NCBI GenBank assembly: GCA_965235115.1
Contig: OZ249445.1
Location: 9,548,001 to 9,612,000 of the forward strand
Length of the DNA stretch: 64,000 nt
Direction of reading: 5' to 3'
DNA from: Laetmonice hystrix
Taxonomy: Eukaryota
Every line of letters begins with the position of its first letter. The first letter of the stretch is position 1. The notes beneath the pieces were generated by a model. That model was not told the DNA's origin, did not search any database, and saw only the letters and a list, made by a program, of their open reading frames with translations. The position numbers and the translations under genes are program-made. Positions 1-64,000 of the stretch are shown piece after piece.

Positions 1-1869
1 TGACTGTGTGAATGCAGCCAGTAGCCTCCTACCCCAGGGCTTGCAGGCCCATCAGCCAGACGGCCGGGTTTGCTCTGACATCTCCTATGTGTTTACCTTG
101 AAAATGCCGACAGGGGACACTGTCGGACAGAGGGCGCCAGTGTCGTGTATGAATGAAGGAGGCGTGGGTGTGGGAAATACTGTGACGACAAAATAAGCAT
201 CGATCAGTGAAACAAGGCCTATATGCGGGCACACTGCAGCGCGCACTGCCGCAAATCGGACGGAAAACTCTTCGATCTTTTTATTGTACTCTATGGGAAA
301 CTAACATAAGTGTAGTGAAGGAAATTATGGGACAAAATGACGTGGAGCAACGCGTACATGCGAGGCTATACATTTCTGAGAAAATACTGAAGAAACAAAA
401 AGAAATGAAAAAACGTATACTTCCAATGAAGGCAAATATGTCTCTCGGCATCCATAAGGAATGTGGTTTATGCAGCAGAAACTTTTTTCTTTGTTGGGAA
501 GATGAGTATGATAAAAAATATCATTTTAAAATACAATAGGTTCTGCTGTGGATTCCCCGACTATACTTAACGTGTATGTAATATGGAGTTAGAAGGCGTG
601 TGTCGTGCTGAGTGTAAGGGTGGAAGTGGGGGTGGCCCTTTTAAATCATTGTACATAGGGATTGTGCGTGTATGGAAATATCCAGCATGGCACAATAGCA
701 TTTGGAGCTGGTATTACAAATATATACATATTATCTCAACTATAATGTTCTGCCTATGTTTATTTTTACATCGGTTGCTTTTACCAATATAGGCCTATGA
801 CCTATATCAAATTTGGCAGAATCATGCCAATATGCCGTAAATAACCTCCCGCTTTGGAGAAATCGCACAATATGTCAGTTATGGTAACACTCGTCGACCG
901 ACATACTTTTCTAGGATATGACCTGCTTGGGGCATTAGCTTGACCCCATGATCGAAATAAAATATTTCCTGCTGCGAGCCACTATCGTCCATCACCTCGC
1001 CCCTCGCCCCCCCCCCCCAACTACAGGTGAGATCAACACTGCTTCATTCATAACGTCTTTCCGGAAATACATCATAGGGTAAGTCTAGTGCATGATCCTG
1101 GTGAGCAGATGACACGGTATCTTAAGTGTCCCCGTATACAAGGACGAGATAGGGGAAGTCCCTGTGGACCATACAGGCAGTCTACCGACACAAAGCGATA
1201 AGGACCAACGACCAGAGCTGCATGCTAACTCTAAGTCTATAACATTCTGATTATCAACGTCTAAACTTAATAGCTCCGTCGAAGTTGTAGCCTAATTCAC
1301 CCTTGTCTAAAAATTGATTCTGATGTAAAAAAAAAAAAACAGAAGAAAAATCTGCGCATTTAATATTGAGTTGATAAAGCAGTTATAAAACCTATATATT
1401 GCATATTCTAGAAGTTTCATTATGAATAAAATCTTCACATCATCAGCTACATTTTCGTTGTCCAGAAAATGTCAACGTAGGGATGGCCCTAATTAACCAA
1501 ACCATTTATCGCTTCAATATAGTTTTGTATAATTTACAAGTGTTTCCTGCCGTTTTGTATCAGTGGTTCGTAGAACATGCAACATAAAAAAAATGACTAA
1601 AATAAGTACCAAGATTCCTCACCATCTACGACGCTGGCCGTATTAGGTCTACTCCCTTCTATACGTAAACCATGCCATTTAAATACATGCAAATTCATGC
1701 AAATTCTTGTATCCTACGTCAATGCAACCCTATGTATAGGCATATCTACTAGTCGCAAGTGTTAAGAATGCCTGTTAGAAAAAAAGGCCAGTTGCTTGGT
1801 CACACAACACAGGCCTGCATGTCAAACGAATATAGGTATTTTCAACTGGAACAGTCTAGAAGAGAGCTG

Positions 1870-2122
1870 GGTGGGTGGGTATTTGGGGTTTTACGCCTTG
1901 CAACAGCCAGGGTCATATCACGGCGGTGAAGATGATGATGAAAGTCAGTTTTTCTTGGTGGAGGAAACCGGAGTACCCGGAGGAAATCACCGACCTTCGG
2001 GAAGGAACTGACTGACAAACCTTTCACACATGCAGCCCTGGCCGGGGATCGAACCCGGATCACAGCGGTGTGAGGCGATGGTCATAGGCGTCATGAGCCA
2101 ACACCTTAGACCATTCGGCCAG
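1870..2122 (-). mobile_element. tRNA-derived SINE with V/Meta-type central core
   Basis: Minus strand has an A-box (TGGCCGAATGG), a B-box (GGTTCGATCCC), the central TTTCCTCCGGGTACTCCGGTTTCCTCCACC core and a simple-repeat tail. Possible 8-bp target duplication GAGAGCTG at 1862-1869 and 2123-2130. Confidence 0.8.
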
Positions 2123-2535
2123 GAGAGCTGCAGATGTAGGCCTACACATTTAAATTTATAGTACGATTTATTTTAAAAGCACTCTTTCCTTGTCCCCAGG
2201 TATCTCTAGCAATATAGAATTTTCTTAAACACAAAAAAATATCCGTAAAACAAATTGTTGATCCCATGAACCCAGACGAGGCTGAGAATCATGGGTGCCT
2301 TGTGAGCTGGAATATCAGGGAGAATGGTGGAAGGGTGGGGTAGCCTATTTAGACACGCTGAATGAGGAGGCCTCAAGGGCATTATAGCTGGTATGTCAAA
2401 GCAAAAATAAAATACGGTTCAATTTTGCAGGATCCCGAGATCTTATTTGGGATTATTTTGGGGTTGCAATTCCAATCCGGACAATAACACCCCCCCCTGT
2501 AGAGTGATCCTTACCCCTCCGGCATACATTCTTAC

Positions 2536-2750
2536 CGGTCCGGTGTGCCCCATTCAGCCCATTGTATAATCTTTGGTGACATATATTGTCTGTTCTATAC
2601 TTGAAGACGCTTAAGAGTATACCTAAAACGAGTATCAATGACGTTATAGATATAATAACGTTCAATCCAAGGTAAAGATTGTCCCAAATGGTAGTCTCAG
2701 GACCAGCAATTGGTGCCTTCAAAACCAGGAACCAATCGTATCGATCCTGT
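2536..2750 (-). CDS. Candidate internal exon encoding a transmembrane helix (…LYLGLNVIISITSLILVLGILLSVFKYR…), gene unidentified
   Basis: Open frame with a hydrophobic run of about 23 residues followed by KYR, and a strong ACCG|gtaaga donor. The acceptor is weak or ambiguous (2746 or 2750). No family recognised. Confidence 0.3.
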
Positions 2751-5700
2751 CTGAGGTGTGATTACTGTGATAACGATAATTATTAATGTCTTTAATGGAA
2801 GTAGTGGCTCTTCACTGGCTGTCATGGCTGAAGTCTGGCCACCGTGCAGTGGGTCCAGCTGTCAGCACTAGACGGTACTCACACCATGATAAATGACCGT
2901 GTTATTTGGACCACTGCACGGCCAACCAACAGGTCATATTCCCGTCCAATATTTAACGGTATACTACTTATCGGGATTTTCATTATAATTAACAAAATAT
3001 TAAATTAAAGTATTTAAAAAGTTGGCTTTAATATCGTTTGACCCGCAAGGTCAAGGGACGTTTGGTGGGTGGGACGGTCCCGGAAACCAACCCTGGGAAC
3101 TGCACCGGCTTAGCCCTGATCCGAGGCTACTTGTAATTGGTTTCCAACAGTGAAACAGGGGGCATTCGGACCTGTATATGTCTGCAGACCGGTGGCCCGT
3201 GCCGCCAAGTGTTGGCATTCTGACAGCAGCGAGCAGAGTGGGGGAGGATCCGTAACTCGCCGCCCCGTAACCGGGCCGATCTGTGGACGCCGGGGCTGGT
3301 TACACCACAGGGTGGCTGAAAGCTGCCTGTCAAACCAGAGGCCTATACCCACTGTCTCCGTGAGAGATGGGGTCCTTCGGTGCAAACTAGAATGAACTGT
3401 TAACCACTTTCTAACAACATCGACACACACATATAGAAAAATCTCGCATGCATATTGTAACCCTCCTTTGTTTAAATCATTCAAATATAATTAATGAAGA
3501 CGAAGTGAGGCAATAACAAAAATGTGATACTTCACTATCTTCAGAGGTCAAACCTGTTCGATTTGGACTTCTTCCAAACCTTTCGACCTCAACCCCGGTC
3601 ACATATTAAGATATCCACTGATAATATATCACCGGTGCAACCCTGAGTAGGGTACTTGTTACATTTCAAATAGTAGAATACGTCAACATATATATACCTA
3701 ACCCCGAGTCAGGCTAGATCAATGGGCCAACCGTTTGACTGCGAGTTGGCCGGTCTCTTCATTACTTCTTTATACGTTACGACTGGTGCCTTTCATTTCT
3801 TTTTATGTCACCTGGAAACGTTTTCATAGTGACTTAGTTTCTACAAAGGTATCATGTTACTGATATGCCCTATTACTCCGAGTGTTAACTGCAATTTATC
3901 AATGACCAATAAACGTAAGGCCCGTTTGGCTGTTAAAGAGTTAAAGCTGTTGAGAATTGTTTTAATGCCCCTGCCAGCCGACGATCAGTATGTCTTTGGA
4001 CCCGCACCGAGCTATTGTTACGTCAACCAGTGAATTCCAGTCCACCCCACTTACCAAGGGCGGGGCCCAACGTGTCCTGTCAATAAAACAAAACCAGATG
4101 ATTGTCACTGTTTGCAGGCCGTGATTCACAGCAGACATGCCCTCAGCATACCGATTGAGACATAGTTCTGCGCCCCGATCATTCCAGCATCAGTGACTTG
4201 AAAACAAGCAAATTTCGCAGAACAATTATTTTGTTTTACGATATTTTAAGGGGTTCGAATCCTCGATTATAGTAATGTTGATGATGAAAACGATTACATC
4301 TGAACGTGACAACGGCTGCACATTCTGCTCTCGGAGAGAGATACATGGCAAATAAAGACCTCTACAGGCCGCACTTTCCAAGACATGATTACATGGGCAT
4401 CCACAGAGGGCTTGGAACTATCTGGAAACGTAAGGCAGACGTCACGGTATCTCCGACGACCCGGGAGATCAGGGTCCACCACTCTGTTCACTATAATCTT
4501 CACTAACAAATCTATCGGACGACGTTTTTCATCACCGCCTATCTCTGATGAGTAATTCTATGCCGCTGAAACAGGCAGTGACTCAGCACTTTAAAGAGTG
4601 ACCACAACTGAGTACACAACTTTCCCTTTTCTCTGAGGGTGATTTTTCGACCTGCAATCCTCGACCCTCCTTGTGGTGAGGCCGGTTATCGGTGAATTCT
4701 CGTGACAGTAATGTTTGGTCAGGGTTCATTGTGAGGGTACGTCTTGACCTACCTGGACGGTGGCTCAGATTACTTGACATACCTGTCCAGATATGTATGT
4801 CATAACGTGTAGGGAGGCGCCTAGGTAAGCGAGGTAGGCCTATGGTTGACAAAAGGTGGAAGCTGTTGGGATGGGCAGAAGGAGCGGTCGATTTCAAAGT
4901 AATTATTACATTCAAATATGATATCAGACATCCGATCCGGAATGTCAGTGGGGGGGGGGGGGGGATGTACATCCATAAAATTACAGGGTTCGAGGGTAAA
5001 TATATATGAAATTCAAAGAACAGAATAGATGAGAGGAGAGCGAGAGAGGGCGAAATGGTGGTGTTACGCCGTGTCCGCATCTATAGGCCACCTTCAAGGC
5101 AAAAACATGCAGAGGTAGAACACTGATAGTAAAAGAGAATTATTTTAGGCTATAATCAGGTATAAGCTATACGGTGGGGCGTATACACAGCTACCTGCAG
5201 GTTATACACAGCTACCTGCAGGTGACCAGGAAGAATCCCTATCAAATCACGTACGCCACCCGTAGATCTACTCTCCAGGCTCACGTCCACCAGTCATCAA
5301 TAATTATCATTTATCAATTTCAGCTGACATTGCTAACATGGCAGAAGAAGATCGTTCGTCCCATCCCAACCCCTACACATTCCTTGTCATATTACAATGA
5401 TTTCACTGTCTATTTCCCTTCCCCGTCGGATTACACGATCTTGCCCGCAGTAATCTGTATGTCCCCGGCCCCTGTTTGTGCCATGGTGTCATCTGCCCTC
5501 TATTTCTATGGTCTCCATGCTTCACCATGTTGACTGCACCATCCACGCTACCAGCAGCGAGTTTGTGATTGCAAAACAAGCCGAGATGCGTGACTCTTCG
5601 TCTTGACAATTCTATAGAGAGGAAGACCAGACCCTCCCGGATCTATTTTATCAGATAAATCCATATCATTTAACAAATCAGATGGATGCAGGTATAATGC

Positions 5701-6481
5701 GTAAGAATTATGTTCATCGAGAGCTGCTGGACTATATACTATGGAATTCCAATGGTCTCCGACGAATCCTATATGCACTGAATGACTCCTCTATAAGGTG
5801 ACTCCTCTACGTTGACTTACCCAGCCCCTGAAACCACTTCAGTGGTTACTTAGGTGTGGTCGTGTCATTTTTCTGTTTTATGTTTGACGATAAACATGCC
5901 ACAGATAGGTGACACTGCCTACACAAACATATCGTCCCTGATGACAATTCCAAGAACTAGGATGATTTCCGTCATGAACGAATGTGATGTGTCACAGTGC
6001 AGGTTTTATTGAACTGATGAATAAGGCACATTGGTGTGGTCCCCATTGCCAGATGATTCCAGTGTCGTCTGGTTCGATTACCGCCTATATCTACGGATGG
6101 AAAGGTGAATAAACGTCAGAAAATTATTATATAGCTTATGGCCTCTTGTATTACTCCTTCTCTGTCTGTCTGTCCGTCTCTCTCTGTCTGTCTCTGTCTG
6201 TCTCTGTCTATCTCGCTGTCTCTCTCCTTCGCCATCATTTTCTGAAGAAGTGAGAAAGCGGTTCGTTAATACTACTTCATCAATCCCCGTGGAGCCCTCT
6301 AATTGGTATTCCAGTCAGAAGTAGGATCCCCGCCCATGCTCTAATTAAAAAAAACTGGATGTTTTGATTTGCACTCATTAACCAGCCAATCTGCGTACTA
6401 CTCAGATAAATGCCCAATTAACACTAAAAGACTATATCATCCACACGGACCTGCGATGGCAACCACCTATGTGCAGTGGGT

Positions 6482-7017
6482 GTAGGAACGAATCATGGCA
6501 TTGTGTCTACACATTATGTGTAGGAACGAATCATGGCATTATGTCTACACATTATGTGTAGGAACGAATCATGGCATTATGTCTACACATTATATGTAGA
6601 AACGAATCATGGCATTATGTCTACACATTATGTGTAGGAACGAATCATGGCATTATGTCTACACATTATGTGTATAGGAACGAATCATGGCATTATGTCT
6701 ACACATTATGTGTAGGAACGAATCATGGCATTATGTCTACACATTATGTGTAGGAACGAATCATGGCATTATGTCTACACATTATGTGTAGGAACGAATC
6801 ATGGCATTATGTCTACACATTATGTGTAGGAACGAATCATGGCATTATGTCTACACATTATGTGTAGGAACGAATCATATGGCATTATGTCTACACATTA
6901 TGTGTAGGAACGAATCATGGCATTATGTCTACACATTATGTGTAGGAACGAATCATGGCATTATGTCTACACATTATGTGTAGGAACGAATCATGGCATT
7001 ATGTCTACACATTATGT
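6482..7017. repeat. 38-bp minisatellite, about 14 copies
   Basis: Unit GTAGGAACGAATCATGGCATTATGTCTACACATTATGT, head-to-tail with rare 2-bp insertions. Confidence 0.95.
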
Positions 7018-9679
7018 TGTGTCCATTCACACGGATTTCAGCATTCCTCCCCCCTCCGCCTCACCGGTCACGTGACTGGCCTCCCTAATATGACCGGCTG
7101 GAGAGCACGTGCCCGGCACATATAGATCACTCGGCGACGTGGGAAAGGCGGGATCAAAGTTTGACTGACAGCGGCCAGGCACGGGGCCCGTTAAAAGTTG
7201 ACGCCGGCCACTGTAGTGATTCACAGACACTACCGATCCAATCAGAGATGATGAGTTTAGAACATCGGAAAGCCAATACGTTTTCCTAGCATTACACTTC
7301 CTACGTAAATCGTAGCTGGACACCAACTGTATTTGGATATAAGCAGCGGAAGACCCAGTACCCCTAGGCCGGGAAGGCGACTGTTAACTTGGACATGGAG
7401 AAGACGTTTGTCATCTTATCTATCTGTATAATGTTAAGTCATGGACGACCGCACTACAGTATAGAAGGTAAGAAGTTTACGAAAGGAACATATACATGTG
7501 TATAGTTTCGGTATATCTAATTTGATTTCAATTCTAGAAACATTTTCTTGTACTCCGTTATTGTTCTCTCAAATAGGTTAACTTAAATTTTATATGAAAA
7601 ACTTCTTTTCTGCATCTAACATATTATTTTCTGTTAGTTCCCACGAGGCGATAAAACGTTTGATACAGTCATTGTACTCCGTGTAGTACCCGGCGGGGGG
7701 GGGGGGGGGGTATGCGGCCCGAGCCGGTCTCAAACAGCTGATAAACCAACAGCTGTTCCCTGGCCACTGGCCTAGATATCGTCCTCAAGCTACATAACAC
7801 CAGCATTTAGAATACCTTCTTCAAAAAACAACGATATCTTGTCCAAACAACCACCTGTTTCTACCCGTCCTCTCACCACATTCCTACATGTAAACTGGAG
7901 ACCTGTGGGTGCGTGGGTGAGTTATATCTGTCTCTTTGTGACACACCCTCTCTGTCCGCACAGGCTGAGCTCGATTACTGCCAATCCGTATCCCGTATCG
8001 GCGCGGCGTCAGGGAATCTGACGCATAGGCACCGGAACCAGGGGCGAAGGGGCCACCCCCCCCCCCCCCAACTCTCAGGCTTGGGGGGGGGGGGACGGGG
8101 GGCTGTAGTCCTAATGGTCTTTCCGTCTTACCCTCCCCCCTACTAGGGGGTTTCGGGTACCCCCCCCCCTCCACCCCACCCACCACCGCCACCCCTATAC
8201 GTAGGGGTGGCGGGGTTTTTCAGCATGTCCCTACGTACAAATTATACGTACAAATTTAGGGCCTTGATCTATAGCTTGAAAAAAATCTAAAGCCTTCTAA
8301 ACAAGAAAAATAACTGGCCTTGTTCTTGTGCATTGCTGTGTTACAGTCGTTATTGTGCATCAGGCAAACTCCAATCTTTATATGACCGTGCCTAATGTGA
8401 AGGTATAACCATGTCGATATTCCTGTTTTACAGAATCGGAGAACGATGTAGGCCTACTGGCGCACAGCTCGAGGGGCAGTACTTTAATGGCTACTCTACA
8501 ACGGGTACTAATGTCAGAAAGAAGTAAAAGGACGCATCATAATGAAATGATTCTTAATCTAATCAAAAGGGAAATCGGACAAAGGGTGGACTCTGTTATG
8601 AAGGAGGAGAAGGTGCGGTCGGGGCCGGTGTCCAGTCGACGCCGGCCGCGATGGGCGGCCTCCCGCTCGGCCACCGGGAGTACGACCGACCGAGGGGGCT
8701 GGGGCGGGGGCTACGGCAAGTAGGCACGCTCTCATTGTGCACATCCCAAGTGTTACAGGGAGAAATCTCTCTTCATGAAGATAATCAAGACTCCCAGCAT
8801 CAAGACTCCCAGCTGCCATCAAATCGAGCAACACCAGGAGCGTGTGCTTTCTCCGAGTCTTTCCCTGAACGGAATGCGTGGCCGTTTTACCAACAGTGAC
8901 TATCTAATACAGATTGTTAACGTCAAGATCTCACAGACTGTCAGGCGTGTAAACTCGCAGGGTTCGAGGACGATACATTCTGCGTTCTGGCATCGTACAG
9001 TCATATAAAGTGCTCGATTTTCAAAGAAGAAGTCTATGTACTCCACTATTTATTGTCTATTTATTTTTTCTTTTATATGTCTTTTACATATCAAAATTGC
9101 ATGAATGAGACAAACTGTGTGCTATGGCTATAAGAGAGAAAGATCTACACTTACTGTGTCGGTGTACACGAGTGACGATGAATAAAGTCAGGGTTACCGC
9201 ATTGAACCTTTTATTGTATTGTATGTACATGTCGGTGGCAGTCTTTTGAATACCAGGGGGCTTGAGTTTTTTTAACTGAAAGAACGATTTTGTGGGGAGA
9301 TTGGATAAACAGGCACGGTGAAAATAATATTTTATTCTAAAAGGAGACTGAAATGAACAAAGTGTTATTGCAAGTCAAAAGTGCCGGTTGCCTTTGAATC
9401 TATTTGAAAGGAAAAGTTGTAAGTTTTTGTAGCGTGGCAGAAAAAAAGTCCAGCCCATGAGAAAATAAAGTTCCCTGCAAAAACTCTGCCCCCCCCAAAG
9501 ATTTGCAATGATGTTTCCTTATCCTACTTCCGATGCCTACAGTGCCGGCTACCTTTACCTTCAACAATGACGATGGCTTCGCGCACAATAGAATTAGAAT
9601 CTGTAACTCCATGGCCACAATAACGAAAAAGGATGTTGGTGGTTGGTTGACAGGTGATCTTAGCTCTTATCGAAAACTG

Positions 9680-9850
9680 TTTTCAGGACGGGAACACTTT
9701 TTGATCTGTCCGGGGTGATGAGAAACCCGCACACCGGGTTTGTTTTACACGCAACACCTCATCGACAGAGCACGGCTGGAGGCACTGAGCAGGGTGAGGA
9801 TTCAAAACGGCCCAAAGCCAGCGTCTCTAACCGAGACTAACCTGAGAGGA
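9680..9850 (-). mobile_element. Degenerate tRNA-headed SINE fragment
   Basis: Eroded tRNA-like head (…GGTTAGAGACGCTGGCTTT…TTGAATCCTCACC) on the minus strand; boundaries approximate. Confidence 0.3.
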
Positions 9851-11844
9851 CTCATTCTCACGACTTATTTTTGTGAGCAGTAAGCTATAAAACGTGTTCA
9901 ATGTTGAGCCATAGTCCTCAAGATCATGCAAGTAAGGGATGAAAGATGAAACCCCAAACCACATACATACATGTCCCGTCCATTGTTAGATACATACATT
10001 ATAGATCTATGTAAGCGTAACCAATGCCTATACAGCGGAAGACATATTGCCAATGTTCAACCTAAGACCAGTTTGAAGTTCCTTTCTCCATCTGACTGAG
10101 ATAACCTTGATTAGAAAAAACCATGTTTTTAAAGCGCTTGAGGCTGTTTACTAGAGGTGGGCGGGTTAGGCGTGGTGGCCGTCTGATGGCCGGAACTCTC
10201 CCCGCTTACAGTGTCAATACCCGCCACCTCCCGGCTCAAGGACCGAGATTGATGGCGCTAATATCTACTTTACCAAGACAGTTGGGGCGCTTGTCTCACG
10301 CTGCGCAGGCAGGTAGCCACGAGTATCTACAGCATGTCCAATAGAAACGCAAAGCTCCTTTGGTGTTCCGTGAGAAGTGCCCACCTGTTCTGCCCACACA
10401 CCGAGTGGCAACAATCAGCTGGACGGAGGCAACGGTCAGATGTCTCCCTGTAACTAGTGTTCGTTCAATATCAACTGAGTGGTTCGTAAGCTCACCCCCA
10501 CCCTATCCACAAATCCATTGGCCCACACAAACATACAGGTAAAATACCGCGGCGGGCAAAACAAAGTCCCGTCCTTTCCGACAAAATCATATACCCGGCA
10601 ATATATTTTCACCTCAATGCATCCATAAATATAGTTACGTAGTACACCTCCGCCCATGTTAGCTGGGGTGCATTTTCAAATTCTGGGCCTTTTCAGACCA
10701 AAAAGTCCATAATTATCTAGCCTAAATTGGGAAAGCTGGACCATTTGGACCTTCCCAGATTATTGGTGCAGCAACCCCCCCTTCCTTTGGTTACAGGCCT
10801 GCGTAATACGTAGCATGAAACCAATGAGGCTAGGTGACGTGTGGTTTGATCTGTGGTCCGTACAGGAGAGGAGCTGAGATAAGCCGTTTGATAAAGAAGA
10901 ATACCTGGTGTGGCCAGAGACTGTAAACAACCCTCTCATGAGTGCTCCGTCAATCTTTAGAGGGCCACCATCTCCTCACGACCAGACATTCCTCTTCCTT
11001 GGCCCTTTGTCCGAATCTATAAAGCATTGTGAACCCACACAGTTACACGTATCCCAAGACAACACACAAATCAAAGTTCACATCTCATATTTCTATCTAT
11101 TGTACCATTATCAATAATATTGTAGGTCTAGATAACTTAGAACCTATATTTTCCTGTTATTTGCACGACCTACTGGCCAGTTACTAGTCTGACTGCACTT
11201 TTATCAGGTATATTCTTATGTAGCCCACTGTAACGGGGATGCATGTCAGCTACGTATACATGTTTATGGGTACCCTATATATACTTTTATTTAATCGCAT
11301 ATAATTTTTAGTATAGTTAACAAGATAAAAACTTAAGGCAGCCAGAAGCAGGTCAACTCCGACGCTGTCCGCTTCTCATTACAAACAATGGACTGATACC
11401 AAATGGTTGACTGCTCCCGTCCCACGCTGTCAACATTACATTAATTGCAGCAGCATCAATATAACATTTTCTATCCAGCGTGGGATTAAGTATAATTGCA
11501 TGAAGTAGTATTAGTTATTTTAGTGGGCAATTCTAAGTCAATCATAAGGCGTACCAACTTTAATCAGATACCATTGTCTCCGAGAACCAAGCTGTAGTAC
11601 ACCCCAAGTGCTAAAAGCCTCGCCAGCAGTTATTACGCAGTTCTCTATAATAAGTGTTATCTCCCGAAACGTCATGACTGCTATACCACCCGTCGCACTC
11701 GGGCTGATTAAACAACCACATCGTGATCACAATTAACCAGTACCCGCTCTTTACGTGTCACCAAACTTCTTAACAATAGGAGACCCAAAAGATAAACCAC
11801 CCCCTTCCTGGTCAGCAACTTTAGCATCCCTATAAAAGGTCGTG

Positions 11845-12265
11845 CATCCATTTTGACAGAGATCCCTGCATGGGAAACGCACTAGCCATCCATTTTGACA
11901 GAGATCCCTGCATGGGAAACGCACTAGCCATCCATTTTGACAGAGATCCCTGCATGGGAAACGCACTAGCCATCCATTTTGACAGAGATCCCTGCATGGC
12001 AAACGCACTAGCCATCCATTTTGACAGAGATCCCTGCATGGCAAACGCACTAGCCATCCATTTTTACAGAGATCCCTGCATGGGAAACGCACTAGCCATC
12101 CATTTTTACAGAGATCCCTGCATGGCAAACGCACTAGCCATCCATTTTGACAGAGATCCCGGCATGGGAAACGCACTAGCCATCCATTTTTACAGAGATC
12201 CCTGCATGGCAAACGCACTAGCCATCCATTTTTACAGAGATCCCTGCATGGCAAACGCACTAGCC
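11845..12265. repeat. 42-bp minisatellite, 10 copies
   Basis: Unit CATCCATTTT(G/T)ACAGAGATCCCTGCATGG(G/-)(C/-)AAACGCACTAGC; variants differ at two positions. Confidence 0.95.
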
Positions 12266-13566
12266 ACCAGACGTGTTGCCACCTTATTATGAGACACGTA
12301 CCGTTTCGCGCCTATTAACATTTATAGTTTGTATGCGGCTCTCGGCAGAACATTCAACAACAACATTCACCAGCCTAGAAGACACTTGTAACTCCACAAG
12401 AAGACAATAGAACAACATTCAACCATCAGTGCGTTTCCTCTTCATCATTTCAAGCTATTTTGGTTTTTACTTATAACTTACCACAATTCGGCTCTGGATC
12501 TCGGCCGAACAGAGACGGAAAGAACCGGGGGCAAAGTTATACTACAAATTTATTAAAGAATTGGACGCATCCTCACACGTATATAATAGATGGGTATATA
12601 TTAATAGATAGACGGTAGAACTGAGAGCTGACTTATTGCGACTAGATGTAAACTTCATGATCTGGGAATCTGACAGAGTAAAATGTGTCGTGTCTACAGT
12701 GTAAAAACGTTGGCATGGGACGTTCATCATTAACAAGTTATGGTTTATTATGACAAAGATATCAGGATATCTTTGGCCATGACGGGACGGTTATGTTCTG
12801 TGTAATTTATGCTATCTCATTACAATCGTGTTTCCTCAATAGCCGCCACGGATAAGATCTACTGAATTCCGCAGAGGTTAGAATGGAATGTTGTTTACGT
12901 AATACGATCTATCTAATGTTGCCCGTTAAAATGATGGAATGGATGGGAAACAACAAGAAATAAGGCCACTGCCGATCACAAACAACTCACACAGTCTAGG
13001 CTTCGCGTACTTCCAAAAAATATATCAATCAAGTTGAAATCATTGACAAGAAAGTTCGTCAATAACAACTACATATCGAGGGCAGTATTGCGACAATGCC
13101 TGATTATGAATACCACTGGCTGTATATTAGCAAAGCATCAACACCCACCAGTGATACTGGGCAAAACACGGAGTTATGCCCATCTCTTAATCCGCAATTT
13201 GAATTCTGCCCATTTCACGTTATTCCATGTAACATAAAGATCGATCTATTTATAACTCATTTAAGACAAAGAGACAAAGACAAACGTTGTTTGTCAGGGC
13301 CTCTCAAAAAGACAATGGAACCATGAACTAAAAGTGTTTTTATAATTATATAAAAACGCTTATATACAATGTTTTATCATGCCTAACTATCTTCTAACTA
13401 GATGACAACGAAATCAAAGCAAGCAAGGGAAAACGTTTTGAGGGCTGTGGTTTTATTAAATGTCCAAGGTTACAGACAGTCGTCCTTCAGGAAGATTGCC
13501 TGACTTGGTCTAGTTTGAGTAGCGGAGTGTGACACACTATGGTTACCCTCCTACTCCAGCCCTGTT

Positions 13567-16500
13567 CTACCACTCATCTCGTTCACAGATGAAGGGGGTC
13601 GGGTGGCGTCCAATCACATCATTCCATCGCGCCGTGCTCCCTCTGTAGAACAAATGAACGAGATCCTCTCCCTTATGGTAGTTCGGTTCGCCACGGTCCC
13701 ACGCCGTGTACGACATCTCTGCCGGGATAGAAGTTGTTTTATTCATGAACAGCTTAACTATACAACAACTTATACCTCTCTGACCGTAAGTATAACCTAA
13801 ATACATGTATTTAGTTGTTGTATAAACTCGGGGGAAAGGTAAATTGAGTGCCAGATAGAAAGGAATACCGAGGAGATTATTCTGCCCAATAATACATTCT
13901 ATGCCATTTATGAAGTATTTTCTGATATCCCATATCGTATGAAATGTTTGCTGGTGACCTGTACCTGTTCCATTATAATACATTCCATGCCATTTATGAA
14001 GTATTTTCTTATATCCCATATCGTATGAAATGTTTGCTGGTGACCTGTACCTGTTCCATTATAATACATTCCATGCCATTTATGAAGTATTTTCTTATAT
14101 CCCATATCGTATGAAATGTTTGCTGGTGACCTGTACCTGTTCCATTATAATACATTCCATGCCATTTATGAAGTATTTTCTGATATCCCATATCGTATGA
14201 AATGTTTGCTGGTGACCTGTACCTGTTCCATTATAATACATTCCATGCCATTTATGAAGTATTTTCTGATATCCCATATCGTATGAAATGTTTGCTGGTG
14301 ACCTGTACCTGTTCCATTATAATACATTCCATGCCATTTATGAAGTATTTTCTTTTATAACACGCCTACTTTCTTTCCTGCGCTCTGATTGGTCGGTTCC
14401 TGGTCACGTAGTCCGAATCAGTTTAATGCTGTCTCATGCTTTACCGGGCAATAGTTGTCGAACTACCGGTATTGCTCATGGGAAAAGGTTCGACAAATCG
14501 TTGCGTGATAGCAATAGGCCTACCTTGCCTGCAGAACTTCTGAGACAATAGCGGACGACACCCAGTCGCCGGGAATCGCTGTTTACTTTTGAATGAAATG
14601 CATCTAGGTAGGGCGTGTTATAAAACACATGTTGACTGGCCTTATTCGGGCAACAGCATAAGTATGCCCGAGGGAAATAGATTGATTTTGGGGTGATCAA
14701 CATGTCCCGAGGGGGGAACAGACGTATGCTGTTGCCCTCTTGACCAGTCAACATGTGTATAATATCCCATATGGTATGAAATGTTTGCTGGTGACCTGTA
14801 CCTGTTCCATCTTCCCACCACCATGTCCTATCAGTTTCCAAGAAACCGCCCGTATAGAATCTCATATAGGAGTTCCGGAGGCCAGCCTTCTTCAACATTC
14901 GGCCAAGGAACTCCTGCTCATCCTTGTCGTTGATTGAGACAAGGGAGGCACCGTTTTCCTGGCAGACGGCGGCGGCAAATGTTCGGTCCCGGCCCCGCTC
15001 AGCAAACACCTGGTACGTGTGACCGTTAAACGGGTACCATTTGGAGGTGTCCTCATCTAATTATCAACATGTGTAAAGGTATTAACATCTGCTGATCTCT
15101 ACCTTTAATTTTTAGTCCTCCTTTGCCAAAATGAGCATACGTGAAATCAACTGGTAGGCGACAAGAGTTAAACTAGAACGGAAAAGGTGTTTCATTTTCC
15201 TTTGCATAAATAAAGAGCAACAGAAAAGCAAAGAGAAAACAAATTTATATTCTCTCGAAAGATTCTCACCAACTTGGCAGAATTGTCCTGAAAACCCATC
15301 CTTACAAGAGCATACAACTTCACCATTCTCGTCAGGGATACAACTTCCACCATTCAGACAGGGCTGACTGTCACACGCTCTAAATACTGGAAGGAAAATC
15401 ACCATTAACACGGTGGCAAAATACAGGACAGTACATGTTCAGAATCACTTTCTATCCTGATTACGGGAACAGGTATGGTTTGTCATTAAAGATTAGGTAA
15501 TGCTAAGGCAAGATGATTGTACATGTAGTAAAACCTGTAGAGTGGTGGGTAGAATGTTCCCAATGAGTTATGGCAAGAAGAGTTACCTTCATGAAGGTGG
15601 GCCTCGCAGATATAGTAGAAGAGGTAGCCATGAAAGACGTCGTTCCAGCCCCACGACGACCCGCTGATCTTCACGCCTATACTGTCCTCAGTCAGACCCG
15701 GCGGACCTTGATTGTTCGGCTCGCGAAAGTTCCACTTTGTATACTGAACGTCCTCTCCTGATCGGAGGAGTCAGTTAGATATGTCAATAACTGTAACCAT
15801 ACATCCCCTGGGTGGCTTATAGTACACCATGCCCCACTTCAGTTCCAACATCGAAACATATCTTCACTATTGGTTAAATACCCTTATCTTGGCCGCCACC
15901 ATTACTGAAGAAACTTTGTATTTTACAGGTCTACCTTTGGTGAAGGGGTTCATGAATCTTACCTGTACTGTTCCATACCCATGTTGTAGAAGATCCAACC
16001 CTCTTCCGTATCCCACTTGTCCAGTACTGAAAATATCGATTTATCGGCAACGTCTCAATGAACTTCTGCTCACTTTCGCTCTCAATATCCACCAGGTGGC
16101 CTCCCCTACGGCTGCAGTCTGCCATAGCGTTCTTCTGAGTTAGCGAATAGAAGTTGTTGAGGAAGTAACACTTCCTGTTGTGGAGTTCCCAGCCAGAAGG
16201 ACAGAGTGGCGTCGCTTCTGGGTTCTCACAGTCGACTCGGACAGGGTTCTCTTCATCGACATACCATTCGGCGTTACACTGCTCACAGGGATCGGGTCTG
16301 CAATAAGTGATGTCAAGTCCCCCATATTATCAGTTTAACACAGTATACAGTTTTTCTTATTAGTATATTTTCCCTTATAGAAAGGGTGGTAATTTACCTG
16401 CAGAAAGCCGTGGGAAAGGCTGGACAGACAGCATCAATACAAGGGTCCTTATCACAGTCCTCGTTTGAACAATCTGGAATTTATATAGCAATGTAGAAAT

Positions 16501-17549
16501 GAACAAGGTATATACAATCGTTTCTTACTTTGTTTATGCTAACTTATAGCAAAACAAATGAACTTAGCATAAACACTGCCTGCAATCTGCCCGACGACTG
16601 ATATATCTGGACCGTTATTATGAGTAGTGCTAATGGCGCGCCCAGTGCCTGCTCAGAAATTACAAATGTAGTCAATTTCAAGTATGCCATGTAGTTAACT
16701 AGCCTATTTCGTCGAGTCAATCACAATCAACACTTACTGCCTACATGATTATTACTATAGGCCGACGTACTCCGACTGGTATGCATCGGTTTACCCCTAT
16801 ATATTAATATACTATACTATACAACCCCTAATCAACGTCAGCGGTTAATGGCCGGGGGGGGGGGGGGGCTGTATGGTCCCTGTATGGTAAATAACTCGAA
16901 GGGCCAATGACCATAGTTATTGGTCCCATCTAAATTACCATAATGAGTGTTATCATCTCATTCTATCCCATCAATATAACTCTGCATATTGCACCATGCA
17001 GCTGTAATTGGAGGGTTACCATACTTTGGAGTTGAGGTGAACATTGAATTCCCACATTTTTCTTCTTTCTTCCTTCTCTTCTTTCCACGAGACTGTTACA
17101 GAAACAAGTATTTCTCCCCTGTTCTATCAATAATACCTCAGTTATCTGGACTGGCCACAGGCTATGCCCAGGTAAAGGTTTCTAGCAACGACTTTATGAG
17201 TTCAACTCTAAAATTACTGTAGTGTAATGTAAAACATCCTTTCTACATATTACCAGCTAAAATCACATTCCTACAACTAATACAAAGAAAAACTTATTAT
17301 AAACTCCGCATATTCGTAGTTTATCTTTTATGTCTGGTTGCGTTTAAATATATATTTGGTGAACTTCCAATATTCAACCTTATATATGGCTACAAAATAG
17401 ACCTAAGTGAAAGATGACCAACCTGCGCTGCCTTCACAATCCTCATCACTCAGATCTCTCGCTGTCTGTATCTGTCTGGCCATAACTAGGTACGTGTACC
17501 GAGCCGTGGTCAGAACAAACATGGCGAGCAGAACTTTACAGTACGCCAT
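13567..17549 (-). CDS. Secreted C-type lectin/EGF protein, paralog B (same architecture; 410 aa)
   Basis: Exons 17423-17549, 16398-16473, 15963-16297, 15587-15757, 15270-15386, 14802-15056, 13567-13718 (1233 nt, phase-consistent). Signal peptide MAYCKVLLAMFVLTTA; REPNN/WND; EGF CDSQPCLNGGSC; GEPN/WND/FICE; ends CERDEW*. Confidence 0.85.
13889..14353. repeat. 86-bp tandem repeat, about 5.4 copies, containing copies of the upstream exon's 5' splice site
   Basis: Period 86 (repeated ORF starts at 14019, 14105, 14191, 14277). The unit includes TATCCCATATCGTATGAAATGTTTGCTGGTGACCTGTACCTGTTCCAT, which matches 14763-14810. Confidence 0.95.
14355..14762. mobile_element. Foldback / non-autonomous DNA element with nested inverted repeats (possibly Crypton-like or MITE)
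   Basis: Inverted pairs: TTATAACACGCC 14355-14366 / 14612-14623; ACACATGTTGACTGG 14625-14639 / 14744-14758; GGGCAACAGCATA 14648-14660 / 14725-14737. Confidence 0.55.
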
Positions 17550-18160
17550 GGTATCAAAAAAAAGTTACAAAAACCGGCCGCGTCTGTAACTCCCACAGAA
17601 TGTGCTCCAAACGTGGTACCTCCACGCTATATATATACGTCTATTAGCTGGTATTCAGGAGCGATCGTTACTAATGGTTGATACACAAATATCCATTACA
17701 ATCATATATTTAATATATATAATTATATATAATGGGAGTTCACAACTATTTTTTAATCATAAAAAACCATTAGGTTTGGAGATCCGGGCAGTGGCTCAGC
17801 AGAGAATGACTTCATTAATTAACCTGTATATGTATATGACCTTCCAGTGCAGGGAGGTCGGGGCTTTGATGGGGAACATGGGAATATATATCATTTTCGT
17901 TCTTTTCAAAAATAGAATGAACTTTGCTTCTATTCATCCCTGGTTAGTATAGATAGTTCACAGTGCTCTGCAGACAACCCCTTTAACACAAATTTCCAGG
18001 TTAAAAAAATATTTACAACTTAAAAGACCGACACCTGATTTACAAGAAGCCTTTTGAAGAAAGCGTTATTTAGCTAAACAAATCGCAGTCCTTTATTACG
18101 ACATAAAGATGTAAGTTTCCAGGCGTGAGATGTCGTGTGTCAGGATGACCTGAGCGTATT

Positions 18161-21100
18161 CTACCACTCATTTCGTTCACAGATGAAGGCGGTCGGGTAG
18201 ATCCCGATTATATCGTTCCATCGCCACGACCTCCCCTTGAAGATCATCTGGACTTTGTTCTCTCCATTATGATAATTCGGTTCGCCACTCCCCCACGACG
18301 TGTACGTCATCTCTGTGGAAAAACGGTGTCGATCTTCTTTTAAAATGTGCTTCATACTTTAATATGCACACAATGTGAAGGTATGTAAAGGTTTACTTTT
18401 ATATTGTATGTCAAATCCAACCCTTGGTGGCAAATAAACTTTAACCAATNNNNNNNNNNNNNNNNNNNNNNNNNNNNNNNNNNNNNNNNNNNNNNNNNNN
18501 NNNNNNNNNNNNNNNNNNNNNNNNNNNNNNNNNNNNNNNNNNNNNNNNNNNNNNNNNNNNNNNNNNNNNNNNNNNNNNNGTGAGTGAGTGGGTGTGTGAG
18601 TGAGTGGGGTGAGTGAGTGAGTGAGTGGGGAGTGAGTGAGTGAGTGAGTGAGTGAGTGGGGGGAGTGAGTGAGTGAGTGAGCGAGTGACTGAGTGGGGGG
18701 GAGTGAGTGAGTGGGTGTGTGAGTGAGTGAGTGGGTGAGTGAGTGAGTGAGGGTGAGTGAGTGAGGGTGAGTNNNNNNNNNNNNNNNNNNNNNNNNNNNN
18801 NNNNNNNNNNNNNNNNNNNNNNNNNNNNNNNNNNNNNNNNNNNNNNNNNNNNNNNNNNNNNNNNNNNNNNNNNNNNNNNNNNNNNNNNNNNNNNNNNNNN
18901 NNNNNNNNNNNNNNNNNNNNNNNNNGCCCTGTCGACAGTATTTCAGTCATATTCAGGGCGACAGTTCAGTCAATTCAGTCAATAGACCTATTTTACCCCC
19001 GAGTTCCTGGGGGTGGGTGGTGATGAGGATGAAGTGAGAAAGAAACTTGTCACCGGGAGACAATCCCCTACTCTTGCCGAAAAATGACAAGGGCTCTTTT
19101 ATATGCCTATAGTCGCACAGACACGGTTGGACATACTAAAGTCTTTGATGACCCAGTTGCGGAGCACTGGAGAGAGCCAGTGAGAAAAATGGTTCTGGAA
19201 GGATGGAAATCCATCTGTACCACACAGATGACTTTGCAATCCGAAACCTGACCATTCCCCACACCAGTCCTCGCCCCATTTGTCGCCTCTTACGAACAGC
19301 CAGGGGTTGAGCTAAGGATCATTCTTACCCCTGATCCCCAAGGGGAGTGAAGGTATATACAGCATGTGAAAACAATTATTAAATGTTGGTGGCGACCTTT
19401 TATAACATCTAGCCTCACTGACACTACAAGTAAACATTCAGACCTGTTCCGTCTTCCCACTGCCATTTCTTGCCAGTGCCAAGGAACCCGCCCGTGTGGA
19501 AGGCCGTGTAGGAGTTCTGGAGGTCAGCCTTATTCAGGATACGGCCAAGGAACTCCTGCTCCTGCCTATCGTTGATGGAGACAAGGGAGGCACCGTTTTC
19601 CTGGCAGACGGCGGCGGCAAATGTTCGGTCCCGGCCCCGCTCAGCAAACATCTGGTACGTGTGACCGTTAAACGGGTACCATTTGGAGGTGTCCTCATCT
19701 GGTTTGGAAAGATACTTCATTTATCTGCCACAGACACAATATAGAGATATTTACACAGATGTAAATTGACTTCACTTCTATTGCACATCAGTTTCAACAG
19801 TTACATTGGGCAGTGATGTATGCTGTCTTACCTACCAACATCGCAGAAATCCCCTGAAAATCCGTTTGCACAGGAACACTGGACCCCACCGTTATCGCCG
19901 GGGACACAATTTCCACCGTTAAGACACGGCTGACTATCACATCCGGTGAACGCTGCATGGAGAATACAAGAGTTAATATTATTATTACTCGTATCCAACC
20001 TTTTCTTGTCTACAGCTGATATATCTTACCATTTATCAAGTACATTGTACGTCTACATTATCTGCACTATTGTTGAGACAGAAAAATCATAGCTTCACTG
20101 CGAAATTATTCATAAACTAAAGGGGTAGAGGTTTTTATAAGAAAAGCTTTACCTTGCCCAAGTTCGGCCTCACAGATAGAGTAGAAGAGGTAACCATTGA
20201 ATACATCGTTCCATCCCCACGAGGACGCTTTCTTCAGGTCTATCGCGTCCTCCCTGGTGCCCGCGGGCCCCTCGTTGTTTGGCTCGTGACGGTTCCAATT
20301 CCTATACTGAAGAGCTTTCCCTAAAAGGTTAAGTAAACATCAAAGGCATAAGGCGTACTTCGAGACGTAATGAAGGGAAGGGTTGGGCAACTTACTAGTT
20401 TATAAAATCAATAGAGACTTTCTCTGGGGGGTTGGCACATCAGGATGCTTTCTCTCCCCCCCCCCCATTTCTTTTTCAACATCAGAGAACTCTCCAGTAC
20501 TCTGGGTCTGTGCCATTCTACGGTCCTGCCCTAAACATGATTATATTTCTGCATCCTATTCCTCCGTTTAAAGCTATATAAGTTGCCGAGGTGCGATTAT
20601 AACGAACTACATTGCGAAATATTGTCTGCATTGTATATTGAACCTTACCTGTGCTGTTCCATAGCCATGTTGAGGATGACCCAAGCCTCTTCCGAACCCC
20701 ACTTGTCCAGTACTGAAGATGTCTATTTAACGGCAACGTTTGGAGGAATTCCTGCTCACTTTCGCTCTCAATAGCCACCAGGTGGCCTCCCCTACGGCTG
20801 CAGTCTGCCATAGCGTTCTTCTGAGTTAGCGAATAGAAGTTGTTGAGGAAGTAACACTTCCTGTTGTGGAGTTCCCAGCCAGAAGGACAGAGTGGCGTCG
20901 CTTCTGGGTTCTCACAGTCGACTCGGACAGGGTTCTCTACATCGACATACCATTCGACGTTACACCCTTCACAGAAATTGGGCCTGAAATAAGTGATGTT
21001 GACATTGATATGGAGGAAAATACTTTGCAATATACTGCAAAATACTTTGCAATGTTATCAGTGAGACCGTACTTTGCTGCAGGTAAAGTAAGTGAAAATA

Positions 21101-21554
21101 AGCGGATGATTTGGAATACAAGGCGAAGACTTTGTACATCTACCTGCAGAAAGCGTCTTTGAAGGCGGGACACTCTGCATTATCACATGGATCCTCGACA
21201 CAGTTTGATGAAGAGGGATCCGAGCAATCTGCCAACAGAAAGCACCACAATTATTAGTACACATGTACCATGGTCGTACCTTTCTTAGTATCTCCAGCAA
21301 AATGGTCCCTACCGACAGGATTGGTAAGAAGAACGTTCTATTAGTTATAAAGACACTAGCAGCCTGCCTTTTCTAAAATTCAGTAATTGCCAACAAAATG
21401 ATGTCTCCTTGAAAAACAAGACAATTCTCTTACCATTTTATACAATAAAATACCTACCTTTGCTGTCATCGACCTCTCTATATAGAAGCCGTGCCGTTGT
21501 CAAAGTCACCGCCAGGAATACCAAGAAAAAAGGGCGGGAAGAGAAAGCCATCAT
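18161..21554 (-). CDS. Secreted C-type lectin/EGF protein, paralog A (signal peptide, Cys-rich module, CTLD, EGF, CTLD; 402 aa)
   Basis: Exons 21458-21554, 21144-21228, 20649-20983, 20153-20320, 19836-19952, 19444-19698, 18161-18312 (1209 nt, GT-AG, phase-consistent). Motifs: CPSGWELHNRKCY, HEPNN, WGWND, ICE; EGF CDSQPCLNGGNC; second CTLD GEPN, WND, FICE. The last intron contains assembly gaps. Confidence 0.85.
18580..18772. repeat. (TGAG)n microsatellite between two assembly gaps
   Basis: Imperfect TGAG run flanked by N-runs. Confidence 0.9.
18997..19285 (-). mobile_element. SINE-like element, Nin-domain-like core, in the last intron of lectin paralog A
   Basis: Minus strand CTGGGTCATCAAAGAC…GTATGTCCAACCGTGTCTGT…GCATATAAAAGAGCCCTTG resembles the Nin-type SINE core as I recall it; family assignment unverified. 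Confidence 0.45.
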
Positions 21555-23091
21555 TGCTCAAAACGTGAAAACGTCGTCTGCTTTAGTGTTCGGTGCTCTT
21601 TACACGGCAGACAGAAGGTTATATGCTGTGTCATTAGCCTTTTATTTGTGCTACTATCCGGGCCATCCGATGGTTGGGCGCATGAGCACTGTGAAGATTA
21701 CTGTCATTAACGTTAACAAGGAGGGCACAATTACACCCAATGGTACGAGTATTTTTCATGTACCCACATATTTAGTCATAGACGTTTCTGCCCTTGTTTT
21801 GCAAGTGATCATACAGACCTACTTGGCAATAACGTCTTTTTAAATTTGTAAATTCAAATAAAACGGGGTATTCTGGATCACTTTATGAAGAGTTAATTCA
21901 GATGTGTTTGGACTTGGTTGGCTGTAAGCTTAAAGTTATGAGAACAAATTGTCTGTGGCGTCATCACCTAATACTTTCGCACCCGGTTTCCCAAGTGAGA
22001 CCGAGAGGCGGCCCTTTTTACAGTGACTTTATTAAGCCACAGTCGGCTTTGAACCTGATCATTATGAACTGGGTCACTACCTATCATTATTGTCACTAGC
22101 CTCATCCAGTCGGCCTTTATACTCGCAAAAAGGATTCCCATGTGAAATGTAGGTCAGTAATACATATAAAACATGGCAACGCCAACTCGAAATGACCATT
22201 TCTAAAAGTCAATACACACTATTTGATGATTCGTTAGATTGGTAATACGTCAGCAACGGATCGTCTGCAACCCATCGACGCCTTAGACTACATAAATCAA
22301 TAAATATACCTACAGAAATGGGAAAATCTAATGAAATTCAACATTCCAGTTGCCTGTTACGTGTAGTCATCGGTTAATCGCCCAGGATAAACAAAAAATG
22401 GTGATCAAAACAGAACAGACTAACAAGATGGGAATATGCTTAAATTACTTTAAGTTATTTCTGTTCGGAAAAAGTATGAAAATGTACCCATCACTATTAA
22501 TCGGCCCACGCGCTTAATATTTGGGAGGGGGAGAGGGGTGAACCATGACCATGCCCCCCCACCCCTTTCCCACACCACTGTTGACCCTTTATCTTATCAA
22601 ATACCTGATATTAAAGACATTCATCCCAAAATAACTAATAACAAACGTCACATGTGTGTGCAGGTATGATTATAAATCAGGAGAATGATTACACATTGCC
22701 GTGACAGGACTGAGAGATCTTAGGCTGCCAAAACTACACCCAGAGGATGGAGGACACCTCATCTCAAAGACACAGTATGTATAATTTACAATCATGGTGT
22801 GGGGTCGGGCAATTCAGGGCCAGGTGGTGAAACAATAATATTCTGTGTATGGAATATCTAGAAAGGCCAAAGTCTCTATGGGGGGGAGGAGAGCTCGTAA
22901 GCTATGGGTGCGGAATTGGCGCTGCATAATCTTTAAATCCCACCTTTTATTGGAATTTTAGAGAAGCGGAAGTCATGCGATGTTCCGTTCTATTCAAACC
23001 TTCCAAAACAAACTGGTTTTACAATTAATGTCTACATAATATTCTAATACATACATATCAGATTTGAACTTTTGGCCTTAAAATTTTACAG

Positions 23092-24399
23092 TCAACTGAT
23101 AAAAAGAAGAATGTAAGTTATGGAGTATAGAATAAAGGGTCCAAGGAGAAGGTGCTGGGTACGGGAGCCCGAGTGGTCGGAATCCAACACCATGGCAGCC
23201 ACCGTGTCCCAAGTACCGTTATTGGGCAGTGCTTCAATCCCAACAATATGGCACATTAGCTGGTACAACTCGGTGTTTTTAATTGGGGGACCCGTGAAGT
23301 TCGTTCTGAAGCTTGGACCGAACGCCACAAATATACCCGCCATGTCGGGGTCATCTGGTGCGTATCCATGGTGATATCTGGGACGCTCCACCTGCTGCCC
23401 GGGCAAGAAGAACGCCCAAGGTTGCTTGGCGACGATAACAATAGGAGGAATTCGGGCATTGTTTCTGAAGTGGTACTCTTCCGGCATCGTGTCTCGGTTA
23501 TAAACATCGAAACTTTCGCGTTTTCCTTTCATTGCCTCATACACCGAATCTTCCCGTCCTTCCTTTGGCCAGAGATGCATAATGACTTCCTTGCCGTTGT
23601 TGAAATACCTGTGGAGGTCGGCGTTGACGTCGATGAAGTCGTCGAGTTGGATGACGGTTTGGTTGGAGGTAGGAATGGTCGACATGCCGTGATCAGATAC
23701 CAGGATGAGATTCACGTCCTCCGCCCCGCTCGTACTCAGGAGGAACTCATGGAGCCTGCCCAGCTCACCACTCACAAACGTCAAGTCCTCCTCCACCTCA
23801 GCACTCCCAGGGCCATGACGGTGGCCTGCCGTGTCAATGTGCTCAAAGTAAATGGCCATCAAATCGCTGGCGTCTGTGTCAATTAGCTCCATGACCTTAT
23901 CGATAGCGTCCGTGAAGTTCTGTCTGGACGGCCTCAGCTTGTAGTCGTATGGTTGACAGAAGTCCGGCAGCAGGCCCCTGATCTTCACCCGCCAGTTGGG
24001 CCAGTAAAACATATGGGTCCGTTTACCTTGGCGGCGGGCCGAGATCCACAACGGTTCCGCCTCCTCCCACCAGTAGGAGAGTAAGGACTCGGGGTTCTTC
24101 CCGATAAGGAAGCTTTGATTGTGGACAGCATCGTACATAAAGTTATGGATCATGCCGTGGCTCTCGGGGTACAGGCCCGTCATGATGCTGTAGTAGTTGG
24201 TGTAGGACACAGTCGGGAAGGCCGGGATCAACTTCTCCGCCCGAACGCCGCTCTGGATTATCCGTTGTAATCCGTCATGTTCCGGTTTGAAGTAATCCCA
24301 CTTGAATCCGTCCAGGAGAACCACGATAAGTTTCTGGTTCTGTTCTCCACCGCTGGCTGCGCTAACAAAGAAAACAAAGAGAATGAAGAGACGTATCAT
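23092..24399 (-). CDS. ENPP6: Ectonucleotide pyrophosphatase/phosphodiesterase, ENPP6-like (glycerophosphocholine cholinephosphodiesterase-like); secreted, probably GPI-anchored; single coding exon
   Basis: 435-aa ORF with a signal peptide (MIRLFILFVFFVSAASG). Alkaline-phosphatase-superfamily metal ligands are present (LDGF, EHIDTAGH, SDHG, HHGY). The nucleophile position holds Ser (PTVSYTNYYS), as in ENPP6 rather than the Thr of other ENPPs. Hydrophobic C-terminal tail. Confidence 0.85.
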   Translation of the reverse strand: MIRLFILFVFFVSAASGGEQNQKLIVVLLDGFKWDYFKPEHDGLQRIIQSGVRAEKLIPAFPTVSYTNYYSIMTGLYPESHGMIHNFMYDAVHNQSFLIGKNPESLLSYWWEEAEPLWISARRQGKRTHMFYWPNWRVKIRGLLPDFCQPYDYKLRPSRQNFTDAIDKVMELIDTDASDLMAIYFEHIDTAGHRHGPGSAEVEEDLTFVSGELGRLHEFLLSTSGAEDVNLILVSDHGMSTIPTSNQTVIQLDDFIDVNADLHRYFNNGKEVIMHLWPKEGREDSVYEAMKGKRESFDVYNRDTMPEEYHFRNNARIPPIVIVAKQPWAFFLPGQQVERPRYHHGYAPDDPDMAGIFVAFGPSFRTNFTGPPIKNTELYQLMCHIVGIEALPNNGTWDTVAAMVLDSDHSGSRTQHLLLGPFILYSITYILLFIS

Positions 24400-24610
24400 G
24401 ATAACTGGTGGAGTTTCCCTCTGTTTGCAGTTGATCCCCCTACCAGGTGAGCCGCAGTCAGCGCACGTCGGCCGGAGGACCCACCAGCTGGCCTATATAC
24501 AATGTAGTAATGTATTTCTGTTGGCTTCTCACCTACACCTGTCCCCCGATTCTCCATGGTAGAGGATCACCTTACTCGTTCCAGCTGGGTCTATACTATA
24601 CCGTCTAGAA

Positions 24611-24800
24611 TACTTGAAAGAGCTGGGGGGGCTCATACCTGAAAGAGGTGTATGGGGGGGAGGGGGGTTCATGTGGTGTATGTGGGGGGGGGGGGAGGGG
24701 GGCTCATACTTGAAAGAGGTGTATGTGTGTGTGTGTGGGGGGGGGGGGGGGCTCATACTTGAAAGAGGTGTGTATGTCGGGGGGGGGGGGGGGGGGGCTC
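24611..24800. repeat. G-run-interspersed repeat (CATACTTGAAAGAGGTGTATG + poly-G), upstream of the ENPP6-like gene
   Basis: About four copies of the TACTTGAAAGAG core separated by G-runs of 7 to 20 nt. Confidence 0.8.
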
Positions 24801-27027
24801 AATGCCCACATGCGACATTGTAACCCCTCGCTCGCCATCCGAAGCGGTTATCTGACACCGAACCCTCCCCTTGCCACAGGAGCGGACCCAATACCTAAAT
24901 AATGCGACCTCGTGCCATATTCACGTTGCCGTATGCATTATTCAATTTAGCACTTGCACAATGTCACAAGATTCGGACCCGGTTAGTAACAGTGCATTAT
25001 GCTTATATAGCGCAACATTCAGGCGGATAGTCATGTTTACTCAGTGCAATCAATTTTCATAATGCACTCTATGTTTCTATCTATGTTCTAATGAAGTATT
25101 CTATTTGAAAGGACAGAAATATACAGCCAATAATACAGGCTTCATGTGTATTATGCACGTATTGCAGTAATATTTCAGTCCGATAAATTCGGCTACATAA
25201 TTTGGGAATATTTGTCAGCAGTTCTCAGTATCTAAGGGCATGGACTTGTATTAATTATACTTCGGTATTTTGAGCATGTCTGCTAAGGTATGACAAAAGT
25301 GCTTCTGTGTGTTGACACTGTTCAATTTATTTTCCATACTACATCATAAATGCTTGCCTTTTCACGAGCCTACGTAACTATACAATGTCTTTGTTTTAAA
25401 ACATCGTCGTTCAGGACGGGTTATCAGAGTGCCTGATGGCAAGGTCTACACCATTTACACAGTGTCATACTGACTGGCTTTAATAGAGAGGTCTTCTCGA
25501 CAATGTTCGACTCGACAACGGTGGACCACGCGAGTCCAGAACGGCAGCCAGGACCGCTCTCACAGCCGCCATCTAGCGGCGGGCGAGCGAGGCGTCCCCT
25601 TAGCACAGAGCAACCAGTTAAAAGATGACGATGTTTTGAAACACGCTTGGAATCGAAGACTATGTTTTAAAAGACGAAATAAAACTCGTCAAGGCAGGAC
25701 GTCATATATATATATTTATATATATATATGTACTGTTTCTGAAAGTTGTTAAACAAAAGAAATACTCCCAACTTTAGTTGTATTGCACTATAATTTTATA
25801 ATGCCAAATACACCATGGTGCACAATTAACTGTATACTGTAATATTACTCACAAATAATAAATTATGACAGACCATGAATATATTTCATAAAACAACAGA
25901 ACTGAAAATCACGCTTTAGTTATCACATTCTCTGGGCGAATCTGATAAGAAAAGATGATTTTTTAAACAACAAATTTAGATTTTCCGTCTTCTTTGGGTG
26001 AAAACACTGGTTTCTGTTGTTTGAAACGCAGAAATCATAACACAGCTCCGAGTCAATGTGCTGCATAGGTAAGATCTCCCCATAAAGTAGTTCCTTCAGC
26101 TACCACCAGATGTCTCAAAGAATATAGACCTTTGCGGGAAATATTAGTCAAGAATTCAGCATCAACGTGTCAGTTTGTGAACCCACCTTCCATTTCAGGC
26201 TACAGATATTGCCCAAAACAGGGGTAGGCGGAACCCCCTTTTATAAAGTTCCGTGTAAGGATATTAAACAGGTACGCCTACACTTCTCATGCTACGGCAG
26301 TTTCTCATGCTACGGCAGCTATAGGAATCCAAGAAATTCTATAATGTACATGTATATGTGAAAGCTTAAGGTGCAGGGACTTCAAAAGCGCTATGACTGG
26401 AATACTCTTTAAATGTAAAGGATTTTGTTATAGAACAATGGAAGGTGGTTCCACTGAATGCCACGTGATCCCGCTCAGGCATGTTTGGTCCTTTCGTGTA
26501 AAATTATCTTTTTTTTCCTCTTGTATATTAAACCAACGTCCAGAAATTTAATGTTTACATCACAGTCTTTCTTGTATTATTACAGCACTGCAGGTCCTAT
26601 ATCAATAATAGCCTGTAAGAAGGCGTTGAGCACGTCCGTCCTTTGTAAACTGAGACAGGACTTTTTTGATCATACGACACATGGGGTGAGATGGTTAACC
26701 AGAGAATCGTCTGGTGGTAAATATACGTCACTCCAGACTGGGAGATCTTGCCTACTGCGACCAGAGGGCTCCATCTCAACGGTAAACATTAATCAACACA
26801 GTCCTTCCCTGAGGATACAAAAATCTTAATCAAGAGATGGGGTTGCGCTGAACACCAGTTTCTCTTTGGTTCCATCTTGATATACAGAATATGTATACAT
26901 AATGGTTTATGTATTTCCCCCCCGGCCCGCATTCCCTGCTTTGCTCAGAGCAACATCATTTCTCAATTAACATCATTGGATGCCCAATAAAAGATACTTT
27001 TGTGATTAACACTTACGTGTACGCTAG

Positions 27028-27041
27028 CCAGCAGAGGGCGC
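27028..27041 (+). promoter_or_regulatory. CTCF-like motif
   Basis: CCAGCAGAGGGCGC matches the CCASYAGRKGGCRS consensus; sequence match only. Confidence 0.4.
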
Positions 27042-30000
27042 AACTGCCCCATCTGGCGATCTTGGTGCCCCCTGTTGAGTGACGTGGAGCTGAACCAACA
27101 AGCAAGAGACGCTAGGTCATCATGTTCCTTTATCCGTTGCTAAGTAACACTTTGCCACCCAGTTGGGGCAACACCTGCATTTGGCACGTTATACTGTAAA
27201 ACATGAATTATTCCACACACATGACATTTTCCCATCGGTTTTTGTTTTTTTTTTCTCTATCTAATACAAAAAGGGCCGCTCCTTTAAACGTACAATGGTC
27301 TACAAAGACATTTCTTTGTTTTAAAGGAAAAAACCACAACAAATTATTCGGGTATGGGGTGGGATGAACGTTAATGACCGGGGCCAATTCTTGCTAAAAT
27401 GCCATGTTGTGAAAACTCCTGTTTGACAATATGGACACACACGGGCTGGTTGTCAGCTGATTGAACTGATAAAGGTTCCCTATGGCACACGATCTCTGCC
27501 TTGTATCTGGTTTCCAAGGCTAAAACTGAAAACTTCCCTCACCAAACACCTCCACATAGCTTCAAGCGGCCGAGGCCGATGGTGATTACCGAAGATGTAG
27601 GCAAAGGTTTTCATAAAACTAAAAATGTAAACTCAGATTGAGGAAGAAGAATGAAAATAAACCATACAGCTCCTTTTTGGCGCTATTTTTGTCCTGCGCG
27701 GCATAACCCATCGTTGGCGCTATCCATAACATCGAGAAATAATATGCAATACACCTACGACGGAATACTTGTGGAGAAATGCATAAATGAAATGATAACA
27801 CTGTACCTGTGTAGTCAACCCTTTTCATATATCCATGATTACTTTGAAAAATATTAGAAAGACAAACAAATGATCCAGACAAATCACGGAGCACAACAAC
27901 TGGGTCTATATGTATGAATTTACCATCATCATCATAATCAATTATTATTGTTATCGTTACTATTAGAACACCAATATTATAGGTACGTCAAAACAACGGC
28001 AAGGCATCGTATGTAATAAACACACATTAAGCAAGAAAATTGCAAATACATTAGGTGAAAAATTACGTCTAGGTTATTTGCGAAGCAGACATTTCAAAGG
28101 TGGGCTGTCTAAAGACAAACCTGCCGCAATAAAGGCCTTCTCAAGCCGACAATCTATCTCATAATTCTTCACAGAAATCTTTCTGGACAAAACGAAGTCA
28201 GTCTACCTGTACTGGAAAGTATCGTGCAACTATTCTTTTGAACACAATATGGTCAATGATAAACGTTCTACAGCCACATTTGGCTTCGAGTTTCTTGTGG
28301 TTACACTAAATCTTGTGGTTACGCTAAATCTAACAGAGAAAAGGAGTCAATCTATTCGTTCATTACATACCTGGGGGCCCGAACTCCCCCAGAACGGGTG
28401 AAACGCCTTTACTCAAAATCTAATTCCGCTGGGACCAATCAAACAGTCCTCATTCAGGTCACTCAAAGACAATGTTTCCCTTCCGGTTGTTGGCATTTTG
28501 GTTACATTTCTGAGCAAAATTAAATATTAGGAAAGGAGGAAATCGGTAACCAAGAGGGTATCCGAAAACATAACTTCCAGATGTCCACGTGAGGTTAACA
28601 ATTTACGAATCGACTCTGGCTGAAGACAAGGTCGAGCCCACTGTAAGCCACGGAGGCCGTCCAACACTGGCTCCAACGTGAGATTCGGGATCGGCAAGAA
28701 ATGACGGCCTCAGCTCATCAATGTACTAACATCAATTAAAAACCTTGGCGCAAAAAGATTACAAGTATTGCGATTTTTCCAACTAAACCAATTGGGAAGA
28801 AAAATTTCTTAAGAAATTTTTGGATGAGGTTTGAATAATGCCGAGGTCTACCGTGGGAGAAAGAACTAAGGTCAACTTTTTTAATGGTGGATATATGGCA
28901 GGATCAACGAGCACTATCGAATAAAGTTGTGGCCGTCCCCAGTGGCTCCACCTGCCGTCAGATCTGGTACTCTGACCTAACTTACACTAAACCATCGTTA
29001 TCTTCAGTTAGAGCAATTCAGCTCACTCGTGTAAGACTGAATGCTGGTACAACGTGTAAAGCCACTACGACAAACCCTAGCAAGCATGAGATCCATGTAT
29101 GGATATTAAATGGTGTTCATACCGTAGGAAGGGTTATTACCATTAAGAATAACTGCAGCGGTATAGCATTCTGTATGGTTATGCAAGACACCTGAGAAAT
29201 TCTACATGCCTAAATAGTTAAAATCTAAACTTATCAACTGAATATTATGACTAGATCACTGAGGTAATTTGATTCAATTTTACTGGACAAGAACTGTCGC
29301 CTTTATGGCTTTAACTATACCAGAAGATCTCTAAATTCAGTGACAAGTACAATTTGGCTTTGAGAGAAAAACATGGGATCATCCGTTAGAAACAGGCTTA
29401 ATACGAGACCACCTAATTTGTCCCCAATTCATACCTTACAATATTTCTCAAGGAACCTACATGTCCCATTCTCCCATAGTCAAGGCGTTATACGATGCTG
29501 GTATGAGACCGGCGGGCCGCCACCCGGGGCCAGCCGCCGGACACTCGGGGTGGGTCTGCCCCACCCGACCCTGCCCGTACCGAATCAAACACAGGCTTAT
29601 ATACCGCATCTCTATACATTGTACCAATTTTACAGTAGAAGCTTTATGTGTGAGGATTACGTCACGCCCCCATGCACAGAGTTGTTTGTTGCCTTACAGA
29701 TTCAGATTTACGTAACTGTTCCACAAAGGTTGATTGTTTATGCTTTGACGAGTACCAACATAGGACAAGACCGGATAAGGATAAAAAAAACTAGTGTACC
29801 TTGCCTAATGGCTTGATCTGTGAAAGTGTGCTGGCCTGACTCGGGAGGGTTGTGGAGACCAGGCCCGTGAGCCCGTCGACTGATAGAGAGGGGTCGCTAC
29901 TCACAGCGGCTGGCACCAGCAATCTAGCAAAACTACTATTACTGCAACAGACACCCTCAACGTTTGGTCGGTTCACTGACAACCCGTCCTGGATTGGGCC

Positions 30001-31966
30001 GTTATATACCTCAACAACGGCCAAGATCATATTGAGGTTGTCAGTTTGACTAATGAAGGTAACCGGTATACCAATCATCTTGCAGAAGGTAACTGCAAAG
30101 GTTCACATAGCTATGCTCCATAAAGGGGATTCTTTAAGTTGAGTGTACTGTATAATATAGGGATCCCCTTCCGTAACTTCCAATAACCAGGGCTTCATCT
30201 TATAGCTTTTAAAGGTATGACCATTTTGGACTAGAAATCGATAGGTAATGGGGATATAATGGTCAAAATATATTATAATACTAAATACCACTAGGGATGG
30301 GGGCAGGGGTCGTTTAGTTTAGGGGGAAGGGTGTCGGTTGTTTAAGAGCAAGCACCTTTGTTTCATTTTGCGATCATGTTGTGCCAGCCAGCAGTGAGCG
30401 GCTGGCGGCCTGGGCCCCGCGCCCTCTCCTACGCAGGCCACAACTTCCTATCCAAACACACCACGGACAAAATTGATCTATATATATAGATTAGATATTT
30501 ACGAGAATACACCCACAAGACGAAGCACGTGACATAATGGTGAGGACAATAATCAATAAATTGGTGAAAAACTACAGGTACTGGTTCATATCGGATCTTT
30601 TCTCTTTTTCCCCCATTTTTGTTTTCACCAGATTTTCTACCATATTTTTCTTGGTGACCTTATTTTTGTATGTATATTTTCCCCTTGTGTATCTTGGAGT
30701 TAATTCTTTGACTTCTTTTTCACACCCATGCTTCAACGAACGATGCCGGTTACTGGTCCCTGACAACGCAAGACTCACTCATACAGTCTACATCTGGCCG
30801 AAGGACCTGCAGTGTACAGTTTGGTCACCCAGTAGAGACGCTCTCTCGCCGGTAGAGACGCTCTTTCTCGGGTAGAGACGCTCTCTCAAGGTTGCCCCCA
30901 GAGGCTGCCTCAGTGGACCATACTGCAGGCCTTGACCGTGCTATAAAAGCGCCATTCCGTCATCATTAGCGGCGCTGTGAGTGCCTTCCGTAACTCTCAC
31001 TTCTCACATACGTATAGATTATACAGGTTAGCATATCAACATGGTCAACTATCTGATATGTCCTAATTACAAATACATAATTACAGTAGCCAAAATAGAT
31101 CGGAGAGACAAGGTGTTTTGTCAATAGTTTCCATAATACAGACATTCTGAAAAGAAACACGGGATGGATATTTTCAAGGGCGAGCAAAATTATGCCTGCC
31201 CTCTTCCTCTCCAAACGTCAGTCATGTCTCAATAAAACATGCATTTTAGGAGGCCGAGGATAACATCCTCATATTCTATCCACTGGTCTTATGACCCGAC
31301 ACTGTACTCAAATAAATAAATAAATAAAAATAATACTCATAGTCGTTTGACGTAACTTATACTAGATTTTCTTGAGTGAAAACTCAGTTGTTCGTTTGGA
31401 GAAAAAGTCAGAAAAAAATGGTTTGATTAAGAATTCCTCGTATCACAGAAAATATTTTCAGAAAACATTGTCTTGCCCATCCATTTTGTCTAGTATTAGT
31501 ATTTGCAGACCACTCATCCTGAACTGGCTAGAATCCTGCCGCTTTCCGTCCAATCTAACCAACCAGGCTTTGCCTCCCTAAATTGTCCACCTGGGGGACA
31601 AAACAGCATGGTCTGTGTTCATGATTCTCTCTTCTTGCATGGGAAAAAATGTCACTCAACTTTTCGGGTTAGCAGTTCCCGGCTGCACGCATGCAGGCCC
31701 GGGGACCTTGATCTTTCCATGACTGAACCGGATCACCTTACGGTAGCTATACAGCTATGTGTGGGTATATCTAATATTAACAACAAATCTGACACTAAAA
31801 CCAGTACTTTTTTTCTACTGCAAAAGAAAAACCGTGCAGCTGCTGACTGCTGAGTTGCCTCACAATGCTGCGAGCAGACAGTCCAGCACGCTTCCATCAT
31901 GATACACAGACCGTTATGGTGCCCGACTGGGCGGGCTACCGCAAAGTCGGGCACTAGGTAAGAACT

Positions 31967-32092
31967 CACAGGGCACCGCCTGTAATATAGGTCACAGGGC
32001 ACTGCCTGTAATGTAGGTCATAGGCCATCAGCCTGTAATATAGGTCATAACCTGTAATGAAGGTCACAGGTCACCACCTGAAATATAGGTCG
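31967..32092. repeat. Degenerate tandem repeat of about 27 bp (CACAGGGCACTGCCTGTAATATAGGT-like)
   Basis: Four to five diverged copies of CCTGTAAT.TAGGTCA. Confidence 0.6.
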
Positions 32093-34875
32093 ATTAATCT
32101 AGGTCACACGGTTGTTCAGGATGCTGGGTTGCAACAGCACCAGTGATTCACTCTGTACATTTTCTATATACAGACCTCATGATGATACCGAGAGAAACCA
32201 ACTGACCCATTAAAGACCCATCCGACAAGATTGCCCGCCTCTTGCCTCTGTCACACTAACGCCCCTTCGTGAGCAACCAGCAAAGAGGCATTTTCCAATG
32301 GCGGAATTAATTATTTGAGCATGCTGGGCGGTGGTTATCAGGCTATGTTTGAGCTTCAATAATCCCACACCAATTTCTGACGTATCACCTAACCATGATG
32401 TCTCCTCGCTCAAACGTCCAGCCTGTGCCCGTCGCTCACAAATGAGGACCAAACATTGGGGCATATTGTAAGAAAACCATCATTATTTTTGTTCCTGCCC
32501 ATATGCGGTAAACGCACGGCTCCCTGCGTGGCGAACCTGCCTTGCTGCATATGGGCTCCAAAGTAGCTCTCAAGTCCTTTCACAACAAAGCTAAAAACTG
32601 CGCGGGCGAGACCCTGCCTGTCACAAGTATATTACATCACCCAAACGGCTACAATAAAGCAACACCTGTCGCAATGCACCCGTAACCCACTCAGAAACCA
32701 GTGACGACCCCAACGACCTCAGTGAGCCGTATCGGGGTCAATCAGTGCAGTCAATCCCGACCTCTCTGTGGGATCCTACCAGGAACTCCCAGCCGCCATA
32801 CAGGACGTATCAGAACAACACACTTGGCCCAACAGGCGCCAACATCTCCCCTCAATTCTGCCCAATTTCCGGGCGGGTTACGGATGGATCACTCAAGTGC
32901 CTGGGCTAGTAATGATAAAGCCCTGGATATAAGAGACACAGGACACGTGCTATGGTCACACTAAAACACTCCAAACCACTTTGGATACATGTTCAGTCGC
33001 AGCTACTCGACTGTCCACCAGTCTCCCCAGAATGGGGCTAAAACATACGACTACCTGATACTCTGCTGCTCGACAACATGTATAAAGTCAGACACCTACT
33101 ATAGGCTGGTTGTCCACACGCCACTGCTGCTGCTTACAAGAACACCTAGAATACGCTATGTTTTTGTGGGTTTTCTCTTGGGTCTATTATAAAGAACAAT
33201 CTTGGGGAAAAAATCCATTCGGTAGGTTTCTCAAACTCTTCTCGAGAGCACATGCAGATCATCATGATCCGATTGGCTTAGACACCCTTATATTCTATCA
33301 CATAAGCAAAGAGATCGTTTAACGCCACCACGCCACACAGCACTGCCCAGCCGATCAACCCACCGGGCCGCTGCTGCTGGCACTCAGAAACTCTACCACC
33401 ACTGCACACCATCTGGTACACTCTCCCCTCAAACAGAACCAACCTACCACAACTTGGACCATTTCACATTCTATTCTAGTCAATCAGAACTATTTCAATC
33501 AGTCAAAAACTTATTCTTGCCATGTATGATTTACGATCGGTAAAATGATGAACATGCTATGTGCAATTATATATAACTTTTGTTGTGGTCTAAAACTTTG
33601 TGTGGGTATGGTAAGGTTTCATGGGTGCCAGCCCAGGCAGCCAAACGTAGGAAACATTACTCAATCACTCTCTATACCAAGGTTCCAACATAGACAACAT
33701 GTGCGTTTCGATGCCTTCCATTTAAAACTTGATTCCCCTGGAACCCTGGTACCTCTACCTCTGAATCGTAGCCATTTAACTTACTGTAACTTTGTTTTCT
33801 AAAACTGTTCTGTAGCGCAAGACCTACGAAAAAGGCTGGTGCTGCCGTTATATTACTCCGCATGCTTAAAATCACTTACAACATTTATTATCATCAGCGA
33901 GACAAAGGTAGAGACAGCGATTTGTGTAAAATCTTATTTTGAACGTGTAATTCTCCACATCTCTGTTCGGGGTTGGGTGGGCAGGATGCTGTTTGGATGG
34001 TGGCCATTGCCACCTTTTGGGCCCAATGCTACCGACTACCTGCACATTGCAAACACTGCCCATTGCTGACAGATGGCCAGTGCTTAAGGATTCAAACCTA
34101 AAATGCCAGAAGGTTCTACAGACTCTTGATTTGACTGGCTCCAGGCCACTGAACATGTACTATATATATATTAATGTTAGACCTCGCCATTTTGGGTTTG
34201 AACGTTTTCCCTTAACATCTTTTATATTATACATAATATGTTCAGTTGAGCCAGCGTAATAACAATAATATTAATACTAATATCATGGTTTGCCACATGA
34301 CCAGCCTCAATTTTGACTGGACTCACAAATAATATTTCATTTTTTCCTCTCTGGCAGTTTCCTTTTTTTACTAGCCTCGGGCTAAAGATCAGTCCATCGT
34401 AAATTATGGCTACTGAAAAATGTCACTCAATTAGTTAAACTGACTTCGCCTCCACCCTGGGGGAAAATCACCCAGGGCATTTTTCAAATAGCCTCAGACA
34501 AATGGAGCCTTGACAAAAAAGGGTGAATAGACAGTGCGACTGTTTCTCTCAGAGTTCCACTGGCCTAAATAGATTTTTTACTTGCAGGTCACTGCCAATA
34601 TAGGCTTTCAAGCAAGCGTCCTACATTGGCTGTGACCTGCGTGGATTGTCCGCTAGCCCCTAGCTATAATATTACATACACTTTAATATAATGTTATCAT
34701 ATAGAGACATACATATACAGAGCACAAGAACAAAGGGTGGCGGTTGTTTCTACACTACCAAAGAACCGTCCACTGGTAGATAAAAGTTTTCCTGCACTCT
34801 CTCCACTGGTGCAGGCACGGCGACACCTGCTCGACGACACCAGTGGAGAGGCTGCGGTCGTCCCACATCCAGTCT

Positions 34876-35104
34876 TTATGTGAACATCTCCTGCTCGATG
34901 GGTTTCTTTACCCACTCGCCGCAGCCAGCAAACCGGAATGCCTGACACATCAGGGCCTTGGCCTTCTGGTAGTTCTCGGCCATCTTCTTGGTACTGTAGT
35001 ACGTCTTTTGTACGCACGACTCCTTGCTGTACGTCTTGCAAACCTCTTTGAACTGCTTGTAGAGCGCATTCTTGGAAATCTGGGACACTATATCACTGCC
35101 AGGC
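34876..35104 (-). CDS. ADAR: ADAR terminal exon ([15 protein letters not shown]...YQKAK...[12 protein letters not shown])
   Basis: gcttgttacag acceptor, TAA at 34876-34878; typical ADAR C-terminal SK, Y..AK and W..KP motifs. Confidence 0.95.
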
Positions 35105-38100
35105 CTGTAACAAGCAAAAGTAGAATGTCCACATGAAGGATGCGTGCAACTAATCAAATCTAGTCCCATGTTTCCCTTTCGAAACTGTCCATTAGTCCAC
35201 CGGGGGTTGGCTTTAATATTATTGGAAGAGTGAAAACATAAGTAGGGGGTCAGAACAAGTTTTGGAGGGAGCAGAGAGACTGTGATGTCCAACTTAGTGC
35301 ATGCTTCCCTGTGGAAGTAAGGTCACAATACAAATTTGTCCTTCCTTCTTTATTCTCCCACTGCCTGCCAAAATGGTCTTGTTTAAAACGTTCCTGCCAA
35401 TAACAAAGTACGATTATATACCTCAAGATTTTTTCAAAACCATCACTTCTTAATGTACCGATTTTCATGCATTACATCCGACTCCACTGGAATTTCTAAC
35501 CATGAATGGACTGACGGATCCAAACAATCATGATTGTTCCTTAGTTACTGTAGCTAAGTCTACCCATGGTGGAAAAGGACGTATAAAATAATTAAGCTGG
35601 CTCAGTTTACGCAAAATGACACTCCACTGGCCATGGTGCAAAATACCCTTTTACATGCACAGGACCAAAGCAGGTTCAGGCTCTTTCCGAGCTTAGAAAG
35701 CTGTGCATCTAGTCTGCTAATTTACACTCGGCTAAAAACCAGATCAGGTTAGATCAAAATAAAGATTGTTTAAAAGACATCCTTTGAACTAAAGGACAGG
35801 TAGATCTTTACCCACGTAATTATGTGAGACAAACTAACTGCCTGTCAGTTGGTCTATTGGTATTCTAATTCTAGTTTTCCTAGCCCACCTGGAGGTGGTG
35901 GTTCAGCCTACCCGACCCGAGTACGTCAATGCTACTGCTGCCACCTAGTGGCTACCACTGAAGGCAATTATTTAGTCACATCGCCAGCTTCAATACCCAG
36001 CTAGTCGCAATATGTAACTTATAACTGCGTCAAAACATTGCAAGATTTACACTCAAATGGTATCCCTGGGCTGTTTACATTATCTTCCGTCTGTATCTGT
36101 GATCAAACATTTGCAAGCAAAAGTTCTACATTTGTAACTGATGCAAAATCTCAAACGATTGCTTTATGAAGCTATTAAGGCAACAATCGACAAAAACGAT
36201 CAAAAAGACCATCAAAAATATATCACACAAGACATTTGTGATGTTTAAAAAACATGCAAAAATGGGAAGACAAAATGTACCTAATGTGTCTGTTATACGC
36301 AAAAATGTGATATACTCCTATATACTCCTCGGTATTTTTTACATCTACAGATGGCAAACACCGAACACTACTTTTGGTAATAAAAGAATTGCAGAAACAA
36401 ATGACCAATACATGGAAAAACGGAAATTAAAACATCCCACGCTTTCCCTCAAAAATGATCATCATGGTGTTAGCTACATATATACGGCTCTAACTCTCGG
36501 CTGAAGATTAGACCTTTCTCCACATTTTTGTTCATCAATTTATTACTCATAAATGAGCGAGAGTGATTGGAAGGGGGCAATACACCTTAACGTTCACGTG
36601 GAGAACAAGTTTACAGAACGAAAGAAGTATTCACAATAGCAAATATCAGGACTTGTCAAAGCCACCAAATTTTCCTGTATAAAACACACAGAAGGGTAGT
36701 GGATCTCAACATATTACTGCGGCTCCTCCATACCAAATAATACTACCTCGACTTTAAGCAATAGCAAGACATTCCGCCAAACCCATTCTAGAAAGGCAGC
36801 CATTTTAGGTGGGAAGCAAATGTTTATTTATGACAGAATATCGACGATACATCACCATAACACCTAGAATGGGGCTGTCTCACCAATGCAATTCTGATCT
36901 CCTCATTGACGGTTTTTGGGATATAATATTTTGTTGTTGCTTGTTTTTTTCTTTCAACCAAATAAGTTGGAAAGTTTGAATATTCAGAACCATTCTTTTA
37001 GAGCTGATTTAGTTCTATGTGTAACAGGGAGACACACATGACTCTAGAAAATACGATATGTTAGATCTCCTAGAACACAAAGTATGTTTTGAAAATATAG
37101 TAGCAGTACATAACTACTTTACCCGACTGGAGACATTTTGTTTTTTTTAACAACATCCTTAATGTCGCCTGAATCCAAGAAGGGAGATATCCCGGCTAGA
37201 TGGGCCACTGTTGAATGTTATGATAGTGTCTTTAATTAACCCGTGATGGGATGTTAGAGAGAGGGAGAGAAATGTTAGTGAACAGGTGATAGCCGACCGA
37301 TGTAAACCTAATCTGTTACCACGTCACAGTCAGACAGACGACACGAGTGAATCGGTTCCACTGATGTAGAACATGGTCTGGCATGTCAAGACCCATTGTG
37401 GAAAAACTGGTGTTATCTTGCTGATTATGTTCAACCTAGTAGACGAGGTGATGCAGGTCCCTCAACTGCGTGTTTGTCGGACAGTTGTGTTGGTGGTGTG
37501 GGTGTGAGTTTGTGTATGTGTATGTGTAACACGAGTCAGGCCTACTCCAACAGGCCTGATCAACGTCACGGCATTAATCAGCCAGAGGCAAGGTCATTCG
37601 TGGTAAATTCGAAGGATCCTGGATAGTAGAGTAGAAAGAACAGTTTAAGATCCACTCAAAAAGTAAATTTGGTAAGATAAATAAACCTTATTTTCAAAAA
37701 CATAAAAAGACACAAAAAAAGAGAAGAGTTTCTAAAATCATGACTTCCTTACAGGTGACGATTCACTGGTTGTCAAAATAAAAACATACATTTTTTGTTT
37801 CGGTACAAAATAAGCCATGTCATTCACATCTATTGCATTCTGTATGAAGAAGTTTGATAACCTGCAAATGTCGCTAGTCAAGTCAGTCAAGAAGTCTGAG
37901 AGTTCAATCTAAAACATGCAATAATAAACTGAAACCACTATGAGAGAATACAAAATACGAAGACACGGAAGGCCACAGTACTTAAGAAAACCGACAGGAG
38001 TTTAACGAAAATTTTAGATGCAGAACCCAAGAATAAGAAATTGAGAGAAAGCCGAGAACTAAGCAAACACCAGGCATTATGGGATGTACAGGTCGACTGC

Positions 38101-41100
38101 AGACACAGCTGCAGCATTCGTGTATTTTTTGACGGAATCATTTTTGGTGTAGAGATAACAATAATGCAAACGACACTGGTTTCCTGCTCGTTAAGCCATT
38201 CCAACTTTAGGACATCCAGGTACCAAATGTTTACACAAAAATATTCTTATCGTTTCTTAACTTGAAACAGGGTGACAAAAAAGAAGTGAGAACAAAAATA
38301 TTGCCGATGTTTTTTTTGGGACTCGTTATGCCTGTAGATCTATACACCAAAGGCCCTGTAGCTTCAGGGTCAATGCCCTACGGTTCGTTAGCGTAACTAC
38401 GGTAACCACAGTATGGCATCTCACTATGTACTACTAATCTTTAACTTTTTACTTACGTAGTCCTGCTGTGTGCCCTAAAATTCACCAAACCATTCAAAAA
38501 TTGATGTATAAAATGCTGTGACTTGGAAGGAAATTTTTGTATGAATGTTTCATTGCTGGAGAAATGCTGAAGAAAAAAATCTTGTAATGTTAAAATGCAG
38601 GGCTTTATTGGGGTCAAAAACAACTGATCTGCAGGTTTAGGGTTCCAGGAGCCGTCTGTCCAACAAGAAGGATCTTAACTAGCAGGTTACACACAGAGTG
38701 AAGTCTGCATCATCCATCGCTACCTCCATTTCCCTGAAAATCTTTCACTGATTAAATATATCCCTGACCCCTCATCAATTACAACAAATCATAGATACAA
38801 CATTTTTCAACTCAAGTTTCTAAGTTTTGAGGTTTTTTTTGTTGGGGGGGGGGGGAGGGGAGAGGGGGCAGAAAGGCAGACGAATGGGAACATAATGACA
38901 AAGTAAGTAAAGAATGAAATGCAACCAAGAGAAGATCAAAAATAAAACTTGTGCAGAGAGAGAAAGGACACAGAGGAGAGAAAGACAGACCAAGGTAAAA
39001 GGTGCGGAGAGTTTCTATCCTGTAAATATTTGTAGCTGTACAGGCGGCAGGGCCATGAATGCTGTTACTCTGGCTGACACAGACTCTAACGACTGTGACG
39101 TTAGATGGTGGCAAGATGGTACGCTCGCTCTTAGCGACTTACCTTGAGAACACTCCCGCGTTATATCTGAGGTGATTGTGGGAGGGAACATAGATCGCTA
39201 CGGTTTAATATCCACAAGGAAACACCAGAGGCCACAGACTATCTTTTTTAAATTGCAGCTAAAAACAATCCAAACCACATATACCCCACCTAAGACAAAG
39301 AGAAAAGAAAAGAAAGAAGGAAAGGTACTGATTTCACCAAGTTTCTGTTTTGGCTTTTTTTAACCTGCTTTTCGATTATTCAGGAGCACTACAAACGGCC
39401 ATACTTAGATACCAGTTCAAAGTACGTTACATCATCACTTATACATAAAGCACCATCAAGTAGAACACTTAGTGAGACAAGGTTAAACAAGCCATCACCT
39501 TGTGGAGGGCGGGGATAGGGAGAGGACCAACATAAGGCACATACCACAGGGACAAAAGTTTGTACATTGAGCCACAAAGCACACTCCAACATCCCACCAA
39601 CTCGGCAGCTCCACGACTGTACCAGAACACGTCGACCTCACAACAGCATACACAGCAGTGATTCCGACCAAGAAAGCTTGTCCTTTGTCTTTGACCGTGG
39701 TGGTCCGTGACTTACCTGCCCTTGACCTGACCCTTGCTGCCGTCCGTCACCTCTGGCGTGATGTCGTTAAGGACCCAGTTGATGCTGATGGGTTTTGTTT
39801 TCTCTGTCTCGCGAGGTGGGTCATACATGGTGACACGCCCGAGGCGTGGATGGTTCACTGTGAAGTTGACGGGTAATTTCTGTGCTATGTGCGCACCACC
39901 CTTCTCCAGCCGACAGCACACAGCCCGCGTCAAGTGGCCATGGTTGTACATGTAACCTGCCAAACACAAATTAGAGAATTAAGTCCCAATGTCAAAGATC
40001 ATTAAAAAAAGACGAAGAAATTTTGAGGTTTATAACAGCCCAGGCCGCTCGGGCCTCCCGTATCATGTTACCAAAGGTTATATCCGTGAGCAAAGAGTCA
40101 GACTTTAACACCATTCCAGGAAACAAAGACAAACTCTTACCAAGGGTTAGGGAGTTCAGGTAGATGGGTTCAACAATGTGGCTGAGCAGGGCCCCTTGAA
40201 GTCCTAGGATGTTCCAGCGACAGATCTTGTCGCTGCAGGACATTGTACGCAGTCGTTCGCCATGCATGATCCCATCCCAGGTTTGTCCGGCAAAGTCCTG
40301 CTCCACAGGAATGGTACCTTCACCTGGAGAGTGTACAAGGCAATATCAGAAAACAGTTCTCATGAACATTTGCCTTGGGCTACACTTTAGATATCGTGTC
40401 GACAGCTATTTAATACAGTGTTAATGAAAAAACTACTTCAAACAGAATTTCATTACTTCGGTTAAGAACATTTTTCTTATTTCTTGAGGTGTTACGTGCT
40501 GCTGTGCAGGAGTAAAGTAAATTCCTGCTGTGAAGCTCTGAAGTCTGACTAACGGGTTACATCAGGGACTCACCAGCCTCCATCTTCGTTCGTAGTAGAC
40601 CCTGTACACCAGTGGTGAAGGTTGGCATGTGCTCCCCACCGTCTGTGCTTTGATCTGACCCGTTACTGCTGGCATCACTATATCACAGAAAACATTCTCA
40701 AATCATACACCATCACCGAATAACTCTTTACAACGAAGCTCTCTTTCAATTCTGTAAAATAACAGGAAGTATTCAGGGATAGAAATACCAACAAGTCTTA
40801 TTAGCTCAAGATATCCCTAACCTGTCAGCCTTATTTGTAAACTTTCACAATTGAAAACTGTCACTACACATGGTCTTGTGTCCTACCTTGGAGAGAATAG
40901 TGCTCCGTCTCCACAGGGTGCAGTCGAGATGTACAGATGGAAAGAGACGCCTACTTTCAGATTGAAGCGATCACTGTCTGATAGCTCCGCATCAAACAGA
41001 CTTTTCTCGTCACCAGGTTGGTGTTCCTGGAGATTCTGGTACAGGAATCTGTGAAAGAAAACCAATACTCTCTGTAAACTTGGAAAATACTTAGCATTGA

Positions 41101-44100
41101 GTACATTCGACCAAAGTGTATTTAATCCTCACTAGGCTGATTCCTAACAGGTAAAGAATTCCCTTGGATGCCCAGGAACCTACCTGAGGAAACCTCTCCG
41201 AGCAATGACCTCTGCGTGTGAGTCATTCACTGTGGCCCCCTCTTGACTCATCTGAGGGCCTGTGATACACCGGTTACCTGTGAAACACAAGTGTCATCTC
41301 TATACAAGTACTATATCAATATATAAGACAGAACCAGAATCTTACCAAAATAGTTTCATCTACATTACCAGTATTTCATTTTGGCCCTTCTTGATAATGG
41401 CTTGCACATCTACAGTTCTATGCTGACACAGTGGTATAACATCATCCTTTAAAGGTTTATTACCTGTGCCGAGACTGATAACTCTCCCGTCCTCTTCCTC
41501 TGTACATTTCATAATCATGGCAGCAAGCACCTTTCGCCCTGACAGACTGTCAGGTATGGTCACCGCAAGCGTATTGAATGCGCGGTGAGCCAAAGCTGCC
41601 ATCTTGTCAAAGTGTCCCAAATTATCCATTGCTCCGCCATTTGATGATGACTGAAACAGTTGCCAATAAGAAACTTTTTTTCACTAATCTACAAGTATTA
41701 TCTTATCTGGCTGGGGAAGTGGGAAAACCACTGATCTAGCAAGTTCTAGTAACTTACAAACTCAATCATATAATGCAAAAAGGCAATATGAGTTTAGAGT
41801 GGATTCTATGATCCGAGTGCTGACCTGGTTAAGACCCTGTGCTACCTTGTACTGGCCTTCAGCCATCAGGGTGCGCAGCGCCACATCGGCTGCCTCTCGT
41901 CGGCCGTCCTTCTTGTTGGTACACACGACGGACTGGAACCGCCGGCCGCCCAGAGATGCTGCAATCGTGAACCTGTCCAGGAATACATACACACATCAAT
42001 CCCAACAAGGTGATCAGCTGATTTTACATCAAAGATTTTATGCCTCCAAATGTTACAACTGCAATCCCTTTTATTTTTTATCAGTCCTTGAAATACTGCG
42101 ACTGACAGACTAGGACCGAGTAGGTCGTGAACTTGGCGTATGACTTACCTAGGGTTGTGAGGGGGTCCCCGCTGACTGAGGACATCAATGCGTACTTCAA
42201 GACCTTTGCCTTGGCCATACTCATTGAGTGCGCTCACTGGGTTCTTATGGAGGGCAGCAAACTCCTCGGCACTGACGTGAACAGCTTGCTGCTCAGTATT
42301 CTGTTGTGGTGTGTTACCATCATCAGGCTGGTTGAGCTGTAAGACAATACAATAAACATGTTATAATTGGTGGATACATACCAAGTACCCTGGCACACTC
42401 CTTGTCTGTGATAAATAGTCCATGACCATATCAATCGGTACTCTAGGATACCCCCGGTAGGTTAGGCATGTAATATTGCCAACTTTCCAACAGAATACGC
42501 TTTGTTTTGTAAAATCTACCCAACTCTACTTTTCTTTAAGCATTTGTCAGATTAGCTCCACTCCTCACACACTCTACAGTTATAAATACACATCCACCCA
42601 TAACGACGAAGCGCCTCTACCTAGGCTTATAATACAGCTGGCCTTCACCTGAACTTTATCTTGATTTACGACTACATTTCAAACCACCGCTATTCTTAGT
42701 CACCTACCAGTTACCGGTACTAGTACATTCAGTAGCCTGCTAAGGTAGCCATACAAGACCAAGCGTCCCACAAACATGAACGCTTGACAAAAGTTTAGTA
42801 CTTGACATCTTGAAAAGGCAGACAGAAAATGCATGAGAGAAATCTCCTACGGCCGCATTCTAGAAACATTTCAAGGACAGGAAACGAGGATACTTCAAAC
42901 TGAGTATGAAAACAGTGGGTCTAAAGTATGTACTGATTTACAACTAAATCTCGTTTAGGTACTGAAATTGTTAATCATAAAAAAAACTGTGAACTTTAGA
43001 AATTATCAGTCAGGTTACAACACTGTCTTAAAGTATAGCTGGATCGTCAAGAGGCACAGAAGAACAGTGCAACTTAAATTTCAAACGAAATGATAATGTA
43101 CTTTCTTTCGTACAAAAACACCTGGCTATCACAGAAGGACAGCAAGTGATGAATTCTTAACAAATTCTCATGTTATTTTCTGTCATCAGATCTTACCTTA
43201 CACTCTTCCTCAAATATAATCCTTAGCACTTGTTTATAGTAGCAGGCTCCATTTTAGTTTGGATTACAGTAAAGTGCAATTTCTATTTAAAAGAAAACGC
43301 TTTCAACAAGCTTGTTTCAAACTCCAAACCACCCAATCACCTAGTACACCATCCTTATATACAAACACTCAGTCACAATTTCATCCTGATTTTAGAATTC
43401 CGGATGCAAGGCCATGCAGTGTTAAAAAAATGGTTTCAAGATAGGACTTTACACCAAGCCCAAACCATGTGACGCTAGTCTCTATAGTTAGTGTCACATG
43501 ACAAGCTTTTTAATGGGAATCCTTGTAAAACCGATCTCAACATCAACGCAGTATGGCCAATATGGTGTTAGCATACATCAGAAGGTTCGAAAACTACAGG
43601 GTACTTTGCTCATATGACAATGTCTATTGCGTCATGATTTCGCGAGAGGAAAGCCTGAATAAAATAAATCTCAAAGTCTGGACAACACTTGGTTGGTTTT
43701 GCACACTATGATGGAAGAGGTGGGTCAGGGAGTTCAGTCAAAAACCAGTTTTTAAACGATACATGGCCTTGGTCAGTTGGGTCAAGAAACATGAGTGGGT
43801 CACGGCACTAGCACAGGTCTGTCTTACCAAGGGCCTGCCATCGGTCACAGGCGTCCTACAACGAACATTCAATGTCCACAACTTGGTTTCATACTTATGA
43901 CAGGAGACTGAATATTCTAAACCTCAATGCTAACAGCACGTTTTAGTCTGAGCTTGAAACACCTTGTAGGGCACTTCTGACAGTTGAGAAACTTGGACAG
44001 GACAGGCCTATGTTAGTGTAACGGTTCCCTGGGTCTTGTAACTATGTTCTCTTCTCAACGGAATCACGACATGCAATTCAGTTTTCATATCTTGAATGTT

Positions 44101-47100
44101 GCAAGTATGTAAGGATCTTGGCAGTATATATATAAGTATATATATACAGGGGTAAGAACTGAGGTCTGGCCACTTACGTCATCATCGTCAAAGTCGGCCA
44201 CGCCCTGTAGGTAGCATGACAGTTGTATGTTTTACATGTTCCCACCCATCTACGTCCTTCTACTTTCTTATTCTCCATTTTCAACATACTGAATTCCACC
44301 TGCACTAAACGGCTACTATAGTTACCATAAGCAAAGTTAACCAACAGTTCTACTTTGATGAGGGTACCGTGCATACTCAATCAGTAACAACCAACACTAT
44401 AACAATACGCCGTTATTCTGGTTAAGGTATGCCAAAACCTAACTTGCTGCTCAGATCATACCATTAACAATGCCCCAGTATTGGCATAAATACTCATTGC
44501 GGCCCATTTGTTAGAGGAAATATTTCCTGCACACTTACGTTGGCATAGCGCGCCCAGTCAGAACATTCTCCTTCTCCTACTAAGGTTTTCAGGGCTGTCT
44601 CTGCTGCTTGTCGTTTACCTTCCTTCTTGTTGGATGCTTCTACTGGCTCAAACTGTCGGTCACCCACATAAGCAGCTATTGTAAATCTAGAAAAACACAC
44701 AACGGTACAAAGTTCACACAATAACAACTTGAGGATGTCATAGGTTACCTACCAATGTAAGTTTATATTTACATCACCTGTCTGTGTGTGTGTGTTAGTG
44801 TACCGGTATACCAGTAATGCACCCAACCTCGCCGGATCGCGTAATACAATCCGGCAGAGGGCGCCATTTACACGCACCATTGGTTCAACTAACCCCCACC
44901 AGGTAGCGCTTTCAAATCAAGACGGCCCTTTAGCTGCAACACCGTGCATAATTAGCAAAACATTCAATCACGTTTTCTGACACACTTCTGAAATTGAAAC
45001 TAACACACACCCAGGAGGAAAAAGGCAACAACATCTTCATTTCCTAATATGATTCTACCAGGACACTGGAGGCAAAGAATCAGAAAAGCTATAGAACATC
45101 TCTGTCATCACAATCTTTTATTTTGTTTTTATTTTTCCATGCCTAGCAGCCATACTGTACCCGACCATACCGTTTTCCGAGGTTGTCCCCTGTCACCAGT
45201 CGACTCACTCACCTTGGATTGTGTGGTGGCCCACTCTGACTGAGGACATCAAATTTCACAGTCACTCCCTTTGTTTGGCCATACTCGTTTAGGACGCTGA
45301 TTGGATTTTTGCTTTGTGCAGCAACTTCATCTTCCACTGGTAGCGCCACCTGGGGCGCTTCCCCACCATTAGTAGCCTTGTGTCCATCGTTAATACTTAA
45401 CTACAAACACAAAACAACACGTCCACTAAAGTCAATACTCTTCTGATTATGATTTTGAATGATTATTTGAATTCGGACTTGCATATAAGTTCCATATATA
45501 ATAATGTACCCAAGGCCACAAACATTCTGTATTCTGAGTGTGGAGTGTGTAGTGTACTTTGGCAAGTATTTCCCCAAGCTCCAACTCCAAAAGCTACACT
45601 GGAAACAAAACAACCACGGTGCCTGGGACAAGACACCTGGCTTGAACAATAAGATGGACACCATCTCAGAAACAATCGATAAAACAATGGTACCTGGGAT
45701 CAGGTTAAATGACAATCTTCTTATTACTTACTGATTCTACACCCTGAGCGAGCGAGGAGTCTCCACTAGCTAGGCTTCGGAGCGCTGAGACCGCTGCTTC
45801 AGTGCGCCCATCCTTTTTGTTGGTTGCTTCAACCGCCGGGAATTGGTGATTTCCCATGAATGCAGCCATAAGGAACCTGGAAATACAGCGAGCCTCAAGT
45901 CAGGTTGGTAGAAGGTTGTACATGTATATTGTTGGTTCAGCCCTCATTATTATTTACGTAGGTGGGTTACCGGTAGTAGATACTTGGTCCCTGCTGGGTT
46001 GGAATGCAATTATTTAACAAAGACGTTCTCTGCAACAATATATTCTGCCACAAACAGTATGGAAAGTCAGCCTAAAAATTCAAAAGTCTTGAAAGTATTT
46101 GCCAAAACCATAAGACTTAAATCTTCAGATTTGGCCAACATAACATCAATTTCCTGCAAGATAACTACATGACGTCATTTCTCATGATTTCCAAGAGTGT
46201 AATATTGTAATGGGGTAACCTTGGAAACACCAGATAAATCAGTAGAGATCCTCTGACTGAGAGCAACATCATTTACAACGTCAACCACCTGGCCAAATCA
46301 ATGATTGTTTGTGGCAAGCACCCACAACATCATCCAAGGTCCACTTCACTCTAACACCAATACGTTAACTCATTATGTAATATGCCCTGATCAATTAGGT
46401 TTTATAGGCACTGGCAGTGGCAGTCGTTTCTGTAAGTGCATGTCCTGGTACTTGATTCTCAGTCAGGACATATGGTTCTCATTGTGAGCCTGATGAATGA
46501 ACCTAATAAATCAGAATCCCTGGCATGCTTGTCCTACATAACGGTAATCTCAAAACAGACTGGTTCAAATATTACTGTTACTCCAAACCTCACATCCCAG
46601 TCACACGTAACCCACTCATACAGGCCATAACAGGCGTGTCATATTATGTCTCCATCTCAGAGAGGGCAATTTTTACGTATCCCTTGCATCTTCGAGAGAG
46701 CAGCCCTTTCCTGATCAATAATAAACACAGAGAGAAAATCAGCTTGTTGCTTGGATTAACTACCGCAACTCTCACACCTGCCCTCAGAAAATATCAATAT
46801 TTGGATTATCATTTACTACTCAACTGGGTTCAATGTTGGTCAGGGACAATGGGCAGCAAGTGTATTTCCATTAATAGTCTCAAATATCGAGTATATTACA
46901 GCTATTTAAAAAATATTCAAAACTGTACAATAAATTTGCGTGTTAAATCGTTATTTCTCTTCCCAGTGGACATGGAGAAGTCTGGCAATTCCCGACTGTC
47001 TTTTCAATTTAAAAAAAAGGCGATTGCTCATGATATCATACGGTTTCCTGGCTTGTCCTGCTTACCCTTCATTGCCATGGCAACTCAAGTAATCTCAGGC

Positions 47101-50100
47101 ATTCATCCAGGTGGGCATCAGCAGGTGTAATCTAATAAGGCAGCAGCAGGCAGCAAGGTTGATGACGTCAGTAAGATTGAAACCTGTCCATCGGTCAGGG
47201 TCAGCAAGGCGGCTGTTAACCTGCCCAACTACTCCCTTCACCTCCCGTTAAATCACAACTTTAACACGGACCAATATCACACAACACTACCAACGTCTTC
47301 CAGCAGCACACGCCACATCCACTCAAACAATCTGAAACCTGTAAATTGATTCCTTTCACTGTGATATCACAGGTACTTGTAATTCAGATCTATCCAGACG
47401 GCAGATCTATTCCTAGGTGGCCGTCAGCCATTACACTTGGTTGACATGATCGGCAGAGGGAGCGCCAGGTTGCCGGTCTGTGGACGCTCGTCATGTGACC
47501 AAGCCTGCTGGTCCCGACTCTCAGTCAGCGGTAATCCCACCAACCACCGCCACAGTTCCCCTCACTTTCTGTGCCCCCCCACCCATACACACAGTCTGTA
47601 ATTATTTGAAGACTATCACAGTACCATTGTCATATAATGTCCTCCGATCAGATCCTGCAGATCCTTGCTCACACCAAGAGGTATTGGTAAGAGCCCCCAC
47701 CCCCCACCCGCCACCTACAGATGTTTGACAGAGATCTCCCTGTTCAACTGTACCGATGGGAGAACCCTGTCACTTTGCTGCTGCCGGCGCCAGTCGATGG
47801 CCTCCAATGAGCACCACAGAGGCAGTGAGTCAGATTGCTAAAGGATGATGATAACATGGTGCAACATCCAAAGGGGGAACGCCCTCAACAAGCTACTAAA
47901 ACCCTGCCACCGATACCTTCACATTCCCATCCATTCATTTCTTCAAAGGGGCACAAACACTCAGTCTTCAATCAATACATTTTTCTTCCAATCTTCGTTT
48001 TCCAATGCTATAGATGCATAAGAAGCAAACATCTATTTTTACATCCCCCTCCCCCCAAGGCATGCGCCTTACAAAATGTACCCTTTCTTTATGTATGCAT
48101 GTCACTATTAATTAAATCCACCTGCCCTGTTGTCCTTCCCACTATCTCTGCCTCACAATCATTCCTATATTGATAGTACAGTGACACCCCCTCCCCCCTC
48201 CCCGTTTGTTGAGAGAAAGCGAGCGTACCTAGGGTTGTGAGGAGGCCCGCTCTGCTGGATGACTTCGATGCAGACATGTTGGCCACGAGCTTGTCCATAT
48301 TCATACAGAGCACTAACAGGATTCTTTCCCTGCCACGACAAGCCGGCGCTCGACTGGCCCGTGCTGACCACCTTGGTTGCGGTGATCATCTTGCTGGTGT
48401 CAGGAGGTGTTACAGGGCTTGTAGACTGCGCAGGAATTGTCACAGGCTGCCAAAAATATAATCAACTTCATTTACTCAAAACATCATGAGCATATTACAC
48501 TAAACTTAACAATACAACCCAATATTCTCACCTTCACTTAATGTGACGCCCCCTCCCTAAAAATGATCTTTTTCTTGAATGGAAGATGAATCCATCGAGC
48601 AGTTGTAATTGTAAGGAGGCGATTCCACACTACCATGAGGAGTATTCATTGTTATTCTCCCTGTATCTCTGACGTCGTTCGTACCACGACTACTGTGTAA
48701 CTGAACTCTAAGTGGGAGCCACTCACCCCACGTTATGGCCACTATTTGTCATACTATATCACTTTAATCTTGGAGGTTAATTTTTGTCCCGCTCAAGTTG
48801 AATGGTGGGGACTGGGTGGAGACTGCCTACCGTGGGGCTGCAGCTCTTGGACCAGACGTTGGTGTTATTGGCGAGGGCGTGTAGTGCTGCCTCGGCCGCC
48901 TCTCGACGTCCGTCCTTCTTGTTGGACGCGTCCACAACTGGGAACTGTCGACCTCCGATAAATGCTGCCATACAGAATCTGAATAAACAAACAAACACAC
49001 CGCTCAGTATCTAACCCTGACTGGAAACAAAACACCAAACAAAACACACCGCTCAGTATCTAACCCTGACTGGAAACAAAACACCAAACAAAACACACCG
49101 CTCAGTATCTAACCCTGACTGGAAACAAAACACCAAACAAAACACACTGCTCAGTATCTAACCCTGACTGGAAACAAAACACCAAACAAAACACACCGCT
49201 CAGTATCTAACCCTGACTGGAAACAAAACACCAAACAAAACACACTGCTCAGTATCTAACCCTGACTGGAAACAGTCATAATAAAACACCACCCCATCAT
49301 TCTGACAGTTCATCCTATTAAAGCAGGTTGAAGAAAATGTCTCAACCTTGTGACCACAGTCTTTCTGAACGCATATTTGCAGAGAGTACCCTCCCCCAAA
49401 TCAATAACTCGCCTACCCACCCCATATAACTCCCCCTGAGGTTGTTCTGACTTTATTTCTACCCCTAGGTTATCCTCCCGTTAAATATGGAAAGGTCTAC
49501 GATTCTTTGTATGAAATCAATCAATGACACCCTTTAAATTAAAAATATATATATGCCAGTTCCATTTCTATTATAAATTATTAAGACCTGAGCATTCATA
49601 AACAAAAATTACTTATCCGCCTGTATATCGATGACTAGTCCGAGGGCGGCTGACCTCCCTTATTTCTGCCACACTATATTATACCAAACGAAATCTGTCT
49701 TCATCTATTCGATGCTGGCCACCCATTTCCACATCAGCTCTCTAGATAGACACACATAAACCTACCACAATAGGCTTCAGTAACCATAGCAACATATGTG
49801 GCCATGAGTCAGTGCACAGTTTTCTGCATATAGTATGAGGCGAACCTCTGTCTAAGAGACTGCAGGTTGGGTGAGGGGTCATGTCCTGTTCAGTTAGGAC
49901 CCTGTACAGTGTAAAATGACGACTACTGCTTCCCATTCACTCAATGGTAGAGCCACTATCGGTACCGTACTCATGGGCCTAATACCATCAAGATGGCCGC
50001 CATCAAGACTTTGTCCTCACCGGATGCTGTCTGTCGGCTACCTCAGCATCATCTTTAACGATAACATCAATAATGCACGATCGTCTTCTCACTGTAAATG

Positions 50101-53100
50101 GGCATCCGGCCCCTCCCCTCCCTCCCCTCCCGCCCACTCACCATACCGACCAACTGCTGGCATTATCAGACAGCATTTCTAGGCTGATGGCCCAGATATC
50201 ACAGCCACCTCAATACAATCTGTCTTCACCGATACCAACAGATCTCTAAATACTCTCACACTAATAACAAATTAAATGATAAACTCTTGATCGATCTACT
50301 TATGCACATCCCCTGACAAATAAAATCAATCTTTTAGCAGGGCACACACGCTATGCCTTCAAACTAATTATCAAACACTGGCCAGTTTAAAGTAAAAGAG
50401 ACAAAAATCTAAATTACTTAATTACTCTATAGTGAGAACTGCACACGCAAGTGCTTTCTTCAAAACAAGTATTGAACTAGCCACAAATTCAATAGGTTGA
50501 CCTACAACAACTGATATTATTGTGGATGTATTCCACAGTCCATCCTCTCTAAAGGCAGTCTTAATTGTGCAGTACAAATGTCTTAATCAGTTACAATCTG
50601 AGTCCATGAATGCAAACGAGAGACTATCGATAGTGATTCTGAACAAGATAAACTTATGGCTGTATGTTAAACACCACCATATTCTGACAAATCTGTCGAT
50701 ATTATAGAGCAGGCAATAATCTGACTGTTATTCAACAGTAACGTTTTACTGCCGCATGACATCCGGCATGCCATGATACACACACCTGGCCTCCACCTGA
50801 CGGCATGATGGCACGTTACGGTTACAATACTTGAATCTTTCAAATCTTATCACTAGTCACTACCTACTCATTCCATGGCTGTCATCCCAAAGAAAAGCAA
50901 AGACCTCTATCAATGAGTGTTGATAACATTACTTCTCCGCCCTCTACAAACCAGAAATACTGTCAATCTGACAGGTCACAGTTTGCATGTTCAAATAACA
51001 TGACACTGACGGTCCCAAACGGAAAGGTATGGGCATACCCGGTACTTCTCTTTGAACTTATTGGGTTCACGCCCAACACCTCAGGCAGAACCGTGCCTAC
51101 CGTGAGTGTGGTGCACTAACCACGACAGCCTGCCGGCTAACTGGTCTTCAGAACACGCATTCCTAGAAATTTCTAAAACATTATACTGTCCCCAAATGTG
51201 TTCCTTTGGTTACTATGATCCGCTGTATGTGCCGGGGTGCGTTCATGTGTGTCGGGATGCGGGTAAAAAACCTTTACAGCTGTGTGTCACACACGCACAC
51301 ACACCTTGTGTCACACACCTTAATGTGTCACACACCTTGTGTCCCTGTCCGGAGGGGGTTATACAATATGAATCGCGTGGCATTGACCTAACTACCTCAC
51401 GTTTGTGTCAGTCCACTGCAAGCTCCCTGAGAATAGAGCATGACCTGAGACTGAGTTATCAACGTCCCCACGTCTCTCCCAAACAACCGGAACTTCAATC
51501 CATCAACTGTTCACATTCAGTACTCTTCCAGACTTGTTACTGCTCGCGGTAGCCTGGAGTGTATTACCCACTATGTGTGTTCACCTGCCCACAGTGAGAT
51601 CGTGCCAGTACAAGCGGGCCCACGGACACGGTCACTGCCAGTATCATAACGCTACCGGACATACAGGTGTTAATTGACCAGCTGGACAGATGGTATTCTG
51701 AGATGGCGTGGGACGTACCCCCCCCCCCCTCCCCCACCTCCATTACGTCACTGCTGCTGACGTAGGGCCGCCACCACTCTGAATGATTTAGCGTACGGGT
51801 TCATCAATGATGAACGCCATATTATCATCATTAATGACACAACTTTGTCCTTATCAATACTCTTCATATCAATTAGTACGGCTCATTACAGCTGTTATCA
51901 TTTACGAAATCAAAATTAAAAAGGACCTGACCAAAAGATAAACTTTAGCGACAACGTGAAATAAATAAGCATATGATGTTCCACTGATTTACTTTGTAAA
52001 TTGTACAGACACTGTAGAATGTTCGGTCAGTTTCGGTGGGTTCTCCAAATTACAGGTTCCATACAGAGGAGCGGGCTCCACACATCCACGCGTCATGACC
52101 ACTGGAGCCGTCCGCTCCACTCTCCTATCTGAGCGTAGATCAAGCCACTCAGGGTGCCGGTCGGCACGGCAGTCAGGCTCAGACATCGCGGCCTGCGACA
52201 GGAGCCCAGGTCCTTGGGAGGTAGGTAGCTGTGAATGATGTGATCCAGACCATCATCACCTCAACTGTGGACGGCTAGTACCGCCAGCCAGGCGGCCGGC
52301 CACCGGGCCTCCTGCCCTGTCTGTACAATACCACTTCATGACCCTGCTTGATGGACGACCTGCCGGACAGCCACCTTACCGACCTGCCGGACGGCCACCT
52401 TACCGACCTGCCGGACGGCCACCTTACCGACCTGCCGGACGGCCACCTTACCGACCTGCCGCACGGCCAGCCATGACGCTATACACCTTCGGGATGGCTC
52501 CTCCTCTACCATCAACCCTTTACCAAATACTAGCGAGTGTTTTCATTACTGGTTAGATCAGGGTAAGATTTAGAGTTATTGTGCCAGTCAGGTTACTGGG
52601 ATAAGTCCCGGCTCATGGTACTCAATGACTCACTCAATGGGGCGGCATTCGGACAAAAGGCCTTCAATTTAACCTAGATAGGAAGATTTCGTGCTGAATG
52701 TTCCCAGATCATAGTCAGTTCCCGATGCACTTCTGACATCCTTAGTCATAACAAATGGAGCAGTCTTATTTACCAGGTCGCTGTCATTGTCAAACAGCCG
52801 TCAACAACACCAAAGTTCCTGTCATTTCTCCTTGTGCTATTATTTCTCAGAGACAATCAGAATTTAAAGTAGAAATATTTTTCATCATTGATTTCTTGGC
52901 GGTGTTCATTTCTGGCTTACAGTGTTACACATGTGGAGAACTGGGCCAACAAAACCTCAGGATCCCTGTCGGGTGTTAGGGTTATGGCTGCACTCCCGGC
53001 CTGCATAATGTCAACCCACCAGGCAGGCAGTCAGTCGGAGACTGGGTGGGGGCCACCTTGACAGTCTGAACTGACCAACGTGGCTTCAGTTTGACAACCC

Positions 53101-56100
53101 AGACCTCATACTGCAGGCTGAGCCAACACAATTACTTACACGTCTCTGTACAACAGAGAGCGACCGCTTCGACCCTCTGACCTCCAACCTCGGGCTGACT
53201 AAGGTCATTAGGCTTGATCCTCGGCCAACATGAAGGTTAGAAACTCTTGAACCAAAATCATCATAAATAACAGTTAAACGGAATTCTTTACTTCGGAGAT
53301 TCATAGGGTAATCCTCAAGGGTCAATGGCAAATCTGAATGGTAAAAGAAAATTAAGAGCCAGCATCTTTTTATAGCTATCCTTGAGCAATGACTGCAAAA
53401 ACAACGTACACATTATGACACGAGTTTTTAAAAACCCCGTCAAAGGGCAATAAACTGAGAGAGTCTCTCTTGCTAAGCTTCAACCATGTGCAAAACGTGT
53501 GTAAACAGAGAAATAACTGTCTTTTTTCAGCTTTTGTGGAAACATGCCATGTTGTGGCGAAAAAACTATTTTGCACTGCGATTTCATCAACATTTTGGCA
53601 ACGAAGTACAAATGAAGTACAACAAACCGAACCTTTTGTGATTACAATCAGCACGTATGAAGGTAAAAAAATCACTTCTTAACGAATATCATACACGGAT
53701 ACACGGTTAGTTTCAAAGCCCGCAAATACCGCTCATATTCACAAGCCAAAATAATGAAATATTACGGAAATTTCGTTAAAATCGAGGACCAGTATGATCC
53801 CTACAGAAAACATTCTACAAAGGGAAGAAAAATGTAAAGGTTCCTTTCGTTACACCAGAAAATCTTTACATTGACCGACTCAATGCTGTGAGATGAACAG
53901 CCGGACACGACGCCTACCAGTAATGGTTTCCAAGCCTGACAGGTTGATATATGACCACCTGCATGTCCATCTGCCCAGCGTGGGCGGTATCATCGATAGG
54001 CTCGCTTCGGGTCAGCCCCAGAGTCCGGGATTATCCTGAACCATAGCTGTGCAATTATCCTTCTTTAATCCTATTCTCGACCGCTTTAATCACCTAGGCT
54101 TTTGGTCAATGACAGTAGGGACGGTCACGTGCCACCAGCCCCTGTTCCCTATGGTCGAGCGGGGGGGGGGGGGGGGATTTTCGACTACCATCGTGGTAAC
54201 TACATGTATTAAATACGAAAGAGACACATCACGTCAATGGGTCCTGATGAGCCAGATACGATGCTAGACTTGACTCAAGGTAAGTAAGTAAACCCACCAC
54301 CGCAGTCAATTCATTCCGAGCCTGTCACTGTCAGCACCAGGTCTACAGCAGCTGTAGAACTCACTTAGAACAAAATGAAACAATCATTATTATGGCCATT
54401 TAGTACTTGATGTAGCTAATGGCTAGAGAACATGTTTTGGGTGTTGACTCGTCCTCTTCAATAAATTCTAGTTCTAAACGTTGCGCATTGATGCAATGTG
54501 TCTTGCTTCTGGGCATCTGTACGCAGGGGGAAATATCACTTCCCGAAAAAAAACTTTGCAAGGTTGGCGATCAACGATAAGCTTTGTACAGTGTAGCCCA
54601 GTCAATGGCGCCACTAGGCTGGGAGCCAGTCAGCCAATACCCCACCACCTGGCCCCGCCAGATTACAAACACCACCCTCACTGCGGCACGTCGACCAACA
54701 AACCTGGCCAACAAACCTCAGCCTCTACCGACCGCCACCTGGGGGCGCATCACTCGCACATCCGGGATACACCTGATGATCCCACTTGCCCGTTCATTCA
54801 TCCCAGCATGTACAGCACACGCTCAAAAGAGCAAATTTCTTTGTTCTCTTTCGTAAACCTTTCGTATTTACGGCTAAAATCTCTTCCTCTTCTCAATATG
54901 GTAAGAATTTAGCAGTACAAATTAACTTAGTACTTGTGATACATAATGGACCTAAAATTGACTTTAGTATATTACATTTACAGCAAAAACCCACCGAATT
55001 GTTTTATCTTCTTACTGTATTCTTCCCGTAAAAATGGTTCTCTTAAAAACAGAATGTCCCCCCTGCTGGCTATGTGTACACGGCGGGGCCCGCAGTGTGA
55101 CCATGTGTCATCAACTCTTACATCCACAAAACATCACTTCTTCTCATGGTTACCTTCATGTACCTCACCCCACACCCTCCCGTCTCCTGCCAGCTCGTTC
55201 AACCGCACACGACGATAACAAAAACTCATCGTTTCTTGTAATATTCGCTAAAGGTTACATCAGCGTGTGTCGGTAGTAGGAATACAACTTGGACACGGCA
55301 AGCCAGCCAGATTGTACCGACTTCATATCCACCATAATATCGGCTACTCGCTTCGACAAGCCACTTTTCGGATAATCAGCAGTGGCAAACTAATCTGCTG
55401 GCACTGCCTGGAAGGTATGCACTATCTAACTCCGGTCTGGGGAATAGCACTCAGAAATAAGGCAAGTACAACCTTATAATGTATATAATCCCCTGAGATT
55501 GTCGGTTCCCGGTAAACAGGCCTTGGTAAGGATTCCACGATGGATGGAATGTACAAGTGAAGTAATAACATAATACATATCCCCTGGTTTACCTTTCTGT
55601 GCAGCCCAATCACACAAATACTCCTACCTTATCCATCTTCAACAATTATCTTCAGTGAAACAAAGTGAAGGATATTTTGTCCTGACAACATTCATTAAAT
55701 CGAGAGATTTCTTCTGAAAACGTTTGAAACATTACGTGCCATCCACCGAATGTAACGATATAGGATGCTAACGCTCAATCATAACTTCGTCAATCCATCA
55801 TACAAAATGCCAGATCATCAATAAAACACTAATTGTGCCAACCATTCTTGTACCTCCCTCCCTGTACCTAATTTCAGCCAGCCCTCTAATGACTTGTAAC
55901 TACCACAGTCTCCTGGCCTGAAGAACAGCAGACATTACCAGACTGCACAAATGTTTCCGAGTTGGGATGACACAGCTGTGAAATCGTTCGGCGGCCGCCA
56001 CCGCCAGACTGTCCCACAGTTTGTCCTTGTCGAGGTAAACCCCGCTGGTTGGACTCACCTGAGTCTGTCCACCAAACCACTAACTGACCACCAGACACAC

Positions 56101-59100
56101 ACCGCCTCGGGACCCACCAACCGACTGCTCCGGACACCCGCCGAGACTCGACTGATCGGACACCCGATTGACCACTGACTACAACCTCGACTGGACCCCC
56201 TCCGACACTTCCTTCTTTCTCACATAACAGATGGCCAAGGGTGACCACATCTGCTGCACGCACATAGACCTGGTCATGACTCGGAGATCACAGACCTTGC
56301 TGTTCCCGGCACACACCTAGCATGGCATGTCTTAAGTCTAACTGTCCGACCGGGGGATTAAGACATTAAAACGGAATTCCAATCCCATAAGTATGCGTTA
56401 ATGAATCACAAATTAATTTTTCTTTTCACATGAAATCATCAACTCGCTAACACTGAACACTCAACTGGACCTCAATTCTTGTCATGCACGCTGAAGTTCT
56501 GTTCATGAGTTAATTGGACATCAAAATCTCAAACCCAAGACTTTGCGATACCCTAAAAATTAACTCTGGATTATCAATACTAAACTGGAGGCCGCATTAT
56601 ACTCTTCTTTTTAATATGTAAACTTTCGGAAATTTTATTCCCTAACTTTTTTTCTACATGGCCCAAATGTTACGTTAAAAAAGAATACTCTTGACTTTTG
56701 TACTTGATATGGCTGAAGAGTCGGGCAGGAGTACAATACAAGGTTTAAATCACAGACTCTCTTGCTGTCAGACCCAAGCTGTGCATGAGCCCTTGGTTAC
56801 CTGGTCACCAGTGCAGCAGATGCTGCACCATTGGCTGGAATTCATCCCCACTTCTCCCGGCCCCCGCCCCATCACTATATAGGCCAAAGTTCAGGGGCCA
56901 GCGGTCAAGGTTAGCCCGTGTCAGCTTTTCAGTATGTTTCTGGGTCGAAGTTCAGCGGTAACTACCTATGGTATAAGAGGCTTGTACACCAGTTCCAAGG
57001 GTTGGGAGTGTGAGGGGCGACTGCGGCGGGTAACCAGCTGAGGGCCCTGATAAATACAACGTATCATAGCAACGCGCCCTGATATCCTATCTGGGCATGT
57101 GTATCAGACAGGGAGAGAGCACTCCAACCCCACTTGGCGCAATGACAATCTCTCAGGGCCCTCCCACCCCCTCCAGAGTGCAAGTACAAACTTCTCTAGA
57201 TCTCTTGCCCACGACCTTCAGGTGACCTGGGAGCCCTTTCTAGTTCATGTTGAGTCCAAAAAACGATTAGTTGAGGCCTTCCAAAACATGGGCAAAACTA
57301 GGTTTTATTGGTAAGAAGCTATCAATTTGTCCGGCCTGAGATGGGTTTAGCTGGGTATATTGGGTGGGATAGGGGTGGGTCACATTTCATCAGTGTACAA
57401 CGTCTTCTCATGACAGGAGACATGAGGGTTAGCCCGCCCACACCTCACCCCAATCTCCACCCTAACCCGACATGTCCCTACACTAGGGGTCATCATGATT
57501 AGGTCCACCTCCTGGTGGGGGACAGCCTCACCTACGTCACATAGCGCCGCCACGTGGTTCACCTCAGGTCATCACAAACATTTCCTCATCTCCACCACGC
57601 CTACCGTCATCCACTCTCAGCAATTCCAGGTTTCCTGGTTCAAATACAAGCTGCTTGTATTGGGTTCCTCATGATCGGCTCTTCAATGAAAAGTGGCCGC
57701 CTTCTTAGGTAAAGTACTCCTAAGCAGTCCATGATCTAAGAACCATATGCCGGTCCATCCTACCGTGCACAACTCGATGACTTCCCTTCATAACTCAGAC
57801 CTCAGGTAAGGGACCCATCACACCAGCTGGTAGAAACTTGGCGAAAAAAACGTCTACAAAAACCAGGTTGGCCATAAGGGCACGGCCGTCGGCAGGTTGT
57901 GGGAAATACCATCCTGACTGACTGACCTGACGGTACTCAGTAGTTGGGAGTATTACCATATGGTATTACTCAGAATTACTCTACCTGTCGATTGAACCTC
58001 GCATCCTAACAATTACATTAAGTACCGGTTTTTGTATATTTTCACTATTTCTGATCTTTACTGATAATTGGTTTGCATCTCTCAATTCCTGTTCAATCTC
58101 TACAGTGGCCAGCAATATGGTTTGATAAAGTCTGGAACATGTTTGAGAGCTTACCACGGTGTAGCGGCTGGTAGTTTAAATACGACCAGGCTACACGCCT
58201 CCTTTGGTATCTTTGACCATTTAAACGTGTCTGATGTAGCCTTGAATTCGAGTTTTGGCTTGAGCTTTGAGATTATCACGAGGGGTAAGGAACATAAAAG
58301 GCCATAATCAATGTAAAAAGACTATAATTGATTTTCATGTTCGAAATTAGATTTTTGTATAGAGAGCTCTTCCTTATGCTTTCCGTAACTGCAATTTGCG
58401 TCAGAAATGTCTATATTATAGCTTGTATACTGATTCTCCTGTAGAATCCTCATTTCAATATGAACGGAATAATATTACCCTAATCTAAACTTCATGGCGT
58501 CATTTTAAAGCAGCACATTGGAGAAATGACCCTGTAGACCTTATGACAAACAGCCATGAAATTTGCAGCTTTCAGTCTGGAAATTGCTGACAGTAGTACA
58601 GGGCACCCTGCGACAATACTGCAGCAACACCAATGAGGGGAGAAATTCACACTGGATCAGATCACCTCCGTGCAACAGCGGCAGCCGCTGATTCTATTCT
58701 GTTGCTATGGCAATGCAGGTGTCTCCTCCACTGTCTTCTTCATCAGCAGCACTATCTCGATCCAGCTGCTAGCATGAGAAAATATCCCATAAATTTCCTA
58801 CTGTCTACAGCACTGTGCCAAAACAGCCAAGTGCCAACCCTACCTACCTGAGAATGCCTAGGTATTAGCAATATTTTACTGGCGTTCAAATACTTCTTAA
58901 AATACGGATTCATTGAGCACTTTAAATAAACAATATTAATTACCTTGCTTACTTCACCGTACATCACGATGACTCATTTTTGTTGCACACTGCTGTTTTA
59001 TGTATGCAAACCAGGAGACTCAATACATCAATCAATGTTTCCTGTCATACAAGACGATGACTTAGCATCCCATGTTTCTGAGACTCCTGAGTTTAAAATT

Positions 59101-59376
59101 AGAGAATCCCCTAGTTTTCTGGAAATATTCCGGGCCTGAACTCAGGAAATCTTGGCTGCCACTGGTGCAGCCCGAGTTTCAGAATAATTGTAAACCTTGA
59201 GAAGTAAATATTTTGATGGTTATGTTGGAGATTCATGACGTACCTTGGATTATGTGGGGGACCACTCTGGCTGACGACTTCAATTCGGACTTCCATGCCA
59301 CGTTTCTGTCCGTATTCATTGAGTGCACTGACTGGGTTCTTATCACCATTCATGATGGCTGCCAAGGGCGCAGAAC
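34876..59376 (-). CDS. ADAR: Double-stranded RNA-specific adenosine deaminase, ADAR1 type (5'-partial, 15 exons, 4 dsRBDs + deaminase domain)
   Basis: Hand-spliced exons, all GT-AG with consistent phases: 59244-59376, 48831-48978, 48229-48446, 45732-45876, 45213-45400, 44539-44686, 42149-42336, 41825-41972, 41464-41650, 41184-41277, 40887-41048, 40574-40677, 40141-40323, 39716-39956, 34876-35104 (2516 nt plus 1 nt from an upstream exon). Catalytic motifs DSHAE, APCGD, MSCSDK and EAGEGT are present. ADAR1-like signatures: [34 protein letters not shown]. Confidence 0.95.
35938..35951 (-). promoter_or_regulatory. CTCF-like motif in the last ADAR intron
   Basis: Minus strand CCACTAGGTGGCAG matches the consensus; sequence match only. 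Confidence 0.4.
39716..39956 (-). CDS. ADAR: ADAR exon ([16 protein letters not shown]...VNHPRLGRV...SINWVLND...)
   Basis: gtgtttggcag acceptor, GGCAG|gtaagt donor, phase 1 to 2. Confidence 0.95.
40141..40323 (-). CDS. ADAR: ADAR exon (GEGTIP...[39 protein letters not shown])
   Basis: cactctccag acceptor, CTTG|gtaaga donor; base-flipping Glu and the SCSDK zinc ligand. Confidence 0.95.
40574..40677 (-). CDS. ADAR: ADAR exon ([35 protein letters not shown])
   Basis: gtgatatag acceptor, GCTG|gtgagt donor; LRTK motif of the 5' binding loop. Confidence 0.92.
40887..41048 (-). CDS. ADAR: ADAR exon (FLYQNLQ...[18 protein letters not shown])
   Basis: tctttcacag acceptor, CCAAG|gtagga donor; zinc-ligand Cys in PCGD. 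Confidence 0.95.
41184..41277 (-). CDS. ADAR: ADAR exon with catalytic HAE motif ([32 protein letters not shown])
   Basis: gtttcacag acceptor, CTCAG|gtaggt donor; zinc-ligand His and catalytic Glu. Confidence 0.95.
41464..41650 (-). CDS. ADAR: ADAR exon: start of deaminase domain ([16 protein letters not shown]...[11 protein letters not shown]...ISLGTG)
   Basis: actgtttcag acceptor, ACAG|gtaata donor; aligns with the ADAR1 deaminase N-terminus as I recall it. Confidence 0.92.
41825..41972 (-). CDS. ADAR: ADAR exon: dsRBD4 C-half ([35 protein letters not shown]...)
   Basis: cctggacag acceptor, CAG|gtcagc donor, phase 2 to 0. Confidence 0.9.
42149..42336 (-). CDS. ADAR: ADAR exon: linker + dsRBD4 N-half (…[35 protein letters not shown])
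   Basis: tgtcttacag acceptor, CCTAG|gtaagt donor, phase 0 to 2. Confidence 0.9.
44539..44686 (-). CDS. ADAR: ADAR exon: dsRBD3 C-half ([35 protein letters not shown]...)
   Basis: gtttttctag acceptor, AAC|gtaagt donor, phase 2 to 0. Confidence 0.9.
45213..45400 (-). CDS. ADAR: ADAR exon: linker + dsRBD3 N-half (…[35 protein letters not shown])
   Basis: tgtgtttgtag acceptor, CCAAG|gtgagt donor, phase 0 to 2. Confidence 0.9.
45732..45876 (-). CDS. ADAR: ADAR exon: dsRBD2 C-half ([35 protein letters not shown]...)
   Basis: gtatttccag acceptor, TCA|gtaagt donor, phase 2 to 0. Not in the ORF track; read manually. Confidence 0.9.
48229..48446 (-). CDS. ADAR: ADAR exon: linker + dsRBD2 N-half (…[35 protein letters not shown])
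   Basis: tttttggcag acceptor, CCTAG|gtacgc donor, phase 0 to 2. Confidence 0.9.
48831..48978 (-). CDS. ADAR: ADAR exon: dsRBD1 C-half ([35 protein letters not shown]...)
   Basis: tttattcag acceptor, ACG|gtaggc donor (best phase-0 candidate), KKxGR motif. Confidence 0.88.
48990..49274. repeat. 49-bp minisatellite, 6 copies, abutting an ADAR splice acceptor
   Basis: GCTCAGTATC recurs at 49002, 49051, 49100, 49149, 49198 and 49247. Confidence 0.95.
52357..52469. repeat. 24-bp minisatellite, about 4.7 copies, in the 10-kb ADAR intron
   Basis: Unit GACCTGCCGGACGGCCACCTTACC. Confidence 0.9.
59244..59376 (-). CDS. ADAR: ADAR exon: dsRBD1 N-half ([45 protein letters not shown])
   Basis: ccccttacag acceptor, CCAAG|gtacgt donor, phase 1 to 2; dsRBD alpha1 motif [10 protein letters not shown]. 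Confidence 0.9.
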
Positions 59377-59584
59377 CTGTAAGGGGTAGAAACATCAGTG
59401 GTAAGTATTTACAGGAATTTTAGCCATCTGTTTGCCAGCTGTTACGCATGTATTATATCAAAACAATCCTTTTAACGTAACCCTTTGGTGTTATACTATA
59501 ACCCTGACCAATACCGGCTCAGATGAGTTTTGAGAAAACCCCAGCAGCATAACAGAACACTTGATTGAGGTTTGCCTGACTGAT

Positions 59585-59598
59585 CCACCAGATGGCAG
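59585..59598 (+). promoter_or_regulatory. CTCF-like motif
   Basis: CCACCAGATGGCAG matches the consensus; sequence match only. Confidence 0.4.
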
Positions 59599-60696
59599 AC
59601 GTGTCGTTGTCTCCCACCGTTTCATGTCATAACAGTTGAAACATTTTAGATTTTCCACAACATTCCAAGACCAGCATACTTGGTTCAGTACCTCATGGTG
59701 ACAACCTATTTAAATTCTGCTAACCAACAGTCACACACCGTCCCAGTGGGCTCGTCTTTTTCAGAACCAATTAATTTTCTAATTTGTCATTGTTTTATTG
59801 ATCAGGCCAAGCCCTGTTTCTCTGCAACTGTGCTGACGCAGTTTTCCTTAATAAATGTAGTAGCGCAGGGCCGGGTCTTGTCACATCTTATCCAACCTTT
59901 ACAAGCCTATCCATTCCTTTACAAGTCTAAATCCTCCAGTACGTTGACCTCATTTCCTCATACAGTCTGCATTACACACCACCTGAGAACGCCTAGGTTG
60001 GGAGAATCAGTCCAAGTGACATAAGCAGCGTACTTCCTACATGAATTACTAGTACCCCATAGTTCACTAAGGCCTCCATCTGTGCTGACTGACTACCACA
60101 GCACCAATCAAATAACTAAATATACATAATGTTTAGGGTTCCTTCCATTCCCTGCCTCCCAGCTTCCCTCCCTCCCTCCCTCCCTCCCACAGTGCCTCCA
60201 CGAACGTGTGGCCTTAATATTGAACGGCCTGTGCGAGCCTTGCTAGCCGACCCCTACCAAATGGACTAATTTCCCATGGCACAGTACGCAGGTTGAATGC
60301 AGGCCCCGATAGAATACCCCTACCCGCTATGGTGCACTGAGAGGCTTGCCTCCATCACTGCTGCCAGCGGCGGGGCTAGCCAACCTCTCCCCACATGGCC
60401 TGGGCCTGGCGATGGCCTGAGCCTGAGCCTGGCCTGGTCGAGAATCTCAAATAGTAGTGACCCCTGCTACCAACCAGAGCTTGGACACAGGCATTCATCA
60501 TGTCAGCGATTAGCCTGCCCGTGGCTAGCTGTCGCCATCATCCCAAGGAGTCTACCTTCATTGTGCACGCTGGGCCCTTGACGAGCCATCACAGCATTAA
60601 CATGTCTGTAACCTCCTGCAAGACAGGAGCAGATATGTAGCTGGGCTGGCAACGGCAGCAGTGGCAGCCAACAGCTGCAGCCCAGCCAGCAATGAC

Positions 60697-60698
<2 letters not shown>

Positions 60699-60764
<66 letters not shown>
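60699..60764. repeat. Pure (CAG)22 microsatellite, read as (CTG)22 on the ADAR sense strand
   Basis: 66 nt of uninterrupted CAG with degenerate GCA/GCC flanks. Confidence 0.95.
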
Positions 60765-60767
<3 letters not shown>

Positions 60768-63700
60768 CTGTGCCAGCAGTAGCGGCGGCAGAGTCTCCAT
60801 CCCACAACAGTAGCACCAATGCCTACTTGGATGATTACACCTTTGTTTCCCTCTCCTCATATCAAACCGACATTAACGTTCCCAACCAGTTATACACAGA
60901 CCATACCTAGATTGCCAGTCAGGAATGTCTCACGACACCCGAGATGATAAGAAGCCTGGTGTAGTGGCGCCATCATCCTTACTGAGGAAGGCCAGTTTGA
61001 GATCCACTCCCTCATTACCTGAAGGGGCGGGCACCTCCTCTATTCCTCACCATCATCACAACATTCATATGCTGTTTTACACCCCTGAAAACATTCTTAA
61101 CCCTATTAATAAGAAATGTTACCCCCATTTACAAAATATCTAATTTGGCACTATATTTCATTATATTTATAATTTTTCCAACATCGGGACATCCACTGGA
61201 AATGGCCGACCACAGGGCCACTGCTACCGGATTTGCAATGCTTCCTATTATTTACAACTGAGGCTTGCTGAGTGTTGGAACACAGTGGTGCGATCTCATG
61301 CCTAGGCTACTGTATTGATTGACCTGCCAACGAGAAATCCTTACTCTGTCCAGCTCTACTGCTCTCAGTGGCCAGCCTAGACCCCCCCCCCCCCCCCCCA
61401 ATCAGTATTATTGACTGGTCAATACATGTTAACTCACCCCCACTAAAGAAAAACCACAAACACATTCACTCTCAGCCGAAAGGCTGCCCTTGTCTCTCTT
61501 AATCCGCCCACGCAAATATCGGTTTTCTCCTTCACCTACACGGAGAATACGTCGGTCCGTATCCTGAGACACGACTCGATCATTCCATTTATCCTTACAT
61601 TTTAAGAAAATTAATCCTCCCATTGAATGACGCACATCTGGAGCCATGACAAAATAATCTATGTGATAGAAATACATACCAACAGATTATCATCATCATA
61701 ATCCAATATCATAATGGCATAATTGAATTTCAACATTTTCACGCACACGCCTTGTTAGCTCAAAGACCCAAACTCCTTGAATATGGGAAATTGTTATTCC
61801 GAGTTCATCACAAAAACAAGGGGCCCATGACAAAGGATCTCTTCTCAGTACAGCACACTCTACATTTATTATCAAATGGAAACTGAAACGTAACCACTGA
61901 CACCGGAAACAACCCGGCAAACACAGTGTAAAGGAGTCGGCCCCTGGCGCCCACTAGTGGCGGACATGGTGGGTAATCCCCCTGGCAGAACCGACACGCT
62001 ATCCCCCCCCCCCCGAATATGTGCCGTCACGCTGACCCATCCCAGAATATGCGCCAATATGTTTCCTTCAATCCTCACTCCACCACTGTCATGCAATAAG
62101 TCATGGCCGACGGAGAGCGATGTCAGCTTACGTTATGTCAAACCTTTGGCCTGACCCTTTCCGGAAGAAAATTATCATACTGGGAAATCGGCCAGTCATC
62201 AGTGCAACTGTTGTCAACGTCTAAGTTGAAGACTTTACCACAATGTCATAAGTCTATGCCTAACTATTTTGTATACCCTGTCATTAAAACTAAGGAAAGT
62301 GCTGACGATGTTGTCGGTTTTGTTTTGTTTTTTGCTGTTTTTTTCTTTTTTTGGGGAGGGGGAGGGGTAAATCTGTGGCAGTGTATGTTAGGATGTAGAG
62401 AGGATGGCTTGTCCTAGTCTGATTGTTGACAGTAAGCAGCCCTACACATACATCCCAAGCACGTTAGCAGTGCACTTGTGTGATCTGTGAGTCACCGGGA
62501 CAGACATGTCTTGGTTCTACGACGATTACTACATTTAGTCTACCGGCATTTCTTATACCATCGCTCAATGGTAATATGAAATTTGAAAATCTGATGTGCA
62601 ACCAGCAAACGCCCCCCCCCCCCAACTGAACTATAGGGGGGATAATTTCCAAATTTCAGATTTATTTTAAAGACGTCATGTCTCCATGTGCCCCATGACT
62701 TCATCCGTACTTGTACAAATTCGACCTCCCTTTAACACAGAAATAATCCCAGCAGGGAAACAGAAAATAGCAGTTATTAATGTCTGTGACCTACAATCTG
62801 TGCCATCAGGATCCAGAGGTCCTTCGAATTAAAATCCTTCGACACGACTGGCCTGCAGTCAATGTTGTTAGACAAGTTGAAGCCATAGTTGCCGTACGTT
62901 TGTTAGCCTCGTTCAAGGCTTTCAGAGATCTGCCTTGTGACTGGCTAGCTTTCTGACTGATAATATTATAGTTGTGTGGCAGGTTCGGCTGCTGCCCTAA
63001 GTCAGTCAATGCTAGAAGAGCTACTTTACGCCAGTGCCGCTGTGTGCAGCTCTGCGTGCTTTACCCCCTGCTAAGTGCTGCTTCATCATATGGGGGGTTC
63101 TGGGACGGGTCTGGTATAAAAGCCTCCATGTCGCTGATGTAGAACCCCCTTACCTATGCTACCCCTAATCTCCCTGTACCTGTTTCACGGGGGACTTGGT
63201 CATCATTACCTTTGGGTGGGGTTGGCATTCTGTCCACGATATGACCTGGGCCCTCCTCCCTCGGTCACCTTGGCCCCCAGCCAATACTTAGGGCTGCCCT
63301 CCTGGAATTTTCACCTTTGGAATATGACCCTGTAAAACTGGGGCGGCGAGGCATCCCCCAGGTGGGGGAGGGGGGTGCTTCCAGGCTGGTCCTGCAGGAG
63401 GTCCGGAGCTACAACTTAGTACAAGTCGGGTTTGATCAGGCTGGATGCCTGGTTAAAATGTGAACACACGCATGTTGGCGCGAGCGGGCCCCGACACACG
63501 TGCGATAAGCACGCTCATGTTAACTCAGCCGGCTTTCACATAATGGTGAGCTTTCCACATTCTGGCTGTACATGTATTCTAAGGAGGAACTTTGATTTGG
63601 TGCTTCAGATAAGAATTAAGGGAATTCATCTGTACACCAAGGATGAGCTGTAACTAGCAAGCCCTTGATATGATAAATAGACTGATGGGTCTTCAGTGTC

Positions 63701-64000
63701 TGACTGCCGTCTTTTTAATACCTCCATAAAAGTGACTACCAGTAATCAAACAGACATTTCTACTGTGAACATCTTTAAAACAAACTTGTTTAACAAATAT
63801 CAAAGAAGCCGTGACTTGATTTCATTCAAAACCAGTATATAATGGATTGCCAATTTTACATGGTGTGTTTACTCTCCCCATTGAGCAGACTTTCTGCTCC
63901 CATCTAATTTGCCACCCCTCAACGCAAAGGTGAGAACCTTCTATGTCTACCGTCTCAGCAGTGACCAATTTGTATTTGTAGCTCATTCTGCCGGGGCGAG

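What the first reader, a model, noticed from the sequence alone, without database searches (positions are those of the whole stretch)
41825..59376. ADAR1 orthologue with four intact dsRNA-binding domains built by tandem duplication of a two-exon module
Seen in sequence: four dsRBDs, each beginning KNP(V/I)S(A/V)L(N/Y)EYGQ, interrupted at the same phase-2 intron in SGPPHNPR|F and ending NKK(D/E)G(R/K)..AA..AL. Exon sizes repeat (N-halves 188/188; C-halves 148/145/148/148), and all four keep the KKxx(K/R) RNA-contact motif. Established knowledge: vertebrate ADAR1 has three dsRBDs and ADAR2 has two; squid ADAR2 gains an optional third domain linked to resistance to high salt. Inference: this is a lineage-specific expansion of the RNA-binding arm of ADAR1, which could raise affinity or change substrate range. 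I cannot tell whether this lineage's ADAR1 has already been described.
Basis: partly seen in the sequence, partly recalled or inferred. Interest (0 to 1): 0.75.

Follow-up and report, generated by a model that had tools for sequence, protein, structure and literature searches.

The report
Worm ADAR1 gene with four dsRNA-binding domains
This marine worm's only ADAR1-type RNA-editing gene carries four intact double-stranded-RNA-binding domains where other worms, molluscs and brachiopods have one and vertebrates have three, an old expansion of its own whose use in transcripts could not be tested.

Summary
On the minus strand, eight exons (59376-41825) encode four complete dsRBDs. Each is split by a phase-2 intron at GPPHNPR|F. 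Exon sizes are 133/148, 218/145, 188/148 and 188/148 nt, all GT-AG, and they join in frame to seven deaminase exons (837 aa).

N1 has a phase-1 acceptor, and 14.7 kb upstream, outside the window, an exon with an ATG, a weak Z-alpha-like domain and a phase-1 GTAAGT donor fits it. That gives about 1091 aa.

The deaminase sits among protostome ADAR1s, nearest Owenia at 59%, and this is the genome's only ADAR1-type locus. Owenia, Capitella and earthworms have one dsRBD, a chiton has two and vertebrates have three.

The worm's four form one clade (support 94/91) as (d4,(d3,(d1,d2))). A common origin with the vertebrate extra domains is rejected (AU p = 0.018). The copies are old: synonymous sites are saturated (pS 0.65-0.84) while pN is 0.21-0.28.

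The same intron position occurs in Owenia, Capitella, a chiton, a shark and a scallop paralogue, so the two-exon module predates these expansions.

No RNA data exist, so joint inclusion of all four modules is inferred. A divergent scallop ADAR-like RefSeq protein also has four dsRBDs. Verdict: real, a new variant of a known kind, of moderate interest.

The parts
59244..59376 (-). Exon N1: N-half of dsRBD1 (133 nt). It has a phase-1 acceptor, so a coding exon must lie upstream. An in-frame ATG sits at 59353-59355.
   Evidence: Pfam dsrm positions 1-30, 25.9 bits
48831..48978 (-). Exon C1: C-half of dsRBD1 (148 nt), reached across a 10.3-kb phase-2 intron
   Evidence: Pfam dsrm 35-66, 17.5 bits
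48229..48446 (-). Exon N2: 40-aa S/T/P-rich linker plus N-half of dsRBD2 (218 nt)
45732..45876 (-). Exon C2: C-half of dsRBD2 (145 nt)
   Evidence: one synonymous SNP at 45849
45213..45400 (-). Exon N3: linker plus N-half of dsRBD3 (188 nt)
44539..44686 (-). Exon C3: C-half of dsRBD3 (148 nt)
   Evidence: Pfam dsrm 32-66, 26.5 bits; synonymous SNP at 44587
42149..42336 (-). Exon N4: linker plus N-half of dsRBD4 (188 nt)
41825..41972 (-). Exon C4: C-half of dsRBD4 (148 nt). This domain is the counterpart of the single dsRBD of other invertebrate ADAR1s. An alternative in-frame donor lies at 41846.
   Evidence: the C-terminal NKKDG(R/K)[13 protein letters not shown] stretch nearly equals Owenia's; Owenia's C-half exon has a similar length
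41464..41650 (-). Deaminase exon E9 (187 nt)
41184..41277 (-). Deaminase exon E10 with the catalytic HAE motif (94 nt)
40887..41048 (-). Deaminase exon E11 with [15 protein letters not shown], the ADAR1-type zinc-ligand Cys motif (162 nt)
40574..40677 (-). Deaminase exon E12 (104 nt)
40141..40323 (-). Deaminase exon E13 with SCSDK (183 nt)
   Evidence: Pfam A_deamin 97 bits
39716..39956 (-). Deaminase exon E14 (241 nt)
34876..35104 (-). Last exon E15, including the stop codon (229 nt)
48988..49274 (.). 49-nt x 5.9 minisatellite (98% matches) that abuts the C1 acceptor. Each unit repeats a pyrimidine tract plus CAG.

Best explanation
This is the worm's single canonical ADAR1 gene, an adenosine deaminase acting on dsRNA. 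It lies on the minus strand and has at least 16 coding exons spread over about 40 kb. The predicted product is about 1091 aa. It has a basic N-terminus, one Z-alpha/Z-beta-like winged helix (encoded outside the window), four tandem RNA-binding-competent dsRBDs joined by 39-50-aa linkers, and an intact deaminase domain.

The RNA-binding arm grew from one ancestral dsRBD by repeated tandem duplication of the ancestral two-exon unit: a linker plus N-half exon, a phase-2 intron, then a C-half exon. The most likely order is d4, then d3, then d1/d2. All four copies have been kept under purifying selection for a long time.

Shown: the exon structure, the continuity of the reading frame, the domain identity, the orthology, the clade, the selection, and the one-dsRBD state in other annelids.

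Inferred: all eight exons are joined in the main mRNA, and four dsRBDs raise avidity for dsRNA and lengthen the duplex footprint. That could shift the enzyme towards long or imperfect duplexes or towards binding at high salt. The analogy is the optional extra dsRBD of squid ADAR2 (Palavicini 2009 and 2012, as cited in PMC10278661).
For: Four N-halves and four C-halves alternate on one strand, with no other copy in 99 kb. All borders are canonical GT-AG, and sequential joining gives an open 837-aa frame through the deaminase.

Pfam dsrm matches every half at complementary profile positions, and A_deamin scores 97 bits on one exon. A local profile scores each spliced domain at E about 1e-32. All four keep the helix-1 E, the GPPH loop and KKxx(K/R).

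The upstream exon L004:5099-5858(-) has an ATG and a wHTH that matches Pfam-verified Z-alpha segments of P0077 and P0028 at tblastn E 6e-8. Direct Pfam z-alpha gives 13.7 bits, and the PDB entry 1xmk, an ADAR1 chain (its Z-beta domain by my recollection), matches at E 0.07. Its ATG|GTAAGT donor is in phase 1, matching N1's acceptor.

The deaminase lies in the protostome canonical ADAR1 group. Only this locus matches Owenia ADAR1 at 61-80% per exon; the other A_deamin loci match at 33-46%.

In the dsRBD tree the four worm domains form one clade at 94/91, and the vertebrate domains stand apart in groupings of their own; a shared origin of the extra domains gives AU p = 0.018.

The copies are 56-69% identical as protein and 57-72% as DNA. 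pS is 0.65-0.84 and pN is 0.21-0.28, and both exonic SNPs are synonymous.

One dsRBD is found in Owenia, earthworms, Capitella (10 kb upstream searched) and an ENA invertebrate contig. The same intron position is seen in Owenia, Capitella, chiton, shark and the scallop paralogue. Logan DNA contigs are collinear with the assembly across modules 1-3.
Against: No RNA run of this organism was found, so no splice junction is confirmed, and exon skipping or N-half/C-half mixing cannot be excluded.

The Z-alpha match is below Pfam's cut-off. Its link to N1 rests on strand, order and phase alone, and further exons could lie in the 14.7-kb gap.

No close relative of the worm was available, so the age and spread of the four-domain state are unknown. 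A tree in which d4 groups with the other annelids' domain and excludes d1-d3 is only marginally disfavoured (AU p = 0.063). The dsRBD alignment has 72 columns, so the clade support is not decisive. RNA binding and editing were not measured.
Confidence: 0.75

Rival explanations
1. The modules are used as alternative or combinatorial cassettes. Modules 2, 3 and 4 are each a whole number of codons (363, 336, 336 nt), and every intra-domain intron has the same phase. Transcripts could therefore carry 1-4 dsRBDs, including chimeric N(i)+C(j) domains, and the four-domain protein might be a minor form.
For: The frame arithmetic comes from the exon sizes and phases. Earlier notes on this genome report arrays of duplicated alternative exons in other genes. 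No RNA data exclude it.
Against: Each N exon carries its own, unrelated 28-40-aa linker, as constitutive tandem domains do and unlike equal-length mutually exclusive exons. N1 has a different acceptor phase from N2-N4, so whole modules cannot be mutually exclusive with module 1. Vertebrate ADAR1 has the same two-exon-per-domain layout in a protein that carries all three domains, and the shark gene shows that layout. All sites are strong canonical sites.
Confidence: 0.15
2. The multi-dsRBD state is ancient in annelids or lophotrochozoans and was reduced to one domain in Owenia, Capitella, clitellates and molluscs. The clade of four would then reflect homogenisation by gene conversion.
For: Paralogue divergence (56-69%) is as deep as the divergence of d4 from the Owenia or Lingula domain. 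AU p = 0.063 does not reject d4 grouping with the other annelids. A 34-nt patch of C1 and C4 differs at only 3 bases.
Against: This needs at least four or five independent losses, against one lineage of gains. The best tree has the four as one clade at 94/91. Saturated synonymous sites speak against recent conversion. Grice and Degnan (PMC4323055) infer one ZB plus one dsRB as the ancestral ADAR1 form.
Confidence: 0.08
3. Some of the copies are dead exons, relics of duplication that are not part of the protein.
For: There is only the absence of RNA data.
Against: All eight exons are open, keep canonical splice sites and compatible phases, and keep every RNA-contact motif. pN is a third of a saturated pS, and both SNPs are synonymous.
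Confidence: 0.02

Closest known systems
Vertebrate ADAR1 (p150/p110): two Z domains, three dsRBDs, deaminase
   Same: [quoted passage not shown] The intron sits at the same place, GP.H.P(R/K)|F, as shown here for all three shark domains and, from my memory, reported for human by Wang et al. 1995. The linkers are about 40 aa.
   Different: It has four dsRBDs, not three, and one Z-like domain, not two. The extra domains arose independently: the worm domains form their own clade, and a shared origin is rejected at AU p = 0.018. The worm's four are 56-69% identical to each other, clearly more alike than the three vertebrate domains in the alignment.
Canonical protostome ADAR1 (Owenia, Capitella, Perionyx and other earthworms, Lingula, molluscs; squid sqADAR1)
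   Same: These are the orthologous genes: the deaminase is 56-64% identical, and dsRBD4 nearly equals the Owenia domain at its C-terminal helix. The intron position within the dsRBD is the same in Owenia and Capitella.
   Different: They have one dsRBD, or two in the chiton Liolophura (PMC7762157; PMC4323055; PMC10278661 speaks of 'the lone dsRBM'). Owenia instead multiplied Z-alpha, with four Pfam stretches.
Argopecten irradians 'double-stranded RNA-specific adenosine deaminase-like' (XP_069138165-9; P0147, P0264)
   Same: It has four Pfam dsrm domains plus A_deamin, its dsRBDs form their own clade, and the one intron junction I could read here (in its fourth domain) lies at the equivalent position.
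   Different: It is a divergent paralogue outside the canonical ADAR1 group on a long branch. It is 45% identical over the one deaminase exon used as query, and no Z-alpha was detected. Its four domains are near-identical recent copies and have partly lost the GPxH/KKxxK motifs. It is known only as an automatic gene model.
Squid ADAR2 with an optional third dsRBD
   Same: An extra dsRBD has been added to an invertebrate ADAR. It is reported to raise activity and salt resistance (Palavicini 2009 and 2012, cited in PMC10278661).
   Different: It is a different paralogue (ADAR2). One extra domain is encoded by one alternatively spliced exon, with experimental support that the worm gene lacks.
PKR of fishes and amphibians with one to three dsRBDs
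   Same: [quoted passage not shown]
   Different: The effector domain is a kinase, not a deaminase, and the clade is vertebrate.

Membership tests
ADAR1 (double-stranded RNA-specific adenosine deaminase) | C-terminal A_deamin domain with the zinc and catalytic residues (HAE, PCG Cys, SCSDK Cys) | tested here: met
   Pfam A_deamin scores 97 bits on exon E13 alone. SHAE, TAPCGD and SCSDK are all present in the spliced product. Seven exons match ADAR1 homologues end to end.
ADAR1 (double-stranded RNA-specific adenosine deaminase) | The deaminase groups with ADAR1, not with ADAR2, ADAD or ADAT | tested here: met
   The tree of the C-terminal 430 aa places it in the protostome canonical ADAR1 group, nearest Owenia at 59%. 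The genome's other A_deamin loci match Owenia ADAR1 at only 33-46%. The ADAR1-type [11 protein letters not shown] motif is present.
ADAR1 (double-stranded RNA-specific adenosine deaminase) | At least one dsRBD (Pfam dsrm) N-terminal of the deaminase | tested here: met
   There are four. The halves match complementary parts of the dsrm profile, and the spliced domains score E about 1e-32 with a local profile.
ADAR1 (double-stranded RNA-specific adenosine deaminase) | At least one N-terminal Z-alpha-type domain in the same protein | tested here: inconclusive
   A candidate exon lies 14.7 kb upstream and outside the window. Pfam z-alpha gives 13.7 bits (E 0.066), below the cut-off of 21. tblastn against Pfam-verified Z-alpha segments gives E 6e-8, and the PDB ADAR1 chain 1xmk (Z-beta by my recollection) matches at E 0.07. 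The donor phase fits N1. No transcript links the exons.
ADAR1 (double-stranded RNA-specific adenosine deaminase) | Conserved intron inside each dsRBD, after GP.H.P(R/K) | tested here: met
   The intron is phase 2 in the worm (x4) and in Owenia, and lies at the same residue in Capitella, chiton and shark, where I did not read the phase.
ADAR1 (double-stranded RNA-specific adenosine deaminase) | A-to-I editing activity on dsRNA | not testable with these tools
   This needs recombinant protein or matched RNA and DNA reads. No RNA run is available.
Type-A (RNA-binding-competent) dsRBD | Three RNA-contact regions: the helix-1 Glu, the GPxH loop, and the KKxxK motif at the start of helix 2 | tested here: met
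   All four domains have ..L(N/Y)EYGQ.., GPPH and KK(D/E)G(R/K). Their role in binding follows from established knowledge of dsRBD structures and was not measured here.
Expressed four-dsRBD isoform | All eight dsRBD exons joined in one mRNA | not testable with these tools
   The look-up of sequencing runs lists no RNA run. The three holders are genomic DNA contigs of one sample.

The most novel reading that the evidence does not exclude
All four dsRBDs are interrupted at the same codon position and phase, and modules 2-4 are in-frame cassettes. The gene may therefore work as a splicing-tunable RNA-binding arm. By skipping modules or joining N(i) to C(j), the worm could make ADAR1 forms with one to four dsRBDs, some of them chimeric, with different affinity or substrate range. 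A Z-less form could also start at the ATG inside N1, analogous to vertebrate p110.
Probability: 0.12. Interest if true: 0.6.

Novelty: new variant of a known kind. Interest (0 to 1): 0.4.

Why it matters
The number of dsRBDs is thought to set ADAR affinity and substrate choice. The published survey that I read reports one dsRBD for non-deuterostome eumetazoan ADAR1 and at most three anywhere (PMC4323055). It also leaves open how much architectures vary within phyla.

Here a canonical protostome ADAR1 has built a multi-domain arm on its own, one domain longer than the vertebrate arm. It used the same two-exon module and kept all copies under selection. An annelid relative, Owenia, multiplied Z-alpha instead.

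This gives a natural, independent replicate for asking what extra dsRBDs do, for example in avidity, length of duplex covered, salt tolerance or protection of self dsRNA. It also gives a set of closely related domains for 1- to 4-domain constructs. The architecture is a variation in number, not a new mechanism, and its effect is untested.

Tried and rejected
RNA evidence. The look-up of sequencing runs (kind rna) returned only three runs of one sample. They hold the introns too, so they are DNA. Read laying showed genomic contigs collinear with the assembly and no splice joints. Its two 'goes back' joints are cross-matches of N4 to N3 and of C4 to C1.

Close relatives. Three word-indexed protein searches found no worm-like multi-dsRBD protein: earthworm ADAR1 deaminase, amphioxus dsRBD alone, and a profile seeded with the worm's exons. 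The first alignment I built for this (A1) misplaced the N-halves, so I replaced it with A2, which is still imperfect. The blank result is therefore weak. A metagenome scan with the four N-halves gave six loci, all distant (44-64%) and all with a single dsRBD. The representative search gave no hit above 64% identity.

Mutually exclusive use of whole modules. Rejected for module 1 against the others because the acceptor phases differ.

Assembly artefact. Rejected, because the copies are only 57-72% identical in DNA and independent contigs span them.

Extra or decayed modules in the 10-kb intron or upstream. None found.

Orthology to the scallop four-dsRBD protein. Rejected by the deaminase tree.

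Not done. I did not predict structures of the spliced domains or run Pfam on the spliced product, because spliced sequences have no reference and I did not type them in. Look-ups for the gar ADAR1 and for scallop isoform X2 found no record, so I used the shark gene and scallop isoform X1 instead.


Full report
**What is there.** The feature lies on the minus strand. Motif scans of all six frames find four N-terminal dsRBD halves (KNP[VI]S.L.EYGQ ... GPPHNPR) at about 59.3, 48.3, 45.3 and 42.2 kb. They find four C-terminal halves (F..AA ... NKK[DE]G[KR]..AA..AL) at about 48.9, 45.8, 44.6 and 41.9 kb. The halves alternate strictly.

I read the borders off the sequence:

| Exon | Window coordinates | Length (nt) |
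|---|---|---|
| N1 | 59376-59244 | 133 |
| C1 | 48978-48831 | 148 |
| N2 | 48446-48229 | 218 |
| C2 | 45876-45732 | 145 |
| N3 | 45400-45213 | 188 |
| C3 | 44686-44539 | 148 |
| N4 | 42336-42149 | 188 |
| C4 | 41972-41825 | 148 |

Every acceptor is a pyrimidine tract plus AG, and every donor is GT. Every N-half ends CC(A/T)AG|GT, so the Arg codon of GPPHNPR is split after its second base. A permissive tblastn of the four domains against 99 kb (the window plus 35 kb fetched upstream) finds nothing else: the eight exons score E <= 2e-14 and the next best match is E > 0.1.

**Domain identity.** Pfam dsrm matches each N-half to profile positions 1-30 and each C-half to positions 32/35-66. The two halves of each domain add up to 30-47 bits against a cut-off of 23. 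I spliced the exons in a script and scored them with a dsRBD profile built from the homologues fetched here. The four domains score E 9e-34 to 9e-32 and cover the whole profile. All four keep the three RNA-contact regions known from dsRBD structures: the helix-1 Glu in EYGQ, the GPPH loop and KK(D/E)G(R/K). That these residues bind RNA is established knowledge and was not measured here.

**The rest of the gene.** Downstream, seven further exons (41650-34876) join in frame with canonical sites. They encode a complete deaminase with [19 protein letters not shown] and SCSDK.

N1's acceptor is in phase 1, so translation cannot normally begin there from upstream sequence in the window. I fetched the upstream genome (the window is G000:C11:9548001-9612000). 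There is an exon 14.7 kb upstream, at L004:5099-5858, on the minus strand. It has these features:
- an ATG and a basic N-terminus;
- a winged-helix segment that matches the Pfam-verified Z-alpha domains of two ADAR1 homologues at tblastn E 6e-8 to 7e-7;
- a direct Pfam z-alpha score of only 13.7 bits (cut-off 21), and a PDB match to the ADAR1 chain 1xmk (Z-beta by my recollection) at E 0.07;
- an ATG|GTAAGT donor in phase 1, exactly what N1 needs.

The most likely product is therefore about 1091 aa: one Z-like domain, four dsRBDs and the deaminase. Whether more exons lie in the 14.7-kb gap is unknown.

**Orthology.** An exhaustive HMMER search with one deaminase exon returns ADAR1 proteins. 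The best are lophotrochozoan (chiton, bivalves, Lingula, abalone) at 57-64%. In a tree of the deaminase domain the worm sits in the protostome canonical ADAR1 group, nearest the annelid Owenia at 59%.

The genome has five A_deamin loci. Only this one matches Owenia ADAR1 at 61-80% per exon; the others match at 33-46%. So this is the worm's one ADAR1. Earlier notes of this scan call the animal a marine worm, and the annelid affinity of the gene fits that.

**How unusual four domains are.** I counted dsRBDs with the local profile in 172 ADAR1-like proteins of at least 700 aa fetched here. Seventy-seven have one, nine have two, 84 (vertebrates) have three, and two have four: the worm and a scallop protein.

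Among annelids:
- Owenia has four Z-alpha stretches and one dsRBD.
- Earthworms have one Z-alpha and one dsRBD (PMC7762157 reports one dsRBD for Perionyx).
- The Capitella gene model is truncated, so I searched its locus. It has one Z-alpha exon and one dsRBD, and no other half in the 10 kb upstream.
- The contig that holds the best hit to the worm's exon, an unnamed invertebrate in an ENA assembly, also has one dsRBD.

Grice and Degnan (PMC4323055) report one ZB plus one dsRB for all non-deuterostome eumetazoans they studied except Nematostella (two ZB), and at most three dsRB (vertebrates and the sponge Oscarella).

The scallop protein (Argopecten irradians XP_069138165-9) has four Pfam dsrm domains. 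It is a divergent paralogue on a long branch outside canonical ADAR1. Its domains are near-identical recent copies.

**Origin of the four.** In a maximum-likelihood tree of 53 dsRBDs the worm's four form one clade (ultrafast bootstrap 94, SH-aLRT 91) with the shape (d4,(d3,(d1,d2))). The clade sits among the single domains of invertebrate ADAR1s. The vertebrate domains stand apart from it in groupings of their own.

Forcing the worm's d1-d3 together with the vertebrate N-terminal domains costs 30 log-likelihood units (AU p = 0.018). Forcing d4 together with the other annelids' domain, which would place the duplications before the annelid radiation, costs 17.6 units (p = 0.063). That is not formally rejected. 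With 72 columns the tree has limited power.

Domain d4 is the closest to the Owenia and Lingula domains, and its last helix ([19 protein letters not shown]) differs from Owenia's at one residue. It is therefore the ancestral copy.

The intron that splits each worm domain is at the same residue in six other places:
- the single domain of Owenia (AA|gtaagt ... ag|G, phase 2);
- the single domain of Capitella;
- the ENA contig;
- both chiton domains;
- all three domains of a shark ADAR1;
- the scallop paralogue, in the one domain whose junction I could read.

The two-exon module is therefore older than any of these expansions.

**Age and selection.** The copies are 56-69% identical in protein and 57-72% in DNA. 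By the Nei-Gojobori method, synonymous differences are saturated (pS 0.65-0.84, against a random expectation of about 0.75), while non-synonymous differences are 0.21-0.28. The duplications are old, and all four copies have been under purifying selection since. The two exonic differences between the assembly and independent contigs of public DNA runs are both synonymous. This argues strongly that all eight exons are coding. It also suggests that related worms share the architecture, but none was available to test.

**What could not be shown.** No RNA run of the organism exists in the index. The three runs that hold the stretch are genomic DNA of one sample. They confirm collinearity of the assembly across modules 1-3 and nothing about splicing.

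Inclusion of all modules in one mRNA therefore rests on four things: canonical sites, frame continuity, each N exon carrying its own linker, and the precedent of vertebrate ADAR1. The arithmetic leaves room for isoforms. Modules 2-4 are whole numbers of codons, and all intra-domain introns share one phase. C4 also has a second in-frame donor 21 nt upstream, although the longer form matches the Owenia exon.

**Mechanism.** The best-supported reading is an active A-to-I editing enzyme whose RNA-binding arm has four tandem, binding-competent dsRBDs. From established knowledge of dsRBD proteins, added domains raise avidity and lengthen the duplex covered. For squid ADAR2, an optional extra dsRBD is reported to raise activity and salt tolerance (Palavicini 2009 and 2012, cited in PMC10278661). 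PKR of fishes and amphibians shows the same kind of lineage-specific variation in the number of two-exon dsRBDs (PMC2291453). Which of these effects applies in the worm is inference.

**Verdict.** The gene starts outside the window and has a Z-like domain. The duplications are ancient rather than recent. A four-dsRBD ADAR-like protein exists in a scallop, but as a different paralogue. The feature is a new domain-number variant of a well-known family, and no new mechanism is implied. Interest is moderate.

Noticed in passing
window 48988-49274: A 49-nt x 5.9 minisatellite (98% matches) ends 10 nt upstream of the C1 acceptor. Each unit repeats a pyrimidine tract plus CAG, so five to six decoy acceptors sit at 49-nt spacing in front of the real one. 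Using one of them would shift the frame.
   Followed up: partly
window 41846 (minus strand): C4 has a second in-frame donor (AAG|GTAGCA) 21 nt upstream of the chosen one. It would remove 7 aa (VAQGLNQ) from the linker to the deaminase. The longer form matches the Owenia exon length.
   Followed up: partly
window 59353-59355 (minus strand): An in-frame ATG lies four codons before dsRBD1, inside N1. A transcript starting in the preceding intron could give a Z-less 830-aa form, reminiscent of vertebrate p110 versus p150. This is untested.
   Followed up: no
L006 (Owenia fusiformis ADAR1, P0161): Owenia ADAR1 has four Pfam z-alpha stretches and one dsRBD, while this worm has one Z-like domain and four dsRBDs. 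Two annelid lineages multiplied different nucleic-acid-binding modules of the same gene.
   Followed up: partly
L008 (Argopecten irradians, P0147/P0264): A scallop ADAR-like paralogue has four near-identical dsRBDs and a divergent deaminase. The one junction read lies at the same intron position, and the domains have partly lost the GPxH/KKxxK motifs.
   Followed up: partly
window 23092-24399 (minus strand): An intronless 435-aa ORF with a full Pfam Phosphodiest domain (ENPP-type, 264 bits) lies about 10 kb downstream of the ADAR1 stop.
   Followed up: partly
window 14476-15009 (minus strand): An open frame has a C-type lectin domain (Pfam Lectin_C, E 5e-8).
   Followed up: no
G000:C21:15875298-15878425 and G000:C5:28042778-28045851: Two similar A_deamin loci with large exons, 44-46% identical to Owenia ADAR1, look like a duplicated ADAR2- or ADAD-type pair. 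Further A_deamin loci lie on C7 and C18.
   Followed up: no
window 52356-52469: A 24-nt x 4.8 tandem repeat lies inside the 10.3-kb intron that splits dsRBD1. That intron is far longer than the equivalent introns of domains 2-4 (2.35 kb, 0.53 kb and 0.18 kb).
   Followed up: no
window 47584-47631: Contigs of public DNA runs skip 46 bases here (intron between N2 and C2), an indel polymorphism. There are also about 25 SNPs in 6 kb, so the sample is heterozygous or differs from the assembly.
   Followed up: no
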